This document shows, piece after piece, positions 1 through 64,000 of a DNA stretch of 64,000 bases. The DNA is from an archaeon. Lineage in GTDB: Archaea > Iainarchaeota > Iainarchaeia > Iainarchaeales > DTGL01. The notes under the pieces were generated by a model that saw nothing but the letters and a program-made list of their open reading frames with translations, ran no database searches and was not told where the DNA came from. How positions within the stretch are numbered: the stretch's first letter is position 1; each line of letters begins with the position of its first letter. The stretch covers positions 3,435 through 67,434 of the forward strand of contig JAPDKC010000027.1 in the NCBI GenBank assembly GCA_029258755.1. The letters run 5' to 3'. The position numbers and the translations under genes are program-made.

Positions 1-675
1 GATAATGCTCTGAACAATAGCCAGACACAGAAGAAATAGAATAGTTAATGTCGCTACATCGTGGTTGAATGATTGTTCTAGGCCAAAAAGCAGAGCAATC
101 CCAAGGGGAAACGAAGCATAAAATGTGCCAGCTAAATAAAACAGGAATACAGCGACAATCGCCTTTTTAATTGAATTATTTTTGATGAACACATAGAAGA
201 AAATAAGCAGTACAGCAAGCCATATGGCTAAGCTTTGTCCCGGCGTTATTATAGATTTCCCGTACAACCCACCGCACGATAGAAGAACACCTAGAACTTC
301 TTCGAAGTTCATAGCATAACCTAAAATAAAGCCTTTTCCATTCGAAACTAAAAAATCAAATATTGGAACAAGCAGAATTAAAAATGAAAACAAAAAAACA
401 CACCTTGTTACCCGCTCTACTTTCTCTCTTGTGATAAAAAATAAAATAAAAGAAACAGTAAGTAAAAAATTGAAATTCCAGAAGGGCCAATGAATTAGAA
501 GATGTATCAATCTTGGAAAGCGATGTGAATGTTCTAAAAAGCCCTCAAGAATACCGCGTAATACGAAGATTCCATAAAAATAGCCAATCCAATACAAAAA
601 CGGTATTTTTGAGTTTTCTATTTTTCCAATAAGTTTTTTTCCTTGCTTCAAACCCTTCTTAACCAGAAAATGCAT
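1..675 (-). CDS. Polytopic membrane protein, partial (C-terminus runs off window start)
   Basis: Manual minus-strand translation of frame 1 shows no stop from 675 down to 1. ATG is the complement of 673-675, preceded by an in-frame TAG (complement of 679-681). Hydrophobic, multi-TM composition. Not in the ORF track because it is incomplete. Confidence 0.5.
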   Translation of the reverse strand, partial: MHFLVKKGLKQGKKLIGKIENSKIPFLYWIGYFYGIFVLRGILEGFLEHSHRFPRLIHLLIHWPFWNFNFLLTVSFILFFITREKVERVTRCVFLFSFLILLVPIFDFLVSNGKGFILGYAMNFEEVLGVLLSCGGLYGKSIITPGQSLAIWLAVLLIFFYVFIKNNSIKKAIVAVFLFYLAGTFYASFPLGIALLFGLEQSFNHDVATLTILFLLCLAIVQSII

Positions 676-723
676 ATGCTAAATAGCGCAAAACACCTTA
701 TATATATTTTTCTTAAAATCACT

Positions 724-1041
724 TTACTCAATCAGCTCTATCTCAACGTGCACTTTATCTGGCACTTCGATTCGCATTATTCTGCGCAGAGTTCTTTCAT
801 CAGATTTTATGTCAATTATTCGCTTATGGATTCGCATCTGCCATCTTTCGTATGTTTCGCTTCCACCACCACTCATGCCTCTGCGTGTAGCAATAACAAT
901 CTTTTTTGTAGGTAGTGGTATTGGGCCAGAAAATTTTGCTCCAGCGCGCTTAGCGATCTCTACTATTTCGTTGCTTACCTCCTGAAGCAGCTTATAATCG
1001 GGGCTTGATAGCTTTATGCGTGCCTTTTGCATACTCCTCAC
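724..1041 (-). CDS. rps10: 30S ribosomal protein S10 (uS10)
   Basis: 105 aa with typical uS10 N-terminus (MQKARIKLSS...). Sits at the end of the EF1a/EF2/S7/S12 cluster, as in archaea. Confidence 0.88.
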   Translation of the reverse strand: MRSMQKARIKLSSPDYKLLQEVSNEIVEIAKRAGAKFSGPIPLPTKKIVIATRRGMSGGGSETYERWQMRIHKRIIDIKSDERTLRRIMRIEVPDKVHVEIELIE

Positions 1042-1089
1042 TGCAGCATATTTTAGTAGAAAAAATTTAATTAAAAAGGAATGGAAGCG

Positions 1090-2364
1090 TTACTTCTTTG
1101 GTGTAACGCTTATTACCATTCCTGCAGCCACTGTTTGGCCCATGTCTCTAATAGCAAACCTGCCAAGCTGTGGGAACTTCTTGTACTCTTCTACAACAAC
1201 TGGTTTCAAGGGCTTTACCTTTATTATAGCCGCATCACCGGTCTTTATGAACTTTGGATTTTCTTCTACAACCTGGCCTGTCTTTGGATCAAGCTTCTTC
1301 TGAATCTCCACAATCTTACAGGAAAGCTGTGCTGTGTGGATGTGGAAAACTGGTGTATAGTTTACTGTAATTGCCGTTGGGTGATTGAGCACAACTATCT
1401 GTGCTACGAATTCCTCGGCTACTGTTGGCGGATTATCTGGATGACCTACAACATCGCCGCGCTCCACATCATCTTTGCCAATACCTCTTATGTTAAACCC
1501 AATATTGTCTCCAGGAACTGCTTGCTGCAATGGCTGGTGGTGCATTTCTATGCTCTTTACTTCGCCGGTCTTACCAGGAGGCATTATTATTACTTTGTCC
1601 CCTGGCTTTAGCACACCTGTTTCAACTCTGCCTACTGGCACTGTACCAACACCTTTAATGTTGTAGACATCTTGGATTGGAATTCTCAAGGGCTTATCTA
1701 TTGGTGCTGGTGGTGCTTCAAGCTCATCTAAAATTTCTATGAGTGTTGGGCCGTCCCACCACTCCAAAGCGCCTTTACCTTTTACAACATTGTCTCCCTT
1801 CCAAGCAGATACTGGAACAAACTTAAGCTGCTCATCCTTATAACCAATAGTATTCAAAAGCTTCTTTAGCTCATCTCTGAGCTTTTCAAAAGTTCCCTTA
1901 TCGTAGTTTACTTCGTCCATTTTGTTTATGGCAACTACCATTTGCTTTATACCCATCACTTGAGCAAGAAAAGCATGCTCTTTGGTTTGGGGTTTTATCC
2001 CTTCTTTTGCAGCAACAACGAGCACGGCTGCATCCGCTTGGCTAGTTCCTGTTATCATATTTTTAACGAAGTCCTTATGGCCGGGAGCATCTATAATTGT
2101 GAAGAAGTTCTTCTTGCCTTCGAATTTCTTATATGCAAGATCAATTGTAAGGCCACGCTTTCTTTCCTCCTTCAACCTATCCATCACATAGGCAAACACA
2201 AAGGTGCTTTTGCCAAGCTCCTTAGCTTCCGCCTCTAATTTTCTCAGCTCTTGCTCACTTATAGCTCCAGAGTCATAAAGCAATCTACCGATAAGTGTAG
2301 ATTTTCCGTGGTCTACGTGGCCTATAAATATTAGATTTATATGCTTCTTCTCAGCCATGCTCAT
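1090..2364 (-). CDS. tuf: Translation elongation factor aEF-1 alpha
   Basis: 424 aa. G-domain motifs [18 protein letters not shown]. Classic EF-Tu/EF-1A family. Confidence 0.95.
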
Positions 2365-2486
2365 GACCTCCCTTCACTTATTACCTCCAAAAATTTTTGT
2401 GAATATAAAGGCAAGATGAATATATATAAGGAACCATTAAATTTAAATATCCTTAACTTTGAGGCTTTTTAACACCATTAATTCAC

Positions 2487-4679
2487 TTAGCTTAGGAAAT
2501 ATTCCGGACTCTTGGGCTCTGGTTCAAGACCCTTTCGAGTCCTTACTTCTTTTATAACCTCTTTTTGCAAATTCTCTGGCAATGGTTTATAATCGTAGAA
2601 TTCTGCTGTCCAGATAGCTCTACCTTGGGTTGCAGACCTGATTGCAGAGCTAAATCCTATAAGCTCTTTTACCGGGGCTATAGCAATTATAATAGTAGCA
2701 TCTCCTTCCGCTTTAATTTCCTCTATAGTCGCTCTTCTCTGCTGAAGCTCTTTTGTTACAGCGCCCATATATTCTTGAGGAATATTTATAAACAGCTTTT
2801 GTCTTGGTTCTAAAAGCACGGGTTTTGCGCTAAGCATACAAGCGTAGATTGTTCTTGTTACAGCAGGCAATACTTGCGCCGGACCTCTGTGGATAGCGTC
2901 CTCATGAAGCCTAGCATCCTGCAACCTTACAATAACACCTAAGCATTTCTCTTTCGCTAATGGGCCTTCGTTCATTGCATCGATAAAACCTTGGCACACA
3001 AGCTCCTGAATTTCTTGGATTGCTTGCACACCGCGAGTATTATCTATAAGTATGCAGTTATTATGAACCCACCAAACACGCTTAGCATCATCGCTGCTCA
3101 AACCTATCTCTTCAAGCTTAGCTATTTTATCAACATCCTTTTTCCTTATTTTGCCCTCGATTTTTGCTTCTATAAGCTTATTCAGCATCTCCTCGCTCAT
3201 TGGTTCAACACTTATCATAAAATCGTTGTGCTTGTTAGGGCTTCTACCTGTAAGCACAGGGCTTTTTGTGGTTATTGTTTCGCGATATACAACTAATGGA
3301 TTGCTCATTTCTATAGGGATCCCATTATCCACTTCAATTCTATATTTGGTTACCTCTAAATGAAGCTCGCCCATGCCGCTAAGCAAATGTTCGCCTGTCT
3401 CTTGGTTTATAGTAACTACAATATTCGGATCCTCTTTTGTTATTTTGTTAAGCACCTCTATGAGCTTTGGCAAATCAGCTGTACGCTTAGCTTCTATACT
3501 TACGGTTATAACCGGCTCAACAGAGCTCTTGAAGGATTCAAACGGCTGAATATCAGCGCTTGCAATTGTTTCGCCAACCTTTATATCTTTAAGCCCTACT
3601 AAAGCAGCAATATTGCCTGCTGGCACCTCATCAATATTTACTCTTTCTGGGCCCATATAAAGAGAAACCTGCTGTATGTTTGCTTCTCTCTTTGAGCCTA
3701 TCAGTTTAACCTTGAGGCCTTTTTTCACGGTTCCAGAAAATACCCTACCAGTTGCTACCTCGCCAGCGTGCGGGTCAACAGTTACATCAGTAACCATCAT
3801 CGCTAGCGGACCGTTTTCATCACAGTTCAGCATTGCCTTTCCTGTTTCGCTTTCTAAGTCGCCGGACCATATGTCTGGAATTCTATATTTTTGCGCTTCT
3901 ACAGGACTTGGCAGATGCTTTATTACCATGTCCATAATTGCCTTATACAATGGGCTTTTCTTAGAAAGCTCATCCTGCTTCTCTTGCTTACAGTATTCAT
4001 AAACTTCTTTAAACCCTATTCCTGTTTTTTGCATTTGTGGTACAGAAACAGCCCATTTATATAGAGCTGAACCAAAAACAACAGAGCCATTATCAACTCT
4101 TACCTGCCATTTGTCCTTGAATTGCTCTGGAGCATATTTTCTTATAAGCAAATTGACCTTTGCTATCACTTTCAGCAATCTTTCCTGCATCTCCTTTTCA
4201 TCAACTTTGAGCTCGTTTATTAATCTATCAACTTTATTCACAAAAAGTACCGGCTTACAGTTTTCCCTTAACGCTTGTCTAAGCACAGTTTCCGTTTGTG
4301 GCATTACCCCTTCCACAGCATCTACAAGAACTATTACACCATCAACTGCACGCATGGCTCTTATAACATCGCCGCCAAAATCAACGTGTCCAGGAGTATC
4401 TATAAGATTAATCAGGTAAGCTTGATCCTCATACTTGTAAACAACAGAGATGTTTGCCGCGTTTATGGTGATTCCTCTTTCCTGCTCCAATTCATAGAAG
4501 TCCATAAGCAATTGCTTTCCTGCAAGCTCTTCACTCATTAAGCCGGCGGCAGCGATTATAGAATCTGTCATTGTTGTTTTTCCATGGTCTATATGGGCAA
4601 CTATGCCAATATTCCTTATGTTTTCTTTGTTTCGCATCATTTGTTGTGCGAGTTTTACCATTTCCTCTCTTCTGCCCAT
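2487..4679 (-). CDS. fusA: Translation elongation factor aEF-2
   Basis: 730 aa. AHIDHGKTT, DTPGHVDF, NKVD motifs. The archaeal diphthamide-region Gly-rich loop is also present. Confidence 0.95.
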   Translation of the reverse strand: MGRREEMVKLAQQMMRNKENIRNIGIVAHIDHGKTTMTDSIIAAAGLMSEELAGKQLLMDFYELEQERGITINAANISVVYKYEDQAYLINLIDTPGHVDFGGDVIRAMRAVDGVIVLVDAVEGVMPQTETVLRQALRENCKPVLFVNKVDRLINELKVDEKEMQERLLKVIAKVNLLIRKYAPEQFKDKWQVRVDNGSVVFGSALYKWAVSVPQMQKTGIGFKEVYEYCKQEKQDELSKKSPLYKAIMDMVIKHLPSPVEAQKYRIPDIWSGDLESETGKAMLNCDENGPLAMMVTDVTVDPHAGEVATGRVFSGTVKKGLKVKLIGSKREANIQQVSLYMGPERVNIDEVPAGNIAALVGLKDIKVGETIASADIQPFESFKSSVEPVITVSIEAKRTADLPKLIEVLNKITKEDPNIVVTINQETGEHLLSGMGELHLEVTKYRIEVDNGIPIEMSNPLVVYRETITTKSPVLTGRSPNKHNDFMISVEPMSEEMLNKLIEAKIEGKIRKKDVDKIAKLEEIGLSSDDAKRVWWVHNNCILIDNTRGVQAIQEIQELVCQGFIDAMNEGPLAKEKCLGVIVRLQDARLHEDAIHRGPAQVLPAVTRTIYACMLSAKPVLLEPRQKLFINIPQEYMGAVTKELQQRRATIEEIKAEGDATIIIAIAPVKELIGFSSAIRSATQGRAIWTAEFYDYKPLPENLQKEVIKEVRTRKGLEPEPKSPEYFLS

Positions 4680-4689
4680 AGTATCACCC

Positions 4690-5292
4690 TTATCTGCTAC
4701 CTGCAGCTATGCGCTCGATTTCATTCCTGCGCTTTACCGCATAGCTCTTGGCATCTTCTTGACTTGCGAGTATAATCTCTTCTGCCAGTGCTTCTTCAGC
4801 ACTTTTCTTATTATTGAAGGAATTAGCAAAAGCAGCTAAAGCAAGGTTCTTTAATGCTTCATCCAACCGCCTTAAAGGCGCAACATCAACACTTTGAGTG
4901 TAGTAGATGCCTCCTTTTCTAAATCTTGTTACATCTTCCCTTGGAGCTGAATTTTCAATAGCCTTTATAAGAACCTCTATGGGATTTTTCCCTGTTTTCT
5001 GCTCAACTATTTCAAATGCTTTTTCAACTATGCGCATTGCTTGCAGCTTCTTGCCACAAGCACCTCTGCCTCTTATGAATTTGCCGCTGAGCTTTCTTTT
5101 TCCCTGTCCGCTTCTCATAATCTTGTTTATTAATCGCTCTACTACAGGCACCTCTGCCTTACCAAAACGCTCCTTAGCTTTGCTACCAAAGGAATGCGGT
5201 ACTACCTTTGATTTTAGGCATATGTAGCGCGCTAAGCCAGGATCGCTAACCTGAATGCCTTCTGTTTCCCATCTGCCAAAAACCTTAACCAT
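4690..5292 (-). CDS. rps7: 30S ribosomal protein S7 (uS7)
   Basis: 200 aa, archaeal uS7-like sequence, in conserved str-operon position. Confidence 0.88.
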   Translation of the reverse strand: MVKVFGRWETEGIQVSDPGLARYICLKSKVVPHSFGSKAKERFGKAEVPVVERLINKIMRSGQGKRKLSGKFIRGRGACGKKLQAMRIVEKAFEIVEQKTGKNPIEVLIKAIENSAPREDVTRFRKGGIYYTQSVDVAPLRRLDEALKNLALAAFANSFNNKKSAEEALAEEIILASQEDAKSYAVKRRNEIERIAAGSR

Positions 5293-5297
5293 AGTGT

Positions 5298-5729
5298 TTA
5301 CCTCTTCATCTTTTCAATTCTTCCTGTTCTAAGCATCTCCAAGCTCTGATCATTAACCTTTATTACCTTGTATTTTACGCCCCAGAGGTCTCCTTTTGCA
5401 CCGCCTTTTCTGCCACCAATACCTTCAATAAGTACCTCATCGTGTTCGTCAATATACTTTATAGCTCCATCTCCTGGAGCAAACGCAGTAACTTGCCTGC
5501 CATTTTTTATTAGTTGTACGCGAACACATTTTCTTATAGCTGAATTTGGCTGTCTTGCCTCAACACCGCGCTTTTCAAGTACTATTGCTCTTGCTTGAGG
5601 AGCTCCCTCAAGCGGATCAAGCTTCTTATTCTTACTTCTAAGCATTCTTTTCTTATACCTGGGGTCTTTCCATCGCCACTTTTGTCTATCCTTTTCAAGC
5701 TTCCTTGCTGCAAATTCACCATAGCCCAT
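5298..5729 (-). CDS. rps12: 30S ribosomal protein S12 (uS12)
   Basis: 143 aa with [23 protein letters not shown] motif region typical of uS12. Confidence 0.9.
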
Positions 5730-5739
5730 AAAATCTCAC

Positions 5740-6138
5740 CTAAAACCTCAGATCCTCTATATTATAATTTCTTTGGGCTATTTTTTTAATCCTTTTAAAT
5801 TTCCCAATGGAATCCATTATCTTTCTCCTTTCTGTCGAATCAAGTTTTAATTGAATATTATTTTCCTTCTTTTCTATTGCCAGTATGTTAATATCTGGGA
5901 GAGCATTCCTTATAAAATCATCAACATTTTCATAGTATGGGTATATTTCCACCTTCTTTCCAAAGGTTTTCGCTAGAAGCTTTGCTTTGATTCCTTTTTT
6001 TCCAATGGCTTTGCCTAAAAGCTCTGGTTTCACAAGGAATGCAATTGTATTGTTGTCTATGAAGCAATCTTTTGGCATGACTCCTGTTATAGAGTCAAAC
6101 TTGTTGAGATAAAAGATTTCCTCTTGTGTTAGTTTCAT
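5740..6138 (-). CDS. nusA: Archaeal NusA-like transcription termination factor (KH domains only)
   Basis: 132 aa with GKKGIKAKLLAKTFGKKVEIY KH-type segment. Canonical position between L30e and S12. Confidence 0.78.
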   Translation of the reverse strand: MKLTQEEIFYLNKFDSITGVMPKDCFIDNNTIAFLVKPELLGKAIGKKGIKAKLLAKTFGKKVEIYPYYENVDDFIRNALPDINILAIEKKENNIQLKLDSTERRKIMDSIGKFKRIKKIAQRNYNIEDLRF

Positions 6139-6455
6139 TTCTTTTCACTGCTTTTAGCTATCTCTAGTACCTTGCTCTTTCCAGGATCTATTATAAGCAT
6201 TGCTGATATGCTATGGGGCCTTCCGCATAAAGCACCTAAATCAAGAGAGCTTTTTTCGAACTCAAAAAACGCTATATTAGAAAGCTCTGCAAAATACTTC
6301 AGCTTTTCTTTTTTTTCTTTTTCAAGATTGCTACTTACAATTAATAGTTTGCCAATACCTTTTAAAACATTTTTTTCGCATTCCCTGAAGCCGAATACGG
6401 TTTTGCCGGTATCAACAGCCCTGCGTATCTCTTTTTCCACATCCATTTGGCTCAC
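6135..6455 (-). CDS. rpl30e: 50S ribosomal protein L30e (eL30)
   Basis: 106 aa. L7Ae/L30e-fold sequence. Canonical position between rpoA'' and nusA. Confidence 0.85.
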   Translation of the reverse strand: MSQMDVEKEIRRAVDTGKTVFGFRECEKNVLKGIGKLLIVSSNLEKEKKEKLKYFAELSNIAFFEFEKSSLDLGALCGRPHSISAMLIIDPGKSKVLEIAKSSEKK

Positions 6456-7654
6456 TCCTTCATTATTAGTTCTACCCTGCCAGTGCCAACCTTTACAGGC
6501 AAGCCAACTATGAGGTTTTCTACAACTCCCTGTAAAGGTTCGCGCTCGCCATGTAGAGCAGAATCAAATAAGTGCTTTACAGTTTCCTCAAAAGCAGCTC
6601 TTGCGAATGGTGACTGCTTGAGCCGCATAATGCCTGTGCGAACAGTACCTCTAATCTCACCGGTAAATGTAAGCAGATCTGCTATAAGCAGCAAATGCCT
6701 CAAATCAACCTTTATTCTGTTCTCTGTGAGTGTTTTGTGAAGCTCTTCTACAATAGCCCTTCTGCCGGCTTCTATGCCCAAGACCCTGGATATTTCCATT
6801 ACATCGTTTGTTGTTGTTCTGTAAGGATCGACTTCCTTTCTCTTAAGAACGGCTTTTAGATTCGTGCCCAAGGTTTTGATAACATATTCGCCATTCTCTT
6901 CAGTTACTATGGTTTTCTCAATTCCGCTTATTCCCTGCAAGCGCTTTCTCATAATCTTTAGCACTTCATTTCTTATCTTGAGCAAAGAAAGCTCCTTAGG
7001 GAACTGGATTATGAGCTTGTCCCTTCTTTTATGCACCTCGCCTTTCTTTATAGCTTCTCTTATCTTGCTTAACATTACTTCCTTATCCAAATTTCTCTCA
7101 GCGATTCTTTCCTCAATAAGCTCTATTTCAGCAGTCTTTTTCTTGAAGTCTTCTTTTACTCTTGCTATATCTTCAGTTCTTACATCGACTATATCTCTTG
7201 CAAACGCTTCAGCCTTCCTTTTATTATGCTTTAGTTCATCGTTTAGGTAAATCGTCATGCTAGCATACTTGGTTTTGCTCCTCCCATCAACGATCTCTTC
7301 AACTCTTTGGATTCCTGAACCAACACTAACTTCTAAAGCACCAGCATAGTGCTTTGTTCTTAAGGTGAGCTGCGTTCCTGGCTCACCTAAGGATTGGGCA
7401 GCAACTATGCCAGCTGCTTCGCAGGGCTCAACAAGCACTTGTTCATACTCCTTCTTAGCTTCCTCAATAAGCTTCTTTATTTCCTCTTCGCTGAGCTTTT
7501 CCCTCTCAGCAACCTCAAATAGCTCGTTCCATATCTTTTCAGGCAAGTTGCCACGTAGCTCAGCAAATTTTTCTTTCAGGGCTTGCTTTGTTTTTTTCTT
7601 TTCGCTTGGCTTTTCTTTACTTTCTGCATTTTTTCTTGGCATTTCGCTTTTCAC
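6452..7654 (-). CDS. rpoA2: DNA-directed RNA polymerase subunit A''
   Basis: 400 aa with GEPGTQLTLRTKHYAG (A'' signature, C-terminal third of the largest subunit). The 38-nt overlap with the rpoA' stop means the true start may be an internal Met. Confidence 0.9.
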   Translation of the reverse strand: MKSEMPRKNAESKEKPSEKKKTKQALKEKFAELRGNLPEKIWNELFEVAEREKLSEEEIKKLIEEAKKEYEQVLVEPCEAAGIVAAQSLGEPGTQLTLRTKHYAGALEVSVGSGIQRVEEIVDGRSKTKYASMTIYLNDELKHNKRKAEAFARDIVDVRTEDIARVKEDFKKKTAEIELIEERIAERNLDKEVMLSKIREAIKKGEVHKRRDKLIIQFPKELSLLKIRNEVLKIMRKRLQGISGIEKTIVTEENGEYVIKTLGTNLKAVLKRKEVDPYRTTTNDVMEISRVLGIEAGRRAIVEELHKTLTENRIKVDLRHLLLIADLLTFTGEIRGTVRTGIMRLKQSPFARAAFEETVKHLFDSALHGEREPLQGVVENLIVGLPVKVGTGRVELIMKE

Positions 7655-10259
7655 CCCTTACCTTTCTTACCAATTCTTCGACATCAACAGCTTTGCCAAG
7701 CTTACTTTTCATTGGGAATACTCCATCATCACCATAAAGGATTTGCACAATGTCCTTGCTGCTGGTCCTTACAGTTAGATCATAGTCAACGTAGAGATCT
7801 TTTAATGCGTTAGCAAGCCTTCTATAGAGATAGCCAGAAACCTTTGTACTTACTCCTGTGTCCACTTCACCTTGTCTGCCACCAATTGCATGGAAGAAGT
7901 ATTCTTCAGCATCCATTCCTTCCATAAAGTTTTGCGTGATAAAGCCACGTGCTTTAACGCCGACATCTCCTTCTTTTTCTAATGAGAGTACTCTATTACG
8001 ATAGCCTCTTTCAGGCCTTCCTTCTCTAACAGCGGCTTGTCCCCAGAAACCACTTATATTCATTAGGTTAGCACTGCTCCCTCTAGAACCAGAGACAATC
8101 ATGATGTTGGAGTTTAGCTCTGGGTTTTCCTGCAGAACAGTTTTAACCTTTTCATTTAATATGTGCGCTTCCACCTTCTGCTTTATCTCAGATGTCAAGC
8201 GCAACATATAGTATTCAAAGCTTTCCTCAAGGTTTCTTCCTGGAACGAGCTGTAGCTTCTTTTCCTTGTATTTTTTCACAAGCTCTGCACCCTTCTTTAT
8301 AGCTTCCTTTATTGCTTCATTTGCTATCTTTTTAATTCTATCGCTAACTTCAAACTCCCTTAAGCCAACGGTCAGGCCTTTTGTTGTTAGCAAATCTGAG
8401 GTTATTCTGCTCATGCAGTCATAGAAACGCCTTATAACCTCTGGCGGATAGTTCCTTGCAAGAGCATCAACGAGCTTTCCTTTGCCTTCTCCCAAAGAAT
8501 TCTCATCTATTACTCCTCTAATAAGCTTGCCATTTTCTATAGTAACGCAATAAGGACATTCATAACCTTTGCACTTATAGTTTGGATCGGTTTTTTCCAG
8601 AACCTCGCACATCTTTGATTTGTAGTGTAAGTTTAAATCCTTTGGCAAAAGCTGACTGAATATAAGCTTGCCAGAATACTTGTTGCCTCTGTCTGGCTTG
8701 GGGATTTCCTCAAGGCCCATCTCATAGAAATATTGGTATGCTTTTTCCTTATCGAACTCTGTCTGGTCCATAGTTAATATGAAAGCTCCGCTTATCCCAT
8801 CTTCGTCCAGCACAACTATAGGGGCACCGTAGCGCGGACTTATTACGTTCTTTTCTACAAGCATTAATTCGCGAGCTTCTGCTTGTCCTTCTTCTGTTTG
8901 CGGCACGTGTATGTTCATTTCGTCTCCATCGAAATCAGCATTGTACGGCTTACATACAATTGGATTTATCTTCAGCGTTTTTTCAGGCATTATTCTTACA
9001 ATATGAGCCATCATTGAGATGCGATGCAAGGAAGGTTGTCTGTTGAAGAGAACAACATCGCCATTTTGAAGCAAGCGCTCAACAACATAGCCAGCATCTA
9101 TTTCATTTATAATATCCTTTTTGTTATCCTCTGTTATGCGTTTCTTAACGCCGTCAGGTCTTATTACGGTAACAACCCTGCCCTTCTTTATAAGCTCCTT
9201 AATTCTGCTCTTATTCCATGAGGTTACCTTTTCTTGCACTGTTAGTTCATCCGCAATCATCTTTGGAATACCAACCTCATTTATGGAAATGTAAGGATCT
9301 GGTGTAATCGTTGATCTTGCAGCATAGTTCACGCGCTTACCTGTCAGGTTGTATCTAAAGCGTCCTCGCTTGCCTTTTAACCTATCGCTTAATGTCTGCA
9401 AGGGCCTGCCTGAACGATGCTTTGCTGGCGGAACACCAGCTGTTTGATTATCAAAGTAAGTTGTCACATGGTATTGCAACAGATCCCATAAGTCCTCTAT
9501 TATGAGCTGTGGAGCGCCAGCTTCGATATTTTCGCGCAACCTTTCATTAATCCTTATAATATCAACAAGCTTATGCGTCAGATCGTCCTCAGACTTAAGA
9601 CCGCTTTCAAGCGTTATTGAAGGTCTTATATTTATTGGCGGAATAGGCAAAACAGTCAAAACAAACCATTCAGGCCTAACTATCTTTGGATCTAAGCCGA
9701 AGAATTTTAGCTCTTCATTTGGCACCTTTTCCAACCATTCCCTAATCTCTGTTGGATATATTCTGCGCTTATCAAGATAGAAATTAGTTGGCTTATCTAA
9801 CATTATTTTTCCTTTTTCAGCGCCGCAGTGCGGGCATTTCTTTACCTTCTTTACCTTTGCTTTTATCTTCTTTGCAACAAGCTCTTTGCTTTTATCAAGC
9901 TCCTTTTCCAACTCTTTCAAAACATTTTCTGGCAATACTATTCTTCCGCATTTTTGGCACGTAGCTGTGAGAATATCCTCAATAACCTTTGAAAACTTAG
10001 CGTGAATTACAGGCCTTACAAGCTCTAATGAGCCAAAGTGTCCAGGACAATGCTTCATTGTCTGGCCGCAAGTTTTGCATCTTAGACCAGGATTTATAAC
10101 ACCTAAGTGTGGATCCATAAGCCCTTCTTCCATAGGGTAGCCGTCTTTGTCGTAAGTTTCAGCGGTTTTTATCTCTATGGCGCTCATCTTTCTTATAATC
10201 TCTGGGCTTAGAACCCTAAAATCTATTGAGCCAATCTTCTTTTGGAGCATTTTACGCAC
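7617..10259 (-). CDS. rpoA1: DNA-directed RNA polymerase subunit A'
   Basis: 880 aa. Zn-binding CKTCGQTMKHCPGHFG, NADFDGDEMN catalytic aspartate motif. Confidence 0.95.
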   Translation of the reverse strand: MRKMLQKKIGSIDFRVLSPEIIRKMSAIEIKTAETYDKDGYPMEEGLMDPHLGVINPGLRCKTCGQTMKHCPGHFGSLELVRPVIHAKFSKVIEDILTATCQKCGRIVLPENVLKELEKELDKSKELVAKKIKAKVKKVKKCPHCGAEKGKIMLDKPTNFYLDKRRIYPTEIREWLEKVPNEELKFFGLDPKIVRPEWFVLTVLPIPPINIRPSITLESGLKSEDDLTHKLVDIIRINERLRENIEAGAPQLIIEDLWDLLQYHVTTYFDNQTAGVPPAKHRSGRPLQTLSDRLKGKRGRFRYNLTGKRVNYAARSTITPDPYISINEVGIPKMIADELTVQEKVTSWNKSRIKELIKKGRVVTVIRPDGVKKRITEDNKKDIINEIDAGYVVERLLQNGDVVLFNRQPSLHRISMMAHIVRIMPEKTLKINPIVCKPYNADFDGDEMNIHVPQTEEGQAEARELMLVEKNVISPRYGAPIVVLDEDGISGAFILTMDQTEFDKEKAYQYFYEMGLEEIPKPDRGNKYSGKLIFSQLLPKDLNLHYKSKMCEVLEKTDPNYKCKGYECPYCVTIENGKLIRGVIDENSLGEGKGKLVDALARNYPPEVIRRFYDCMSRITSDLLTTKGLTVGLREFEVSDRIKKIANEAIKEAIKKGAELVKKYKEKKLQLVPGRNLEESFEYYMLRLTSEIKQKVEAHILNEKVKTVLQENPELNSNIMIVSGSRGSSANLMNISGFWGQAAVREGRPERGYRNRVLSLEKEGDVGVKARGFITQNFMEGMDAEEYFFHAIGGRQGEVDTGVSTKVSGYLYRRLANALKDLYVDYDLTVRTSSKDIVQILYGDDGVFPMKSKLGKAVDVEELVRKVRGEKRNAKKKCRK

Positions 10260-10260
10260 C

Positions 10261-12078
10261 TCACGCTTTATCTACAAGATTTAGTTTTGGATAGATGCAC
10301 AAAGCTTTTAGCTCATCCAATAAGAGCTTAAATGCATAGCTCATTTCTACTGGATAGACCTTTGAACCGCCGCAAACAGGACAATATTTCTTGTTTCTTA
10401 TCTTGTCATCAACAGCTACTATGCCGCACTTTTCGCATACGTATTGTATTACCTTGTCTGAGTCCTCCACTATTTTTTCCTGTAGCAGTAGGCTTGCACC
10501 GTGTCCTATCAAGGTTTCGCCTTCCATCTCACCAAAGCGCAAGCCACCTTCCTTTTCTTTACCTTCTGTTGGCTGCCTTGTGAGTATCTGCACCGGGCCT
10601 CTTGCTCTTGCTTGAATCTTGTGCGCTACCATGTGGTAGAGCCTTCTGTAAGCAATAACACCTGTAAATACCTTTCCTTCTATACGCCTTCCACTTATAC
10701 CATCATAAAATGTTTCCATGCCGTCAGGTCTTAAGCCATGTTGCATAAGTAGCTTTTCTAACTCTTCTTGGTCAACATCATTGAACGGTGTGCCATCTAT
10801 TTGCTCAGCTTTCATGCTAGCGGCCTTACCAGCAAGCATCTCGAGTAAATGCCCAATAGTCATTCTGCTAGGTATAGAGTGAGGATTGAGTATCAGATCA
10901 GGCTTTATCCCGCTTGCAGTGAATGGCATATCTTCCTCAGGAACTATTGCGCCAACAACCCCTTTTTGTCCATGCCTTGAGGAGAATTTGTCACCTACTT
11001 CCGGTATGCGATCGCTCCTTACCTTAACCTTCACTATAGTATCGCCTTGAGGCCCTTGTGTAAGTATAACTCGATCGACGTAGCCATCCATGCCCTTTCG
11101 CACAACAACGCTTGCCTCTCTGCGTCTCTCGCGTACTACGCCAAATTCTGCTATCTCCTCCAAAAATCTAGGCGGGGATGTTTTACCTATAACAACTTGC
11201 TTTCCTTTCACATAGGATTCAACTTCCGCTAAACCATCCTCGCCAAGGGCTTTGTATGCTTCCTCGCCTAAATAGCCCACTGTTTCCTCACTTGGCACTT
11301 CGAACTTATCTTTTTGGCCACCTGGATAGCGTGTCTGCGTAGATTCATAGGTTCTGAAATAGGAAAGCCTGCCTAAGCATCTATCTATAGCGCCTTTATT
11401 TATAACAACGGCATCCAGGGTATTGAATCCGTAGTAAGGAAGGATTGCAACAACAAAGTTTTGTATTTGTGGCCTTCTGTCAAGCCCTATAAGATCCATT
11501 GTTCTGGTTTTGACCAAAGCCTTCTGCGGATAATGGAGCAAATAGCTTTCTGTGTCTGTTCGCATGCGGAAGTTTGCTTGCCCAAAACCAACGGCTTGCT
11601 TAAACATCTTCGCGCCGTGTAATGCTTTTCCACTGAGATTATGGCTCAAGAACGGAATCATGCTTGTTATTATGCTCAGTATTGCAGCCGGATTAATTTC
11701 AAGATGCGTATGCTCTTTTGTTAAATCTTCCTCTTTTTCCGCTATCAATGCGTTCTCTTCCTCTTCAGCATCGAGGAATTCTATTATTCCCTGCTCAACC
11801 AAATCCTGCCAGCTTAGCTCGCCTCTCTTGACCTTTTCGATATGCTCCTTTGTAAGCTTTGGCTTTCCATTCTCAACAACGATTAAAGGCCTTTGTACCC
11901 TACCGGAGTCACAATTTATGTATATTTCATTAGTGTGCTTATGGTAAGCGATGTTTACCTGAGAATCTATAATATTATTTCTTCTGGCCTCTATAAGCTC
12001 CTTTGTAAGCGCTTCCGGATTTGGATGAAAGCCGATAAGCTTTCCATTAATATAAACTTTTGCCTTTTCTCTCGCCAT
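10261..12078 (-). CDS. rpoB1: DNA-directed RNA polymerase subunit B' (C-terminal half of split B)
   Basis: 605 aa. GDKFSSRHGQKGV motif and a C-terminal Zn ribbon CEKCG...CPVCG. Confidence 0.92.
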   Translation of the reverse strand: MAREKAKVYINGKLIGFHPNPEALTKELIEARRNNIIDSQVNIAYHKHTNEIYINCDSGRVQRPLIVVENGKPKLTKEHIEKVKRGELSWQDLVEQGIIEFLDAEEEENALIAEKEEDLTKEHTHLEINPAAILSIITSMIPFLSHNLSGKALHGAKMFKQAVGFGQANFRMRTDTESYLLHYPQKALVKTRTMDLIGLDRRPQIQNFVVAILPYYGFNTLDAVVINKGAIDRCLGRLSYFRTYESTQTRYPGGQKDKFEVPSEETVGYLGEEAYKALGEDGLAEVESYVKGKQVVIGKTSPPRFLEEIAEFGVVRERRREASVVVRKGMDGYVDRVILTQGPQGDTIVKVKVRSDRIPEVGDKFSSRHGQKGVVGAIVPEEDMPFTASGIKPDLILNPHSIPSRMTIGHLLEMLAGKAASMKAEQIDGTPFNDVDQEELEKLLMQHGLRPDGMETFYDGISGRRIEGKVFTGVIAYRRLYHMVAHKIQARARGPVQILTRQPTEGKEKEGGLRFGEMEGETLIGHGASLLLQEKIVEDSDKVIQYVCEKCGIVAVDDKIRNKKYCPVCGGSKVYPVEMSYAFKLLLDELKALCIYPKLNLVDKA

Positions 12079-12079
12079 T

Positions 12080-13549
12080 TTAATCCAACCTCACACCTTT
12101 TTCCCTCAGAATCTTTATTATAGCATCCTCTTTTGTGTCAGTAGTTACCCTTGAAAGCAGGGCAAGATTCTTTACTAAGCCACATTGCGGACCATCAGGC
12201 GTTTCTATGGGGCAGAATCTACCCCAATGCGTTCCATGCACATCCCTAGCTTCATAAAGCTCGCGGTTTTTGTTTAAAGGGCTCTTAACCTTTCTTATGT
12301 CTGTAAGTGGGCTTAAGTAATTAACTCTGTCCATAAACTTGCTTACTCCTGTTGCTCTGCCTATCCAATTGCCGGTTGCCATCGCAAACCTAATGCGCTC
12401 GGTTATAGCATCAGGTCTCACTATAGTGCTTATATTGAGCTTCCTGCGCCTCGTTACGGTTCTGTCTATCTGGAATTTCAAATCTTTTATGAAATATTTA
12501 AACGCATACCTGAAAAGATGCTCCATAAGCTTTCCGGAAAGCTCAACTCTTTTGTTTGCGTAATGATCTTTATCATCTTCTTCTCTTAGGTTGTATGCTG
12601 TTTCTATAGCCTTTGTAGCCATCATCCCAAGATAGAAAGCTTTTGCTAAGCGATCTGCTTTGCTCTGCCCTATATGCGGAAGCAAGAAACCATCTATGAC
12701 TTCTTGTGCCCTTCTCAAGCGATAGTCAATAACCTGACCAGGAGCAACGCTTCTTCCTATCTTATCAAGAGCTTCCCTTTCGCTAGCAATTTCCGTATTT
12801 TCCCAATTCAGCAATATATCGTTTTCAACTTCCGCTTCACTATAGGTAAAAGCAGACCTTATTTCCTCAAGCGTATCCATTCCCAAAGCTTTCATTAAAA
12901 CAAAAAGCTTTAGCTTCTTCGGGGAGCTTGGGAAGGTAACATAAAGCATGCCATTTGCCTTTCTTGTAATTCGCACACGGCCTTTAAAAGCACCGCTTGT
13001 GCTTATAACCTCGACAACTACATCGCCAGCGGCATTCTTTTCAGAAACCATAACACGGTCTGAGCACAACACTTCCTGTGACATCAGCGCTTTTTCAGAA
13101 CCATTTATTATAAAATAACCCCCAAAGTCGCAGGGATCTTCACCCATCTCTATAAGCTCTTCCTCACTTTTGCCATAAAGCCAGCATTTCTTTGACTTTA
13201 GCATTATAGGCAGATCTCCAACGTAAACAGTTCTTGAATCCTGCTCAATATCTCTGCGGAAGAGCTTCATATCCAAATAGATAGGACCTGCATAAGTCAT
13301 GTTTCTTATGCGCGCTTCCATGGGCCAGAAGTCGCTTCTCGGCGAGCCATCGGCTTCTACTATGCGTGGCTTTAGGACCTGAATATTATCTATTTCAACC
13401 CTTACCTCCTCTATCTTTGGCACAATAACCTGATTTTCCTTCACAATCTCTGGCAGCTTTTCCTCTATAAATTGATTGAAGCTCTTTATATCTTGCTCGG
13501 CAATGCTTTTGCCTCTATAAAAAGATTCAATTAAAGGCCATGTATCCAT
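12080..13549 (-). CDS. rpoB2: DNA-directed RNA polymerase subunit B'' (N-terminal half of split B)
   Basis: 489 aa. N-terminal rpoB lobe/protrusion-like sequence immediately upstream of B', with a 1-nt gap. Confidence 0.9.
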   Translation of the reverse strand: MDTWPLIESFYRGKSIAEQDIKSFNQFIEEKLPEIVKENQVIVPKIEEVRVEIDNIQVLKPRIVEADGSPRSDFWPMEARIRNMTYAGPIYLDMKLFRRDIEQDSRTVYVGDLPIMLKSKKCWLYGKSEEELIEMGEDPCDFGGYFIINGSEKALMSQEVLCSDRVMVSEKNAAGDVVVEVISTSGAFKGRVRITRKANGMLYVTFPSSPKKLKLFVLMKALGMDTLEEIRSAFTYSEAEVENDILLNWENTEIASEREALDKIGRSVAPGQVIDYRLRRAQEVIDGFLLPHIGQSKADRLAKAFYLGMMATKAIETAYNLREEDDKDHYANKRVELSGKLMEHLFRYAFKYFIKDLKFQIDRTVTRRRKLNISTIVRPDAITERIRFAMATGNWIGRATGVSKFMDRVNYLSPLTDIRKVKSPLNKNRELYEARDVHGTHWGRFCPIETPDGPQCGLVKNLALLSRVTTDTKEDAIIKILREKGVRLD

Positions 13550-13553
13550 AAGG

Positions 13554-13838
13554 TCACCTTACTACTCTATAATACAAGCTCTTCCCTGCTGTAGGCGAAA
13601 CGCGCTCTATCTCTATTATGTCGCCTGGCTTTGCCTTAAGCTTCTTTATTGCGGGGTCGGAGCGAAGTATTATGGGCAGCATGTCTTTTGTTGCATGTAA
13701 CTTTTTCAGAATTTCTTCTTCCTTCTCTTTCGGCACAATTGTGTGCTTTGGAACTAGAAAATGCCTTCGCTCCTCCACCCTATCGCCTGCCTTTTCGGCT
13801 TCTAAACTGAAAAAATCGTCACACTTATAGCTAAGCAA
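13554..13838 (-). CDS. rpoH: DNA-directed RNA polymerase subunit H (Rpb5 homolog)
   Basis: 94 aa. HTIVPKEKEEEIL...IIEIERVSPTAGKSLYYRVV is typical RpoH. First gene of the rpo cluster. Confidence 0.85.
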   Translation of the reverse strand: MLSYKCDDFFSLEAEKAGDRVEERRHFLVPKHTIVPKEKEEEILKKLHATKDMLPIILRSDPAIKKLKAKPGDIIEIERVSPTAGKSLYYRVVR

Positions 13839-13905
13839 ATTTTTCCTATTCTAATCTTTATCTATGGAAACAATTTTAAATCTTACCTAAGATTCTGGTT
13901 TTTGA
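13839..13905. promoter_or_regulatory. Divergent intergenic region, putative promoters for the rpoH operon (minus) and the MscS gene (plus)
   Basis: 67-bp AT-rich spacer with TATA-like tttaaat / ctttatc elements between divergent starts. No experimental support. Confidence 0.3.
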
Positions 13906-14721
13906 ATGGCTTTTACAGATATATTTGCAAGCTTCAATCCTTCATTCTTCCAGCAAGGAATCTTTGCAGAGAAGCTTTTAGGCATAGCACTTGGCAACTA
14001 TGCGCTTTGTTTCCTAACTATACTGCTCTTCCTTATTTTGGGTAAGATCGCTGTTTTCATATTTGGGCGTTATGTGCGCAAGCTGGCAGCAAAAACAAAA
14101 AGCAAGTTTGATGATATTATCGCTGAGACGCTTTCTAAGCCAATGCTTTGGCTTTTTGTTCTTGCTGGCTTTTACTTTGGAATAAGATTTCTTAGCTCGC
14201 AAGCTAGCATACTAGCGCTTGCAGATACTATAGTTTCGTCACTCGCCATCTTGCTAATAGCTTGGCTTTTCTGGCGCTTTGTTGACTCTGCAATCAAGTT
14301 TTACTTTATTCCGATTGCTAAGAAAACAGCAACGCAGCTCGATGAGCAGCTTATTTCGTTTGCAAGGAACGTTGCAAAAGCAGCAATAGGCATAATAGCA
14401 ATCTCGATGCTCTTAGAAAAGTTTGGTTACGATATAACCGCATTAGTAGCAAGCCTTAGCATAGGCAGCTTAGCTTTAGCTTTTGCTGCAAAAGAAACCA
14501 TAACAGATATATTTGGTGGTATAAATTTACTCGCTTCACAACCATTCGTTGTTGGAGATAAGGTTAAGATAGGCAGCAGCGTAGGAAAGGTTAAAGAAAT
14601 AGGGCTAATGCACATTCGCTTGGTAACCGATGAGGGCTACCTAATAACAATTCCAAATAGAAAGGTTGCTAGCTCAGAGATAACAAATATGAGCGCAGCA
14701 AAGCGGAAGAAGCAAAAATAA
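13906..14721 (+). CDS. Small-conductance mechanosensitive channel (MscS family)
   Basis: 271 aa. N-terminal TM helices plus an MscS-type beta domain (ITIPNRKVASSEITN). Confidence 0.8.
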   Translation: MAFTDIFASFNPSFFQQGIFAEKLLGIALGNYALCFLTILLFLILGKIAVFIFGRYVRKLAAKTKSKFDDIIAETLSKPMLWLFVLAGFYFGIRFLSSQASILALADTIVSSLAILLIAWLFWRFVDSAIKFYFIPIAKKTATQLDEQLISFARNVAKAAIGIIAISMLLEKFGYDITALVASLSIGSLALAFAAKETITDIFGGINLLASQPFVVGDKVKIGSSVGKVKEIGLMHIRLVTDEGYLITIPNRKVASSEITNMSAAKRKKQK

Positions 14722-14724
14722 TGC

Positions 14725-15168
14725 TTAGCTTTTAGCGCTTTTTTTCTTTTCTTTTAAGTTAACTATTCTGGCGCTGTAAAGAATAAAAAATACAATAAGC
14801 GCCGTTGTTACTGCTGTTATATATTCGCCCAAAGCAACAGCAAGCCCTATAGCGGAAACAACCCATAGGTCAGCAGCTGTTGTTAGGCCCCTTATTCTTG
14901 TTTCCGATCTGAATATAGCGCCCGCACCTAAGAAACCTATGCCTGTAACTATGCCTGCTGCCACTCGCGAGGGATCGACATTTGCAAATGAACCAAAGCT
15001 CATTGAAACAAGAGTGAAAACGCAAGCGCCCAAGCAAACCAAAGCGTGCGTTCTCACGCCTGCAGGCTTGTTCTTCGCTTCCCTTTCAAAGCCGATTATG
15101 GCACCTAAAGCAGTGGCTAAAAGAAGCCGTGCGATAAGCTCAATATTGCTTATGTACATGCTAACCAT
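14725..15168 (-). CDS. MgtC/SapB family membrane protein
   Basis: 147 aa. LLLATALGAIIGFEREAKNKPAGVRTHALVCLGACVF matches the MgtC N-terminal domain signature. Confidence 0.75.
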   Translation of the reverse strand: MVSMYISNIELIARLLLATALGAIIGFEREAKNKPAGVRTHALVCLGACVFTLVSMSFGSFANVDPSRVAAGIVTGIGFLGAGAIFRSETRIRGLTTAADLWVVSAIGLAVALGEYITAVTTALIVFFILYSARIVNLKEKKKSAKS

Positions 15169-15172
15169 TTTT

Positions 15173-15391
15173 CTATGCTTTTTTAAGCTCCTTCCGCTCT
15201 TTGAGCCAAACTTCCTTGAATTCCGCTATCTCCTCTTCGCTTAAGCCGAGCTCTCTAAGTTTCTCTACATGCTCTTCAAAGCTCATCTGCATGTATTGCT
15301 TGCGCCATGCCTTCATTTCTGGCGTATCTGGCAACGGCTTACCTTCTCGAGCTCTTTTTCGCACCATGTTGTTAATTTTTAAGAAAAGCAA
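15173..15391 (-). CDS. Small hypothetical protein (basic N-terminus, acidic helix)
   Basis: ORF only; no recognisable family. Confidence 0.35.
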   Translation of the reverse strand: MLFLKINNMVRKRAREGKPLPDTPEMKAWRKQYMQMSFEEHVEKLRELGLSEEEIAEFKEVWLKERKELKKA

Positions 15392-15409
15392 AATTTTATA
15401 ATAATACGC

Positions 15410-15772
15410 CTATTTTTTGCCGAAGGAAATTTTAACTACATCAAAGCTATCGTAAAAAGATATTCTCTTTTGAGATTTATAGATTATGATATGTGTTGCT
15501 ACTACCTCTGGATTCAGGTAGGGGGTTTCTTTTTTCAGTATTTTTTTCGTTTTTTCATTTAAATGTCCTTTCAAAAATTTTATGCCTGTTTTACCAAAAT
15601 GCTTATACCTTATCTCTCCTTCCAAGATTTTAAATTTAAACAATTCCGGATCAATGCTTTCTTTTTCCACATATTCTATGATAAAGGTATCAAAACCTTC
15701 ATCTAAAGCTTTATCTAAATATTTTTGCCATTTTTTCTGATTTGTTTCGCCTATGCTCAAAATTTTTAGCAC
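15410..15772 (-). CDS. Hypothetical protein
   Basis: 120-aa ORF, Lys-rich, no recognisable motif. First gene of the AT-rich island. Confidence 0.45.
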   Translation of the reverse strand: MLKILSIGETNQKKWQKYLDKALDEGFDTFIIEYVEKESIDPELFKFKILEGEIRYKHFGKTGIKFLKGHLNEKTKKILKKETPYLNPEVVATHIIIYKSQKRISFYDSFDVVKISFGKK

Positions 15773-15801
15773 CTTTATTTACATCTTTTTTGTGAACTCT
15801 A

Positions 15802-17103
15802 CTACCCACTGGGTGATGCAACAATAAAAACAAACCCGCTTAAAGACACATACAGGAGGAAGCATAGTAAGAGCCCAGTTGTAGTTCCCACTGCAATCGG
15901 TGCAGCATCCTGGGGAATGTTTTTATACGCTTCCAATCCCACCTCAATAGCTTTCTGACTTACTTGATAAGGTACAATCCACAAAAATTTTTTAATTTCA
16001 TTTCCTATTCTGTATGTATCTCTATCACAAATTTTCTTACATATCCTACTGGCAGAGTCATATATAAATGTACATAGTTTGGCTCTAGTATCGTAAAAGA
16101 TCCCTATATGAAGTTCAACAATCCATTTTCTTTGTGCCCTGTCATATACTTTTATATTTACGTGTTGCGTAGGTGCTTTAAGTGCTGGTTCTCCACATGC
16201 TTTTGCAGCCCCAGGCAAGGAGTGAGAGTGAGCATACACTATTACTTCATAATTTCCGCTGACCTCTTTGTAAAGAATTTTTGTGGCTCCTGCTATAGAT
16301 GGGGGATAGTTATAATAGCTTCCTCTATAGGAGTAAGGAGTATATGAACGCCTATAGGGAGAACAAGAACCGTAGGATCTTCCAGCAGTTCCTTCTTCTA
16401 TGACTCTTACACGCACAGTATCATTTATGCCATATCCAAATAGAGGTCCAACACCAAGTACACATCTCAATCCTTCTTCGCAGTCACTATCGTTCTTGCA
16501 ACCTTTTCCACCCTCCCTTATTTTCCCGCCACTTTGCGTATTTCCATACAACCATGAGTATTTTCTGTACCAATAACTAGACTGGGGAGTTCTTCTATAT
16601 GGTGAGGAATAACTACGATATCCAGATTTACATTCTTTTTTTACAGGATCGCATCCATATGGGCAGTATTTCCTTCCTGAAGAAAAATAGTTTCCATATA
16701 CGGTACCAGAAGGCCACTCAAGACATCTGTCGCTATCGTAGTTTCCACAAGTTTCTAAATAATTTCCATTGCATCTTTTTTCTCCAAATGTACATTCATT
16801 ATAGCAGCCCCAAGAGGATCGCCAATAGCTGCTCGAGGCATTGGTGGTTTTTGAATAATTGCTGTAAGAGATTGTTCTAAAAGAATGGTAATAATTTTGA
16901 CTGAATCTTCTGCTTATGTTATATCTATGGAGCACTCTATATGGGTTTTCTGTCAGAGAAGTGTTTTTCCATCGAGAGTTTCTATAAGGATAATAATAGT
17001 GCCTAATTATATACGCATTAACAGGAACAATGGAAATGAGAAGGAATATCACAAGAATTAGGGAAAAGGCCCTTAATATCTTGCCCAATTTTGTATATCG
17101 CAT
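15802..17103 (-). CDS. Cys/Tyr/Ser/Arg-rich secreted protein with N-terminal signal anchor and C-terminal TM anchor
   Basis: 433 aa. N-terminal hydrophobic LILVIFLLISIVPVNA; >20 Cys; long Y/S/R/N low-complexity segments. C-terminal GTTTGLLLCFLLYVSLSGFVFIVASPSG hydrophobic tail. Confidence 0.6.
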   Translation of the reverse strand: MRYTKLGKILRAFSLILVIFLLISIVPVNAYIIRHYYYPYRNSRWKNTSLTENPYRVLHRYNISRRFSQNYYHSFRTISYSNYSKTTNASSSYWRSSWGCYNECTFGEKRCNGNYLETCGNYDSDRCLEWPSGTVYGNYFSSGRKYCPYGCDPVKKECKSGYRSYSSPYRRTPQSSYWYRKYSWLYGNTQSGGKIREGGKGCKNDSDCEEGLRCVLGVGPLFGYGINDTVRVRVIEEGTAGRSYGSCSPYRRSYTPYSYRGSYYNYPPSIAGATKILYKEVSGNYEVIVYAHSHSLPGAAKACGEPALKAPTQHVNIKVYDRAQRKWIVELHIGIFYDTRAKLCTFIYDSASRICKKICDRDTYRIGNEIKKFLWIVPYQVSQKAIEVGLEAYKNIPQDAAPIAVGTTTGLLLCFLLYVSLSGFVFIVASPSG

Positions 17104-17208
17104 CTTATAATTTTGTTTTTTGTTAAAAATCTTTTAAAATTTATTTTTGGTAAATTTAATTTAACATTTTCCATAAACTTTTTATTACATTGAGTTCTAA
17201 AGTTTCTT

Positions 17209-17886
17209 ATGCTAGACGAATCCAAGAAAAACGAAATAAAAAGATTTGTAAAAGAATGGGTAAAAAGAAAATTCAACGAACTTTCTAAATTGGATCCCTC
17301 TGAATTACATCCAAATCCATTTTTACTTAGAGCTTTAGGAATCAAAGAAAATACCAAGGAAGCCTTTGAATTCGGGATTCGGCAAAGGATTGAAAGGAGT
17401 CTCGTCACATCTTTCGGACAATCTGTATTTGAAACTATGTTAAAGATTTTAGGCTTTGAAAAATCTAAAATAGAGGATATTGATCTTATTTTTGAAAAAG
17501 AAGGTACTAAATATTTTATTCAGTTAAAAAGTGGTCCTGAAGGATTCACAAGACCTGCTCTTAGTAAAACTAAACAAACTTTTGAAAAAATTAAATCTAC
17601 ACACCCAGATTGTAAAACGGTAATAGCTTTTGGTTATGGTGTGGCACAACGCCTTTCTCCAATTTGGGGGAGAGAAGCTAAAGAAAGTGCAGACTTACTT
17701 CTTATAGGAAAGGATTTTTGGGATTTCTTTTTGGGAGAGGGTACTTATGAAGAATTATTAAAAATATTTGAAGAAGCAGGCAATGAAGTAGTAAAAGAAA
17801 CGGGTGAAAAAGAAGGGTTGTACATCACTTTAGTCAGAAAGTTGTTGGAAAAGGTAAAGAATTTATTACAATTAGAAGAAATCTAA
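17209..17886 (+). CDS. Putative PD-(D/E)xK-like nuclease, candidate Type II restriction endonuclease
   Basis: 225 aa. IEDIDLIFEKEGTKYFIQLKSG resembles a D...(E/Q)xK catalytic core. Convergent, 7 bp from the stop of the adjacent DNA methyltransferase gene. Confidence 0.35.
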   Translation: MLDESKKNEIKRFVKEWVKRKFNELSKLDPSELHPNPFLLRALGIKENTKEAFEFGIRQRIERSLVTSFGQSVFETMLKILGFEKSKIEDIDLIFEKEGTKYFIQLKSGPEGFTRPALSKTKQTFEKIKSTHPDCKTVIAFGYGVAQRLSPIWGREAKESADLLLIGKDFWDFFLGEGTYEELLKIFEEAGNEVVKETGEKEGLYITLVRKLLEKVKNLLQLEEI

Positions 17887-17893
17887 ATTTCAC

Positions 17894-20296
17894 CTATTGC
17901 GGTAAGATTACTTTAGTAATAAACCCATTCTTGGTTGTGTCTATGGTATTTTTCTTACGAAGATCCACTAATGAAATATTAAAATATTTACAGACAAGAG
18001 TGCTTAGTTTAGGGCTCACTGACCCAAATATCTTTTTCAAAACATGTAAAAATATTAAACACTTATTGTGATTTGACAAATATCGTGAAAGATAATTCAA
18101 TATATTCTCATTTTTAGCGATTTTTATATATGCTTCTATACCTAACACTATACCCTGGGGTAAAATTACTTGCTGAAATAATTTATTCTTCTCTTGACAA
18201 TTTTTATAGTTGAAAGAAGTTAATTTTGCAGATGACGCGGCCATAAGAGTCAATAACCTTTCCCACTCTTGAATTTCATCATGAGGGCATATTTTTGCAT
18301 TTTGTAATAGAAGATCTACTTTTTTACAAAAGTTTAAAACTTCTTCCTTATCAAATTCTTTTTCTTTTCCATTTTTGTTAGCTATAATTAGTATTGTTCT
18401 ATTAAGCTTTGGTTCACCAAACATACTTACACTTCTTGTGGGATGTTCAGATACTATTGGATAAAACCCTTCTACTTTAAAGCCTGAAATGAAAAGAGAG
18501 TAGAGTATAGATTCCCACGCATTCCATGATTTATGAGTAAACCAAAGAATAAGTTTTCCATTATCCTTTAAAGCATCGTATGAAGCCCTCAAAAATTCTA
18601 CAAAATTTTTCTTATATTTTTCTACTTCTTTTTGAAAGTTATTACCCTTTTTGACTATTAATTCATCTTTTCTCGGAACGAATGGTAGTTTTGGATCCCA
18701 CCCAATAAATTCCCAACTTTTCTTTCCGTCTATCTCTTCATTAAAGAAATGCTTTTCTAAAATATCTTTTAATGAGTTTCTAAGGAAAATCCAAAAGAAT
18801 TCGCTAAGATCGCTATATATATGTTGGTCAAAATAAGGTGGATCTACATTTATTATATCTAGAGTTTTCCTTCCTAAATAATTAATTCTTTTTGCGTCAA
18901 ATTGTAAAATCTTACACTCCACGTTTACGTTTTCTAATTGTTTTACTAGTTCATTCACCACTGGAAAAATACCACCACCAGTAGTAGAAGAGGAGTTTGG
19001 TTCAAAAACCCAATATAAATTCTTAAAGGGTACTACTGCTTCAGAAAAGGTTAGATTTATCTGTATTTTTCTAGAACGAGCATATTGTCCTATTGTATCT
19101 CTAATACTTTTGTTAGTAAAGTTCCAAGTAGTCAAAATGGTATTAAAATCTACCATTTTACTTAAACCAAAAGAAAGATAAAGAGAAACGGCAGCTCCTA
19201 ATTCTCCATATTCATTTATAAGTTGTAATGATTTTTTGCGAATATATATCGTCAGTAAAACTAGACTAAGAAGTTGCCTAGGATTAAAAATCTCGTACCA
19301 ATATTTGATGTCATGTTCAAGTAAAGATGAAAAAACTTTATTTTCTTTAAGAATTTCTTCTTTTGGGAGGAATTTATCAAATTCACTTGTGTGGTCGGAG
19401 AGAAAGTTTGCAGCATCTACAAGTTTTAAATAGTCTTCTTCTTTAGGTTTTCTATAATTTCTGTTTTTATCCTTTATAAATAGGATTGGATAAACTTTCT
19501 TTATTTCTTCTTTGCTAACTTTCATTCCTCCGATAATCTTAGAGATAATTGTTTTATGTTCGTGGACCCACTCTTTTATTAAGGTATTTTTATTTTTCTC
19601 AAATTTTCTTCTACAATTATCGCATCTCACACTAAGAATATTTTTCTTTTTGACAACGTTTTTTTCTAAATCTAATGTTATTTGATTTCCGCAAAACGGA
19701 CATTCTACAATTTTCGAAAAGATATATGCATCATCACTTTCATTATAGAATTTTCGAAGTTTGAAATTAGCAAACTCTAGGAGTTTTTCAATCTCATTTT
19801 TTAAGAGGTTTAAGAGCTTTCTTTTAAACTTTAATGGAAATTCTATAGTCCCTTTTAATATAAGGTAAGCTACCGGATTATAATCAAAAGCAATAGTATC
19901 GGCTCCCAGTAAAACGCTTTCCAATGGAATTGAACCACCACCTGCCATTGGATCACAAAGGGTTATTGGTATTTTAAGAGGTGTTGGTAAGGTATATGAG
20001 ATAAGTGGTGGATAATTTTCTTTCACTTTTGAATGAATTTTATTCATGTTAAATAATTCAGAAATTTTTTGAGAGTTACATGCTAGTAAAACTGAAAATC
20101 TTGCCATGGACCTAGGTCTTCGTGCTAACCAAGGATGTATACTTCTAATTTTAGGATCAAAAAAATGTTTTGGGAATGGTATATTTAGTTCTTTACATCT
20201 CGCTATATAGGATGAACGGGGTTTATAACTCATTTCTATTGCAGCATCTCTATTTATTTCACGAAAAATTTCCAAAAATTCGTTGTCAATTTTCAT
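17894..20296 (-). CDS. DNA methyltransferase, DUF1156-type (N6-adenine/N4-cytosine class)
   Basis: 800 aa. HPWLARRP DUF1156-type motif. DPMAGGGSIP as SAM-binding motif I. Zn ribbon CPFCG...CDNCRRKF. Catalytic DPPY motif (INVDPPYFDQ). Confidence 0.8.
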   Translation of the reverse strand: MKIDNEFLEIFREINRDAAIEMSYKPRSSYIARCKELNIPFPKHFFDPKIRSIHPWLARRPRSMARFSVLLACNSQKISELFNMNKIHSKVKENYPPLISYTLPTPLKIPITLCDPMAGGGSIPLESVLLGADTIAFDYNPVAYLILKGTIEFPLKFKRKLLNLLKNEIEKLLEFANFKLRKFYNESDDAYIFSKIVECPFCGNQITLDLEKNVVKKKNILSVRCDNCRRKFEKNKNTLIKEWVHEHKTIISKIIGGMKVSKEEIKKVYPILFIKDKNRNYRKPKEEDYLKLVDAANFLSDHTSEFDKFLPKEEILKENKVFSSLLEHDIKYWYEIFNPRQLLSLVLLTIYIRKKSLQLINEYGELGAAVSLYLSFGLSKMVDFNTILTTWNFTNKSIRDTIGQYARSRKIQINLTFSEAVVPFKNLYWVFEPNSSSTTGGGIFPVVNELVKQLENVNVECKILQFDAKRINYLGRKTLDIINVDPPYFDQHIYSDLSEFFWIFLRNSLKDILEKHFFNEEIDGKKSWEFIGWDPKLPFVPRKDELIVKKGNNFQKEVEKYKKNFVEFLRASYDALKDNGKLILWFTHKSWNAWESILYSLFISGFKVEGFYPIVSEHPTRSVSMFGEPKLNRTILIIANKNGKEKEFDKEEVLNFCKKVDLLLQNAKICPHDEIQEWERLLTLMAASSAKLTSFNYKNCQEKNKLFQQVILPQGIVLGIEAYIKIAKNENILNYLSRYLSNHNKCLIFLHVLKKIFGSVSPKLSTLVCKYFNISLVDLRKKNTIDTTKNGFITKVILPQ

Positions 20297-20553
20297 TTTC
20301 CTACACCTCTAGCTATTTCTTTAACAACTTCTTCAGGAGATTTCAACTTATAAAGTCTTTTTCTTGCGTCCTCCGGATCCAATCTCATTTCCAGCCAACC
20401 AACCTTTCTCATTTCGGATAAAATAACGCTAACCATTCTTTCGTCATCTGGCAATGTTTGAGTAGCTTGCTCATGATTGAACTCTTTATCCTTAAACTTA
20501 ACCCAAAGCAAAGAGTAGCGTTGCATAAGCCATTTAGGTAAAGGTTCTACCAT
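20293..20553 (-). CDS. Small hypothetical protein translationally coupled to the methyltransferase
   Basis: 86-aa ORF; 4-nt overlap with the MTase start; 6 nt after the stop of the DUF262-HNH gene. Confidence 0.5.
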   Translation of the reverse strand: MVEPLPKWLMQRYSLLWVKFKDKEFNHEQATQTLPDDERMVSVILSEMRKVGWLEMRLDPEDARKRLYKLKSPEEVVKEIARGVGK

Positions 20554-20559
20554 TTTCTA

Positions 20560-21828
20560 TCACCTTTTTCTATGAATTTTATTTAAATGACATTCTTTAC
20601 ATACTAGTAAAGCATTCTCTACTATTGTCTTCCCACCTTCTATGTATCTATCTTTATGGTGAAAATGTGTATCGGGACTATCAAATTTTAATTCTTTACT
20701 ACATAGAGCACATTTACCGTTATATTTTCTAAAAATTTCTATTTTTTGTTCTTCTGTAAAAAATCTGTTTTCATCTAATCTCATTGGATTATATTTTTCT
20801 AAAAATCTTTTAAGAATCAGGGTATACCTCAGTGTTATGCTTTTTACACTTGTTGTGCCTTTACTCACGTTAATATTAAATTCTACTAATTCTTTATCTC
20901 CAGACATTGGAGCTTGTTTGACATCTTGATAAAATGTTTGTATAAAATTTTTGAAATTTTCTTTCCGAGTTTTCATTACATAATTTTCAAGAAGATGTGC
21001 AGCTAATAAATAAACTGTAATTATCCATGCAGGTTTTCTTAATTCTGGTGCTGTAGTTTGAAAGGTTTCTGTAAGAAAATTTAGGACACGGTGGATTTTC
21101 TTGTAAACTTTGGATTCTTTATTTAAGTGTTTATTCTTTTCAAAAAATTCGTAAATATATCTTGGACTGATATCCTTAATACCTTCACTTTCGAGATATA
21201 ATAATTGAGCGACAATATAGTAGTGTTTATATCTTTTTTTCTTGATTGGGACCACCTCTTTAAAGAATCTATGAGATGCTAATTCTCTCATTAGAAGAAC
21301 TATCTCTCCAGGAAAAGCGTTTAGTATCTCTCCTGGAAGTAGTGGTTTTCCATGTTGAAGTCTTCTAAATAAAACCCTTATTTCCTCATCTGTGTAATCT
21401 TCCAAGACTATAATTGGTAAAGGATAATTGTCAAATCTATTTTGCCATTCTTCATGAAGTTGGTTATATGTGTAAGCACCTTTACCATTATTCTTTTCTC
21501 TGTTTTTTTGATCATAAATAATATCAGCAGAAAATTTTTCGTTTAATTTTAATTTATTTTCTTTGAACTTCCAAATTGTGTTTAATCTTTGTTGCCCATC
21601 TACAATAAAATAGGTTTCCCCTTTTTTGTGTAGAAATATTGGCGGTACTGCTAATCCTCTAAGGATAGTATCTATAAAGTATTGCTCATCACTTAAACTC
21701 CACGTTCCAGCTTCTCGTTGATAGGTAGGATCAATTTTATATCTTTCCTTATGAAGTATAAACGTACTAATTAGTCGTGGTTTTGGTTCTGGAGGCTCTT
21801 TCAATCTCATTTTATCACCTATGTCCAT
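20560..21828 (-). CDS. DUF262 (ParB-like) - HNH nuclease fusion, GmrSD/SspE-like modification-dependent (type IV-like) endonuclease
   Basis: 422 aa. N-terminal IDPTYQRE...DGQQRLNTI DUF262 signature. C-terminal CALCS...HFHHKDRYIEGGKTIVENALLVCKECHLNKIH His-Me (HNH) finger. Confidence 0.8.
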   Translation of the reverse strand: MDIGDKMRLKEPPEPKPRLISTFILHKERYKIDPTYQREAGTWSLSDEQYFIDTILRGLAVPPIFLHKKGETYFIVDGQQRLNTIWKFKENKLKLNEKFSADIIYDQKNREKNNGKGAYTYNQLHEEWQNRFDNYPLPIIVLEDYTDEEIRVLFRRLQHGKPLLPGEILNAFPGEIVLLMRELASHRFFKEVVPIKKKRYKHYYIVAQLLYLESEGIKDISPRYIYEFFEKNKHLNKESKVYKKIHRVLNFLTETFQTTAPELRKPAWIITVYLLAAHLLENYVMKTRKENFKNFIQTFYQDVKQAPMSGDKELVEFNINVSKGTTSVKSITLRYTLILKRFLEKYNPMRLDENRFFTEEQKIEIFRKYNGKCALCSKELKFDSPDTHFHHKDRYIEGGKTIVENALLVCKECHLNKIHRKR

Positions 21829-21950
21829 AACATAATTAATAGTTTAAGAATTTATAAATTTTTTGGATAACCTATATACTTGACTATCGAAATATTTTAA
21901 TATTAGTTATGCTAATAACATATTAGATATGTGATAAACATAAGATAAAT

Positions 21951-21985
21951 CCCAGAGGGTGTTGGGTTAAGGGTCACCCTCTGGG
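21951..21985. repeat. GC-rich perfect inverted repeat (11-bp stem, 13-nt loop)
   Basis: cccagagggtg-ttgggttaagggt-caccctctggg in the AT-rich divergent intergenic region between the DUF262-HNH and integrase genes. Confidence 0.6.
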
Positions 21986-22002
21986 AGTGGAAGTGCCAGG
22001 CT

Positions 22003-23337
22003 ATGACAACCCCCACAATGAAAGATAGGGAAAGGAGGAAATATAAAACTTTTGTAAGTGAAAAATTTAGCTTGAGAAAGCTTCAGGAGTATGAAGAAGT
22101 TAAAACTTGGTTGAGAACGGTAAGTGAAAGTTCTAGAAGATTGTATTTACATGCTTTAAGACATTTCTGCGAATTTTGTAATAAAGACCCAAAAGAGCTA
22201 ATTTTAATGAGGGATAAGGAGATAAGAAATCCTGATCCGAATTCGAAAAGCGGTGTTAGAAACTTAATTCTTGATTTTAGAGAGTATTTGGAAAAAGAAG
22301 GTTATGCTCCAAAGACAATTAACGCTTTAGATGGTGCAGTAAGAAATTTCTTTTCTGCTATCCTTGGAAAAGCTGGAATGATAAATGTTAAGAATTACAA
22401 GGATGCTTGTGTTACTAAAAAGAAAGATTTTGTTCCAACTTTAGAGGAACTAAAGAAAATGTTGGAACTCTGTAATCTGGAGGAGAAGTTTAGGATAATT
22501 TTCTTAGCTCAAACTGGAATGAGAATTTCAGATGCCTTGGAATTAAAGGTTGGTAATGTTCTGAGAGAATTGGAATTAGGCAAAGTTCCCTTAGCAATTT
22601 ACTATGTTCCTAAGAAAGACAGAGATGCAATTGGAGAAAAAATAACTTTCTTGGCTTCAGATGGAGTTGAGATTTTAAAGCAATATTTAGAATGGAGAAA
22701 AAAGAATGGTGAAAATATTACGCCAGAAAGTCCTTTGTTTGTTGGAAGAAGTAAAAAGTATAATGGTATTAAGGTTACCAAACTTACTAGGCAAATGGTA
22801 AATTTGACTTTGAAAGAAGCTGTTAAGAGAGCTAGATTGGGGAATGGTAACGGAAAATATGGAAGGATAAGAGTCCATTGCTTAAGAAAATTCTTTGTCA
22901 CTCAACTAACAAATCACGGAGTTGAAGATAAGGTGGTTAACTTCTTTATTGGACATAAAATTCCTGAATTTGATAGAGTTTATTGGTTTAGGAGGGTTGA
23001 AGAGTTAAGAGAAATTTATAGGCAAAGAGAAAAGTTTCTTAATCCAATTTCTGGAACTCAGCATGAGGATTTGAGAAAGATTGAAGATTTGATCAAGAAA
23101 GTAAAAGAAATAGATGAAAAGTTGAAATCTTTAAATGAAACTAAGATCAAAGAGATTGTGTTTAATGTGATTAAAGAGTATGGAATTATTTTTAACGGGA
23201 CTAATCATTCAACTTCAAATCAAAAATATGATGTAAAGATTGTTACAAGTGAAGAAGAAATTATTGAGTTGGCAAAGCAAGGTTATGATTGTCAGCAAAT
23301 AGGAGAGAATAAGTGGTTGATGAAAAAGCGAATTTAA
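22003..23337 (+). CDS. int: Tyrosine recombinase / phage-type integrase
   Basis: 444 aa. Catalytic region with RISDALELK (Arg I), HCLRKFF (His-x-x-Arg II) and RVYW (Tyr). N-terminal SAM-like core-binding domain. Confidence 0.85.
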   Translation: MTTPTMKDRERRKYKTFVSEKFSLRKLQEYEEVKTWLRTVSESSRRLYLHALRHFCEFCNKDPKELILMRDKEIRNPDPNSKSGVRNLILDFREYLEKEGYAPKTINALDGAVRNFFSAILGKAGMINVKNYKDACVTKKKDFVPTLEELKKMLELCNLEEKFRIIFLAQTGMRISDALELKVGNVLRELELGKVPLAIYYVPKKDRDAIGEKITFLASDGVEILKQYLEWRKKNGENITPESPLFVGRSKKYNGIKVTKLTRQMVNLTLKEAVKRARLGNGNGKYGRIRVHCLRKFFVTQLTNHGVEDKVVNFFIGHKIPEFDRVYWFRRVEELREIYRQREKFLNPISGTQHEDLRKIEDLIKKVKEIDEKLKSLNETKIKEIVFNVIKEYGIIFNGTNHSTSNQKYDVKIVTSEEEIIELAKQGYDCQQIGENKWLMKKRI

Positions 23338-23353
23338 TTAATTAACCTTAACT

Positions 23354-24109
23354 TTACTGTAAGGATGCTGAAACCTTTTTTATAATTTTTTCCACTCTTA
23401 TTATTCCGAGTTTTGTGAGTTTTATTCCATTTTTATTAATATGGATAAACTTTTTTCTTTCCAATCTTCGTAAAGTTGTGCTGAGAAGTTGTGGATACTT
23501 TGGCTTCACAGAGAATATGATCTCATCTTTCTTAACCCTTTTTGGATAGTTAATATATAAAAGTAACAGAAGTTCATCGGAAAATGGTAAATTCTCCTTT
23601 AAAATTAAGATACTTCCATCCTCGAATTTTTCAACGACTGGTAATTTTCTCTCTACAAACTTATCTAAAACTTCTTTCATTTTATGTTCGTTAATCTTTT
23701 CCATAAAAAGTAAGAGTTGTGAAAATATCCAATCGGAAGCTTCAATAACATATTTAGCATCTATAAAATTTGGATCAATCTCTTTAAAATGAGCCACTTT
23801 CTTTTTACTTCTTAATGTATAAATCGATTTTGCGACAATAGGCACTACTAGTGTCAATATCTCGTCTTTCGCACTTAGTTTTTGTAGATTAATCAAGGTA
23901 TTAAACATTTTATCAAACTTGGATTTTCTAAAATCTATATTCTGTACATTATAGTATATCAAAATAGATCTAAGAACTATTTCAACGAATATTCCACCAG
24001 AAATTATTGTTTTTTCAAAGTCGGATAAAATAAAAGAATTCTTAATTTGATTATATTCCTTTATTAGTTCATTTATAAGCGGTATTTCTTGGAGTTTCAT
24101 CATATTCAC
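23354..24109 (-). CDS. Hypothetical protein (integrase-associated ORFan)
   Basis: 251 aa ORF, no recognisable motif. Confidence 0.45.
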   Translation of the reverse strand: MNMMKLQEIPLINELIKEYNQIKNSFILSDFEKTIISGGIFVEIVLRSILIYYNVQNIDFRKSKFDKMFNTLINLQKLSAKDEILTLVVPIVAKSIYTLRSKKKVAHFKEIDPNFIDAKYVIEASDWIFSQLLLFMEKINEHKMKEVLDKFVERKLPVVEKFEDGSILILKENLPFSDELLLLLYINYPKRVKKDEIIFSVKPKYPQLLSTTLRRLERKKFIHINKNGIKLTKLGIIRVEKIIKKVSASLQ

Positions 24110-24672
24110 GTGGATTTAACTTTCTCGATTTGTTCTTTTAATAGCTTCTTCGCTTCGTCAATGCCAGGCGGTAAAATATCTACAAACAAATATTTACCTT
24201 CTTTCCAGATTTTGATGTATTTTTTATACTTGGATAAATCTCTTTTTAAGTGAGAAACGTCGACCCATTTCTTTATCTTTTTAGACAATTCTTTTAGTTT
24301 GATAGGAGTTTTTTTGTAAATAGTCTTAAGTGGCAATAAAAGTATTAATGAAGCCTTTAACTGTTTACCTCTTCCTTCTAACTCTAGGTAATTAATATCT
24401 ACATCATCTTCCTTAAAATTATAAACATATTGTAAATCCTCTGCAGGGAAACCTAGCAATTTTTCCATATTTTTCTTTGGCTTCTGCACAGTTTTTTCAG
24501 TGTAATGGACTTTTTCTTCAATAATTAAACGAGAATACAATTTTTCAAAGTTTTCTTTAACAAATTTTTCATTTCCTTTTACTTCGATCTCGATTTCACC
24601 AATTTTTATTTTTATAGAGCATATAGAGTTTTCATTATTTTCTGTCATCTTTCTCACCATATTTACTTTCAA
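24106..24672 (-). CDS. Hypothetical protein (integrase-associated ORFan)
   Basis: 188 aa ORF, 4-nt overlap with the downstream gene. Confidence 0.45.
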   Translation of the reverse strand: MKVNMVRKMTENNENSICSIKIKIGEIEIEVKGNEKFVKENFEKLYSRLIIEEKVHYTEKTVQKPKKNMEKLLGFPAEDLQYVYNFKEDDVDINYLELEGRGKQLKASLILLLPLKTIYKKTPIKLKELSKKIKKWVDVSHLKRDLSKYKKYIKIWKEGKYLFVDILPPGIDEAKKLLKEQIEKVKST

Positions 24673-25069
24673 GTTCTTTCAAAATTTTTTCAATTTTTGT
24701 AGGGATTACACGATAAATTCCTTTTTTCTCACGTATCGAGAGTTTTTCATCTCTAATTTCCTTTAGCCTAGCCGAAACTTGCATTTTATCCACCATAAAG
24801 AAGTTTGAAATTTCTCGTGCCGAAAGAAAAGGTTTTATAGATTCATCTAGTTTACTAGCAATAAATCTTGCTACTAGTGCTAATTTAATCTTGTCTTTTA
24901 AAGTAAATTTGTCTCCAAGCTCCGTAAGATCAACTTCTCCTGTTTTTGTAATTTTACAATACCTCATAAGGCGTTTTACATACTGTGCTATTTTTTTCTC
25001 ATCAAAAGCTTTTTCATCAATTACCCATTTATTTTTTAGCTCTTCAAGATCGTCCATTTTCATACTCAC
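24635..25069 (-). CDS. Hypothetical protein, possible winged-helix DNA-binding
   Basis: 144 aa. C-terminal ISAREISNFFMVDKMQVSARLKEIRDEKLSIREKKGIYRV resembles a wHTH. Confidence 0.4.
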   Translation of the reverse strand: MSMKMDDLEELKNKWVIDEKAFDEKKIAQYVKRLMRYCKITKTGEVDLTELGDKFTLKDKIKLALVARFIASKLDESIKPFLSAREISNFFMVDKMQVSARLKEIRDEKLSIREKKGIYRVIPTKIEKILKELESKYGEKDDRK

Positions 25070-25216
25070 CTACTTGTTACCTGTATTTTGTATAATGTAT
25101 AATGTAAATTTAACCTTTATAAATCTTTTGGTAACCTACGTTTTGATAGAATACAAGGAAGAAACAGAGATGTTAAATTAAATTTACCAAAAATTTATTT
25201 TTCCAGCTTGTTACTC

Positions 25217-27804
<2,588 letters not shown>

Positions 27805-28251
27805 CTACTTTATTTCTATGCGTTTCCTGCTCTCTTCCTTCGGACTCTTAGGTACTCTTATCTCCAAGATGCCGTTTTTGTATGTTGCTTCTGCCTTATC
27901 TAGCTCAGCGTTCTCCGGAAGCGTCACATACTTGTAGAAGCCAGCGTAATTTCGCTCGACCCTATAGAAGCCTTTCTTATGCTCCTTTGCTTCTTCCTTT
28001 CGCATAGCCTTTATCTCTAAGCCATTGTCAACAACGTTTATCTCTATGTCTTCTTTGTTAACTCCTGGCATCTCCAAGCTTATATGGTATGCGTCTTCTG
28101 TTTCCCACATGTCTGCTAGCGGCTGTCTTACACTTGTTTCGATCTCGAATTCCTCGAAGGGCTCGCGCTCGAAGAAGCTTGCAAACATCCTGTTAAGATG
28201 CCTCTGCATCCTTCTCATTTCTTCGAATGGATCCCAAAAGCGCCTTGGCAA
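27805..28251 (-). CDS. Small heat-shock protein, Hsp20/alpha-crystallin family
   Basis: 148 aa. Alpha-crystallin domain (ISLEMPGVNKEDIEINV). Directly abuts the second hsp20. Confidence 0.85.
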   Translation of the reverse strand: MPRRFWDPFEEMRRMQRHLNRMFASFFEREPFEEFEIETSVRQPLADMWETEDAYHISLEMPGVNKEDIEINVVDNGLEIKAMRKEEAKEHKKGFYRVERNYAGFYKYVTLPENAELDKAEATYKNGILEIRVPKSPKEESRKRIEIK

Positions 28252-28380
28252 AATACCACCTCCTTTTAATCAATGCTTTTTATATTTATAAAATGATTGC
28301 GCTAGAATGATTAAAATTTTTAGACATATCCAAATTTTATAGACAAAAATAATAAAAAGCTTTCTCGAGAATCCTTTATT

Positions 28381-28773
28381 ATGCCAGCCAGATTCAGTAT
28401 AAAGATAAGGCGCATAGAGAGGCCTTACGAAGAGGATTTTAACGTCCATATTTCTTGGCTTTGCAACTCTTTGGGTTTAGGAAGCAAGAATGCATGCTAT
28501 GCGCATCGCATACTTACGCATATCTTAAAGGCCGAACGAGGCATAACATCAACAGAGCTCAGCAAGAGGCTTAATAAATCTAGGGGTGCTGTTATACATC
28601 AGCTAAACAAGCTTATTGAATGTGGGCTTATAGTGAAGCAAGGGCGCTTTTATAAGCTGAGGGCAAGCACAATGGAAAGAACTTTGGAAGAAATATATGA
28701 AGACATAGAGAGAATGTTTGCTAAGCTTATGAAGATCGCAGAGCGCATAGACAAAGAGCTGGAAAACATTTAA
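28381..28773 (+). CDS. Winged-helix transcriptional regulator, candidate heat-shock regulator (Phr-like)
   Basis: 130 aa. ITSTELSKRLNKSRGAVIHQLNKLIECGLI HTH. Divergent from the hsp20-hsp20-cdc48 operon. Confidence 0.55.
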   Translation: MPARFSIKIRRIERPYEEDFNVHISWLCNSLGLGSKNACYAHRILTHILKAERGITSTELSKRLNKSRGAVIHQLNKLIECGLIVKQGRFYKLRASTMERTLEEIYEDIERMFAKLMKIAERIDKELENI

Positions 28774-28802
28774 ATAGGCGAAAAGCTAATTTTTTTCCTA
28801 AT

Positions 28803-29480
28803 ATGAAGCTCTTTCAGCTCTTTAAAAAGAAGGAAAAAGCGGTTGTTGTAATCCCCGCTTATAATGAGGAGGAAGTTATTGGCAGAACGATAGATCTGAT
28901 CAAAGCTACAAAGCTTCCACTTGATATAATAGTTGTCAACGATGGTAGCACAGATAGAACAGCTAGCGTAGCAAAAGAAAAAGGATGCATTGTTGTGAAT
29001 CTACCAAAAAACGTAGGAAAAGCAAACGCCTTTCTTGCTGGAATAAAAGAAGCCCTGAAGCTTAATCCAACAGCCGTTGTTACGTTAGATGCTGACATGG
29101 TGAAGGTGCCTAAAAGAAGCCTTAAAAAGATGATTGCCTTAGTTTCAAAAGCAACGAAAAGAAGGAAAATATTGATGGTTGTTGCCCCCGTTTATGAGCC
29201 GCAGATATCGCTTCCAATATACTGGATTTCCGGTATAAGAGCTTTTAGTGTGCCAGCTTTATATAGGCTGGCTTCTTCCAAGTTTAAAAGCGTGCCTAAA
29301 GGATACGGTCTCGAACGCTTCCTTGAAGAATTTTTTCGCAAAAATAGAATGATTCTTAATAAGCGCTATGCATTCGAGGCAATGCGCGCCCACAGAAAAA
29401 AAGGTGCGGTAAGAATTCAGATGAGTGATGGACAAGTCACGGCGGAAAGGTTAAGAAGAAGGATGAAAAGATTGAGGTAG
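28803..29480 (+). CDS. Family 2 glycosyltransferase (dolichyl-phosphate sugar synthase-like)
   Basis: 225 aa. VVIPAYNEEEVI and VVNDGSTD GT-A/DxD motifs. Confidence 0.8.
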   Translation: MKLFQLFKKKEKAVVVIPAYNEEEVIGRTIDLIKATKLPLDIIVVNDGSTDRTASVAKEKGCIVVNLPKNVGKANAFLAGIKEALKLNPTAVVTLDADMVKVPKRSLKKMIALVSKATKRRKILMVVAPVYEPQISLPIYWISGIRAFSVPALYRLASSKFKSVPKGYGLERFLEEFFRKNRMILNKRYAFEAMRAHRKKGAVRIQMSDGQVTAERLRRRMKRLR

Positions 29481-29516
29481 ATTGCGGCTGATCAATCTCT
29501 TTAATATGATAAAACA

Positions 29517-30323
29517 TTATGTAAATGCATGCATGCCGGCTGCGGTAGCGATAAATGTGAAGTAATATACTGAAAGGATTGCGGAAACTATCATAGGAAT
29601 AATGGATAAAGCTAAGGCGATTACAATATTTAGAATACTCCTGTTTCTTTTAGCACTTTTTGAGCTTTTTTCTAGAAACTGTACTATATAAGTTGAAATT
29701 AAGAATATCAGGGAAAAGAAAGGTGCCGTGAAAAGTAAGTATAGAGTTGCTAAAGCAAAGAAAAAGACGCTAACCAAAGGGTCAAAGCTTTCTTCTTTAA
29801 GCCAGCTCTCTTTTTGATGAAGGGCTTGGTAGATAGGCGCATTATTATACACAACCAGCAGCGAAATAACCAAAAGGTTGTATAATACTGCTAGAGAAAG
29901 CAATGTAAGAAAATATGCAAAAAGCTTCCCAAATACATTCTCTTTTCTAATTCTCAGAGTTTTTGCGATTTTTTGATAGGCTTTACCTACAAAGATATAG
30001 GATAGCGCACCAACTATAAAAGAAGAGAACACCACGAGTATCATGGAAATTGTGGGCAAAGCAAGGATAAGCAACAGAAGGCCTGCTATTAAGCTAGTAA
30101 CGAGAGAATACTTTATTTTTTCCTTTCTCAGGGAAATTATTCCGAACATGATGGTGGTTAAGGAAAAGATAGAAGCAGCTATGCAGGAAAGAGCAATAGT
30201 TAGATCGGCATAATGCAAGTTTCTGATGTAAAGAGCGATGTAGTGGTAAGCTGCACAGAGAATAGCGACTATTAGGAAAATAAGAGAAAGTATTGCAACT
30301 CTTTTTTGTTTCAAATTTCTCAT
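29517..30323 (-). CDS. Polytopic membrane protein, hypothetical
   Basis: ORF 29517..30386. The longest form overlaps tRNA-Tyr, so the start is moved to the internal Met (MRNLKQKR). Multi-TM. Confidence 0.45.
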   Translation of the reverse strand: MRNLKQKRVAILSLIFLIVAILCAAYHYIALYIRNLHYADLTIALSCIAASIFSLTTIMFGIISLRKEKIKYSLVTSLIAGLLLLILALPTISMILVVFSSFIVGALSYIFVGKAYQKIAKTLRIRKENVFGKLFAYFLTLLSLAVLYNLLVISLLVVYNNAPIYQALHQKESWLKEESFDPLVSVFFFALATLYLLFTAPFFSLIFLISTYIVQFLEKSSKSAKRNRSILNIVIALALSIIPMIVSAILSVYYFTFIATAAGMHAFT

Positions 30324-30365
30324 TTCTAACCTCTCTTTATGTAGAAGAGAGAAAGGAAAAGGATA

Positions 30366-30479
30366 TCCCGCCTCCCGGAGTTGCACCGGGGATCTCTCGG
30401 TAACCGCCCACCGCCATAACGAGGCGGCCGGTTTTTAAGGGCCTACAGCCGAGCGTTTTAGCTACTAAACTAAGGCGGG
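30366..30479 (-). tRNA. tRNA-Tyr (GTA) with 41-nt intron at canonical position 37/38
   Basis: Manual fold: acceptor CCCGCCT/AGGCGGG (C1-G72, archaeal Tyr identity). D stem GTTT/AAAC. Anticodon stem CTCGG/CCGAG with loop CTGTAG+A. Intron 30402-30442. T arm CCCGG-TGCAACT-CCGGG. Confidence 0.72.
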
Positions 30480-30512
30480 ATAACAAGTATATAAATTAAT
30501 TCTGCAGGTATG

Positions 30513-30953
30513 TTATTTAATCTTTTTGCTCAACTTCTTTGCTAGCTTTAGCGTTGGCAGCTCAACCTGAGAATAGCTATGCTTATAACCGGATTTTTTC
30601 AAAGCATGCCTAAGAGCATACACGGCTGCAAGCTCTTCTAAGCACTTAACCTCTTTTTTATCCAAAGCAGACCTCCTTTTTATAGAATCTTTCAAAGCCC
30701 TCTTAACGCTAGGTTCTTGCAATACATACAATGCATTTTCTCTCGTTAATGCATCATTGACAGCGTTCTCTATAACACTAAAATCGATCTCCTCTGCTAA
30801 GTATCGCTCGATAGCTTGCTCTATGCTCGCGGAAAGCGAAATAAGAAATTCAGCTATATCTTTAGCTTCAACCCCTTTTTCTACCTTGAGCTTTTTAATT
30901 GAAACCCAATCGCCAAGCTTTGCAATGAACTGTATGCCTTCAAAGTTATCCAT
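30513..30953 (-). CDS. Hypothetical protein
   Basis: 146 aa ORF, probably co-transcribed with the upstream Cys-rich gene. Confidence 0.45.
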   Translation of the reverse strand: MDNFEGIQFIAKLGDWVSIKKLKVEKGVEAKDIAEFLISLSASIEQAIERYLAEEIDFSVIENAVNDALTRENALYVLQEPSVKRALKDSIKRRSALDKKEVKCLEELAAVYALRHALKKSGYKHSYSQVELPTLKLAKKLSKKIK

Positions 30954-30957
30954 ACTC

Positions 30958-31536
30958 TCACCTCTTTGCCTCGATCATTTTCATCTTTTCTATAACTTCA
31001 TCTACATTTACATCCGTATCTATGCAGCCAGTTTTGGTGAGCAATACTGCTTGCGGAATAACTTTGGTTTCCTTCAAACTATCAAAGGCAAGTATGGCTT
31101 CTTTATAGCAGCAAACGCCAAGCACAGCCTTTGGCTTATACTTTTTTATGAGCTTTAAAACCATGCTGCCCCCTGGCAAGATAAAAACCCCTTTATAACC
31201 GAGTTTTTTTGCTTCTTTGACTAAGGGATCTATCTTGCATTTTCCGCATTCTAAGCATTTTAGCCCTTCTTCACCATAGCTTGCTTTGCATTCCTTGGAG
31301 TTTCGCAAGCAATGGGGTAAAAGCAATAATCGCTCTTTATAAGGGGTTCTTTTATAAGCAGATTCGTTCAACTTATTTCGAAATTCAACGTGCGTATACT
31401 CTATCCATTTTTCGCTTAGGCCGAGCTTTTTTGCTATTTTTTCGCTGGCTTTAGCTATGTTTAGATGCGCACCACTATCTATAGCGTTTGCTACAGCCTC
31501 TTTAATCCTTTCCCTTATGTTCTTCATATAAAACAA
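30958..31536 (-). CDS. Conserved Cys-rich protein (DUF116-like)
   Basis: 192 aa. LPHCLRNSKECK...CLECGKCK...GVCC cysteine pattern recalled from the DUF116 family; family assignment tentative. Confidence 0.45.
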   Translation of the reverse strand: MFYMKNIRERIKEAVANAIDSGAHLNIAKASEKIAKKLGLSEKWIEYTHVEFRNKLNESAYKRTPYKERLLLLPHCLRNSKECKASYGEEGLKCLECGKCKIDPLVKEAKKLGYKGVFILPGGSMVLKLIKKYKPKAVLGVCCYKEAILAFDSLKETKVIPQAVLLTKTGCIDTDVNVDEVIEKMKMIEAKR

Positions 31537-31548
31537 CCAAAATACTCA

Positions 31549-31620
31549 AGCCCCGGGCGGGATTCGAACCCGCGACCTGCGGATTACAAGTCCGCTGCAC
31601 TGCCGCTATGCTACCGGGGC
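31549..31620 (-). tRNA. tRNA-Thr (TGT)
   Basis: Manual fold: acceptor GCCCCGG/CCGGGGC. Anticodon stem GCGGA/TCCGC with loop CTTGTAA. T arm GCGGG-TTCGAAT-CCCGC. Confidence 0.85.
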
Positions 31621-31666
31621 TTGCGCCATATTGTTAAAGCTGTAAAAGAAGATTTTTATTTTTATG

Positions 31667-32419
31667 TTACTGGAAGGAGCCAGCAAGCATAAGCATTTTT
31701 TCGGCTTCAACAAACTTCTTTAAAGGATTGCCCTCTTTGATGGCTTCATCAAGCTTGCGCTTTCTCAGCTTGAGATATTCATTCATAAGCTCTTTAATCT
31801 CTTCTTTTACTTCTTCTATTTTTAGTCCGGAGTAAGAAGCTATGCTCTCGAGCAAATCTTCGCTTAGGTATGTGTTCTTTATGCTTTCCATCCTGAGCTT
31901 TGCCTCTTCTATAAGAAGCTCCACAGAGCTTTGCCTATAGCTTTCTATTTGTTGATTTGCTGCAGCGTTTAGCATAAGTATGTATTGCAACACAACTCCG
32001 CATGCGATCTCTTTTCTGGCTATCTCTTTCTCTTCATCCTCATTGAGGGCACTTTGCATCTTCAAAAAGTACATGTTTTCGCGCTCTGCTATCCATTCCA
32101 AATCCTCAAGCATGGATTCATACACATAGAAAGCCAGCATTAAGTTGGTGTCATTAGCATCTAATGTTTCTATTTCCGGCTTTGCTTGCTTCGCTTCATT
32201 AACAATGGATTGTACCTGCTCATGCAGCTTGAGGGAAAATTGCTTATAATAAGAAAATTTTCTTGGCGGAAGGGTTGTTACTGCATGAAGATAGAGGGTC
32301 AAAAGAACAAACACGCAGGTTATAAGCAAAATGATTGTCTTTGGCATATCAAAAAATTTTTTCCGCTTGCTTGCTCCTTTAGAAGTACGCTTCGCTTTCA
32401 TTAAATCATCTCTGAGCAA
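31667..32419 (-). CDS. Membrane-anchored coiled-coil protein, hypothetical
   Basis: 250 aa. One N-terminal TM then helical/acidic region. Confidence 0.45.
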   Translation of the reverse strand: MLRDDLMKAKRTSKGASKRKKFFDMPKTIILLITCVFVLLTLYLHAVTTLPPRKFSYYKQFSLKLHEQVQSIVNEAKQAKPEIETLDANDTNLMLAFYVYESMLEDLEWIAERENMYFLKMQSALNEDEEKEIARKEIACGVVLQYILMLNAAANQQIESYRQSSVELLIEEAKLRMESIKNTYLSEDLLESIASYSGLKIEEVKEEIKELMNEYLKLRKRKLDEAIKEGNPLKKFVEAEKMLMLAGSFQ

Positions 32420-32491
32420 TAAAGAGAACTTTTCCAGAAATAAAAATAATTAAAAAAGGAATTAAATGCATTCAAACAAGGCCTTTGCGCT

Positions 32492-32863
32492 TTACTTGGC
32501 TGTTGTGCCCTTCGGCGTGCTGGCAAGCCTATAGACCTCTAGCAATGCTACTACAAGAGCTGCTGGTGCAACGAATACAACGATATTGGTAACTATGTTC
32601 GATAGGTACGTGCCAACGGGCGGCACCACAGTGTCGATTACCTCTAGGTCTGCGCTGCCGACAAGCATCAATGCAACCGCTGCAAGCAAGAATCCCGGCA
32701 CTTCCTTGTCTCCAATATTTAGGAAACCTACTATTAGGCCTAAAATTACTAGAACCAGGGTTATGTAGCCAGCGTACTCTGCTACTGCTGCAGCAAAGAT
32801 GCCACCGAAGATCGCTATCAGTACACCAATGATAAAAGCCCAGCTTCCTATTACCTGATCCAT
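32492..32863 (-). CDS. Small membrane protein, hypothetical
   Basis: 123 aa, 3-4 TM helices rich in Gly/Ala/Val/Ile. Confidence 0.5.
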   Translation of the reverse strand: MDQVIGSWAFIIGVLIAIFGGIFAAAVAEYAGYITLVLVILGLIVGFLNIGDKEVPGFLLAAVALMLVGSADLEVIDTVVPPVGTYLSNIVTNIVVFVAPAALVVALLEVYRLASTPKGTTAK

Positions 32864-32901
32864 TTCTCAAAACCCTCCTAGGTTTTTTAACACTATCTAT
32901 A

Positions 32902-33432
32902 ATGAACATGCTTATTTATAAAACTTACTATACCAATTTTTTTGCGATTTTCATGGAAAAAAACTTTAGAAAATTTGATAAGGGATTCGTGCATGAATTA
33001 GCTTTTGTTGAAGGTTTTGTAGAGCTAGAAGAAAACGCTAGCGTTTGGCCCTTCGCTGTTTTGCGCGCCGATGAGGGTAAAATAAAGGTAGGGAAAAATG
33101 CAAATATTCAGGATTGCTGTGTTCTACATGGAAGTGTTGTTATAGGGGATAATGTAACTGTAGGCCATGCAGCAGTAATCCATAATGCAACTATAAGCTC
33201 AAATGTTCTAATAGGAATGAACGCTACCGTGCTGGATAACACCAAAATAGAGCCATGGGTTATTGTTGCTGCTGGCTCGGTTGTAAAGCCGAATTCCCTG
33301 CTTAAATCTGGCTACTTGTATGCAGGAAATCCTGCAGAACAAAAAAGACCTTTAACACAGCAGGATAGGGAGCTTATCAAAAAATCCTACAAAGAATACC
33401 TGAAAAAATTAAAAGAAAGAGGATTGCTATAA
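32902..33432 (+). CDS. Gamma-class carbonic anhydrase family / left-handed beta-helix hexapeptide protein
   Basis: 176 aa. Hexapeptide repeats VGKNANIQDCCVLHG...VTVGHAAVIHNATI typical of the YrdA/PaaY/gamma-CA family. Confidence 0.8.
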   Translation: MNMLIYKTYYTNFFAIFMEKNFRKFDKGFVHELAFVEGFVELEENASVWPFAVLRADEGKIKVGKNANIQDCCVLHGSVVIGDNVTVGHAAVIHNATISSNVLIGMNATVLDNTKIEPWVIVAAGSVVKPNSLLKSGYLYAGNPAEQKRPLTQQDRELIKKSYKEYLKKLKERGLL

Positions 33433-34074
33433 CACTTCTTTTGCCTTTTTTAGCGTCTCTAGTAATATCTTTGAAGCACTTGCTATATTTCTCCCCCAAG
33501 AAAATACTCCCTCGCTATGTCCTAAAGTGACCAGAATTCCCTCTTCCCTTAAATCAAACTTTTTAAAAGCCCCTGCAAGCTCTTTTGCAAGGGAAATGCT
33601 GCCATAGCTTGCCCTTTTGCTTGTATATGGCAAGCCAAGAACGCTTCTAGCATTAAATATCTCCTTACAGTGTGAATGCACTATCGCTCCTATACTTGGA
33701 TTCTGCTCATAGATGCTTGCATGACTTAAAGCTTCGCTGCTTGGCTTTACTTTACCAAATGCTTTGACAAAGTTTTCCTCTATGCTATAATCCTCAATAA
33801 AGCAATATTTTTCACAAGGCAGCTTTGCTATGCTTGCGGTTTGCGAACCAGTTATAACAAATCCTTCCTTTTTGTTCCATCTAATGCGCTTGCTTACATT
33901 TCCGTAGCTAATGCCCTTCATTTTCCCGCTTTTATACACTCCAATAAGCTTGCTCTTAAACAGCTTGTTCCGCCACTTCATAAGATCTGAAAAAAGCTTG
34001 CAAGGCAGCTTAGCTTCAATTAGCTCATAGTTGAATTTTATTACGCCTTCTTTGGTGCTTTTGTTAGCGCTCAA
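33427..34074 (-). CDS. Class II aldolase/adducin N-terminal domain family protein
   Basis: 215 aa. GNVSKRI, PSSEALSHASIY, AIVHSH, LVTLGHSEGVFSWG match the FucA/MtnB-type fold pattern. Confidence 0.65.
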   Translation of the reverse strand: MSANKSTKEGVIKFNYELIEAKLPCKLFSDLMKWRNKLFKSKLIGVYKSGKMKGISYGNVSKRIRWNKKEGFVITGSQTASIAKLPCEKYCFIEDYSIEENFVKAFGKVKPSSEALSHASIYEQNPSIGAIVHSHCKEIFNARSVLGLPYTSKRASYGSISLAKELAGAFKKFDLREEGILVTLGHSEGVFSWGRNIASASKILLETLKKAKEVL

Positions 34075-34093
34075 AAAACCCCCTGCTTTTGAT

Positions 34094-34166
34094 TGCCCCG
34101 GCCGGGATTCGAACCCGGGTCACCAGCTTGAGAGGCTGGGATGCTTAACCCCTACACCACCGGGGC
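34094..34166 (-). tRNA. tRNA-Glu (CTC)
   Basis: Manual fold: acceptor GCCCCGG/CCGGGGC. Anticodon stem CCAGC/GCTGG with loop CTCTCAA. T arm CCGGG-TTCGAAT-CCCGG. Confidence 0.8.
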
Positions 34167-34392
34167 TCAATACAGAATTCTTTGTGGGCTATGTTTTAAA
34201 AATATCCTGTTTAAAAATTTTTTATTCAACCTATGAAGAAATCGGCCGCTGCTGAGCCATGATGAAGATTTTGAGTTCTGAGGTTGAATTCCCGCTTTTT
34301 AAACCTTGCTAAAAATAAAATTTATTTGCTAACCAATGATGAAACCAGCTGAGCTTTGAGCGCAGCGATGAAATAGATTATGAGTTCCGAGG

Positions 34393-34710
34393 TTAGCTCT
34401 TAGCTTTTCCAAATGCTGTTTTCATTCCTAAAGCGATGCAAAAGATCCCAACAGCTGTTTTGCCTATCCCATAAAGAACAACAACACTGAATATTGCCTG
34501 AACTGTTTGAAAAACAGAGCTTAGATTTGTGTAATCCTCGAAGAATGTTGCATCCTGCATTGCCGCTTCAAGAGCATTAGAAGCCCACGAAAAAATCCAA
34601 AAGCCAGTAAAAGTTGTTATTATACCTTCTATGCCCAGAATGAAACCTATGAGAAGGAACGCTATTCCAACATATTTCTCATATTTCCGCATGAAATCAC
34701 CTCCTTGCAA
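34393..34710 (-). CDS. Small membrane protein, hypothetical
   Basis: 105 aa, 3 predicted TM helices. Confidence 0.45.
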   Translation of the reverse strand: MQGGDFMRKYEKYVGIAFLLIGFILGIEGIITTFTGFWIFSWASNALEAAMQDATFFEDYTNLSSVFQTVQAIFSVVVLYGIGKTAVGIFCIALGMKTAFGKAKS

Positions 34711-34713
34711 AGA

Positions 34714-34786
34714 TGCCAGGGGCGGGATTCGAACCCGCGACCTTTCGATTATGAGTCGAACGCTCTAACCGCTGAGCTACCCTGGC
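34714..34786 (-). tRNA. tRNA-Met (CAT), elongator or tRNA-Ile2
   Basis: Manual fold: acceptor GCCAGGG/CCCTGGC. D arm GCTC-AGCGGTTA-GAGC. Anticodon stem TTCGA/TCGAA with loop CTCATAA. Confidence 0.85.
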
Positions 34787-34794
34787 TAGTTTTT

Positions 34795-35502
34795 CTATTT
34801 AAATTTGCTCAAAAAAGGTTTTAATGCTTTTATTTTTTCCTTCACTTTTTTCCATACTGTTTGTGCTCTTACAAAATCATATCTTTCCTTATCAAAGCGA
34901 TAACCAGGCATAGGAATAAACTTTATGGATATTACTCCTTCTTTTTCTAAATTTTTTAAGGCTTCCCAAAGTTTTCTCTTCATCTGAACAATTTCACGTT
35001 TCCTACCTAGTCTGGGCCATCTCTGCAACATTAACTTTTCAAGCCCACAACCCAAATTAGCATACCGTTCTATTAGTTTTCTATTTTTTTCTATAGTTTT
35101 ACGATTTTTAGTTGCATCCTTACGAACTTTAATTATTGTTCGTCCTAATTCATGTCCCTGAAAGACTCTACTTATTACCCATATACGTACATCCGAATTA
35201 ATAGCATCTCTATATGCAAGACGTAAATCATTGGGAGTAGGAAGTGCCTGCATAGGTGTGCCAGGAGGGGCAGGGTGCGTATGGATAAACATTCTTTCTC
35301 CTGGAAGAGGAGGGGCACGAAAAACATGTTGCGGAGTCCCTCTAACAGTAGCATACACAAGCTCATCTCCAGTTTTCTTATACCAGCATGCCTCGAACTC
35401 AAGCTCAAGCCTTTCCTTAAGATGTTTTTGATAAAACTCTTCTATAGCTTTCTTGGGCTTGCCCCAACGCTTCTCAATAAACCTTTTTACAACTCTAGGC
35501 AT
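34795..35502 (-). CDS. HTHP-motif family protein, paralog 1 of tandem array
   Basis: 235 aa. Shares with three neighbours RWGKPKK, GERMFIHTHP...ALPTPNDL, VISRV...ELGRTIIKV, KFIPMPGYRFD. Confidence 0.6.
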   Translation of the reverse strand: MPRVVKRFIEKRWGKPKKAIEEFYQKHLKERLELEFEACWYKKTGDELVYATVRGTPQHVFRAPPLPGERMFIHTHPAPPGTPMQALPTPNDLRLAYRDAINSDVRIWVISRVFQGHELGRTIIKVRKDATKNRKTIEKNRKLIERYANLGCGLEKLMLQRWPRLGRKREIVQMKRKLWEALKNLEKEGVISIKFIPMPGYRFDKERYDFVRAQTVWKKVKEKIKALKPFLSKFK

Positions 35503-36138
35503 TTTGGCTCACTTTTAGCAAATTTTTAAAAAGAAAAGTAAAAAACTCCCTAATACTTCTTTTTCTAGGTATGAAATCTCCTAATTTTTTGTTGTAGTAA
35601 TAACCCTCGGCAGGAAAAAATTTTACTGAGATGTATCCGTGTTTGCACCATCGCTCAAAAACCTCATAACATGCTTTTGGCCAGGCCTTTCCGCTTATCA
35701 GTCCTAATTCTTTAGCATATTCCTTAACCGATAATTCCCTCCATAGCCAGAGAAGTTTTTCCCTATCTTTTACTTTTACTCTTATTATGGTTCTGCCTAT
35801 TTCTTTCCCTTCATCGCTTATACGACTTATTGCCTGTGTTTTTATTCCGTACCAATAGTACAATTCTATAATCGTTTTGAGATCACGTATGCTCGGTATG
35901 CTTGCAAGGGATTCTCCGGGCCTTCCAACATGGGTATGTATAGCCATTTTTTCACCTTTTTGGGAAGCCCACTTTCTCTTATTTTCTCAGATGTTCTAAC
36001 AGCTTTAGCTTTTCTTAATCTTCCTCTTGGAGCTTTGTAAAATAACTCTTCTCGGATTTCACCAAATCTGCAGAGATCTTCTTTAGCATACCTTTCTATA
36101 GTTTTTTTCGGTCTGCCCCAAATAACCCCTTTAACCAT
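35495..36138 (-). pseudogene. HTHP-motif family paralog 2, interrupted by a frameshift in an A-run (35866-36138 N-terminal part, 35495-35947 C-terminal part)
   Basis: Two overlapping ORFs in different frames together cover a full-length paralog. The frame switch maps to the aaaaaa run just upstream of MAIHTHV. Confidence 0.55.
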
Positions 36139-36178
36139 AGAGCAAACACTTATTGCAGTTCATTATAATTTTTGCTAT

Positions 36179-36658
36179 TTACTTCTTGGTGTTTTTATGT
36201 CTTCTAACAGGTTCAAAATCCGCTATCTTTTCGTTGAATCTATAGCCAGGCATTGGAACAAACCTAACAGAAACACCAAGCGATTTTAGCTCTCTTAAAA
36301 GCTTTAATCTTTCCTCTAGATTTGCGCCTTTATATTTTTTTAACCAAGTTCCGTGAGCTTTTGTTGGCCCTGTCTCAAAAAACTTCCTATTTAATTTTAA
36401 AACCGTTCTGCCAATTTCCCTTCCTTTTTCATCAATACGGCTTATCACTTGTGTGGTTATTCCTTCCATCGAGCGTCTGAACAAATCGTCCATATCAGCC
36501 AAACCTGGAAGAGCTCCAAACGCCTTTTGGGATCTTTTAGGGTGAGTGTGAATTAGCATTCTTTCTCCTTCCCTGGGCGCCCTGCTTGCGCTCCAATCAC
36601 GGGCTCTTATATCAGCGGCTTTATTTAAATCCTTTCGTGGCTCTTTATACCAATTCAT
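36179..36658 (-). CDS. HTHP-motif family protein, paralog 3 (N-terminal homology continues upstream to ~36730 without a canonical start)
   Basis: 159 aa from the annotated ATG. GERMLIHTHP...ALPGLADMDDL, VISRIDEKGREIGRTVLKL, RFVPMPGYRFNE. Confidence 0.55.
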   Translation of the reverse strand: MNWYKEPRKDLNKAADIRARDWSASRAPREGERMLIHTHPKRSQKAFGALPGLADMDDLFRRSMEGITTQVISRIDEKGREIGRTVLKLNRKFFETGPTKAHGTWLKKYKGANLEERLKLLRELKSLGVSVRFVPMPGYRFNEKIADFEPVRRHKNTKK

Positions 36659-36750
36659 TTCCAGTGTTTCGATATTTCTTGTCTTTTCTATCTGTTTGTG
36701 CGGTTTGCCCCAGCGCCCTCGTTTGCGCTTTCTAAAAAACTTAATCTACA

Positions 36751-37377
36751 TCACCTCCGGCTTTTTACAGAACCCTCTCTTACACTTACAAAATCATCTA
36801 TCCTTTCATCGAATCTATAGCCTTGCATTGGAATAAATTTTACAGAGAGTAATTTGTCGCTTCTCCATTTTCTAAAAAGTTTATGTGCTTCTATCTCAAG
36901 CCTCTTTTCGCGTTCTTCGATGTCCATATCCTTTAATGATCTTTCAAGGCGTTCCATGTATCCTATGAGCTGGTTTACTTTTTTCTCATCTTTTATTCTG
37001 AGCTTAAGAAATGTTCTGCCTATTTCTTCTCCTTTCTCGTTCACCCTGCTTATAACCCATGTGTTTATTCCATACTCCTTGTACATCGTTAGCAGCCCTC
37101 TTAAATCATTGAAGCTTGGCAATGCGCAGTTAGCTGTAGCTGCTCTCTCAGGATGCGTATGCAGAAATAACCGTTCGCCTTTTTTTGCAGGTTTTGCCAT
37201 TAGAGATGTTCTACTTCTAAATTCTGTACCATACCTTAGATTTCCCCGAGGTTTTTTATAGAATCCACTCTCGTGAATCCAACCTAAATGCCTTAAATCT
37301 CGTTTTGCGAAACCTTCAACAACCCTTTTTGGGATTCCCCAGCGTGTCTTTCGCGAAGCACCTTTGTTCTTAGGCAT
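36751..37377 (-). CDS. HTHP-motif family protein, paralog 4
   Basis: 208 aa. RWGIPKR, GERLFLHTHP...ALPSFNDL, VISRVNEKGEEIGRTFLKL, KFIPMQGYRFDE. Confidence 0.6.
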   Translation of the reverse strand: MPKNKGASRKTRWGIPKRVVEGFAKRDLRHLGWIHESGFYKKPRGNLRYGTEFRSRTSLMAKPAKKGERLFLHTHPERAATANCALPSFNDLRGLLTMYKEYGINTWVISRVNEKGEEIGRTFLKLRIKDEKKVNQLIGYMERLERSLKDMDIEEREKRLEIEAHKLFRKWRSDKLLSVKFIPMQGYRFDERIDDFVSVREGSVKSRR

Positions 37378-37389
37378 AAGAAAAGCCCC

Positions 37390-38085
37390 CTATTCTACCT
37401 CTTCTTCTAATTTCATGATTCGGCTTTTTACTTCAATTTTATCGTTATGTAGAAGAATTCTATCGGCAGAACCCAAAAAAAGCCCTGTTTCTATAACTCC
37501 GGGAATCTTTTTGGTATCGTATTCTAAATCCTCAAGCGAATATATTTGGTCGAATTTTACGTCTATAATATAGTTACCGCTCTCCGTAGTGAAGCGTTCG
37601 CCATTTTCTTTGAGTCTAAAGCTTGCTTCTCCAAATTCATCCAATTGAAGCAAAGTTCTTTCAGCCCCAAAGCTATCAACCTCAAAAGGGATTGTTCCGT
37701 GCAATCTTTTCACGTAGTTTTCCTTCTCGGTAACAACTATAAGTTCTACAGCACTCTGCGCTATCATCTTATCCCTTATTAGCGATGTGGAATCGCGCTT
37801 TATGAAATTGAATTGCGTATCAACCATAGATGCGAACTCGAATGCAATATCAATTTCCTTATCGTTTATTGATGCTATTGGAAGCTTTAGAGATGTGCAA
37901 AGGGCTGCAAGCTTAAGGGATGTTGGAACAATCCTTATATTAAATCCCTTTTCTGCAACCTTGAGGGCTATCTTTTTAAGAAATGCCTCTGAATGGATGC
38001 TTGTTCCCAAAGCAATAGTAACATCATCGCGCAAATATCTGTCTATAAGCGCCTCTATTATTTCTTCTTCAAGCATTTGGCTCAC
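37390..38085 (-). CDS. rpiA: Ribose-5-phosphate isomerase A-like protein (divergent)
   Basis: 231 aa. ALGTSIHS (phosphate loop-like), IDIAFEFASMVD (aligns to DGADE region), FIKRD, GVIETGLFLG typical RpiA C-terminus. Confidence 0.6.
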   Translation of the reverse strand: MSQMLEEEIIEALIDRYLRDDVTIALGTSIHSEAFLKKIALKVAEKGFNIRIVPTSLKLAALCTSLKLPIASINDKEIDIAFEFASMVDTQFNFIKRDSTSLIRDKMIAQSAVELIVVTEKENYVKRLHGTIPFEVDSFGAERTLLQLDEFGEASFRLKENGERFTTESGNYIIDVKFDQIYSLEDLEYDTKKIPGVIETGLFLGSADRILLHNDKIEVKSRIMKLEEEVE

Positions 38086-38197
38086 TGGCTAATATAATGT
38101 GCGTTTATCCCTTTTTAACCTTTTGTTTTTCCTTTAAAAAATCAAACCGAACAAAAAGAAAACTAATATAAAAGCTTGGCTTGCTTGAATTCTATAT

Positions 38198-38785
38198 ATG
38201 CTTATTCAAGAAGAAGAGCTAGTTTTAGACAAGAAGGAGCTTAGAGTCCTAAGCTCTGATACAAGGATGCAGATATTGAAGCTTCTTGCAAACAGGAATT
38301 ACACTGTTTCGGAACTTGCGAAAAAGCTCAATTATTCCAAATCAACAATACACGAGCACATAAATAAGCTTCTTGAGGCAGGTCTCATAGAGCGTGTTGA
38401 TAGCGGCTTTGCAAACAAGTGGGTTTATTATAAGCTTTCTAAAAAAGGCTCACAGCTTTTTGATAGGACAAGAAAGGTTGTTGTTATAGTCGCTAGCGTG
38501 TTTCTTTTACTCGGAACATTACAGCTAGCGCTTCTTGCAAGTAATTTCTTTGTGGTCAGCTCAACGAGGAAAGCGGCTCCAGAAATCGCCTCAAAGCATA
38601 TGCCCTTAGCTGAGAAACATGCCCATGAAAGACAGGTAGAAAGCAGAGAAGTGTATGCAGTACCCACTATTCAGAAAAGCATGCTTCTTTACGGTAGCAT
38701 AGCAAGCTTCGTAATAGCAGCGCTTCTCATTCTATACTATAAAAGAGCTTATCATAAAATAGTACTGAGAAGAACCTACAGGTGA
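38198..38785 (+). CDS. ArsR-type wHTH transcriptional regulator with C-terminal transmembrane segments
   Basis: 195 aa. TRMQILKLLANRNYTVSELAKKLNYSKSTIHEHINKLLEAGLI HTH. Two hydrophobic C-terminal helices. Confidence 0.65.
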   Translation: MLIQEEELVLDKKELRVLSSDTRMQILKLLANRNYTVSELAKKLNYSKSTIHEHINKLLEAGLIERVDSGFANKWVYYKLSKKGSQLFDRTRKVVVIVASVFLLLGTLQLALLASNFFVVSSTRKAAPEIASKHMPLAEKHAHERQVESREVYAVPTIQKSMLLYGSIASFVIAALLILYYKRAYHKIVLRRTYR

Positions 38786-39717
38786 GCAAGGGCTTTTTTA
38801 AACTCTCTTTTTATTCCTCTCCCTAGATGTAAAGGTCCGAACTCCGCATTTATTATAAGATAGCATCCAAAAATAAGAACAAGCATCCAGAGTATCTGCA
38901 TAGCAACAATCTGTTCTGCTAAAAAGATGAACGATAGGAATGCTGTTATAGCAGGTGTGATGAGAAGCATGCTTGATGTTGCAACAAGGCCTTGTTCCTC
39001 TATACTTTTGAAGTAGAAATAATTGCCAATGCCAAGCCCAAGCATACCTGAGATTAAAGGCACAAATGCCAAAGGTTGAATAAGTTCTGAAGGCCTATTC
39101 CCTTGAACGAAGAAAAACATTAACGCTATAAAAAAGCTTGAGGCAAATATTATGCTTAGCGAGGTTGCGCTTTCTTTATGGTTTGCTAGTGATTTTAAGT
39201 AGGCAGAATAAAAGCCGCCGAATAGATGCGCAAGCATTATAAGAGCCACACCAAATCCAAGCTCAAAGCTTAATGCTGTCTTGGCTGTGACAACACCAAA
39301 CGCACCAATAAAAGCAAGCAGCATGCCTATAAAAAATCTTTTTGAAAGCAGAAGACGCTTCTCATCAATAAACAACAAAGCGGATATAGTAGCTATAAAT
39401 ACAATATTTACTCTGGAAAGGATGCCTACAGTGGCAGCATCCATTACCATATAATTTCCGGAGACCCAAAAGATAACAGCCAAACCATAAAGAATGCCTG
39501 CAGGCACAAATATCTTCCAGCGCTTTAGCTCTCTTTTAAGTTCTTCCTCCTCAAAGAGCGCTATTAAAGCAAAAACAAGCAAGCCGCCTACAAACCTAAG
39601 CATTGTTTGCTCTGCTATGGAGAAGAAAGGGATTAATGCTTTGATAAATATTGGTTGAACACCATAACAAAATGCAGCTATGCTCACATATACCAATGAC
39701 TTGGAGAGCTTCCTCAT
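38776..39717 (-). CDS. EamA/DMT-superfamily transporter
   Basis: 313 aa, ~10 TM helices, duplicated EamA-like halves. Confidence 0.65.
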   Translation of the reverse strand: MRKLSKSLVYVSIAAFCYGVQPIFIKALIPFFSIAEQTMLRFVGGLLVFALIALFEEEELKRELKRWKIFVPAGILYGLAVIFWVSGNYMVMDAATVGILSRVNIVFIATISALLFIDEKRLLLSKRFFIGMLLAFIGAFGVVTAKTALSFELGFGVALIMLAHLFGGFYSAYLKSLANHKESATSLSIIFASSFFIALMFFFVQGNRPSELIQPLAFVPLISGMLGLGIGNYFYFKSIEEQGLVATSSMLLITPAITAFLSFIFLAEQIVAMQILWMLVLIFGCYLIINAEFGPLHLGRGIKREFKKALAHL

Positions 39718-39771
39718 AATCAGAGTTTTTAGAGAGCGTCATATTTTTAATCTCATAAGCCCTTATAAAAT

Positions 39772-40977
39772 ATGATTTTAATGCCCGCTACGAATTTGTT
39801 CCTTTTCCTCAGCATAGCTTTTATTTTTACATTCGCAGTAGGAAAAATGCTTGAAAAGGTTAGGGTTCCCTGGATTATAGCTTCGCTTTTCTTTGGATTT
39901 ATATTAGCTACTTATAATCCATTCTCAGATGTAACCGCCAGCGAAACATTTGAGTTTTTGGCCGAGTTAGGGATGTATTTTTTGCTCTTCGTAATAGGGT
40001 TAGATATAGACCTTAAGGAGATAGCAAAAAAGAGCAGATTCATCTTTAAAGCAACTTTTTTCATAATCTTTCTTGAAGCCGCTTTGGGAATGCTAGTGGT
40101 TTATTATATTTTCAATTGCAACCTTATAACGGCTTTTCTAATAGCGCTTTCCTTTGCTACTGTTGGGGAAGCGGTTCTTGTACCCATACTAGATGAGTTT
40201 AGGATGATAAAAAGCGATTTGGGACAAGCAATTTTGGGTATAGGGTTATTGGACGATATAATAGAGGTCTTTGTTTTGGTGTTGGCGGCATCGCTTATAG
40301 GAGCTGCTGCAAACGCCCATGTAAATACAATGCTTATAATAGGATCGCTCTCGCTTTTGTTTACAATAACCGTGCTTTTTAGATATCTGGGCGAAGAAGG
40401 CGTGCGCTTTCATTTTACGAGCATTCAAACGCTATTCCTTTTTATCCTATCGGTGCTTTTCTTTTTCCTCGGGATCGGAGCTCATGCGTGGTCCAGTGCT
40501 TTAGCCGCATTTTTGGCTGGGATAGGAGTAAAAACATTTATCCCGCCTAAGAGATTGAGAGCTTTAGAAAGCGACATAAGGACGATGTGCTATGGCTTCT
40601 TTGCGCCGTTGTTTTTTATTTGGGCAGGATCTTCTGTTAGAATTCCTTATCTCTTTTCTTACCCCTTGCTTGTTTTGCTAATTGTTCTTGTTTCAGCTAG
40701 CGGAAAGCTTTTAGGGAGCTATATTGTGGGAAAAAAGCTTTTAGGCACAAAGCAAGCAATCCTGCTCGGCATAGGCCTTTCTGTTAGGTTTAGTACCAGC
40801 ATAATAATAATGAGAATTCTATATGATTCTAGAATTATAGGTGCGGATGTTTATTCCGTCATTGTGGCTTCGAGCGCTGTTTTCATATTTGCAATTCCCC
40901 TAATATTTGCCTATCTTCTTTCAAAATGGGGCAAAGTTCTAAGATTGCATCGCAAACATGCTAAAGCGCTAACTTAA
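39772..40977 (+). CDS. Monovalent cation:proton antiporter (CPA family, Kef/NhaP-like)
   Basis: 401 aa polytopic membrane protein with a Na+/H+ exchanger family-like helix pattern. Confidence 0.7.
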   Translation: MILMPATNLFLFLSIAFIFTFAVGKMLEKVRVPWIIASLFFGFILATYNPFSDVTASETFEFLAELGMYFLLFVIGLDIDLKEIAKKSRFIFKATFFIIFLEAALGMLVVYYIFNCNLITAFLIALSFATVGEAVLVPILDEFRMIKSDLGQAILGIGLLDDIIEVFVLVLAASLIGAAANAHVNTMLIIGSLSLLFTITVLFRYLGEEGVRFHFTSIQTLFLFILSVLFFFLGIGAHAWSSALAAFLAGIGVKTFIPPKRLRALESDIRTMCYGFFAPLFFIWAGSSVRIPYLFSYPLLVLLIVLVSASGKLLGSYIVGKKLLGTKQAILLGIGLSVRFSTSIIIMRILYDSRIIGADVYSVIVASSAVFIFAIPLIFAYLLSKWGKVLRLHRKHAKALT

Positions 40978-41249
40978 TCCTTCTCTTTTATATATTTTTG
41001 ATTGCATTTTTCTTTTGCACATTTTGCTATAAAATAGGTGCAAAAAAAGCAGCCGTTCTGCTCTTTAAGATATTTACATGTTCTCCAATCCGCAACCTCT
41101 TTTTCCTTCTTTTTAATTTCCTCGACCAAATCATCAGCATCTATAAATCTGGGCTTGGGTTTCTTATAAACAAATCGTTTTTGGACACCTTCGCTAGCTC
41201 TTGCAGCAGCAACTATGCCACTTAAGCCCATGCATAAAATTTTGTGCAA
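40974..41249 (-). CDS. Small Cys-rich hypothetical protein
   Basis: 91 aa. C-terminal C-x9-C-x2-C-x6-C-x5-C cluster; possible metal binding. Confidence 0.35.
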   Translation of the reverse strand: MHKILCMGLSGIVAAARASEGVQKRFVYKKPKPRFIDADDLVEEIKKKEKEVADWRTCKYLKEQNGCFFCTYFIAKCAKEKCNQKYIKEKD

Positions 41250-41318
41250 TTAGGTTTTTAAATGGTGAGTAAAATTTAGCTGAACTATAGCTTTTCCCTC
41301 TCTATGTTTTTATTTTAA

Positions 41319-42191
41319 TCACATCGCTCTTAGCCTTCTTATTCTTTCTTCTACTGGAGGGTGTGTGCTGAAAAGATTATTTAAGAACGAGCTATGCTCT
41401 TTTAATGGGTTAACAATGTAAAGATGGGCTGTTGCTTTATTTGCTGCTTCTAAAGGTTCTTTATCCTTTGCAATTTTTTCCAGAGCAGATGCAAGCCCTT
41501 CAGGATACCGTGTCAGCAGAGCAGCATTAGCATCTGCTAAAAATTCTCGCTGCCTTGATATTGCAAACTTAATCAGCGTTGCGATTAGAGGTGCCAATAT
41601 AGCTGCAATAACGGCAACAGCCAATATTAAAGCATTTCCCTTTCGCTCACGGTTCCACCAAAAGGTCCTTAGCATCCAATCACTTATTAAAGCAACTAAA
41701 CCAACCATAACAGCAACTAATGTCATGAAGCGCGTATCATAATTCTTTATATGGGACATTTCGTGAGCTATTACTCCTTCAAGTTCTGCTCGATTAAGCT
41801 TTTTCAGAAGCCCTGTGGTTACGCATATCACAGCGTGCTCAGGATCCCTGCCTGTTGCAAAAGCGTTTGGAGCAGAATCTTCTATTATGTAACACTTTGG
41901 CTTTGGTATGCCTGCAGCTATTGCTAGGCCTTCTACAACATGATACAAATAAGGTTGCTCCTTTCTGCTCACAGGCCTAGCTCTGCTTATCTTAAGCACT
42001 AGCTGATCCGAATAATAGTATGAAAAATAACACGAAAGTATTGCGATAACAAGTGCTATTGCAATGCCTATTACTCCTAAGCCAGTTACTTCGCTAAAGA
42101 GCCAGCCAAGTGCAACAATAAATAAGAAGAAGAAAAAGAACAAAAGGAAGCTGTTTCGCTTGTTTATTGCTATAGCATCCCATATAAGCAT
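41319..42191 (-). CDS. htpX: HtpX-like M48 zinc metalloprotease
   Basis: 290 aa. HEMSHIKNYD zincin motif. TM helices. Confidence 0.85.
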   Translation of the reverse strand: MLIWDAIAINKRNSFLLFFFFFLFIVALGWLFSEVTGLGVIGIAIALVIAILSCYFSYYYSDQLVLKISRARPVSRKEQPYLYHVVEGLAIAAGIPKPKCYIIEDSAPNAFATGRDPEHAVICVTTGLLKKLNRAELEGVIAHEMSHIKNYDTRFMTLVAVMVGLVALISDWMLRTFWWNRERKGNALILAVAVIAAILAPLIATLIKFAISRQREFLADANAALLTRYPEGLASALEKIAKDKEPLEAANKATAHLYIVNPLKEHSSFLNNLFSTHPPVEERIRRLRAM

Positions 42192-42197
42192 TTAATT

Positions 42198-42776
42198 TCA
42201 CTCGAAGCTAACTTTAGGCACCTTCTTTTCCTCTTCGCTTGCCTCAAAGTAGTCTCTTTCTGGCTTAAAGCCAAAGAGTTTTGCAACTATGTTTGTCGGG
42301 AAGGATTGCAGGGCTATATTGTATTGCATTATTGCATCATTATAAAACTGCCTCGCATAAGCGATCTTGTTTTCGATACCACTAAGCTCTTCCTGCAGTT
42401 GAAGGAAGTTTTGGCTCGCTTTAAGCTCAGGATAATTTTCAGCAACAGCAAATAAGCTTTTTAGAGCATCTGTAAGCATGTTTGAAGCTCTTGCACGTTC
42501 TTCAGGTTTGGTAGCACTCATAAATGCTGTTCTTGCCTTTGTGACATTTTCCAAAACCTTTTGTTCGTATTTCATGTAGCCTTTTACTATTTCGACAAGA
42601 TTCGGCACCAAATCAGCTCTTTTTTTGAGCTGCACATCAATCTGATACCATGCATTTTCAACCTGGTTTTTTCTTGCAACAAGGGAATTATACGTGAGGA
42701 ATAAGATCGCAAGGAATACCAACAAAACAAACCCAACAGCACCAATTATAATCCAAAACATAATACCACCTTGCAT
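42198..42776 (-). CDS. lemA: LemA family protein
   Basis: 192 aa. N-terminal TM plus a conserved LemA domain ([33 protein letters not shown]). Confidence 0.8.
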
Positions 42777-42823
42777 ATAATACCATTCCGAACTTTTAAA
42801 AGTTTTTCTTGAAGGGTGTTAAA

Positions 42824-42895
42824 AGCCCATGCCGGGATTCGAACCCGGGACCTCCACATTACCAGTGTGGCGTTCTGCCGCTGAACTACATGGGC
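42824..42895 (-). tRNA. tRNA-Thr (GGT)
   Basis: Manual fold: acceptor GCCCATG/CATGGGC. D arm GTTC-AGCGGCA-GAAC. Anticodon stem CCACA/TGTGG with loop CTGGTAA. Confidence 0.85.
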
Positions 42896-42920
42896 GTATA
42901 TTTAGCTTTTTAGCGAAAAA

Positions 42921-44180
42921 CTATTTTATTATTTCCTTTACTTTTTTTAATTCCTTCAACAACACTTTTTGTTCTTCCCCTGTTCTCATGTCCCTTAGCT
43001 TCAGGCAGTTCTCTTGAAGTTCGGCTGGGCCAAATATTGCAACAAAAGGAATGCTTTTTTTGCTTGCGTACTCTAAATTCTTAGATAAACTTCTTTCCAT
43101 AAGGTCTATCTCTGCGCTTACGCCAAGCTTTCTTAGCTTCTGTGCTATCTTGAGAGCATAAGAAGAAAGCTCTTTCTTAACGGCAACAACAAAAACCTTG
43201 GTTGAAGGCTCATAGGGCAATTTTCCTTCGATGGTGTCCAAAATTCTGTCTATGCCAAAAGATATGCCAGTTGCTGGCAAGCTTCGAGAGCCATAAATAC
43301 CTATAAGCTTATCGTATCGGCCACCGCCACCTATGCTTGGGCCATTAGCGGTTTTTATTTCCATAACTACCCCAGTATAGTAGTCAAGACCTCTGGCAAG
43401 AGCCAGCTCAATTCTCACAAAATCAGTAAGATTTAATTTTTCCACGTACCTCATTAATTCTTTCAACTCTGCAATACCAGTGTTGCTTCCTCCTTTGTTT
43501 GCTATAATCTCTTCACAAAGCTGCAGATCATTTTTCCTAACAACATCAATAACTTCTGTATTTATTCCTTTCTTTTCGAATTCCTCGCTTATGTTCTGCC
43601 AACCAAGCTTTTCTGCTTTATCTATCAATCTGAAGCATTCTTTAAGCTGATTCTCTTTAACACCAGAGGCAAGCGCCAACTCCTCAAGGAGCTTCCGAGA
43701 ATTTAATGCTATATATGCTTCTATTCCAAGCGCTTCTATAATATCAGCACTCATTGCTATCAGTTCAGCTTCAGCAAGTAAGGAAGAAGAACCAATAATA
43801 TCAGCATCAGCTTGCGTAAATTCGCGATAGCGCTTTGCCTGAGGTCTGTCACAGCGATACACTCTTCCAATTTGGTATCTTTTAAACGGCATCGCAAGCT
43901 GTTTGTTGTTAGCAATAACCCTTGCTAAAGGAACAGTGAGATCAAAGCGCAAGCCAAGTTTGCGCTTGCTTTTATCCTCAAATGCATAGATTTCTTCCTC
44001 TATGGCTGAGCCAGCAGAACCCTTCTTGGTGAGAATGTTGAGATTTTCTACTATGGGTGTTTCCAACGGCTCAAAGCCATAAAGCTCAAATATGCGTTTG
44101 CATACGCTTTCTATGTACTTCTTCTTTTTTGCTTTTTCTGGAAGCAAATCACGCATCCCTCTAACTGGTTGCAATTCCAT
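42921..44180 (-). CDS. hisS: Histidyl-tRNA synthetase
   Basis: Class II aaRS. N-terminus MELQPVRGMRDLLPE typical of HisRS. The longer ORF-track start (44246) would overlap tRNA-His, so the start is set at the internal Met. Confidence 0.85.
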   Translation of the reverse strand: MELQPVRGMRDLLPEKAKKKKYIESVCKRIFELYGFEPLETPIVENLNILTKKGSAGSAIEEEIYAFEDKSKRKLGLRFDLTVPLARVIANNKQLAMPFKRYQIGRVYRCDRPQAKRYREFTQADADIIGSSSLLAEAELIAMSADIIEALGIEAYIALNSRKLLEELALASGVKENQLKECFRLIDKAEKLGWQNISEEFEKKGINTEVIDVVRKNDLQLCEEIIANKGGSNTGIAELKELMRYVEKLNLTDFVRIELALARGLDYYTGVVMEIKTANGPSIGGGGRYDKLIGIYGSRSLPATGISFGIDRILDTIEGKLPYEPSTKVFVVAVKKELSSYALKIAQKLRKLGVSAEIDLMERSLSKNLEYASKKSIPFVAIFGPAELQENCLKLRDMRTGEEQKVLLKELKKVKEIIK

Positions 44181-44199
44181 ATATATCACCATAGAAGAG

Positions 44200-44273
44200 G
44201 GCTGTGGCCGGGATTCGAACCCGGGTCGTGGGCTCCACAGGCCCACATCCTAAGCCACTAGACGACCACAGCC
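44200..44273 (-). tRNA. tRNA-His (GTG) with genome-encoded G-1
   Basis: Manual fold: G-1 + acceptor GCTGTGG/CCACAGC, discriminator C. Anticodon stem TGGGC/GCCCA with loop CTGTGGA. Confidence 0.85.
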
Positions 44274-44731
44274 ATAAGCTTTCGTATCCTCCACTAGGGA
44301 AAAAAACAGAATTAGCGACTATGAAGTAAATCGCCTGCCGTTAAATAAGAAATCATAAATATGAATATTGCACAGCATAATTTAAATTGTTTTCCATGCG
44401 GTCATAGCCTTTACTTCTTTTTAATTTTTATTAAGGGACCAGCCTTGTAGTTGTGCACCCTTGAGAATCTAAAAAGAAGCAGTATTACTAAGGCGCACGT
44501 GACCACTTGCAAGAGCAGGAGCAATGTAAGCAAAGTCATAATATCCATCTGCATGGCTTTCACCAACTTATGCATTAATATCCTTTTCTAGTATATAAAT
44601 TTTATCGTATGGAACACATAAAGGAAAAACTTGAAATCGCAAAGAAGAAAAAGCTCCATAAGCTGGATCAGCTTTCTAAAATTCATAGGCATAAAAACAT
44701 ACTCAAAAAGAGGATTCAGGAACACATTTAG

Positions 44732-45394
44732 TTAAGAAATTAAGCTCCTTACTTTGTCAGCAACCTCTCTTTTGGCTAGAATCAAAACCTTCGTGCCAGG
44801 TTTTATCACCGTATCTGCGCTTGGAATTATAAGCTCATTTCCTTCGTATATAGCAATTATGGCTGAGCCGCTAGGGTGCTCAATATCGCTTACTTTTTTG
44901 TATGCGATCTTGCTCTTCTCAGTTATCTCAATTTCCATAATTTCCGCAGCTCCTCGGGAAATGAATGCGAGGTCCAGCACTTCAGGCTTTGTTATTAGCT
45001 CCTCAATATAGCCAGCGGCTGCGGCTTCGGGATGTATAACAATATCTATGCCGAGCTTTTTTAACACTCTTTCATCATAATCTATCTTCCCCAAGCGGGT
45101 TGCAACTTGTTTTGCGCCAAGCTCCTTTGCTATAAGCGAAACAACAAGGTTTGTATCATCGCTTCCCGTAAGCGCAACAAGAGCATCACATTCTTTAACA
45201 TTTGCTTTTTCAAGCGTTTTTGTTTCGGTAGCATCCCCCTGAGTTGCAACAACGTTAAGCTCATTGCTTATGCGCTTGCATGCTTCTGGGTCCTTATCGA
45301 TAACAACAACATCGTGGCCCTCCTCTATTAAAAGCTGTGTTAGGTAATAGCCGAGGTCTCCAGCACCAACTACTATCACATACATATCCAACAC
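44732..45394 (-). CDS. trkA: Potassium uptake protein TrkA (RCK NAD-binding)
   Basis: 220 aa. VVGAGDLG Rossmann motif. RCK N and C domains. Confidence 0.85.
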   Translation of the reverse strand: MLDMYVIVVGAGDLGYYLTQLLIEEGHDVVVIDKDPEACKRISNELNVVATQGDATETKTLEKANVKECDALVALTGSDDTNLVVSLIAKELGAKQVATRLGKIDYDERVLKKLGIDIVIHPEAAAAGYIEELITKPEVLDLAFISRGAAEIMEIEITEKSKIAYKKVSDIEHPSGSAIIAIYEGNELIIPSADTVIKPGTKVLILAKREVADKVRSLIS

Positions 45395-45417
45395 CTAAAA
45401 TGTAAGCAAACTTATTT

Positions 45418-46917
45418 TTATCGTTTTCTTCTGTGTAGATGCGAAGCTAGGCCGAGTATGCTAAACACAGGGATTATTTCAAGTCGGCCGACAAACATAT
45501 TTATTATTAGCATTATCTCACTTGCAGGATTCATACCAGGTCTTGTTATTCCGACTGATAGGCCAACATTTCCTTGAGCAGAGACAACCTCAAATAGAGC
45601 ATTTCCTATGGAAGCACCATCAAGGGTAAGAATAAAAACACCAAGAGCGATGAAGAAGAGATAAAGAAGAATAAACAAATATATCTCACTTAGTTCCTCA
45701 TTGCTGATGTCTCTTCCTTCGAATTTTCTTGGAAAAAAGCTATTTTTTGGCAATATTGCTTCTTTGGCTTTCCACCACACACTTTTCACAAATATCAAAA
45801 ACCTTGCCATTTTTATGCCGCCCGCTGTAGAACCGGAAGAGCCGCCTACAAACATAGCAACTATTAAAACAAATTTTGCAAAGCCAGGCCAAAAAGCAAC
45901 AAGATTTATGGGAGCTATATCAAACCCCCCGCAAGTAATAGCGGAAAATGCGTAGAAAAAGGCATTTTCTAAACCGAGCTTGGGGATTAGGAAAAGGGCG
46001 CTTAACAAGCCCATAAAAACAAGTCCTTTGAATTCGGCATCCTGCAAATAAGCCCTATAATTTTTCCTTCTGAAGAGGTAATGTACATAGAAGCTTGTTG
46101 CACCCATAACCATGAGTATTATAAGCGAAATATCTATCCAAAAATTGTGCATCCCTTGGTTCTGCCAACCAAAGTTCGTTCCTGTAAGACCTATGCTTGT
46201 TGTTGCCATGCCCGTGGTAGAGATAGCACTCATGCTGTAATTTATTGCATTAAATGGATCCATTCCGCTTAGATAAAGCATAAACGAGCCAGCAATGGTC
46301 ATAAGAGTGTATATTCCCCAAATCTCTCTCACAGAATTTATCAAATTTGCTTTCAGCCGTTCCTCGCGGCCTTCGGCTATTATGAGCTTGCTTGCTTTTG
46401 TGTAGTGGGCAAAAATGCCCATAAGCGCTAGCACAACGATTCCTATGCCGCCTATCCAGCTAAGAAATGAGCGCCAAAAGATCAAGCTTTTCGGTGCTAT
46501 ATCAAGTGCCGGCACATGGTTTGGCATGCTTGTTGTTGCTATTATGCTTAATCCAGTTGTTGTTAGTGCGCTCATTGTTTCAAAATACGCATCCAAAAAA
46601 GAGATGTTTAGTATCCAGAAGAATGGTAAGGCAGCAAATCCAACGAAAAGAAGCCAGACAAGCACTATTATGAGGAAAGCGTGCTTTAGCATTGTTTGCT
46701 TATTTTCCCTGCATAGCGCCTTTAGTATTGTTCCAATAAGAAACGTAAGCGCACAGCTTGCTGCATAGTAGAACACTATTTCAGGAGCTTTGGAGAATTC
46801 CATAAAACCCATGCTAACAGCCATAGGAATAAAAAAAGATAGAGACGCTATGCGCAATATCTGCCCAGTGTCGCGTAAAACAATCTTGAAATCGCTCAGA
46901 GAATAGCCTGTAATCAT
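45418..46917 (-). CDS. trkH: Potassium transporter TrkH/KtrB family
   Basis: 499 aa polytopic. TrkH family selectivity-filter-like GGxGxxG-type segments (ATSFYVHY... GGSSGSTAGGIK). Confidence 0.85.
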   Translation of the reverse strand: MITGYSLSDFKIVLRDTGQILRIASLSFFIPMAVSMGFMEFSKAPEIVFYYAASCALTFLIGTILKALCRENKQTMLKHAFLIIVLVWLLFVGFAALPFFWILNISFLDAYFETMSALTTTGLSIIATTSMPNHVPALDIAPKSLIFWRSFLSWIGGIGIVVLALMGIFAHYTKASKLIIAEGREERLKANLINSVREIWGIYTLMTIAGSFMLYLSGMDPFNAINYSMSAISTTGMATTSIGLTGTNFGWQNQGMHNFWIDISLIILMVMGATSFYVHYLFRRKNYRAYLQDAEFKGLVFMGLLSALFLIPKLGLENAFFYAFSAITCGGFDIAPINLVAFWPGFAKFVLIVAMFVGGSSGSTAGGIKMARFLIFVKSVWWKAKEAILPKNSFFPRKFEGRDISNEELSEIYLFILLYLFFIALGVFILTLDGASIGNALFEVVSAQGNVGLSVGITRPGMNPASEIMLIINMFVGRLEIIPVFSILGLASHLHRRKR

Positions 46918-46977
46918 GCGTAAAAAATAGGTGTTTAGGGTTTAAAATCTTAACATTTTACCTAAAGCTGTTTGCTA

Positions 46978-47061
46978 TGCACGGGGGCGGATTCGAACCG
47001 CCGAAGGCACTAAGCCACGGCGCCCTGAACGCCGCCCCTTTGACCGCTCGGGCACCCGTGC
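46978..47061 (-). tRNA. tRNA-Leu (CAG)
   Basis: Manual fold: acceptor GCACGGG/CCCGTGC. Anticodon stem CGGCG/CGCCG with loop TTCAGGG. Long variable arm TGGCTTAGTGCCTTC. T arm GGCGG-TTCGAAT-CCGCC. Confidence 0.85.
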
Positions 47062-47109
47062 ATCTAAAAATTAATAAAACCATAAAAAATTATTTTAAAT
47101 TGCCAGAAC

Positions 47110-47182
47110 TGACCCCGCCGGGATTCGAACCCGGGTCAACAGCTCCGCAGGCTGTTATGCTGTCCAACTACACCACGGGGTC
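47110..47182 (-). tRNA. tRNA-Arg (GCG)
   Basis: Manual fold: acceptor GACCCCG/CGGGGTC. Anticodon stem ACAGC/GCTGT with loop CTGCGGA. T arm CCGGG-TTCGAAT-CCCGG. D stem contains wobble pairs. Confidence 0.72.
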
Positions 47183-47217
47183 ACAAGCAGCATAATATAA
47201 AAATTGCAATTTTATTT

Positions 47218-48189
47218 TTAAATCGTTTTTGCGGCTATAACCCCAACAATCAAGCTAAAAGTCCTTAAGAATATCGATGAGAAAAGCCAAACGATGCAAA
47301 AGGCACCGAAAGGCAGCACTATATATATGTACTTCGCGAATAGCCCGTAAAGAGGTATATTTTCTCTAACTATTTGCATAGTATCCACATTTTTAAATTT
47401 CTTTTTTAAATCGTTTTTAGCGGTTTCTTTGTACTCGGGGGAGGAAACCTTCAATATCTTATTGAATATATACTCAACGAAGTTTTGATCTACCTCACTT
47501 TGTGATTTACGCAATGCCTCAAATTCCTTGCTGTTTTTTATTTCTTCTAGAAGCGCGTACTCAGTGTTTATTTTAAGATTGACAGCAGCGTCTACTATAT
47601 CTACAGAACCTTCTGAAATTGTTCCAAGAATAAATTTTTCCTCAAATTTTTCCACATAGGATTCTTTTTCTGGCATGACCATAAAGACGCCTAAAACGAA
47701 AAAACCTATGGAAAGGATTAGCACAAGTTTTTCGAGGGCTGTATTTACAGAGCGCAGTACAGGAAATCTTCGCAGCTCAGTAATTCTCGTCCTTACGATC
47801 TCTTCCGCCCAAAAAAGGCCAAGGAGGTAAAACAAAAAAACAACAAATAACTGCTTGGCTATTGGGAAAATAAAGAATGCTAACAAATAAGCCAAGCCCA
47901 AAAAGCCCAGTGTTAAGGCAAAGCTTACCTTCCTTCCAAACTTAAAGGGGAGAGCCAAGCTTAAACCTGTTGCAAATGAAAAGAAAAGAGTTGCTAGCCA
48001 AAATTCGGCTGAAAAAGCAAGCGATTTGATACCTTTTATATCAAGTAGCAGAAGAGAATCGAACGAAAATGCTGAAGAATTCAAGAAAAATAAGCTAAGC
48101 AAGAGGCATGCAAATATGCTAACACCGATTACTATTGTGCTTTGATTATTTCTTAGCCAGCTCAGCACAAGGCCCCACCAATTTAACAA
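47218..48189 (-). CDS. Polytopic membrane protein, hypothetical
   Basis: 323 aa, ~6 TM helices. The 44-nt overlap with the MetAP end suggests a later start. Confidence 0.45.
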   Translation of the reverse strand: MLNWWGLVLSWLRNNQSTIVIGVSIFACLLLSLFFLNSSAFSFDSLLLLDIKGIKSLAFSAEFWLATLFFSFATGLSLALPFKFGRKVSFALTLGFLGLAYLLAFFIFPIAKQLFVVFLFYLLGLFWAEEIVRTRITELRRFPVLRSVNTALEKLVLILSIGFFVLGVFMVMPEKESYVEKFEEKFILGTISEGSVDIVDAAVNLKINTEYALLEEIKNSKEFEALRKSQSEVDQNFVEYIFNKILKVSSPEYKETAKNDLKKKFKNVDTMQIVRENIPLYGLFAKYIYIVLPFGAFCIVWLFSSIFLRTFSLIVGVIAAKTI

Positions 48190-49069
48190 TACCTTTCTCG
48201 CTCTTTATAAAGCTATTTTCCGCTTGTGATACGAAGCTGCCCGGTTTGTCATGCAAGATCGGATACGCTTTAATGCATTTTTCTCTGAGCAAATTCTTTA
48301 TTCCGATTTTAAGGGCAAATTCACTTAGCTTAAGCTCTCTTACAAGCCAGCGTTCAGCAAATGGAAGCGTTTTGTAATGCTCTTCTACGAATGCCAAAAT
48401 CCTTCTTGCATAACTGTTCCTCACGGCCCTTGGTTCTTCCAAAGCAAAAATATTTGCTTTTCCGGATTCGCGAACATAGCCGTCTCCTGTTGTTGCAAAG
48501 GGTTCTATAGCGTACGCATGCCCTTCTTCAAATCTTCTTGAATCGTTCTTTGCTATGTTTGGAATGCTTGGCGGCGCATGCTGTATATATCTTGCTAACC
48601 CGTGCCCACTCAAATTCTGTACAACCTTAAATCCGTATGCTGCTATAGTTTCTTCAATAGTTTTGCCTATTTCCCCAAAGGTTGGATCTTTAGGAAGCAT
48701 GTCAAAGGCTTTTTTCAGGGCTTCTTCGCAAGCTTCTATAAGCTTCCTATGCTTATCTGCATATGTTATAGTAAAAGCCCCATCTGCTATGTAGCCGTCT
48801 ACATGCACGCCTATATCTACTTTTAATACATCCTCTTCATTCAGCATTGTTTTTTCGTTCCAATCTGGTGTTTGATGTGCAGCGTTTTCGTTTATGCTTA
48901 GGTTTACTGGAAAAGCTGGTTTGGCGCCTTTTTTGACTATAAACTCCTCTATCTTTTCAGCACACTCAAATAAATTGGCATTCGGCTTGAGCATCTTTTT
49001 GGCATAAACCTGGGCTTCATAAAGAATACAACCAGCTTTTCTATACTTCTCAATAATTTCTTTTTCCAT
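48146..49069 (-). CDS. map: Methionine aminopeptidase, type 2 (archaeal)
   Basis: 307 aa. Pita-bread fold metal ligands. Insertion domain typical of archaeal/eukaryotic MetAP2. Confidence 0.85.
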   Translation of the reverse strand: MEKEIIEKYRKAGCILYEAQVYAKKMLKPNANLFECAEKIEEFIVKKGAKPAFPVNLSINENAAHQTPDWNEKTMLNEEDVLKVDIGVHVDGYIADGAFTITYADKHRKLIEACEEALKKAFDMLPKDPTFGEIGKTIEETIAAYGFKVVQNLSGHGLARYIQHAPPSIPNIAKNDSRRFEEGHAYAIEPFATTGDGYVRESGKANIFALEEPRAVRNSYARRILAFVEEHYKTLPFAERWLVRELKLSEFALKIGIKNLLREKCIKAYPILHDKPGSFVSQAENSFIKSEKGIVKLVGPCAELAKK

Positions 49070-49112
49070 TCCTTAAAGTAAAGGACAAAATCAATTAAAA
49101 ATCCTTTGGTAA

Positions 49113-51530
49113 CTAGCTGAAAGCGCTTAAGCTTGATTGTTTTCCACCTTCAATCAAATCTTCTTCATCATAACCAAATTCACGGATTATCTTTATAACC
49201 GCCGGGATAAGCTGATTCTTTATATAATATTCAGCGTCATAGTTTCCTTCATTCACATATTCTTCAAGCTGGGCCTTATCGCTTATGGTCTTTCCGCACT
49301 TGGTTATAATGTATCCTACTACAGAACCCTCTTCTATTACTTTGCCCCTTTTAATCGCTTTTTTCGCTGCCGCTACATGCGGGCCAACGCTCTCGTACTC
49401 TTCAATAGGCTTCTTTATTTGGGAATAGATAATAAGCTCCTCCTTTTTGGTTTTCCCCTCCCTGAGCTCCTTTATCTTCTGCTTTACGATCTCTATCGCT
49501 TTTTCAGGTTTTCCTTCCTTTAGCACGGCTTCTATAACCTTGCGTTGTGTTTCCTTTGCTATGGGAGCCCAATCCCTACGCACATATTCGAAGCCAACAA
49601 TCTTTAGGTTATCATTATAATCAATGAGCGCATACCTTTTCTTTGCTGCTTGTTCGCCTGTTTTCTTTGTTACAAATATGCCTCTTTTGTAGAAACCTTC
49701 AAGCTCAAGGTTCATAACGCCCGGCAAAATACTGTTTATCCTCTCCACAAATTTTTTTACATCATCCTGCGTTTTGTTTGGAGGTATCTTTATGAATGCA
49801 GAATCCGTGTCGCCATAGATTGTGGTGAAGCCAGCTTTTTCCGCTTCGCGAGCAACCATCTGCACGTATTCCCTGCTCCAAGCGGTAACAGCTGAAGCGC
49901 ATTCGCGGCTGTACCACCTAAATCTTGCATACCCTAATGTTCCATAGAAGGAATTTAAGATTATCTTGAGCGAATGCTGTCTGGCATAGAGAAGGTTGTA
50001 TTCGTGTGTTCCTTTTTTCAGCTCCTTAAGCTTACGCTTAAGAGCGACCCTTTCCTTAAATAGCTTTTCAACCACCGCAGGCAAAAAACCCTTGCGCTTT
50101 GTACAAAACCAGTGTTTAGCGGGGCTAGAATTTTTTTCCTTACATTCTTTATGCTCGCAGTTTACAGTATCAGGGCTTATGTTATGGGAAATAATTATAG
50201 TGGGATGTAAGCTCGTAAAATCCAAGACAGCAATATTTTCGTGTAATCCTGGTAATGGCTCATAGACAAAGCCACCTTGATAGCTCTGCATAAGCCTGGC
50301 TTTAACGTCTTCCTCGCTTGGTTTATTTGGCACCAGAATATCTTTTTTGAAGCTCTCTAGCATGAGCAACGCTTCAACCAATTGCGAGCTAGAGCCGCGG
50401 GATACATCGAATAGGGTATAATGCACAAGCTTTCCAAGCTCGATAAATAGAGGCAAATATTCCTGCACAATTCTGTACGCAACCTCGGAATCTTTCAGAT
50501 TGTAGTCAGCTAATCTTTCCAGCCCTTTGTTGCTGTCCCATATGTCGTTTATTTCCTCAGCCAGTATCTTTTCTTTCTCTTCATCAAGCAGTATGCTGCT
50601 AACACTTTCCAAATCCATTTTAACAAGGTTTATAACACCAAATTTGCTCAGCATTCTCAATACTTGGTATGCGTCCACATGCAACCTGCCCTTTATACGT
50701 GTTGCTTTATCTAAACCTTTCTTTACGCTTTTAGGTTCTGAACCATCTAAGCCTATATCGAACTTTGTGCCAAGCTGTTTTGCACGTTCTTTTAGGTAGG
50801 GTAAATCAAAAGAATCGCCATTATAAGTAATAATAATATCGGGATCTTTTTCCTTAATCTTCTTGACAAGATAATCTATTAGCTCTTTCTCATCAGAAAC
50901 TTTGACAGCGTATTTTTCCTTAATCTCTTTTGTGCATATGACTATTTTTTCCTCATCATCTACATAGGAAACCATTATTATTGGATCTCTTTTCGGATCT
51001 GCAAACCTTCCTCTGGAATACGTTTCTATATCTATGGCTGCCATCTTAAGCTCGAAAGGTTTTTCATCAATCTTCTTTATCTCTTTAAGCTCAAGCTTTT
51101 CTTCATCGTATTTTATTTCATACATGCTTAACGGCTCTAAGTCGCGATCGATAAGATAGCGCTTTGCGAATGGAATATCGTATTCGCGCTTATGCGTAAC
51201 AAATTCTTGAGCGCGTATTTCTTCTCGAGAATCCTTAAGCTCTTTTGTGGAATTAAAAAAGAGCTTTAATGTGCTTGCAGGCTCATCCTTCGGTGTAAGC
51301 TTTTTTTTCACAATTTCAATTCGCTTTATCTTTACTCCATTAAATTCCCTTTCAGCAAGCTTCTTTGCAGCCTCTTCAGGCGGTATATTTACGGTTACGT
51401 AAAAGTACGGCTCAAAGCTTGGGTCTTTCAGTATAAGCTTTCCTTCTGGCGTTTTGAAAAATAATCTGATTATAGAACGTTCCTCGCGCAGATAATCAGC
51501 ATCTAAAAGCATCGCTTTTGTTCTTTTCAT
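49113..51530 (-). CDS. polB: Family B DNA polymerase
   Basis: 805 aa. Exo I AAIDIET, Exo II YNGDSFDLPY, Exo III YNLKDSEVAY. Pol A DFTSLHPTII. Pol C YGDTDS. No intein. Confidence 0.92.
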   Translation of the reverse strand: MKRTKAMLLDADYLREERSIIRLFFKTPEGKLILKDPSFEPYFYVTVNIPPEEAAKKLAEREFNGVKIKRIEIVKKKLTPKDEPASTLKLFFNSTKELKDSREEIRAQEFVTHKREYDIPFAKRYLIDRDLEPLSMYEIKYDEEKLELKEIKKIDEKPFELKMAAIDIETYSRGRFADPKRDPIIMVSYVDDEEKIVICTKEIKEKYAVKVSDEKELIDYLVKKIKEKDPDIIITYNGDSFDLPYLKERAKQLGTKFDIGLDGSEPKSVKKGLDKATRIKGRLHVDAYQVLRMLSKFGVINLVKMDLESVSSILLDEEKEKILAEEINDIWDSNKGLERLADYNLKDSEVAYRIVQEYLPLFIELGKLVHYTLFDVSRGSSSQLVEALLMLESFKKDILVPNKPSEEDVKARLMQSYQGGFVYEPLPGLHENIAVLDFTSLHPTIIISHNISPDTVNCEHKECKEKNSSPAKHWFCTKRKGFLPAVVEKLFKERVALKRKLKELKKGTHEYNLLYARQHSLKIILNSFYGTLGYARFRWYSRECASAVTAWSREYVQMVAREAEKAGFTTIYGDTDSAFIKIPPNKTQDDVKKFVERINSILPGVMNLELEGFYKRGIFVTKKTGEQAAKKRYALIDYNDNLKIVGFEYVRRDWAPIAKETQRKVIEAVLKEGKPEKAIEIVKQKIKELREGKTKKEELIIYSQIKKPIEEYESVGPHVAAAKKAIKRGKVIEEGSVVGYIITKCGKTISDKAQLEEYVNEGNYDAEYYIKNQLIPAVIKIIREFGYDEEDLIEGGKQSSLSAFS

Positions 51531-51606
51531 TTTTAATCCTCACTTATAAAACTGTGCCACTAAACATTTAAATATTTGAACACTATTTTTATATGGTTGA
51601 TTTGTA

Positions 51607-52062
51607 ATGGTTGATAGAGAATCTCGAATAAGAGAAAAACCTGTAAAAGCATCAATTCTGCTTCTACAGCTTAGGGAAGATATAAGGGCTTTAAATAGCG
51701 CTATCTCCATAATATCGCAAAAGATGAGGCATCTAACAAGAAACGAGAAGATTTTAGGCAGGAATCTAATTGTGCTGAATAAGAAGGTTAAAGAGCTTGC
51801 CGAGATGAGGGAAAAACAAGCGCTTCCTCCAAGCGTTGAGAAAAGATTTAAAGAGATAGAAAAAAGGCTAGATGATATAGAAAAGCGCATAGAAGAGCTC
51901 AACATGATAATAGTGCATTTAAGAAAGGAGTTTGTGACCTATGATGAGATGAAGGAGATAAGGCAGATAATAGATTCCATAAATCCATTAGAACTTGCAA
52001 CTATTGATCAGGTTAAGGAGCTCATTGAAAAAAGCAAAAGAACAGATCAGCCAACACTCTGA
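51607..52062 (+). CDS. Coiled-coil hypothetical protein
   Basis: 151 aa K/E-rich helical ORF. The antisense ORF 51540..51905 is Ser/Leu low-complexity and rejected. Confidence 0.45.
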   Translation: MVDRESRIREKPVKASILLLQLREDIRALNSAISIISQKMRHLTRNEKILGRNLIVLNKKVKELAEMREKQALPPSVEKRFKEIEKRLDDIEKRIEELNMIIVHLRKEFVTYDEMKEIRQIIDSINPLELATIDQVKELIEKSKRTDQPTL

Positions 52063-53576
52063 TTTTTCTCAGCCGAACAACAATTACTTAAACCAGGCCT
52101 TAGCAGTGCTCTATAATTTTTTCTCTTCTCAATCACTATTCCAACATCGTTTTTGGCTATTACACCAATGTATGATATTAAGATTCTTTTTATTTCATCG
52201 TGTATGTTTATTCTGTCTTCAGCCTCTATCGCTAAGCCAAACCCATAGTTTCTTAGTAGGGACAGATCTAAAGCAACAATCTCATTAACACGTTTTGTTT
52301 TGAATTTTGGAATAAGTTCGTTTCCGTGGGTGAATATGAGCATGCCCTTGAGCTTATCGCTTTTGCCTTGCTGTTTCAGATGATAATATATTGCTCTTAT
52401 TGCTGTTTGCAATATCAGCAAATTTTTTCTCATATCTTCACGAGAAAATACAAGGATACTTGCCTTGCCAAGACCTCTTGCCCAGGGCTTTACCATTTCC
52501 TCGACAGGTATTTCGCCGGAGAAGAGATCTGGGTAAACATCGTTTATAACCTCAACAATACGCTGCGCCTCTCTTTTCTTAAATGGTGTTATCTTGGCAC
52601 TTTCTTCAACCTTGGATATATTTTCTAAAAGCTCTCGAATACTTCTACTTGGGCCGAATTTAAATGCTTCAGCTATAACTTGGGCAGCCACATTTTTCCC
52701 TATGCCAAATAGCTCGACAAACGTTTGCGCATCTATCAAATTAATTTGCGCTTTAAAATCCTCGCCAGCTTTAAATATTTTAATAGGAAATCCTATGGGC
52801 TCAAGCTTTACCTTATACTTTTCTAACTCCTTTTCGTTTTCGTTTGGATGGTGTAAGCCGTTAAATGCATTATCCCAATCGATAATAATGACAGGAAGCC
52901 CCGCAAGCATAGCGCTTTCTGCAATTATGTGCAATACATGAAACCTATCCTTTGCCTCTCCTCCAAAAACTATAACCCTATCGAAAAAGTCAAGGGGTTC
53001 TTTAGCAACGGTGCCCTGTTTAGTTAAGCCGAAATGAATCTCGCCATGGGAGATCTCAACTAAAGTGCTTTCACCCCTTCTTTTTATAATGGGCATTGCA
53101 AGGATGTTTATAAGGGGCAGGGAGAAGAAAGCAGCTTTTTCTTCATCGGAGCAGTTTTCAATCTCAATCAAATCTATATCGTATGCTGTGCTTACATCCT
53201 GAAGCAAATTTGAGAATGAAACAATCTTAGCGATGAGCGCCTCTACTCTTATGTTAAACTCCTTGTTCAACGGCACATATACAGGACCGCTATCTATCAG
53301 CAGAAACTTATGTGTTTTTTCCTCAGAATGAATGACCAAAGCCATGGCTTTTTTTGGAAGTGTTTCTACAAAGGCGGACAATTTGCCTTTGGCGTAAAAT
53401 ATCTTAAACAATTCTACAACAGCCCCTACGGTTTTACCTTTTGAATTTTTTTCATATATTAGCGAAAGCATCATGCTTTCGGGATTTGTATAGATTTCGC
53501 TTTCAAATCCTTCCACAATTCCCTTGAATATTTTTGTCCAAGGGCCATGAGTTAAGTTTGGTTCCATAATCTTCAC
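52047..53576 (-). CDS. Hypothetical protein (509 aa)
   Basis: Long ORF. No clear Walker A or other diagnostic motif found by eye. Confidence 0.5.
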   Translation of the reverse strand: MKIMEPNLTHGPWTKIFKGIVEGFESEIYTNPESMMLSLIYEKNSKGKTVGAVVELFKIFYAKGKLSAFVETLPKKAMALVIHSEEKTHKFLLIDSGPVYVPLNKEFNIRVEALIAKIVSFSNLLQDVSTAYDIDLIEIENCSDEEKAAFFSLPLINILAMPIIKRRGESTLVEISHGEIHFGLTKQGTVAKEPLDFFDRVIVFGGEAKDRFHVLHIIAESAMLAGLPVIIIDWDNAFNGLHHPNENEKELEKYKVKLEPIGFPIKIFKAGEDFKAQINLIDAQTFVELFGIGKNVAAQVIAEAFKFGPSRSIRELLENISKVEESAKITPFKKREAQRIVEVINDVYPDLFSGEIPVEEMVKPWARGLGKASILVFSREDMRKNLLILQTAIRAIYYHLKQQGKSDKLKGMLIFTHGNELIPKFKTKRVNEIVALDLSLLRNYGFGLAIEAEDRINIHDEIKRILISYIGVIAKNDVGIVIEKRKNYRALLRPGLSNCCSAEKNQSVG

Positions 53577-53731
53577 TTGCTATAAATAGGAGAACTCCAC
53601 AAAATTTAAACTTATCTTCAGAAGTTTAGCGAGCAAGCCAGAAAAGGGGTAAAGAAGGGCAAGCATTGAAGGAAGAATAATTTTTATATAAGGTAATGTT
53701 ATATTTATTTTAGCATTTTTTGGGTGTTTAG

Positions 53732-54340
53732 ATGGAAGAAAGCGTTATAATAGATACTATAAAAAAGATGAAGAGCTCCGGATTAGAGGACGAAATAATA
53801 ATAAGCACGCTAGAGGACATAGGCATAACGGGGGAAAAAGCGAGACAACTCCTGCAGAAAGCACTTGGGGTTCCGCAAGCGGAAACAGCTTCTGAAGAAA
53901 AAGCTGCGGGTGAAGCTAAGCCATTGGAAGAAAAGCCGGAAGCAGAACTTGCCGAAGCAATAAAGCAAATAAAAGAAATGCCGACAGAGAAAATAGTTGA
54001 AAAGCCGGAGCATGAAATTATTGCGGAAAAAACTGCTGAGAAGGTGAAGGAACATCTTGATGAAACAAAGCTTGAGCATGATTTGCATCACACTACAATG
54101 CATACGGCTTTGGCTCAGCAAACAGCAATGCTTGAAGAGATCCATAAGAGTTTGAAGGAAGGAAAGGAAGCAAAAGTTTCTGCACCAAAAACTTTAGAAG
54201 AGAGAATAGTTCAGATGCAAGTCGATATTGAAAAAATAAAAGAGGATTTAGCCGAAGCAAAGGCCGCAGCAGTAGCTACAAAAGAGCTTATGAATAAGGT
54301 CCTTGAGGTATGCAGAAAGATATTGCTGCGTTTGCCATAG
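53732..54340 (+). CDS. Acidic coiled-coil hypothetical protein
   Basis: 202 aa E/K/A-rich helical ORF, divergent from the small membrane-protein gene cluster. Confidence 0.45.
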   Translation: MEESVIIDTIKKMKSSGLEDEIIISTLEDIGITGEKARQLLQKALGVPQAETASEEKAAGEAKPLEEKPEAELAEAIKQIKEMPTEKIVEKPEHEIIAEKTAEKVKEHLDETKLEHDLHHTTMHTALAQQTAMLEEIHKSLKEGKEAKVSAPKTLEERIVQMQVDIEKIKEDLAEAKAAAVATKELMNKVLEVCRKILLRLP

Positions 54341-54343
54341 TGC

Positions 54344-54763
54344 CTATTTAAACAGCCCTAAAAACTTGTTTATAAAGTTTTTAGTGCTTTTTCCAAGTTT
54401 TGCCCTAAATTCTTTTGAGGTCTCTCCGGAGCTCCAAGCACCATATTCATCGAATACGGCTTCACCTGTTTTTCTCCCAACTTCTTTAAGTGTTTCAGAT
54501 AAGACCCCTTCAGGAAAGCTTGTCTGAGCTTCGGAAACCTTTTTTAGCTCACTTTTAGCAACTTTTGCTCCTGCCCTTGCCATTCTTTTAGTTGTCGAAA
54601 ATGTCTTGGTTATTAGTTTTGCAAGTAAATAAACAAATGCTGAAAATAGGAAAATGAAAGAAAAAAAGAGTTGTCTTGTTAGAAACGCAAAAATTGCTAA
54701 GAATAAAAGGAAAATGAAGGTAGCAAATGTTGCGCTAAAGCCCTTCTCCGCCAAGCAAACCAC
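54344..54763 (-). CDS. Small membrane protein with prepilin-like N-terminus (AEKG followed by a ~22-residue hydrophobic stretch)
   Basis: 139 aa. N-terminus MVCLAEKG|FSATFATFIFLLFLAIFAFL. Soluble C-terminal domain. Confidence 0.45.
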   Translation of the reverse strand: MVCLAEKGFSATFATFIFLLFLAIFAFLTRQLFFSFIFLFSAFVYLLAKLITKTFSTTKRMARAGAKVAKSELKKVSEAQTSFPEGVLSETLKEVGRKTGEAVFDEYGAWSSGETSKEFRAKLGKSTKNFINKFLGLFK

Positions 54764-55055
54764 CTAAGCCACCCATGTCAGGTCCGTAGTATTCTGGCTG
54801 TGTTTTTTCTTTACTTCCAAGTAAAAGAGCGAGTATAACAAGCCCCATCGCCAGGAGGGGCCAAACATCTTTCATTAAATCTCTAGTAAGATACATCCCT
54901 ACGAGCGCTAGAATCATAACAAGCGTTGTTGAAAGAGACCTTGTGGTTAGCATTACAATAACCACAGTGCCAAGCACTAACCAGTTCTGATCAAATTGAA
55001 CAAACAGCATCATAAGGATTAAAGCCATTGTGAGCGTTAACGTATCCATGACCAA
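54735..55055 (-). CDS. Small membrane protein
   Basis: 106 aa. 3 TM helices. Gly-rich C-terminal tail. Confidence 0.4.
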   Translation of the reverse strand: MVMDTLTLTMALILMMLFVQFDQNWLVLGTVVIVMLTTRSLSTTLVMILALVGMYLTRDLMKDVWPLLAMGLVILALLLGSKEKTQPEYYGPDMGGLGGLLGGEGL

Positions 55056-55058
55056 TCA

Positions 55059-55322
55059 CTAATCTTTTAAGCGTTCAGGTTTTTTTGCTCCTATGGGTAT
55101 TTTTTCAAACATACCGCTAAAGAATGTTGCTATTAGGAAGAGTATAACCGGAACCCATATAAGAAAAGGATATCTAAAAAATGTTAGATAGACAACAATT
55201 ACTGCAAACAGAGCAGCAATTATAGCAGAACCCAGCTGTTTTTTTGCCCAAGCGTAAAGCCATACTAAGTATATAAGTCCTAAAACAGCACCTATATCCT
55301 CTAATACACCCAAGTGGCACAC
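55059..55322 (-). CDS. Small membrane protein
   Basis: 87 aa, 2-3 TM helices. Confidence 0.4.
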   Translation of the reverse strand: MCHLGVLEDIGAVLGLIYLVWLYAWAKKQLGSAIIAALFAVIVVYLTFFRYPFLIWVPVILFLIATFFSGMFEKIPIGAKKPERLKD

Positions 55323-55362
55323 CCATTTAATTTATTGTTGTACAGGAAATAAAACCCTTTCC

Positions 55363-55683
55363 TTAATGGCCAACACGCGTGCTTATGCCCCATATTATCA
55401 CTGAAAAGAAATTAAACGCTAAGAGTACGTAGAAAAATACGTAAAGAGAAGCGGTTATATAAGCGTGCTTTATTACAAGCAGATATATCAAGGCGGCACT
55501 TATTATTACAGTTAAAGCATTTGAGCCGATATGTGCTCTAACAGTAGCAAAAATCATAATGGCCAGAAACACCCTCATCAAAAGATCGGCCGCAGGAAAT
55601 AGCTTCATTACTAAAGGAGGCAGAACCGCAAGAATAGCAAACGCCAATAGAATAAAAACTACAAAAAACCCTCTGGAATTCAT
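55363..55683 (-). CDS. Small membrane protein with class III (prepilin-like) signal-peptide-like N-terminus
   Basis: 106 aa. MNSRG|FFVVFILLAFAILAVL fits the archaeal PibD substrate pattern (basic residue, Gly, then hydrophobic helix). Confidence 0.45.
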   Translation of the reverse strand: MNSRGFFVVFILLAFAILAVLPPLVMKLFPAADLLMRVFLAIMIFATVRAHIGSNALTVIISAALIYLLVIKHAYITASLYVFFYVLLAFNFFSVIIWGISTRVGH

Positions 55684-56069
55684 CTCGGCATCCGCCTCCG
55701 TATTCCGCCAACAATCTTCCTTGCTCTCTGAAGCTGTTGCTGCCTCATCGCGAGATCTATTGCTGAATCAACAGGTTTTGCTTCCGAGCCACCACGCATG
55801 CTTGTTACAAAGAAGAAATCCACAAGAAGACCGCTGATACCCATCATGAGGAGAAAATAAAGTATGTACAGACCTCCAAAAAATTGCCAGTAATCAAACA
55901 ATATAAACCAAGATAGGCCAACAATAAGAACCATGGCCAGCGGGGTATTTCCTACGTGATTCCAAACAAAACTTATTATGGAAAGCAAGACAAATATCTT
56001 TAGAGCGAGCATTAAATCCGCGAAGGTTTCAGTCAAGGAAAACATTGCAAATGTGGGCAAGAGCAACAT
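55680..56069 (-). CDS. Small membrane protein
   Basis: 129 aa. 3-4 TM helices. Basic C-terminal tail. Confidence 0.45.
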   Translation of the reverse strand: MLLLPTFAMFSLTETFADLMLALKIFVLLSIISFVWNHVGNTPLAMVLIVGLSWFILFDYWQFFGGLYILYFLLMMGISGLLVDFFFVTSMRGGSEAKPVDSAIDLAMRQQQLQRARKIVGGIRRRMPR

Positions 56070-56122
56070 AGTGAACCAATAAAATTAGGCGTAAGTTATT
56101 TAAATTCGTTTTCTTTCGAACA

Positions 56123-59100
56123 TCAGCTGCCATAGCTAATGCATTTATCCTTAAGCGACTTTTCAAACTCTTTAATGCTAAGAACGGATCCTTTTGTTTC
56201 CAAAAGCCACTTTGGATTCCACCAGAACGTTGTTTTGCCTCCAGAGCTTGTTACGCAAACCTTTTCATCCTCCACAAGCTTTAACACATCAGCTATTGAC
56301 CTAACTGTTTCTTTTTGCAGACCACTCAATTCAGCAACATCCAATTCTGCAGAGTTCGGTGTCAGGAAGCGGACATTATCGCTCATCGCTTTTATCGCAT
56401 AGGAATCTCCCGAAGGAACGAATATTATAGAGCTGAGATAAACATCGCCGCTGTATTGGGCAGAGTCCCATAATAACCCATAGGTAGTATCTGAAAGCTT
56501 TTCGTCTGGATAATAAGAAAAGGCTTCAATTACTGGCACACCACTAAAATCTAGGCACTGGCCCAAACCGTTCCAATAGGCTATAGAGGCTGTTGGAGCT
56601 ATCGGCGTATCGCCAGTAAGTAATGCGTATTCTGCTTTAACTTTTTTGCCTTTCTCTCCACGAACTTTTATTATTATTGGTGTTGCGATGTTCGAGGAGA
56701 ATCTCAACATGCTCTTATTTCCTATAAGCTCCAATTCTAGTATGTTGCCTCGTGTTGCAGGGCTTCCGTTAATATAAGCCAAGCTTTCTTCTTTAATGGT
56801 TTCCATCGTGATAACAGGATTGGCTGCAGTTATCGTTTCAGTTTTTATTTCTCCAAATTCGGATGTTATAACGATTTCTTCATTCTGATTTACATAATTG
56901 CTTCCGTAACCTTGCCTGCCGTTATCTGATTCTAAGCCTACATAGCCATCAATAGGCCAATAATAGAATATGGAGTTGGGATATGGGTCAGAAAGCTTAC
57001 TGAACAATACTTCTATTTTTGCGTTGGGTTTTCCTTCTTTAAAGAGCCTAAATGAGTCGTTAAAATCTATGTTTAAGAAGACCTCATAGGTTCCAGGACC
57101 TGAAAGTAGGGAAGACCCTGTATGCTTGTCCATAAATTTCAACCTGTCTTGGCTGGCGAAATAAACATACAAACCATCGCTATTCGTAAACCAATCAGGA
57201 ACCTTGAAAAATGTCTGCTTGGCATAATACTCTGCAAAGTCCTTCCTAAAGTCGGCGGAATAACCATCTTTTATTAAAAGAGCTTTGAACTCTATGAGCC
57301 TTTTGAGGAAATCAATCTTCTCCTGTACCGTAGAACCAGGCCACCATTCGGGCCATTCGAGCTCTTCAACGTTTATATAGTCCTGCCAGTTCGGTATGCT
57401 TCTATCGATGAAATACATAAGAGCAGGCCTGCCTTCAATAATTCTTGTGGAGTACGGGAGCCAGCACGCAGCTTTGCTTTCAGCAAACATAAACGCTATT
57501 GCAACGGAACTTGTATCAACTACTTCGGATGATTCAGGTTCAGCTATAAGAGCACTTGCTATATAGGGCGTGGAACTTTTCACAAGATTTGTAAACTCGC
57601 AGTTAATCGAGGTGTTGCTATCTTCATCTACAGTAATCTCTTTAAGGCATTCTTCTGTGTATACCTCGCCGCTTTTCAGGGCAATCCTCACCTTGACATT
57701 CTGTTCATCAGATGTTTTGTTTTCTACAAACACCTTTATATTAACACTGCTTGCATCTTCATTTAGCGCATATTCAATCTTACTTAAACCAATCTTTCCT
57801 TCCTCAACACTGTGCACAGCTTTTTCATTAAATCTTTCTACAAATCCGTTTATCGCATTTTCATAAGGATTTGTAGGACAATCCAGATGATAGTTGTTTG
57901 CCCTGAAGAACTCATCAAGCATATGTAAACGTTTGCTTAAAGCAATGCTAAACTGTGTTGCATCACAATAAATCCCTTTGTTGTTATCAGCATCACAGCT
58001 GTTCCATTCTATTGCTTGCCAGCTCCAGTCAAGTTTTATTTTTGGTAGAGCTTTTTCTCCAGTAATGCCTATTCTTGTACCAGAAACACAAGTGTAAGCA
58101 TCGCTAAGCTCAGGCATCTCTATATCCAGCACCTGCTTGGTGTTAAACTTCAGATGGAACTTTTGTGTATATATTCGTGTTTCTGTATCTGGCACATTAA
58201 AATTGCTAAAATCTGCTTTATCGCGAGACATTCTTGCTTCTTTATGCAATGGATCGCCATGTATGTGCTCAATCGCCTTTATCTCTAAAATTCCATACTT
58301 TGGTTCTATATATTCTTCCTGTGTGCTGTTTTTGAACTCTATCGGAATTGTTTGAGAATTATCTGAATATGTAGTTGTTTCCTCTCCAGAGCCTAGTTTA
58401 ACTAAAAATGGAACATACTTAAGCTCTAAACTTTTCAAATCCTCAGGTAGGTAAATTACATAATCCTGAAATGGGAACGTAGCTTGCGTTGTATCACAAG
58501 CAGGCCCAGCTGTTGCTATGCTCCAAATAACAAAAGCAGTTATTATGGTTACTCCAATCGCTATGCATGGCGGACCGCAAGTGAAAGATCCTATAGTAAA
58601 CTCCAAAGAAAGTTTTGTGGCTATGTCTAACACAGCATTATAGAATGTCGGAGCTCCCAATACGGCGTTTAGTAACAAGCTAGGATTATCTATTGCGCTT
58701 TTAGGTCCAACAGATTGTTCTAGAGCTTTGTTTAGTATGCAATATGCAGGGAGTTTCTTAGGATTCTTACATTTTGTGCATAGAGTAGAGGTTATTTGTA
58801 TAGTTTCCAAGAGCATCTTGTTTTTGAGTTCTGTCGAATCCTGCCAATTAGCTTCCTTACTAAGCGTAAACTCGTATCTTTTAAGCTCAAAGTAGGCTGT
58901 TTCTTTAGGTCTTATAAGTACATCAATGGTATCTATCTTCCTATAGCTTGTTTGTGGTGTTCTCGCATGCAGGGTCATTCCATACAATCCAGGAATCTCT
59001 TCGCGGTAGATAGTAACAGTTTCTTTGGGATTGTTCCGAGTAAGTTTCAACTCATCCTTGGGTAAGAAAGTGATACCGCCTTCTTTGGTACCTCCTGTGC

Positions 59101-64000: not shown

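Follow-up and report, generated by a model that had tools for sequence, protein, structure and literature searches.

At positions 15392 to 25216 of a 64-kb window (the whole stretch of DNA that was analysed), next to cdc48, lies an AT-rich island that carries a complete tyrosine integrase, three ORFans, a restriction-modification (R-M)-like locus and a Cys-rich protein, all of which the original prediction had listed. We find the island to be a composite, made up of an 8,054-bp element at 17149 to 25202 and a separate 1.7-kb segment to its left. Its features are as follows.

15392 to 17135, reverse strand: separate variable segment outside the element, kept in L168 and absent from L001 and L005
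15410 to 15772, reverse strand: 120-aa ORFan, part of the left variable segment
15802 to 17103, reverse strand: Cys-rich secreted ORFan of 433 aa (Cys433), part of the left variable segment
17136 to 17148, forward strand: attL core, 13-nt direct repeat AAAATTTATTTTT (pattern match; single copy in the L168 empty site)
17143 to 17167, forward strand: left arm, 25-nt perfect inverted repeat ATTTTTGGTAAATTTAATTTAACAT, reading inward (repeat search)
17209 to 17886, forward strand: type II restriction endonuclease of the EcoO109I/TdeIII family, 225 aa (Pfam)
17894 to 20296, reverse strand: DNA methyltransferase with Zn-ribbon, DUF1156/HmaB-like class, 800 aa (PADLOC, PHROG, NCBIfam)
20293 to 20553, reverse strand: small winged-helix (wHTH) protein, 86 aa (integrase-adjoining homologues)
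20560 to 21828, reverse strand: DUF262 (GmrSD_N) plus HNH nuclease, NsnA-like (Pfam, PADLOC)
22003 to 23337, forward strand: tyrosine integrase, 444 aa (Pfam PF00589, E = 1.3e-14)
23354 to 24109, reverse strand: ORFan of 251 aa with a C-terminal wHTH-like region (no family match)
24106 to 24672, reverse strand: ORFan of 188 aa (weak ParB-CE match)
24635 to 25069, reverse strand: ORFan of 144 aa, first gene of an inward-reading right-end operon (no family match)
25170 to 25194, reverse strand: right arm, the identical 25-nt sequence reading inward (repeat search)
25190 to 25202, forward strand: attR core, second copy of AAAATTTATTTTT (pattern match; comparison with L168)

The AT-rich shift relative to the flanks that was originally noticed by eye is borne out by every compositional measure. 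The GC content of the element (17136 to 25203) is 0.303, against 0.398 +/- 0.008 in 191 same-size windows outside the element and within the 64-kb window (z = -11.9). Its tetranucleotide distance stands at z = 28, and GC3 ranges from 0.20 to 0.32 in the element genes versus 0.37 to 0.54 in the flanking genes. The GC edges are abrupt, at ~17.0 to 17.1 kb and at ~25.2 kb. Between 15.4 and 17.1 kb the composition is uneven, with a GC content of 0.29 in the 120-aa ORF and 0.386 in the Cys-rich gene.

The ends of the element can be read to the nucleotide. The pattern A4+-YTTA-T4+ has only two matches in the 64-kb window; both lie at the element ends, on the forward strand and thus in direct orientation. 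The 25-nt inverted repeat likewise has two matches in the window, where shuffled sequences led us to expect none. The first 6 nt of the left arm are shared with the core, and at 84 % identity the arms continue to 17124 to 17167 on the left and to 25170 to 25213 on the right. The attR core stops 14 nt short of the cdc48 stop codon (25217 to 25219), and the element occupies the interval between that codon and the Cys433 promoter region. An unoccupied site with one copy of the core is present in L168, an independent contig from a 99.5 %-identical strain. Positions 1 to 48 of this contig match window positions 25237 to 25190 (100 %), positions 36 to 6461 match window positions 17148 to 10722 (99.47 %, over 6.4 kb), and the 13 nt by which the two matches overlap are the core itself. 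Across the junction, L168 reads as the window does after in-silico excision of 17149 to 25202, which places attB within the 59 nt that separate the cdc48 stop from the Cys433 start. Because this near-identical genome lacks exactly 8,054 bp, the element is horizontally acquired integrated DNA, as had been proposed, and the alternative left boundary at ~17.1 kb offered in the original prediction is its real end. An element targeting tRNA genes was ruled out, the nearest tRNA gene lying at 31.5 kb.

The segment at 15392 to 17135 is not cargo of the element, because the element-free L168 retains it. The earlier view of the island as one unit therefore holds for 17149 to 25202 and fails for the two left-hand ORFans, of 433 and 120 aa, which L168 keeps. 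No significant repeats flank the segment, and a search of 5.8 billion proteins returned no homologue of Cys433 besides itself. In L001 and L005, the closest other genomes (cdc48 90 % identical), the gene order is cdc48, ~80 nt, a 72-aa ORF, MgtC and MscS; therefore all of 15392 to 25216 is absent there, and the synteny comparison that had been suggested as a check also speaks for acquisition.

The integrase clearly belongs to the tyrosine recombinase superfamily, with a PF00589 score of 54.7 bits where the cut-off is 27.1. It combines a SAM-like N-domain with PF00589 in an Xer/Cre-like two-domain core, to which a conserved ~100-aa C-terminal extension is joined. R174, K205, R295, H318 and Y327 are invariant in 25 homologues, H292 is at least 90 % conserved, and the R, HxxR, H and Y residues align with their XerD counterparts; judged by its sequence, the enzyme is intact. 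The best fold match of its AF2 model is archaeal XerA (5hxy, E = 7e-9), with IntI4, XerH, Tn1549 Int, Cre and lambda Int also matched, and PDB profile matches reach E ~2e-6. The sequence relationship to XerA is remote, the NCBIfam XerA model scoring 70 bits against a cut-off of 220. More than 190 homologues, 50 to 92 % identical, occur in MAGs labelled as several archaeal phyla. Several known classes were considered and rejected. An SSV-type 'suicidal' integrase was ruled out by the uninterrupted 444-aa ORF and by its distance from the att cores (4.9 kb and 1.9 kb). An integron was ruled out by scores of 29.6 and 15.4 bits for the integron-integrase NCBIfam models (cut-offs 265 and 435), as well as by an integrase of its own in each element and two ends of identical type. 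An IMEX, which relies on host Xer at dif, was ruled out since the element encodes its own integrase.

Every cargo gene is an uninterrupted ORF. The restriction endonuclease matches PF14511 (E = 2.2e-16, positions 4 to 193 of 198 covered) and PF09520 (E = 1.4e-17), with weak matches to PADLOC REase_II. The adjacent methyltransferase matches PADLOC HmaB (1.9e-32) and MTase_II (1.6e-30), PHROG 10183 DNA methyltransferase (8e-64) and NCBIfam DUF1156_antiphage (3e-30), and its translation holds DPMAGGGS and DPPY motifs. An endonuclease gene beside a methyltransferase gene with catalytic motifs is what a type II R-M system predicts, and we assign the pair to that class on its sequence. The methyltransferase start and the wHTH stop have 4 nt in common. 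Homologues of this 86-aa wHTH protein, 70 to 90 % identical, adjoin the integrase in five related loci (L081, L088, L087, L162 and L138) and are translationally coupled to defence genes of various families. The wHTH gene accompanies the integrase as part of the backbone, and its product is a putative regulator or directionality factor.

The DUF262-HNH nuclease gene, whose true start is likely the ATG at 21810, encodes matches to PF03235 (7.6e-17) and PF01844 (7.4e-06), with NsnA as the best PADLOC model (1.8e-28). Relative to sister elements it is an additional insertion of 1.26 kb, flanked by a duplicated RBS/start segment and missing from the interval between wHTH and integrase genes in L088, L138, L081, L162 and L156. 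A GmrSD type IV enzyme was ruled out: a DUF262 domain with DGQQR is present, and the C-terminal domain is HNH (PF01844) and not DUF1524. At the right end, the 251-aa ORFan has no Pfam, NCBIfam or PADLOC match, and the sole family match of the 188-aa ORFan is to ParB-CE, at an E value of 0.0036 that falls below the cut-off. Of 87 related loci, L088 alone holds homologues of these two. The 144-aa ORFan, probably starting at the ATG at 25063, has no family match in Pfam, NCBIfam, PADLOC or PHROGs and no homologue in the 87 loci. We recognised no replication, capsid or conjugation genes in the element with Pfam, NCBIfam or PHROGs; a role in replication or packaging may be concealed among the three ORFans.

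The same architecture recurs around related integrases. In 16 related loci with both flanks available, inverted-repeat pairs bracket the integrase and span 3.0 to 9.7 kb, and in most of these an A4-5/YTTA/T4-5 or AAATATATTT core lies in direct orientation just beyond the arms. An arm and core follow the integrase stop immediately in ~50 of 73 loci by eye and in 30 by a stricter regular expression, and the arms and the integrases covary in sequence (Mantel p ~0.001). These elements carry variable defence or surface-protein cargo between their dyad arm and A/T core ends, stack in tandem and are dispersed over many contexts. Three of them (L088, L081 and L160) have the arms found here and different cargo. 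Beside these identical arms the core centre is TTTA here, TATA in L081 and L160 and TTTG in L088, a variation that is not readily accounted for if the overlaps must be strictly identical. Each complete element read has one centre at both ends, except L130, which has CATA and CTTA at a tandem junction. The smallest members, ~3.0 kb long (L133 and L143), consist of an integrase and one cargo gene, so that the backbone of the family does not include a replication module.

We conclude with considerable confidence that 17149 to 25202 is an intact, recently mobile, site-specific integrative element of 8,054 bp, a 'cryptic integrated element' of a Candidatus Iainarchaeum-like DPANN archaeon. It is precisely absent from a near-identical genome, its direct-repeat core is single in the empty site, and apart from its uncharacterised ORFans Pfam, NCBIfam and PHROGs identify no hallmark gene of viruses, conjugation or replication in it. 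It is a cleanly resolved new example of a known archaeal class and, as genomic islands go, a fairly ordinary one. We envisage that the excised circle would carry attP as a long dyad, arm'-A5-TTTA-T5-arm, built like lox or dif and longer. The element's own Xer/Cre-like integrase would bind the arms and bring attP together with an A/T-rich attB that has the same 13-bp core; strand exchange would then occur inside the core around its asymmetric centre (TT/YTTA), which would set orientation, and integration would disrupt no gene. The direct orientation of this centre at both ends favours excision, and we infer that this copy can be excised; among the 87 related loci there was no attP-type palindrome or junction and no circular contig. 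The R-M pair and the DUF262-HNH cargo probably protect the host and probably also stabilise the element by post-segregational killing, with the backbone wHTH protein probably regulating either the cargo operon or the direction of recombination.

Two other readings deserve weight, and both seem improbable to us. According to the first, the element is transposon-like: the arms are terminal inverted repeats, the short repeat represents either a duplicated target or a coupling sequence of the Tn916/Tn1549 type, and the recombinase is a transposase with relaxed preference for A/T-rich targets. Perfect terminal inverted repeats, a target that is a simple intergenic A/T-rich motif, scattered insertions, the varied centres beside the same arms and Tn1549 Int among the fold matches are all in keeping with such behaviour. 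The flanking repeat, however, is not arbitrary, since unrelated insertions carry the same 12- to 14-nt core (AAAAYTTATTTT, AAAACTATGGTTT or AAATATATTT) at their two ends. Coupling sequences in Tn916-type elements typically differ between the two ends, whereas the complete elements read here, L130 excepted, have the same centre at both. A terminal-inverted-repeat transposon in the strict sense (IS/DDE or casposon) was ruled out: neither a DDE transposase nor Cas1 turned up with Pfam, NCBIfam and PHROGs, and the motif that flanks the element is conserved.

According to the second, which we hold to be just as unlikely, the ORFans conceal the replication or structural genes of a plasmid or provirus, and the integrated form is one stage in its replicative cycle. 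Such a cycle would suit the inward-reading operon at the right end, where two of the three ORFans have wHTH-like regions and one gives the weak ParB-CE match, and the related Yucahu-i attains a 4x copy number as a circle and encodes an SF3 helicase (PMC11529989). Against it stand the lack of virion or replication matches in PHROGs, the absence of integrase relatives from 2.9 million IMG/VR contigs, the minimal ~3.0-kb members and the sharing of ORFans with L088 only.

The original prediction had suggested a degraded element, and that suggestion did not survive. A degraded, immobile remnant of an old element or island, with a fossil integrase and vertical descent only, might lack detectable replication, capsid and conjugation genes, harbour an internal secondary insertion such as the DUF262-HNH gene and adjoin variable DNA without recognisable ends (15392 to 17135). 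It would hardly have identical att cores, perfect 25-nt arms, a full-length integrase with all catalytic residues, uninterrupted cargo ORFs, a strong compositional contrast with no amelioration and presence or absence that differs at 0.5 % strain divergence, and we regard it as very unlikely. Least credible of all is an invertible segment in which the integrase flips an 8-kb block as a phase-variation switch for defence genes: long perfect inverted repeats do surround a tyrosine recombinase beside R-M genes, but the polymorphism observed is presence or absence and not inversion, the directly oriented centres favour excision, and the repeats split no promoter or gene.

Beyond the integrative element itself, we tentatively raise a broader idea, which we think somewhat less likely to be right than wrong. 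The element may belong to a hitherto undescribed family whose members are minimal 'cargo shuttles', integrase-only and 3 to 10 kb long, in MAGs labelled as several archaeal phyla, with a lox/dif-like long palindromic attP, a 12- to 14-bp A/T core common in intergenic DNA, tandem stacking at one site and single defence or cell-surface genes exchanged on a constant backbone of integrase with or without wHTH. If so, these shuttles would be an archaeal functional counterpart of integron cassettes or tycheposons, and the TTTA, TATA and TTTG centres beside identical arms would reflect a Tn916-like tolerance of overlap heterology and semi-random targeting.

Among known systems, the Xer and Cre recombinases supply the closest structural parallel. 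XerA/dif, Cre/loxP and XerH/difH include the best fold matches of the integrase, and the site that we envisage likewise consists of two inverted arms around a short asymmetric centre. In contrast to these systems, the arms are longer here (at least 19 to 25 nt, with an internal dyad of their own), the enzyme bears the ~100-aa C-terminal extension and is only remotely related in sequence, and it is encoded by the element and integrates it instead of resolving chromosome dimers. Tn916/Tn1549 share with our element a tyrosine integrase, inverted repeats at the ends (imperfect in Tn916/Tn1549) and A/T-rich targets; unlike them, it has no conjugation genes, and in place of heterologous coupling sequences it has an identical 13-nt core at both ends that is single in the empty site. 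The review of Badel et al. (2021, PMC8371274) recognises 17 archaeal integrase families. Integrases of the pNOB8 (non-suicidal) type, as opposed to the SSV type, similarly leave int intact on integration, have att outside int and combine a SAM-like N-domain with PF00589; the target here differs in not being a tRNA gene.

The cryptic integrated elements (CIEs) defined for Thaumarchaeota by Krupovic et al. (2019, PMC6563490) are, in the portion of that paper available to us, integrase-carrying islands of 2.6 to 98 kb without viral or conjugative hallmarks, with short direct-repeat att sites and R-M and other defence cargo; they mostly target tRNA genes, a minority have intergenic targets, and re-use of att leads to tandem integration. 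Our element and its relatives share with CIEs, as described there, the small integrase-carrying island, the short direct-repeat att, the intergenic target, the defence cargo and tandem integration. They differ from most CIEs in the intergenic target, the host of our element is a DPANN archaeon, and that portion of the CIE description contains neither long dyad arms inside the att core nor a core common to MAGs of several phyla. Yucahu-i of Atabeyarchaeum deiterrae (Valentin-Alvarado et al. 2024, PMC11529989), according to the extracts of that paper at hand, is a ~10.9-kb element with a tyrosine integrase, HTH proteins, a type IIG R-M system whose relatives occur in DPANN, a smaller element nested inside and a very AT-rich short att repeat, AATTAACTTAT; its excision and circularisation were demonstrated by read mapping, and it also encodes a Holliday-junction resolvase along with its SF3 helicase. 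That repeat has the A-CTTA-T centre seen in our element's family, a likeness that concerns the att string alone, and the inverted-repeat arms that we describe go unmentioned for Yucahu-i in the same extracts. Finally, the mobile R-M units of Furuta, Abe & Kobayashi (2010, PMC2853133) are, as far as the consulted part of that study describes them, integrase-linked R-M genes coinciding with genome polymorphism; compared with that account, the carrier element is fully delimited here, with its termini and its empty site, and the same backbone carries non-R-M cargo in other genomes.

The window carries a mobile unit of 8,054 bp (17149-25202) that encodes a tyrosine integrase, and its ends can be read from composition, from repeats and from an allele that lacks it. 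At 1-kb resolution the GC content of the window is flat at 0.38 to 0.44 and drops, to 0.285 to 0.334, solely at 17 to 25 kb; at 300 nt, the drop begins at ~16.9 to 17.1 kb and ends at ~25.2 to 25.3 kb, and a separate small low-GC patch lies at 15.35 to 15.8 kb. The GC content of 17136-25203 is 0.303, whereas 191 windows of that size elsewhere give 0.398 ± 0.008 (z = -11.9); in tetranucleotide usage the block departs from the remaining window by z = 28, and GC3 is 0.20 to 0.32 in its genes versus 0.37 to 0.54 in flanking genes. Given these three contrasts, the AT-richness claimed in the original prediction is real and far beyond chance. A repeat search placed a 44-nt inverted repeat (84% identity; 17124-17167 and 25170-25213) exactly at both GC boundaries. 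Its inner 25 nt are identical at both ends, reading inward ATTTTTGGTAAATTTAATTTAACAT, a string that occurs twice in the window with none expected (100 shuffles). A direct-repeat search with a 10-nt seed and a 14-nt minimum was too coarse for the 13-nt core, which we recognized after comparing the ends of related elements; the pattern A4+-YTTA-T4+ has exactly two matches in the window, at 17136-17148 and 25189/25190-25202, both on the + strand. The genes within and beside the element are as follows.

15410-15772, - strand: 120-aa ORFan (GC 0.29), left of the low-GC block
15802-17103, - strand: 433-aa Cys-, Tyr- and Ser-rich ORFan (Cys433), with N- and C-terminal hydrophobic segments
17209-17886, + strand: EcoO109I/TdeIII-family type II restriction endonuclease
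17894-20296, - strand: 800-aa DNA methyltransferase with a Zn ribbon, HmaB/DUF1156 class (DPPY and DPMAGGGS motifs)
20293-20553, - strand: 86-aa winged-helix protein (wHTH), whose stop overlaps the methyltransferase start
20560-21828, - strand: DUF262(GmrSD_N)+HNH nuclease (best PADLOC model NsnA)
22003-23337, + strand: 444-aa tyrosine integrase
23354-25069, - strand: three ORFans (251, 188 and 144 aa)

No replication, conjugation or virion genes are recognizable in the element, an Rfam scan of 14.5 to 25.6 kb matched no family, and neither cdc48 nor the integrase (P0001) had an exact-sequence match on record. Among 5.8 billion proteins, the sole match to Cys433 is an identical protein on a 6,461-bp ENA contig (L168) from a 99.5% identical strain, and this contig is the element-free allele. 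It comprises 21 nt of the cdc48 3' end, a 59-nt spacer and the start of the Cys433 gene. Its positions 1-48 align to window 25237-25190 (100%) and its positions 36-6461 to window 17148-10722 (99.47%), the overlap of the two alignments being the 13-nt core. In-silico deletion of 17149-25202 reproduces L168 over the junction, bar one SNP 27 nt away. Because alignment and deletion agree, the att sites are defined: attB is AATCTTTT, the core AAAATTTATTTTT and CCAGCTTG, with the junction written out as AATCTTTTAAAATTTATTTTTCCAGCTTG; attL is AATCTTTT, the core and GGTAAATTTAAT; attR is TAAATTTACC, A plus the core, and CCAGCTTG. From these we infer an attP of TAAATTTACC, A plus the core, and GGTAAATTTAAT, predicted in full as TAAATTTACCAAAAATTTATTTTTGGTAAATTTA. 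Excision of the window copy is suggested by strain polymorphism rather than by reads; attP-like same-arm palindromes and circular contigs were absent from 87 related loci. The L168 contig ends 35 nt past the core on the cdc48 side, where an assembly-graph branch would be expected if filled and empty alleles coexisted in sample ERZ26872903, which hints at polymorphism within the population. Readings of the element as an invertible segment or as a DDE transposon were considered and rejected, as was tRNA-linked integration, there being no tRNA gene within 6 kb.

Synteny with sister species, the comparison called for in the original prediction, also favors insertion. The closest relatives of the right-flank cdc48 are from Candidatus Iainarchaeum MAGs (90% identity in L001 and L005, 77 to 79% in L002 to L004). 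In L001 and L005, ~80 nt separate the cdc48 stop from a homologue of the 72-aa ORF at window 15173-15367, beyond which come MgtC and MscS, so the whole of 15392-25216 is missing there. The ~9.8-kb island first proposed is not, however, one unit. The 120-aa ORF and the Cys433 gene (15392-17135) separate the 72-aa ORF from the element. Both are kept in the element-free L168 and therefore do not belong to the element; for annotation, only 8.05 kb of the island is a single mobile unit. Marked by its absence from L001 and L005, 15392-17135 is a second variable segment, older or independent, and repeats flanking it were not above shuffled controls (86/500). The window, L168, L001 and L005 have the MscS-MgtC pair (window 13906-15168); L002 to L004 lack it, and in them an Rpb5-like gene comes straight after the 72-aa ORF. 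Since this pair comes and goes too, the cdc48-rpo interval is a recurrent place of gene gain and loss in this lineage.

The integrase keeps the catalytic residues R174, K205, H292, R295, H318 and Y327. Its AlphaFold2 model (pLDDT 73.7) best matches archaeal XerA (E = 7e-9), then IntI4, XerH, Tn1549 Int, Cre and lambda Int, whereas its sequence resemblance to Xer is only remote (70 bits against a cut-off of 220; PDB profile matches at E ~2e-6). A conserved C-terminal extension of ~100 aa, formed of long helices and then a small alpha/beta domain, with C430, W438, L439 and M440 invariant, has no counterpart in the fold-search matches. More than 190 homologues share 50 to 92% identity, an unusually high conservation over MAGs labelled as several archaeal phyla; the labels, which are the depositors' own, include Bathyarchaeia, Parvarchaeota, Hydrothermarchaeales, Thermoplasmatota and Aenigmarchaeota. 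One full-length member (P0021, 63% identity) is filed under a bacterial Cloacimonadota MAG, so that either an archaeal contig was mis-binned or the family occurs in both domains. Clustering at 50% leaves one full-length representative for the whole family, and the nearest relatives beyond it have ~40% and ~30% identity. Searches of IMG/VR found no match to the arm (exact search) or to the integrase family (protein level).

We fetched 87 loci encoding related integrases, 16 of which had sufficient sequence on both sides, and in all 16 an inverted-repeat pair brackets the integrase over spans of 3.0 to 9.7 kb. Readable ends share a common plan, which runs inward from host DNA through 4 to 5 A, a 4-nt center and 4 to 5 T to an element-specific arm. 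Both ends have YTTA as their center when read on one strand, so that it forms a direct repeat; the exception is L130, with CATA/CTTA at a tandem junction. The arm contains a dyad of its own centered on TTWAA (TAAATTTAATTTA in the window element; GGAAGTTAAACTTCC, GAATGTTAAACATTC and ACGTACATTTAATGTACGT elsewhere in the family), and a second group of loci has the palindromic core AAATATATTT, a third the core AAAACTATGGTTT. If attP has the form arm'-core-arm and attB is core alone, integration would leave terminal inverted arms and a direct core repeat; the end architecture matches the outcome expected of a simple tyrosine-recombinase site after integration. By eye, arm and core stand directly 3' of the integrase stop in ~50 of 73 loci (30 by a stricter regular expression). 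At such right ends (for example L109 11039-11085 and L115 1515-1560) the arm dyad and the core T-run take the form of a hairpin with oligo-T, which may double as the integrase transcription terminator. The string GAATTTATAAATTTTTTGGATAA in the int-wHTH divergent promoter region (window ~21845-21875) resembles the att core and arm start (AAAATTTATTTTTGGTAAA), and sister elements have kept it (alignment A2). It may have a role in integrase binding or autoregulation, or may be no more than a TATA box.

The more alike two integrases are, the more alike are their arms, with arm similarity going from 0.34 to 0.77 (Mantel p ~0.001); shared descent alone could explain this correlation, since arm and integrase are linked on one element. 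Centers differ beside the same arms and 83 to 92% identical integrases (TTTA in the window, TATA in L081 and L160, TTTG at the L088 left end). Strict overlap identity does not explain these differences, which leave open a relaxed, Tn916-like tolerance of heterology.

The integrase is the sole gene common to all 16 delimited elements, the smallest of which (~3.0 kb) consist of the integrase and one gene. L088 has a 91% identical integrase and an identical left arm, but another R-M set and an HhH-GPD glycosylase; L081 and L160 share the right arm of the window element and have different genes between int and the end. Homologues of the ORFans, endonuclease and methyltransferase, sought by phmmer in all ORFs of related loci, were found solely for the 251-aa and 188-aa ORFans and solely in L088. 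A conserved three-gene backbone is unsupported, since BLASTP of the right-end ORFans against similarly placed L082 genes was not significant (E = 0.13 to 0.14). Cargo elsewhere in the family includes BrxL, GmrSD-like and TIR proteins, an M28 peptidase, and large secreted proteins with beta-helix/NosD, FG-GAP, PKD or PQQ-propeller domains.

The wHTH gene accompanies the integrase in a subset of elements. In every one of these it is translationally coupled to the next defense gene, whose start it overlaps or directly abuts, with a 4-nt ATGA overlap in the window, L088 and L081; the family of the partner changes, and the methyltransferases alone are of four families.

Genes coupled to wHTH, with the position of the junction
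Window, 20293-20296: DUF1156-type methyltransferase
L088, 4614-4617: C5 methyltransferase
L087, ~9558-9571: type IIG enzyme
L082, ~9583: N4/N6 methyltransferase
L081, 2778-2781, and L089, ~7161-7174: PLD-nuclease/SNF2-helicase fusion

The fusion in L081 and L089 refutes an invariable coupling to a methyltransferase, and the arrangement resembles a constant expression site into which cargo can be swapped, or else a C-protein-type controller. The DUF262-HNH gene sets the window element apart from L088, L138, L081, L162 and L156: as a precise insertion, it adds 1.26 kb between wHTH and the int promoter. A ribosome-binding/start segment, CATTTT(C)TATCACC, is duplicated on its two sides (window 20548-20566 and 21815-21832), and the true start of the gene is probably the ATG at 21810 (MRLKEPP...), not 21828. 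In seven loci two arm types face each other over a single core (L085, 15471-15780; L082, 7560-7640 and 12988-13060; L101, ~2480-2530; L104, ~11320-11365; L127, ~3295-3350; L130, ~6605-6665; and L113). Read from these arm-core-arm junctions rather than from whole neighbors, the pattern suggests tandem integration of different family members at a re-used core.

In the mechanism that we propose, the excised circle would display the long-dyad attP, and integrase bound to the arms would capture an A/T-rich attB sharing the 13-bp core. Strand exchange would take place inside the core, with the two central non-palindromic bp (TT in AAAAAT-TT-ATTTTT) setting orientation. Because attB sits in the 59-nt spacer, integration would disrupt nothing; the core and all that lies downstream of it would stay upstream of the Cys433 gene. 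The R-M pair and the DUF262-HNH nuclease would plausibly serve both cell defense and element stabilization.

DPANN mobile elements are poorly charted, and few have ends defined experimentally or by comparison. For this one, attB, attL and attR are placed with single-base precision and the sequence of attP can be given, so that a direct biochemical test with integrase and two short sites, and read-level tracking of excision, are possible. Given its conservation across labelled phyla and its cargo of R-M, GmrSD-like, BrxL, TIR and large surface-protein genes, the family may contribute significantly to the spread of defense and surface variability between uncultured archaea. An integrase this small and self-contained, directed to a short A/T target, could also serve as a genetic tool in archaea.

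The element belongs to an established class, the archaeal "cryptic integrated elements," for which passages of PMC6563490 describe short att repeats, occasional intergenic targets, defense cargo and tandem arrays. In pNOB8-type, non-suicidal integrases, int stays intact upon integration (PMC8371274). The searchable literature contains no other instance of our family's core strings, and the dyad arms, shared A/T core, integrase-only backbone, cargo swapping and apparent stacking may be undescribed family-level regularities. Among described elements, Yucahu-i of Atabeyarchaeia seems to come closest, likened here by gene content and att repeat rather than by integrase homology: the portions of PMC11529989 that treat it report a tyrosine integrase, HTH proteins, a type IIG R-M system with DPANN relatives and the att repeat AATTAACTTAT, with excision and circles shown by read mapping.

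What the first reader, a model, noticed from the sequence alone, without database searches (positions are those of the whole stretch)
17209..21985. Composite defense locus: DUF262-HNH nuclease + small ORF + 800-aa DUF1156-type methyltransferase, convergent with a PD-(D/E)xK-like nuclease
- Three minus-strand genes form a tight operon: the DUF262-HNH nuclease, an 86-aa ORF 6 nt downstream, then the MTase with a 4-nt overlap. The candidate endonuclease gene ends only 7 bp from the MTase stop, which is the classic convergent R-M arrangement.
- DUF262+HNH/DUF1524 fusions are GmrSD/SspE/BrxU-type modification-sensing type IV nucleases. These normally occur without a cognate MTase, or with phosphorothioate systems.
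- As far as I recall, DUF1156 MTases are usually found with DUF499/DUF3780 partners, which are absent here.
- This combination therefore looks like an uncharacterised architecture. It could be an R-M system plus a type IV enzyme stacked together. It could also be a single system in which the DUF262-HNH protein reads the methylation status set by the MTase.
Basis: partly seen in the sequence, partly recalled or inferred. Interest (0 to 1): 0.75.

Follow-up and report, generated by a model that had tools for sequence, protein, structure and literature searches.

The report
Stacked restriction systems sharing one operon
An integrated low-GC island in an uncultivated archaeon carries an ordinary two-gene restriction-modification system and a separate, normally solitary DUF262-HNH nuclease; the two are joined into one operon by a small DNA-binding "leader" gene that recurs in front of many unrelated restriction systems, so this is a modular stack and not a new single defence machine.

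Summary
The composite splits into separable modules.

1. **Type II R-M pair.** The 800-aa DUF1156-clade MTase has invariant motif I (DPMAGGG) and motif IV (NVDPPY). The 225-aa nuclease passes the Pfam cut-offs for RE_EcoO109I and RE_TdeIII. In 25 other distinct loci, short-class MTase homologs sit next to a homolog of this REase, in all four orientations. None of those loci has an adjacent DUF262-HNH gene.

2. **Solitary nuclease.** The DUF262-HNH gene has intact DGQQR and Zn-HNH motifs but no DUF1524 domain. In about 40 full-length loci it never neighbours a DUF1156 MTase or this REase.

3. **Leader gene.** The 86-aa ORF is a MarR-like winged-helix protein (pLDDT 92) from a family of 414 clusters.
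   - It is the first gene of unrelated R-M operons, overlapping the next gene by 4 nt in the five operons where it directly abuts one, and it is sometimes fused to HsdM.
   - A conserved ~140-nt promoter leader precedes the wHTH directly, or DUF262-HNH then wHTH (here and in one 95%-identical relative), or another small nuclease then wHTH.

The "single methylation-reading system" idea is not supported. "Stacked" is supported, with an undescribed modular leader–slot–regulator organisation.

The parts
17209..17886 (+). Type II restriction endonuclease, 225 aa, of the Pfam RE_EcoO109I / RE_TdeIII families. The putative catalytic core is D92 ... Q105-x-K107 (nt 17476-17538), a Q variant of PD-(D/E)xK.
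   Evidence: Pfam scores are above the curated cut-offs. Homologs lie adjacent to short-class MTase homologs in 25 other distinct loci. The motif is read from alignment A6. The Q is shared with the 62%-identical L008 homolog.
17894..20296 (-). Short (about 800 aa) DUF1156-clade DNA methyltransferase. It has the N-terminal HPWLARRP motif (aa 54-61), motif I DPMAGGG (aa 115-121), an inserted Zn ribbon (aa 199-230) and motif IV NVDPPY (aa 483-488). An N6-adenine target is predicted.
   Evidence: PADLOC and NCBIfam hits. The motifs are invariant in the 20-sequence alignment A2. The Zn ribbon is seen in Pfam.
20293..20553 (-). 86-aa winged-helix (MarR/ArsR-like) protein, the leader gene of R-M operons. 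It overlaps the MTase start by 4 nt (ATGA). It is the candidate operon regulator.
   Evidence: 47 close clusters. 414 clusters at the 50% level, 228 of them at E<=1e-10. AF2 pLDDT 92.1 with H-H-H-beta-beta-H topology. Foldseek top hits are MarR-family regulators bound to DNA.
20560..21810 (-). DUF262(ParB-like NTPase)-ParBDB-HNH nuclease, 416 aa from the probable start (the ORF extends to 21828). It has the VDGQQR motif (aa 76-81 in ORF numbering) and a C-terminal zinc-finger HNH (C373, C376, H390/H391, C410, C413, H414, H419). It is type IV-like and solitary elsewhere.
   Evidence: Pfam GmrSD_N + HNH with no GmrSD_C. PADLOC NsnA 1.8e-28 over residues 26-338. Invariant motif residues in A1. 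The closest solved sequence relative of the HNH part is EcoKMcrA, 6ghc.
21811..21950 (-). Conserved non-coding leader/promoter of the operon. It contains a BRE/TATA-like CCAAAAAATTTATAAAT (21850-21866), a near-palindrome ATGTTATGGACAT (21821-21833) and an SD-like AGGTGAT immediately before the ATG (21808-21820).
   Evidence: The same sequence precedes the wHTH gene directly in L122 and L125, DUF262-HNH in L010, and a PDDEXK_5-like gene in L123. The promoter and operator roles are inferred.
21950..21986 (.). Perfect 12-nt inverted repeat (TCCCAGAGGGTG / CACCCTCTGGGA, 13-nt loop) between the leader and the divergent integrase gene. One arm is also present at the distal end of the L123 leader.
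   Evidence: Its function is unknown.
22003..23337 (+). Tyrosine recombinase/integrase (444 aa) of the island. It is context, not part of the defence operon.
   Evidence: Pfam Phage_integrase 1.3e-14, NCBIfam XerA-like 1.6e-19, PHROG integrase 9.4e-23.
17000..25200 (.). Low-GC island (0.29-0.33 against about 0.40 in the flanks) that holds all of the above plus three unassigned ORFs (23354-25069, minus strand). It is flanked by an unknown 433-aa ORF and an AAA-ATPase ORF that reads like archaeal CDC48.
   Evidence: Composition profile, per-gene GC, ORFs. No tRNA and no att-like direct repeat was found at the borders.

Best explanation
The locus is a stack of two functionally separable restriction modules, carried on an integrated mobile island and expressed through a shared, portable regulatory front end.

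**Module 1: an orthodox Type II R-M system.** The 800-aa DUF1156-clade MTase, predicted m6A from its DPPY motif, protects host DNA. The convergent 225-aa EcoO109I/TdeIII-family enzyme cuts unmethylated sites. By family analogy the site is probably a short interrupted palindrome.

**Module 2: a solitary DUF262-ParBDB-HNH nuclease.** It is a GmrSD/BrxU-like, NTP-dependent enzyme that most likely attacks modified (type IV) foreign DNA. It would be indifferent to the m6A mark made by module 1.

**The front end.** Both minus-strand modules are driven from one conserved archaeal promoter leader. The 86-aa winged-helix protein is the operon's DNA-binding regulator, most likely an autorepressor. This is analogous in role to C proteins or to the N-terminal regulatory domain of SsoII-type MTases.

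**The general design** is leader | optional nuclease slot | wHTH | variable R-M genes. In this locus the slot holds DUF262-HNH and the R-M position holds the DUF1156 MTase.

**Shown:** gene identities, motif integrity, recurrent M-R linkage, non-linkage of DUF262-HNH, the cassette boundaries, and the recurrence of the leader and the wHTH.

**Inferred:** methylated base, recognition site, modification dependence of DUF262-HNH, co-transcription, and the regulatory role of the wHTH.
For: **MTase and REase are a conserved pair.**
- 25 other distinct loci pair a short-class MTase with an adjacent REase homolog (jackhmmer E 1e-34 to 1e-117).
- All four orientations occur: 10 M>R, 9 R>M, 5 convergent, 1 divergent. 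In 22 of 25 the gap is <=136 nt.
- The REase passes the Pfam gathering scores for two type II families.
- MTase motifs I and IV are invariant.
- Long (about 1000 aa) homologs lack the REase. They carry a 1050-1100-aa P-loop protein with a weak DUF499 match (1.8e-08 in one of the two tested) and, in L104, a helicase gene. This matches the published DUF499/Hma systems (10.1101/2025.10.09.681413).

**DUF262-HNH is solitary.**
- None of about 40 full-length loci has a DUF1156 MTase or this REase, and only L010 also has the wHTH.
- Flanking genes show no dominant family. The top counts among 62 flanking proteins are integrase 3, Eco57I 3, T1R 2 and N6_N4 2.

**The cassette boundary is sharp.** Window/L010 DNA identity (about 95% falling to 85%) starts about 45 nt before the DUF262-HNH ATG. 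It stops exactly at the ATGA junction with the next gene, which in L010 is a Type IIG enzyme (PADLOC REase_MTase_IIG 3.7e-225).

**The wHTH is an R-M leader.**
- It overlaps by 4 nt the first gene of PLD-SNF2 helicase + MmeI/Eco57I-type MTase operons (L122-L130).
- It is followed (after an 85-aa ORF, no ATGA overlap) by a Cas4-like nuclease, with a convergent Type IIG-like gene beyond it, in L131.
- It is fused to HsdM_N + N6_Mtase in P0352 and to HsdM_N in P0363.
- It has a MarR-like fold.
- The leader is conserved across the three slot states.
Against: - No expression, methylation or cleavage data exist for any member.
- The REase has Q where most relatives have E in the (D/E)xK triad. No solved-structure match could be obtained, and the single-sequence AF2 model failed with pLDDT 47.
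- Only six independent wHTH contexts could be inspected, so 'always R-M' rests on a small sample.
- DUF262-HNH + wHTH was found twice, both times translationally coupled to an MTase-containing gene. That is more than pure chance juxtaposition and leaves room for functional cooperation.
- The wHTH precedes the MTase, not the REase, unlike classical C proteins. Its operator is not identified, and palindromes in this AT-rich leader are weak evidence.
- The wHTH copy in L010 carries an in-frame stop and a frameshift.
Confidence: 0.72

Rival explanations
1. This is a single integrated system. The DUF262-HNH protein reads the methylation state written by the DUF1156 MTase, SspE-like or by sensing unmodified DNA. 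Together with the wHTH it forms a three- or four-gene machine.
For: The operon is tight, with a 6-nt gap and a 4-nt overlap. The cassette lies upstream of an MTase-containing gene in both known instances. The Menshen study raises the idea that ParB-DUF262 proteins next to methylases might target unmodified DNA (PMC12065111).
Against: Linkage is not conserved in either direction. The two MTase partners (DUF1156 and Type IIG) are unrelated and would write different marks. The MTase already has a conserved cognate REase. Homologs at 68-69% identity stand alone, one of them between housekeeping genes.
Confidence: 0.07
2. The 86-aa wHTH is not a transcription regulator. It is a DNA-binding accessory subunit of the R-M enzymes (target loading or specificity), and its position merely ensures stoichiometric co-translation.
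For: There is a 4-nt translational coupling to the first R-M gene in the five operons where it directly abuts one (window, L010, L122, L123/124, L125-130). N-terminal fusions to HsdM exist. Protein sequence conservation is very high, 55-99%.
Against: It is coupled to mechanistically unrelated partners: a DUF1156 MTase, a Type IIG enzyme, a PLD-helicase and a Cas4-like nuclease. That fits a generic regulator better than a specific subunit. The fold is closest to MarR-type operator-binding repressors. A conserved non-coding leader travels with it. MTase-borne N-terminal DNA-binding domains are known regulators (M.SsoII PMC3978073; M.Ecl18kI PMC2760811).
Confidence: 0.13
3. The 225-aa REase is catalytically dead (Q105 in place of the acidic residue). 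The MTase is then effectively an orphan, or it is paired with DUF262-HNH as the only active nuclease.
For: The core is D...QxK, not D...ExK. No structural confirmation was possible.
Against: The Q is conserved in the 62%-identical L008 enzyme, which is also paired convergently with its MTase. The full-length ORF is maintained, and a member of its 90%-identity cluster lies on another contig. Other subgroups of this REase family also vary the triad (D-x-T).
Confidence: 0.06

Closest known systems
Orthodox Type II R-M systems with EcoO109I / AvaII / TdeIII(HinfI)-family endonucleases
   Same: The MTase and REase are separate, adjacent genes. The REase scores above the Pfam cut-offs for RE_EcoO109I and RE_TdeIII. 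The arrangement is convergent with a few bp between the stops.
   Different: The MTase is a large DUF1156-clade enzyme with a Zn-ribbon insert, a clade otherwise known from the MTases of DUF499 systems. The REase has a D...QxK core. The recognition site is unknown. By my recollection the classical partners in this REase family are compact C5 or beta-class MTases; that was not tested here.
DUF499-centred BREX-related / 'Hma' systems (DUF1156 N6-MTase + DUF499 ATPase + helicase-nuclease, with or without DUF3780)
   Same: The MTase belongs to the same superfamily (PADLOC HmaB 1.9e-32, NCBIfam DUF1156_antiphage 3e-30). It shares the HxWxARRP and DPPY motifs.
   Different: No DUF499 ATPase, helicase or DUF3780 gene is in the island. 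The protein is about 200 aa shorter. Its clade is always paired with a small type II REase. The NCBIfam score is far below the equivalog cut-off (105 against 1000).
GmrSD / BrxU / SspE (DUF262 + DUF1524) type IV and modification-sensing nucleases
   Same: It has an N-terminal ParB-like DUF262 with the invariant (I/V)DGQQR NTPase motif, followed by a His-Me-finger nuclease. It is a single polypeptide, located in a defence or mobile island, and often sits next to R-M genes (PMC4619093).
   Different: The C-terminal nuclease is a canonical Zn-finger HNH (PF01844, closest to EcoKMcrA), not DUF1524. The protein is about 415 aa, against 600 or more. The substrate is unknown.
Menshen NsnA and PD-T4-2_A (DUF262 sensor proteins)
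   Same: The best PADLOC matches are NsnA (1.8e-28, residues 26-338, covering DUF262 + ParBDB) and PD-T4-2_A (5.5e-16).
   Different: No NsnB ABC-ATPase or NsnC effector gene is nearby. Here the nuclease (HNH) is fused to the sensor, so it is a one-protein system.
R-M transcriptional control: C proteins, and MTases with N-terminal regulatory DNA-binding domains (M.SsoII, M.Ecl18kI)
   Same: A small DNA-binding protein is encoded at the head of R-M genes. Homologs are fused to the N-terminus of an MTase (P0352), as in SsoII-type enzymes (PMC3978073, PMC2760811).
   Different: The fold is a MarR-like winged helix, not the Xre-type HTH of C proteins. It precedes the MTase or a fused RM gene, not the REase. 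The host is archaeal and the promoter is of TATA/BRE type. It is shared among unrelated R-M types and has an upstream slot for extra nucleases. Regulation has not been demonstrated.

Membership tests
Type II restriction-modification system | Separate MTase with the SAM-binding motif I and the catalytic motif IV (D/N/S-PP-Y/F) | tested here: met
   DPMAGGG (aa 115-121) and NVDPPY (aa 483-488) are invariant across 20 homologs.
Type II restriction-modification system | Adjacent gene for a sequence-specific REase of a recognised type II family | tested here: met
   RE_TdeIII 64.6 bits (cut-off 27.2) and RE_EcoO109I 60.7 bits (cut-off 22.5). The genes are convergent, 7 bp apart.
Type II restriction-modification system | M and R genes linked recurrently across genomes | tested here: met
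   25 other distinct loci, in four orientations.
Type II restriction-modification system | Site-specific cleavage that is blocked by the cognate methylation | not testable with these tools
   This needs biochemistry or a methylome. AGNCT depletion in the host DNA could not be assigned to this system.
DUF499-centred BREX-related / Hma system | DUF1156-type N6-MTase | tested here: inconclusive
   The superfamily matches are clear, but the score is far below the NCBIfam equivalog cut-off, and Pfam PF06634 is not hit in the window protein.
DUF499-centred BREX-related / Hma system | Adjacent DUF499 AAA+ ATPase and helicase(-nuclease), with or without DUF3780 | tested here: not met
   No such genes are in the island. 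They are present beside the roughly 1000-aa homologs instead.
GmrSD / BrxU / SspE family | DUF262 domain with the DGQQR NTPase motif | tested here: met
   GmrSD_N 7.6e-17. I75-V-D-G-Q-Q-R81 is invariant.
GmrSD / BrxU / SspE family | C-terminal DUF1524 (GmrSD_C) nuclease domain | tested here: not met
   There is no PF07510 hit. PF01844 HNH with a CxxC...CxxCH zinc finger is present in its place.
GmrSD / BrxU / SspE family | NTP-stimulated cleavage of modified DNA | not testable with these tools
   This needs an enzymatic assay.
Menshen (NsnABC) | NsnA-like DUF262 + ParBDB protein | tested here: met
   PADLOC NsnA 1.8e-28 over residues 26-338.
Menshen (NsnABC) | Operonic NsnB ABC-ATPase and NsnC effector | tested here: not met
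   No PADLOC or Pfam hits to such genes occur in the island.
C-protein-controlled R-M system | Xre-type HTH controller gene upstream of, and co-transcribed with, the REase gene, with C-box operators | tested here: not met
   The 86-aa protein has a MarR-like winged-helix fold and precedes the MTase. The REase is on the opposite strand. No C-box-like repeat was established.

The most novel reading that the evidence does not exclude
The conserved leader + wHTH is a portable regulatory cassette of archaeal defence operons with a built-in 'slot'. That slot recruits extra nucleases (DUF262-HNH here, PDDEXK_5-like elsewhere) and places a modification-dependent enzyme and a modification-based R-M system under one regulator. 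The two layers would then be established and dosed together and would cooperate functionally, for example with type IV cover against phages that evade the type II enzyme by hypermodification. A stronger form is that the DUF262-HNH activity is gated by the wHTH or by the co-expressed MTase.
Probability: 0.2. Interest if true: 0.65.

Novelty: new variant of a known kind. Interest (0 to 1): 0.42.

Why it matters
**For annotation.**
- DUF1156-type MTases are not diagnostic of DUF499/Hma/BREX-related systems. A short, mostly archaeal clade is the MTase of plain type II R-M pairs.
- DUF262 proteins with a canonical HNH form a compact, conserved, solitary family that current defence catalogues only hit through NsnA and PD-T4-2 models.

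**For biology.** The recurrent wHTH leader with a conserved promoter in front of unrelated R-M types is a candidate regulatory principle for archaeal R-M systems. Very little is known about how those systems are controlled when they enter a new host. It also illustrates how defence islands assemble by cassette swapping at exact gene junctions.

None of this overturns current understanding. It refines it.

Tried and rejected
1. **Island borders.** No tRNA lies at the edges and no convincing att direct repeat was found.
2. **Exact-contig lookup of the MTase.** Nothing is on record. No source gives an organism name.
3. **Structural confirmation of the REase.**
   - phmmer and a 24-sequence profile against PDB sequences gave no REase hit.
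   - The single-sequence AF2 model had pLDDT 47 and was not used for a fold search. Homologs taken from fetched loci could not be submitted.
4. **Recognition site from site avoidance.**
   - AGNCT is the most depleted of the 256 XYNZW patterns in the host DNA: 72 observed against 156 expected, z = -6.7.
   - It is not depleted in the island, nor on the contig with the closest REase relative (L008: 59 against 54). I rejected it as evidence for this system.
5. **Bacterial promoter/terminator scan.** Counts were no higher than in shuffles, and the scan is irrelevant for an archaeon.
6. **wHTH and MTase in plasmid records.** No wHTH match was found, and the MTase gave only remote canonical DUF1156 hits at 23-26% identity.
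7. **Operator palindromes in the leader.** Several exist, including the TATA-centred AAAAATTTATAAATT(C/T)TT. In DNA this AT-rich they are weak evidence.
8. **RBS 'duplication' flanking the DUF262-HNH insert.** It is explained simply by the SD consensus GGTGAT, so I did not treat it as a target-site duplication.
9. **Menshen, PD-T4-2, Hma and classical C-protein membership.** Each was considered and rejected on missing partner genes or a different fold.

Full report
**1. Observation**

- REase-like ORF: 17209-17886 (+), 225 aa.
- MTase: 17894-20296 (-), 800 aa.
- Small ORF: 20293-20553 (-), 86 aa.
- DUF262-HNH ORF: 20560-21828 (-), 422 aa.

The two stops of the convergent pair are 7 bp apart. 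The DUF262-HNH stop and the 86-aa start are 6 nt apart. The 86-aa ORF and the MTase overlap by ATGA.

All four genes lie in a low-GC island (about 0.30 against about 0.40) from roughly 17000 to 25200.
- The island also carries a divergent tyrosine integrase at 22003-23337.
- It carries three ORFs with no family assignment.
- One flank is an unknown 433-aa ORF. The other is an AAA-ATPase ORF that reads like archaeal CDC48; that label is my reading of the translation, not a family scan.
- No tRNA or att-type repeat marks the borders.

**2. What the proteins are**

*The 225-aa protein.*
- It scores above the curated Pfam cut-offs for two type II endonuclease families: RE_TdeIII 64.6 bits against 27.2, and RE_EcoO109I 60.7 against 22.5.
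- In an alignment with 23 homologs, the nuclease core reads D92...Q105-x-K107. Most relatives have D...E-x-K.
- The Q is shared with its closest relative (62% identity, L008), which is paired with an MTase in the same way.

*The 800-aa protein.*
- It matches DUF1156/HmaB-type MTase models: PADLOC 1.9e-32 and 3.4e-22, NCBIfam DUF1156_antiphage 3e-30. The NCBIfam score is far below the equivalog cut-off.
- It has a Zn ribbon at residues 194-243.
- Three motifs are invariant across 20 homologs at 37-56% identity: H54-P-W-x-A-R-R, motif I D115-PMAGGG, and motif IV N483-VDPPY.
- DPPY points to an exocyclic-amino MTase, most likely N6-adenine. This follows from established motif knowledge and from the literature on the clade, 10.1101/2025.10.09.681413.

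*The 422-aa protein.*
- It has GmrSD_N (7.6e-17) and a canonical HNH (7.4e-06), with no DUF1524.
- Its best defence-model match is NsnA over residues 26-338, which covers DUF262 plus the ParBDB region (PMC12065111).
- The motif I75-VDGQQR and the residues C373, C376, H390, H391, C410, C413, H414 and H419 are invariant.
- The nearest solved sequence relative of the HNH part is EcoKMcrA.

*The 86-aa protein.*
- The model is confident (pLDDT 92.1) and shows a winged helix.
- Its closest solved folds are MarR-family regulators, several of them bound to operator DNA.

**3. Linkage test, starting from the MTase**

Four close homologs (48-56% identity) on long contigs each have an adjacent PF09520/PF14511 REase. 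None has an adjacent DUF262-HNH gene. One has a DUF262-DUF1524 GmrSD 1.7 kb away, in a defence island.

A profile-based scan of 185,579 species genomes gave 50 more loci. Local ORF calling and jackhmmer show a clean split.
- Short-class MTases (roughly 670-840 aa where complete, roughly >=35% identity; three more are cut by contig ends) have an adjacent homolog of the 225-aa REase in 25 distinct loci.
  - The orientations are 10 M>R, 9 R>M, 5 convergent and 1 divergent.
  - The gap is <=136 nt in 22 of the 25.
- The roughly 1000-aa MTases (30-35% identity) never have the REase.
  - They are followed by a conserved 1050-1100-aa P-loop protein, with a weak DUF499_antiphage match of 1.8e-08 in one of the two tested. 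L104 also has a DEAD/ResIII helicase gene upstream.
  - This is the published DUF499/Hma/BREX-related arrangement.
- The exceptions in the short class are contig-end truncations, one fragmented pseudogene (L110), and L087, which is followed by a 1203-aa protein.

Co-occurrence that is independent of gene order is strong evidence that the MTase and the REase are a functional pair.

**4. Linkage test, starting from DUF262-HNH**

The family is compact (about 415 aa), strongly conserved, and present in both archaea and bacteria.
- Four homologs at 68-69% identity sit in unrelated contexts: two defence or mobile islands, one R-M-rich region, and one between peptidase and SH3 genes.
- A metagenome scan added 57 loci.
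- In about 40 loci with a full-length gene, no DUF1156 MTase, no homolog of the 225-aa REase and no homolog of the 86-aa protein was found, apart from L010.
- A Pfam scan of 62 flanking proteins shows no dominant partner. The top counts are integrase 3, Eco57I 3, type I R 2 and N6_N4 MTase 2.

This is the defence-island scatter already described for GmrSD homologs (PMC4619093).

**5. The informative exception**

L010 carries a 95%-identical DUF262-HNH and an 88%-identical copy of the 86-aa ORF. That copy has an in-frame TAG and a 1-nt frameshift.
- The downstream gene again starts at an ATGA overlap.
- It is a Type IIG Eco57I/MmeI-like RM fusion (PADLOC 3.7e-225), unrelated to the DUF1156 MTase.
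- The DNA alignment shows homology starting about 45 nt upstream of the DUF262-HNH ATG and ending exactly at the ATGA junction.

**6. The 86-aa wHTH is the organising element**

- It has 47 close clusters at 55-99% identity. An exhaustive profile search finds 414 clusters at the 50% level, 228 of them at E<=1e-10, almost all 75-110 aa.
- In every context I could inspect, it heads restriction-type genes.
  - Window: DUF1156 MTase.
  - L010: Type IIG enzyme.
  - L122 and L125-L130: a PLD-SNF2 helicase-nuclease followed by an MmeI/Eco57I/TaqI_C-type MTase, with a 4-nt overlap.
  - L123/L124: the same, with a 154-aa PDDEXK_5-like gene 6 nt upstream.
  - L131 (58% identity): an 85-aa ORF and then a Cas4-like PD-(D/E)xK nuclease follow, with a convergent HSDR_N_2 + N6_Mtase/Eco57I gene beyond them; there is no ATGA overlap here.
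- Rare fusions exist.
  - Two link it to MTase domains: wHTH + HsdM_N + N6_Mtase (P0352) and wHTH + HsdM_N (P0363).
  - One weak match is to EcoRII-C.
  - Two fusions look unrelated, to GH130 and to a KaiC-like ATPase.

**7. A shared leader with a slot**

The roughly 130-140 nt upstream of the first gene is conserved across these operons. It contains CCAAAAAATTTATAAAT (BRE/TATA-like), ATGTTATGGACAT (a perfect ATGTT-ATG-AACAT in L125) and AGGTGAT just before the ATG.

The leader precedes three different arrangements.
- The wHTH gene directly, in L122 and L125.
- DUF262-HNH followed by the wHTH, in the window and in L010.
- The PDDEXK_5-like gene followed by the wHTH, in L123.

The architecture is therefore leader | optional nuclease slot | wHTH | variable R-M genes.

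The leader also explains the first 18 nt of the annotated DUF262-HNH ORF, so the true start is probably 21810.

I infer, but have not shown, three things.
- The leader is the promoter for all three minus-strand genes.
- The wHTH binds the leader.
- The REase uses its own promoter on the other strand.

**8. Mechanism**

*Best-supported reading (confidence about 0.72).*
- Module 1 is an orthodox type II R-M pair.
  - The MTase methylates host sites and the REase cleaves unmethylated sites.
  - By analogy with EcoO109I (RG^GNCCY) and AvaII (G^GWCC), which leave 3-nt 5' overhangs (PMC7337904), the site may be a short interrupted palindrome.
- Module 2 is a one-protein, NTP-dependent, GmrSD/BrxU-like nuclease that probably targets modified DNA (PMC10952713, PMC12707154).
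  - It would be compatible with an m6A-writing neighbour.
- The wHTH would set the expression level of the operon. This role is comparable to C proteins (PMC2175313) or to the N-terminal regulatory domains of M.SsoII and M.Ecl18kI (PMC3978073, PMC2760811).

*Rivals, each with its confidence.*
- One integrated methylation-reading system: 0.07.
- The wHTH as an enzyme accessory subunit, not a regulator: 0.13.
- A dead REase: 0.06.

**9. Comparison and novelty**

Each enzyme is a member or variant of a known kind.
- I did not find, in the searchable literature, a description of the short DUF1156-clade MTase as the partner of EcoO109I/TdeIII-family REases.
- I also found no description of a MarR-like wHTH leader shared by unrelated archaeal R-M operons.
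- That library is incomplete, and REBASE could not be consulted.

I rate the locus a new variant of a known kind. It is a defence-island stack fused into one operon by a portable leader/regulator cassette.

**10. Limits**

- There are no functional data for any member.
- The REase fold is unconfirmed.
- Only six independent wHTH contexts and a few fusions were inspected.
- The AGNCT depletion is unassigned.

Noticed in passing
window 1-17000 and 25200-64000 (host part): AGNCT is strongly depleted: 72 observed against 156 expected from a 3rd-order Markov model, z = -6.7. It is the lowest of all 256 XYNZW patterns (the next is -3.1), and the depletion holds for all four central bases. The island is not depleted (15 against 14). 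This suggests a resident or past R-M activity on AGNCT. It could not be tied to this system, because L008, which carries the closest REase, is not depleted.
   Followed up: partly
L122, L123-L130 (for example L123:7001-13706): A recurrent three-gene operon: wHTH, then a PLD-nuclease/SNF2-helicase of about 1015-1083 aa, then an MmeI/Eco57I/TaqI_C-type MTase of about 1067-1085 aa. The genes overlap by 4 nt. It looks like an R-M-like system in its own right and is the commonest partner of the wHTH leader in my small sample.
   Followed up: partly
L123:6530-6994: A 154-aa PDDEXK_5-like protein (Pfam 1.3e-05, just under the cut-off) occupies the same 'slot' between the leader and the wHTH that DUF262-HNH occupies in the window, also with a 6-nt gap.
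   Followed up: partly
window 21950-21986: A perfect 12-nt inverted repeat (TCCCAGAGGGTG ... CACCCTCTGGGA, 13-nt loop) lies between the operon leader and the integrase start. One arm is also present at the distal end of the L123 leader, next to a DDE transposase gene. It may be a cassette boundary or a recombination site.
   Followed up: no
window 23354-25069 (minus strand): Three consecutive or overlapping ORFs (251, 188 and 144 aa) in the low-GC island have no significant Pfam, NCBIfam, PADLOC or PHROG match; the only hit is a weak ParB-CE match for the 188-aa ORF. They presumably belong to the integrated element.
   Followed up: partly
L010:1369-1624: The wHTH copy downstream of the 95%-identical DUF262-HNH has an in-frame TAG and a 1-nt deletion. 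Its nucleotide identity drops to about 85%, against about 95% in the upstream gene. It is either a decaying gene or an assembly error in a Logan contig.
   Followed up: no
window 15802-17103 (minus strand): A 433-aa ORF bordering the island is rich in Tyr, Ser, Arg and Cys, has an N-terminal hydrophobic segment and a C-terminal TM-like segment, and has no Pfam match. It may be a secreted or surface protein.
   Followed up: no
L001:10462-11538 and L109: In a few MTase-REase loci a third gene (for example 358 aa in L001) lies between the M and R genes. I did not identify it.
   Followed up: no
L131:1283-2389: An IS605-type TnpB/Cas12f-like gene lies next to the wHTH-led nuclease/Type IIG cluster on an IMG/VR contig. 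This is another sign that these cassettes travel with mobile elements.
   Followed up: no

Follow-up and report, generated by a model that had tools for sequence, protein, structure and literature searches.

Positions 34795-37377 of a 64,000-nucleotide stretch of DNA (hereafter the window) from an archaeon of the small, symbiotic type (Iainarchaeota, DPANN) carry four paralogous, co-oriented ORFs on the minus strand, flanked by rpiA and tRNA-Met, and the question raised by this locus is what these genes encode and why four copies would be kept. The answer proposed here is that the four genes very probably represent an undescribed, apparently archaeal family of zinc-dependent hydrolases belonging to the JAB/MPN+ (JAMM) superfamily, for which a mechanism can be suggested by analogy.

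The gene array and its reading frames

Pairwise identity among the paralogues, termed A to D, is 34-41% with 33 invariant columns, each copy is matched by the family HMM at E values from 1e-32 to 1e-52, and repeats with a period of 608-655 nt are detectable in the array DNA. This four-fold paralogy is far beyond chance. A sequence-only reading of the same DNA had described four co-oriented paralogues with conserved motif blocks next to tRNA-Met, tRNA-Glu and rpiA; this description was borne out in each respect, including all of the quoted blocks (RWGxPKK; GERxxxHTHP, followed after 12 residues by P[S/T/G]xxD; VISR..G.EIGRT; [KR]F[IV]PMxGYRF). The features of the locus are as follows.

37390..38085, minus strand: rpiA (ribose-5-phosphate isomerase A; Pfam PF06026, E 1.8e-36), 12 nt upstream of gene A
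37377..36751, minus strand: gene A, 208 aa, intact, at the site of the single copy in related Iainarchaeia
36743..36761, minus strand: A-B junction, GGAGGTGA (Shine-Dalgarno-like), TGATG, TAG and ATT by direct sequence reading
36745..36179, minus strand: gene B, 188 codons from ATT (36745-36743), 159 aa from the first ATG at 36658
36138..35495, minus strand: gene C, 214 aa after restoring one A; a 1-nt frameshift divides it into 36138..35866 and 35947..35495
35957..35961, minus strand: A5 homopolymer, the frameshift site in gene C, A6 in the conspecific assembly L003
35502..34795, minus strand: gene D, 235 aa, intact (HMM E 5.9e-46)
34830..36770, minus strand: B-C-D block, 91-99% identical to the Iainarchaeum MAG contig L001 in most 150-nt windows (81% in one)
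34714..34786, minus strand: tRNA-Met (CAT), 8 nt downstream of gene D
34094-34166: tRNA-Glu, a neighbour of the array

The rpiA gene is also the neighbour in single-copy relatives, indicating synteny, and in L001 and L005, too, a tRNA-Met lies after the family gene. Elsewhere, DUF2666 recurs near family loci at variable positions. The array is tightly packed, the last 8 nt of gene C being shared with the start of gene D, and is probably co-transcribed as a putative operon; a TATA-like AAATTATAA lies ~25 nt upstream of the gene C ATG.

The conserved N-terminus of gene B has no ATG, GTG or TTG start upstream of it, the sequence there reading TGATG-TAG-ATT. The TGATG at the junction is the gene A stop overlapping an in-frame ATG, and the TAG stop is codon 2 after this coupled ATG, an arrangement that is identical in the conspecific assemblies L002 and L003 and nearly identical in the related species represented by L001. 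The family-invariant Glu, E29 in gene B, is encoded by GAA at 36661-36659, just 5' of the first ATG, such that calling the gene from that ATG leaves it 29 codons short and without its catalytic Glu, which is flagged here as an annotation error. The codons upstream of the ATG, including the Glu codon, are conserved with only 7 differences, and in an AlphaFold2 model of gene B from the ATT (pLDDT 92.3) residues 11-30 are placed at pLDDT 87-98. Fusion of A and B through frameshifting or readthrough was rejected, as a TAG in the B frame and a TAA in the third frame stand right after the gene A stop, and recoding of TAG was rejected since this is the stop codon of genes C and D.

Both L003 and L001 have an intact gene C, of 198 aa in L003, where the gene D deletion gives it a different C-terminus, and of 209 aa in L001; in the window gene C retains the E, HTH and S..D elements. 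Gene B is intact in the window as well as in L002 and L003, but frameshifted in L001. Each of the two frameshifts alters a homopolymer by a single base, and the resulting split genes in the two MAGs are likewise flagged as annotation errors.

Predicted active site and relation to known JAMM proteins

The predicted JAMM residues, in gene A numbering, are E36, H73, H75, S88 and D91. Both His, the Asp and the Glu are kept in all four copies, the Glu of gene B lying upstream of its first ATG, and the motif Ser is replaced by Gly in the window copy of gene B (Ser in the L001 copy) and by Thr in gene D, which also has a longer helical insert. Given the Gly and the start of gene B and the frameshift in gene C, not all of the four genes need be active in this genome. 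Among 134 representatives of the family, conservation is 134/134 at H75, 133/134 at H73, 132/134 at both E36 and D91, and 116/134 at S88, with Thr in another four. The catalytic Glu had previously been assigned to the GER block, where it is conserved in 32 of the 134, and this assignment was wrong, the JAMM Glu being E36.

When the family profile was aligned by hhalign with an AfJAMM-family profile (all members PF14464), the probability was 91.3% (E 9.4e-7), and in an extended alignment E36/H73/H75/S88/D91 were in register with E22/H67/H69/S77/D80 of AfJAMM. The MPN alpha/beta fold that characterises the JAB/MPN+ superfamily was also found. These results support the earlier suggestion of a JAMM/MPN+-like site, and the profile-profile and structure searches that had been proposed as checks on it, both now run, agree with the JAMM reading. 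In each of the four window proteins, 12 residues separate HxH from Ser, rather than the 7 of the canonical H-x-H-x7-S-x2-D; among the 134 members the spacer length varies between 5 and 23 (mode 12), and 7 residues are found in only six. Judged from the alignments, the textbook pattern is departed from but the predicted residue set is not, and with a spacer of 12 rather than 7 the metal-site geometry is not guaranteed.

The family could not be placed by the sequence-only reading, and this still holds, since no model in Pfam, NCBIfam, PADLOC or PHROGs reached threshold in scans of the window proteins and the 134 members. The four window proteins have no match to Pfam Prok-JAB (PF14464), JAB (PF01398) or RadC (PF04002) even at E<=10, 2/134 family members match Prok-JAB (best E 0.0036), and member P0021, in which the spacer is the canonical 7 residues, matches six PADLOC JAB models. 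Foldseek against the PDB returned nothing significant, and searches of PDB chains by sequence and by profile produced matches no better than chance (archease at E 0.29, and others). Foldseek matches in BFVD to uncharacterised phage 'minor capsid' proteins had low TM scores (0.37-0.45) and were set aside as not interpretable.

An hmmsearch against 1.84 billion representatives (50%-identity clusters) recovered 218 matches at E<=1e-3 and 42 at E<=1e-10; word-indexed protein searches had little sensitivity for the family, with 3 and 6 matches. A locus search from a narrower alignment recovered 4 genome loci, 9 metagenome loci and 0 viral loci, and 0/88 pattern matches in IMG/VR were confirmed as family members. 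All contigs with readable context look archaeal, and the taxonomically labelled members are Iainarchaeota. Single-copy syntenic homologues are found in L013 and L005/L015/L016, and tandem arrays occur independently in other lineages (four copies in L007, three in L021 and at least two in L017). Across about 14 distinct loci neither a Ubl, E1 or E2 gene nor a consistently adjacent partner of any other kind was seen, and no description of the family was found in the literature on JAMM/JAB/MPN proteins in DPANN/Diapherotrites.

The stand-alone archaeal JAMM proteases, which include AfJAMM (AF2198, PDB 1OI0/1R5X) and Pyrococcus furiosus JAMM1 (5LD9) under Pfam Prok-JAB PF14464, and among which the Haloferax HvJAMM1 desampylase type belongs, share with the present family the same five catalytic residues, their order and the secondary-structure elements (hhalign 91%), as well as being archaeal and single-domain with no fused partner. 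Unlike them, the family has no Prok-JAB match at threshold, 12 instead of 7 residues between HxH and Ser, an extra ~80-residue C-terminal module (RFVPMPGYRF motif), a basic N-terminal tail and tandem amplification, and no linked SAMP/ThiS/MoaD or E1 gene was seen. The complete JAMM motif is likewise shared with eukaryotic MPN+ deubiquitinases (BRCC36-Abraxas/KIAA0157, AMSH/Sst2, Rpn11-Rpn8, CSN5-CSN6), and the encoding of several paralogous MPN proteins together recalls MPN+/MPN- pairs, but identity is only 5-12%, there are no helical-bundle or lid-type partners, and the metal ligands are present in all paralogues; the window organism is not known to have a ubiquitin system. With bacterial conflict JABs (CBASS Cap3 9ILD, BilC 8TYY, BubCD 9EA5) the family shares variable, exchangeable genomic behaviour, and one member weakly matches PADLOC Cap3-type JAB models at the motif, whereas no CD-NTase, E1/E2 or Ubl gene is adjacent and the context is chromosomal and housekeeping. 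The RadC-like JAB proteins (PF04002; 2QLC), whose motif is HNHPSG, differ in motif context and phyletic range, and no Pfam RadC match was obtained.

No Ubl (beta-grasp), E1-like (ThiF/MoeB/UbaA) or E2 Pfam family was detected among the ~45 of 68 called window ORFs that were scanned, nor were Ubl, E1 or E2 genes present in precomputed annotations around the homologues in L001, L008, L012, L013, L014 and L015. With no such gene at these loci, an isopeptide substrate would be suggested purely by analogy.

Strain variation and alternative roles

Relative to L001, the rpiA and gene A flanks of the highly similar B-D block are 62-81% identical, and the DNA beyond tRNA-Met is ~51% identical in a sliding-window comparison. 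Values of dS are 0.13-0.5 for B-D and about 2.4 for gene A and rpiA, and from these sequence comparisons we infer that the B-D block was recently exchanged between lineages. No att-like tRNA-Met duplications or direct repeats bounding B-D, which would point to site-specific integration, were found, the only repeats being those of paralogy. Among conspecific assemblies, L002 is without gene C and L003 without gene D, gene A is identical to its L003 copy, and gene B is a hotspot of allelic difference, at 34-37 sites with pN/pS of 0.23-0.24. All four genes are under purifying selection, with dN/dS relative to L001 of 0.09-0.21 (0.15 for gene D). The earlier proposal of a rapidly evolving accessory function fits B-D, for which there are presence/absence variants, allele replacement and a block also present in another species, but not gene A, whose divergence follows that of rpiA and whose site is occupied by a single copy in related genomes. 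The older state of this site would have been one copy between rpiA and tRNA-Met, and this lineage has three more (B-D), in a block that would recombine, pass between lineages, and gain and lose copies among strains.

A possible but unlikely explanation for the multiple copies is a hetero-oligomer in which active MPN subunits are combined with inactive ones, as in Rpn11-Rpn8 or BRCC36-Abraxas; gene B and perhaps others would be the non-catalytic partners. Gene B read from its first ATG lacks the catalytic Glu and has Gly for the motif Ser, the closest structural matches as a rule work as MPN+/MPN- pairs, and the tight packing and overlap of the genes fit co-expression. However, both His and the Asp are kept in all four copies, the Ser is present in L001 gene B, and the segment of gene B upstream of the ATG is conserved and confidently modelled within the fold. 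Further, strains lacking gene C or D, together with mostly single-copy relatives, indicate that no fixed hetero-complex is required.

A role in conflict or symbiosis instead of housekeeping, in which a DPANN symbiont would use the proteins as diversifying JAMM peptidase effectors or immunity-like modules and the tandem copies as a variable repertoire, maybe acting on proteins of hosts or rivals, also seems improbable. It is favoured by the presence/absence variants and allele replacement between near-identical assemblies, by a B-D block 91-99% identical to a species with 51-81% identical flanks, and by the repeated origin of arrays. The domain also occupies residues 1694-1946, close to the C-terminus, of P0135, a 2005-aa protein with an N-terminus that by eye is signal-peptide-like, and occurs in a related 606-aa fragment. 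However, the window proteins themselves have no signal peptide, no family member was found in viral contigs, no partner gene of toxin or immunity type was seen, and the PADLOC and PHROGs scans gave no meaningful match to the window proteins, the best being a weak one of gene D to PDC-M13C (E 0.024). Gene A and the single-copy homologues have a conserved, syntenic chromosomal position and are strongly constrained by purifying selection, and dN/dS is well below 1 in all copies. A more specific and somewhat more doubtful form is a DPANN-specific JAMM peptidase repertoire directed against hosts or competitors, for example removing SAMP/Urm1-type or other modifications from host proteins, in which delivery would take two alternative forms, as stand-alone copies or as C-terminal domains of giant secreted proteins, and the B-D cassette, in tandem and subject to recombination and horizontal exchange, would be an arms-race signature.

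Action of JAB-fold enzymes on RNA or the translation machinery, with basic N- and C-terminal tails binding nucleic acid, is very unlikely. The termini are rich in Lys/Arg, and neighbours across lineages include tRNA genes, Nop5/fibrillarin/NMD3, archease and an aIF1A-like ORF, but these neighbours vary between lineages and such proximity is expected by chance in small DPANN genomes dense in translation genes. No RNA-binding domain was matched, the conserved residues are those of a peptidase-type JAMM site, and the N-terminal helix aligns with core helix alpha-1 of AfJAMM instead of forming a separate domain. The RNA-associated role raised from the basic N-termini gained no specific support. 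That the locus is an ORFan expansion or a functionless, decaying pseudogene cluster, as the frameshifts in window gene C and L001 gene B and the stop at codon 2 after the coupled ATG of gene B might suggest, is extremely improbable and contradicted by the 218 related clusters elsewhere, the dN/dS of 0.09-0.21, the near-invariant catalytic residues, and the single-base, homopolymer nature of frameshifts in genes that are intact in other assemblies (gene C in L003 and L001, gene B in the window, L002 and L003).

Proposed mechanism and significance

The A-D proteins are, by analogy with characterised JAMM enzymes, most likely active Zn-dependent (iso)peptidases with diversified specificity. If the analogy with AfJAMM, Rpn11 and AMSH holds, H73, H75 and D91 would hold Zn2+, E36 would activate the zinc-bound water, S88 would help to stabilise the tetrahedral intermediate, and a peptide or isopeptide bond would be cleaved. 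The JAMM core spans residues ~9-127 of gene A and is followed by the family-specific C-terminal module (residues 128-208), which is made up of a helical hairpin and three strands and contains the [RK]F[VI]PMxGY[RK]F motif. The paralogues diverge most in this module and in the HxH-to-SxxD loop, both of which therefore probably govern substrate choice or the binding of partners.

Within ubiquitin-like signalling, JAMM/MPN+ enzymes form the metalloprotease branch and include the removers of ubiquitin-like tags, and their archaeal relatives bear on the origin of that signalling. The present family is well conserved across 218 clusters with an intact predicted active site and a distinctive C-terminal module, yet it is without a profile in Pfam, NCBIfam, PADLOC or PHROGs and without a visible Ubl partner gene at the loci scanned. 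The family can be tested directly, given its defined HMM and confident model. DPANN genomes are tiny, and the retention in such a genome of four copies, reshuffled between strains and species, suggests that their function matters to the lifestyle of these archaea.

The array and its chromosomal setting

On the minus strand at 34795-37377, four paralogous genes (A, B, C and D), all in the same orientation, lie in the following order of transcription:

38085..37390 (-), rpiA (Pfam PF06026, E 1.8e-36)
37377..36751 (-), gene A, 208 aa, after a 12-nt gap from rpiA
36745..36179 (-), gene B, with a 40-nt gap before gene C
36138..35495 (-), gene C, split by a frameshift in the window assembly
35502..34795 (-), gene D, 235 aa, sharing 8 nt with gene C
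34786..34714 (-), tRNA-Met, after an 8-nt gap from gene D
between tRNA-Met and tRNA-Glu, an ORF of 105 aa that has hydrophobic stretches and probably encodes a membrane protein
beyond the 105-aa ORF, tRNA-Glu

The four-paralogue array described in the sequence-only reading was confirmed, with pairwise identities of 34-41%, 33 invariant columns and family HMM E-values of 1e-32 to 1e-52 for each gene; every motif block named there was found, and the conserved blocks are detectable as DNA repeats with a period of 608-655 nt. Because the gaps are short and stop and start codons overlap, co-expression of genes A-D from the rpiA promoter is suggested; a TATA-like box, possibly an internal one, can also be read upstream of gene C.

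The window is a stretch of ordinary archaeal chromosome, with genes for ribosomal proteins, an RNA polymerase subunit, HisRS and Cdc48, among others. The Cdc48/VAT-type double AAA+ ATPase (25217-27370, minus strand) lies ~8 kb from the array, with no evidence of linkage; eukaryotic Cdc48 cooperates with MPN-domain cofactors (Npl4). A tRNA-Leu (CAG) at 46977-47062 (minus strand) was called by ARAGORN and is absent from the Rfam calls at the gathering threshold, while the other six tRNAs of the window were called by both. A giant ORF of 2324 aa at 56123-63097 (minus strand), in which Ig-like, CarboxypepD_reg and macroglobulin-type repeats occur, probably encodes a surface protein, and adjoining it at 54344-56069 (minus strand) are five small ORFs (87-139 aa) for which a Pfam scan gave no match. 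A low-GC island at 16000-25000 (0.30-0.34 versus about 0.40) has the appearance of an integrated element or a defence island, and contains:

17209-17886 (+), type II restriction endonuclease, EcoO109I/TdeIII-like
17894-20296 (-), 800-aa protein with weak zinc-ribbon matches only
20560-21828 (-), GmrSD_N+HNH protein
22003-23337 (+), tyrosine integrase

Family identity and putative zinc site

No model in Pfam, NCBIfam, PADLOC or PHROGs covers the proteins of genes A-D, and PDB sequence searches with them returned noise only. An exhaustive hmmsearch with a six-sequence profile over 1.84 billion cluster representatives recovered 218 proteins at E<=1e-3 and 42 at E<=1e-10, most of them 160-280 aa long. 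In an alignment of 134 members (gene A numbering), E36 (132/134), H73 (133/134), H75 (134/134) and D91 (132/134) are nearly invariant, as are P87, G120 (134/134) and G186, and position 88 is Ser in 116 of the 134 and Thr in four more. E36, H73, H75, S88 and D91 make up the full JAMM residue set. The proposal that the Glu of the 'GER' block is the JAMM glutamate was not borne out, since that residue is found in 32/134 members versus 132/134 for E36. The HxH-to-Ser spacer is 12 residues in genes A-D, which is also the mode of a family range of 5-23, and the canonical 7-residue spacer occurs in six of the aligned members.

The JAMM reading passed the profile-profile test against homologues of AfJAMM, the stand-alone archaeal protease, whose sequence was checked as 100% identical to 1OI0/1R5X and whose homologues, all annotated PF14464, were collected and aligned: hhalign gave a probability of 91.3% (E 9.4e-7) over the HxH...SxxD region. 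A relaxed alignment, which is the same hit with the same score and hence not an independent test, pairs AfJAMM E22/H67/H69/S77/D80 with E36/H73/H75/S88/D91 and places the core at residues 9-127. Weak matches to Pfam Prok-JAB came from two family members, and one member, with a spacer of 7 residues, matched six PADLOC JAB models. Structure prediction agrees with the JAMM reading. In the AlphaFold2 model of gene A (134-sequence alignment; pLDDT 92.1, pTM 0.87), strand 70-76 carries HTH at its end and helix 89-102 begins around S88..D91, the arrangement known from JAMM enzymes; a Foldseek search of the PDB gave no significant match. Residues 128-208, a helical hairpin and three strands carrying [RK]F[VI]PMxGY[RK]F, extend the JAMM core in a family-specific way.

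The best supported reading, drawn from the homology to JAMM proteases and from how nearly invariant just these five residues are, is that the family would comprise active JAMM-type zinc hydrolases. Zn2+ would be held by H73, H75 and D91, with E36 acting as general base and S88 assisting. The paralogues differ most in the enlarged loop by the metal site and in the C-terminal module, which, if the insert regions of MPN+ deubiquitinases are a guide, would govern substrate or partner choice. An isopeptidase role may be proposed by analogy only.

Reading frames of genes B and C

Gene B has no canonical start, and the first ATG (36658) comes only after the conserved N-terminus of the gene (IKFFRKRKRGRWGKPHKQIEKTRNIETLE); E29, aligned to the family-invariant glutamate, falls within this N-terminal stretch. 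Gene callers place the start at that ATG (M30), giving 160-161 aa and losing the catalytic Glu. One alternative considered is a hetero-oligomer of MPN+ and MPN- subunits in which gene B would supply the inactive member. The A-B junction at 36743-36761 (minus strand) reads GGAGGTGA-TG-TAG-ATT, in which an ATG overlaps the gene A TGA (TGATG). TAG comes directly after this ATG, and next are ATT, 8 nt past a GGAGG core, and the conserved gene B frame. The junction is identical in the conspecific assemblies L002 and L003, and nearly so in L001, a contig from another Iainarchaeum species. Translated from ATT, gene B is modelled by AlphaFold2 with pLDDT 92.3 (87-98 for residues 11-30), and in the profile alignment AfJAMM helix alpha-1 is matched by the corresponding N-terminal helix of gene A. 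Relative to L001, the 29 upstream codons carry four synonymous and three non-synonymous changes (dN/dS 0.17, suggestive but not significant). Gene B would most plausibly initiate at ATT or another non-canonical start; at the junction, either a GGAGG Shine-Dalgarno-like element precedes an ATT start, or codon 2 carries a nonsense mutation that is followed by re-initiation.

Gene C is divided into 36138..35866 and 35947..35495 by a one-base frameshift at an A5 run (35957-35961); L003 has A6 here and an undivided gene, and gene C is also intact in L001. In L001 itself, T7 versus T6 at ~5569-5575 splits an otherwise intact gene B. These single-base homopolymer differences may have arisen through errors in sequencing or assembly, or may act as phase-variation-like switches.

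Distribution and evolution of the array

A Candidatus Iainarchaeum MAG (Iainarchaeota, DPANN) is the closest relative, and all homologue-bearing contigs with interpretable context look archaeal; no family match was confirmed in IMG/VR. Contig L006 (DAOWAC010000034.1; 35% GC), labelled as a Chloroflexota bacterium, carries aIF1A-like and MCM-like ORFs by eye and is probably archaeal DNA that was misbinned. Neighbours vary by lineage, being rpiA and tRNA-Met in Iainarchaeia, Nop5/fibrillarin on contig L008, a GTPase and archease on L014, and, by eye, ORFs resembling thymidine kinase and ribulose-phosphate epimerase on L022. An RNA- or translation-linked role was also considered. No Ubl, E1 or E2 genes were seen near any family locus. 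In two distant DPANN lineages a DUF2666 gene repeatedly follows the JAMM-family gene at a distance of 0-4 kb (window 30513-30953; contigs L007 3920-4351, L013 11417-11854, L015 11610-12047 and L022 3061-3495, the last assigned by similarity to the L007 protein and not by Pfam scan) and is paired with DUF116 in Iainarchaeia, which may reflect residual synteny or a loose functional link. The domain is also found at residues 1694-1946 of a 2005-aa protein with an N-terminus resembling a signal peptide, and internally in a 606-aa fragment; a Pfam search found no domains in either.

In more distant Iainarchaeia (L013; L005/L015/L016) a single copy lies directly after rpiA, followed in L005 by tRNA-Met, so that a lone gene at this position is probably the older condition. 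Distances among the four paralogues are about the same as their distances from the single-copy proteins, and D-like (protein P0005) and B-like (P0008) relatives occur elsewhere, so the duplications are not recent. Independent tandem arrays occur on L007 (four copies), L021 (three) and L017 (at least two). Adjoining the L007 array at 4584-6591 (minus strand) are three further tandem paralogues of ~190 aa, the one scanned being GNAT acetyltransferase-like, and tandem amplification may be common in that genome.

Compared with L001, rpiA and gene A show 62-81% DNA identity and saturated dS (about 2.4-2.5), whereas from ~36770 to ~34830, spanning genes B, C and D (L001 5200-7160), identity is 91-99% in most 150-nt windows, with one at 81%, and dS is 0.13-0.5; beyond tRNA-Met it drops to about 51%, a sharp mosaic boundary. 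This jump against diverged flanks indicates that the two lineages have recently exchanged the B-D block. Homologous recombination is the presumed route, and a search for att-like repeats or an integrase close to the block found none. Among near-identical assemblies of the same population, with flanks differing at 0-8 sites per 300 nt (mostly 0-4), L002 is without gene C (L002 5169-5226) and L003 without gene D (L003 5857-5880); gene B alleles differ from the window at 34-37 sites, and gene A of the window equals that of L003. Such array variability, together with the giant-protein fusions, would fit a conflict or symbiosis effector repertoire; the core synteny speaks against it, as do the missing secretion signal and the absence of defence or phage links. 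Purifying selection acts on all copies (dN/dS 0.09-0.21; gene B alleles pN/pS 0.24). A decaying ORFan cluster is contradicted by the conservation data.

Genes A-D represent a previously unprofiled family inside a very well-known superfamily, and its unusual points are the spacer, the added C-terminal module, the absence of a visible Ubl partner and the marked strain-level dynamics.
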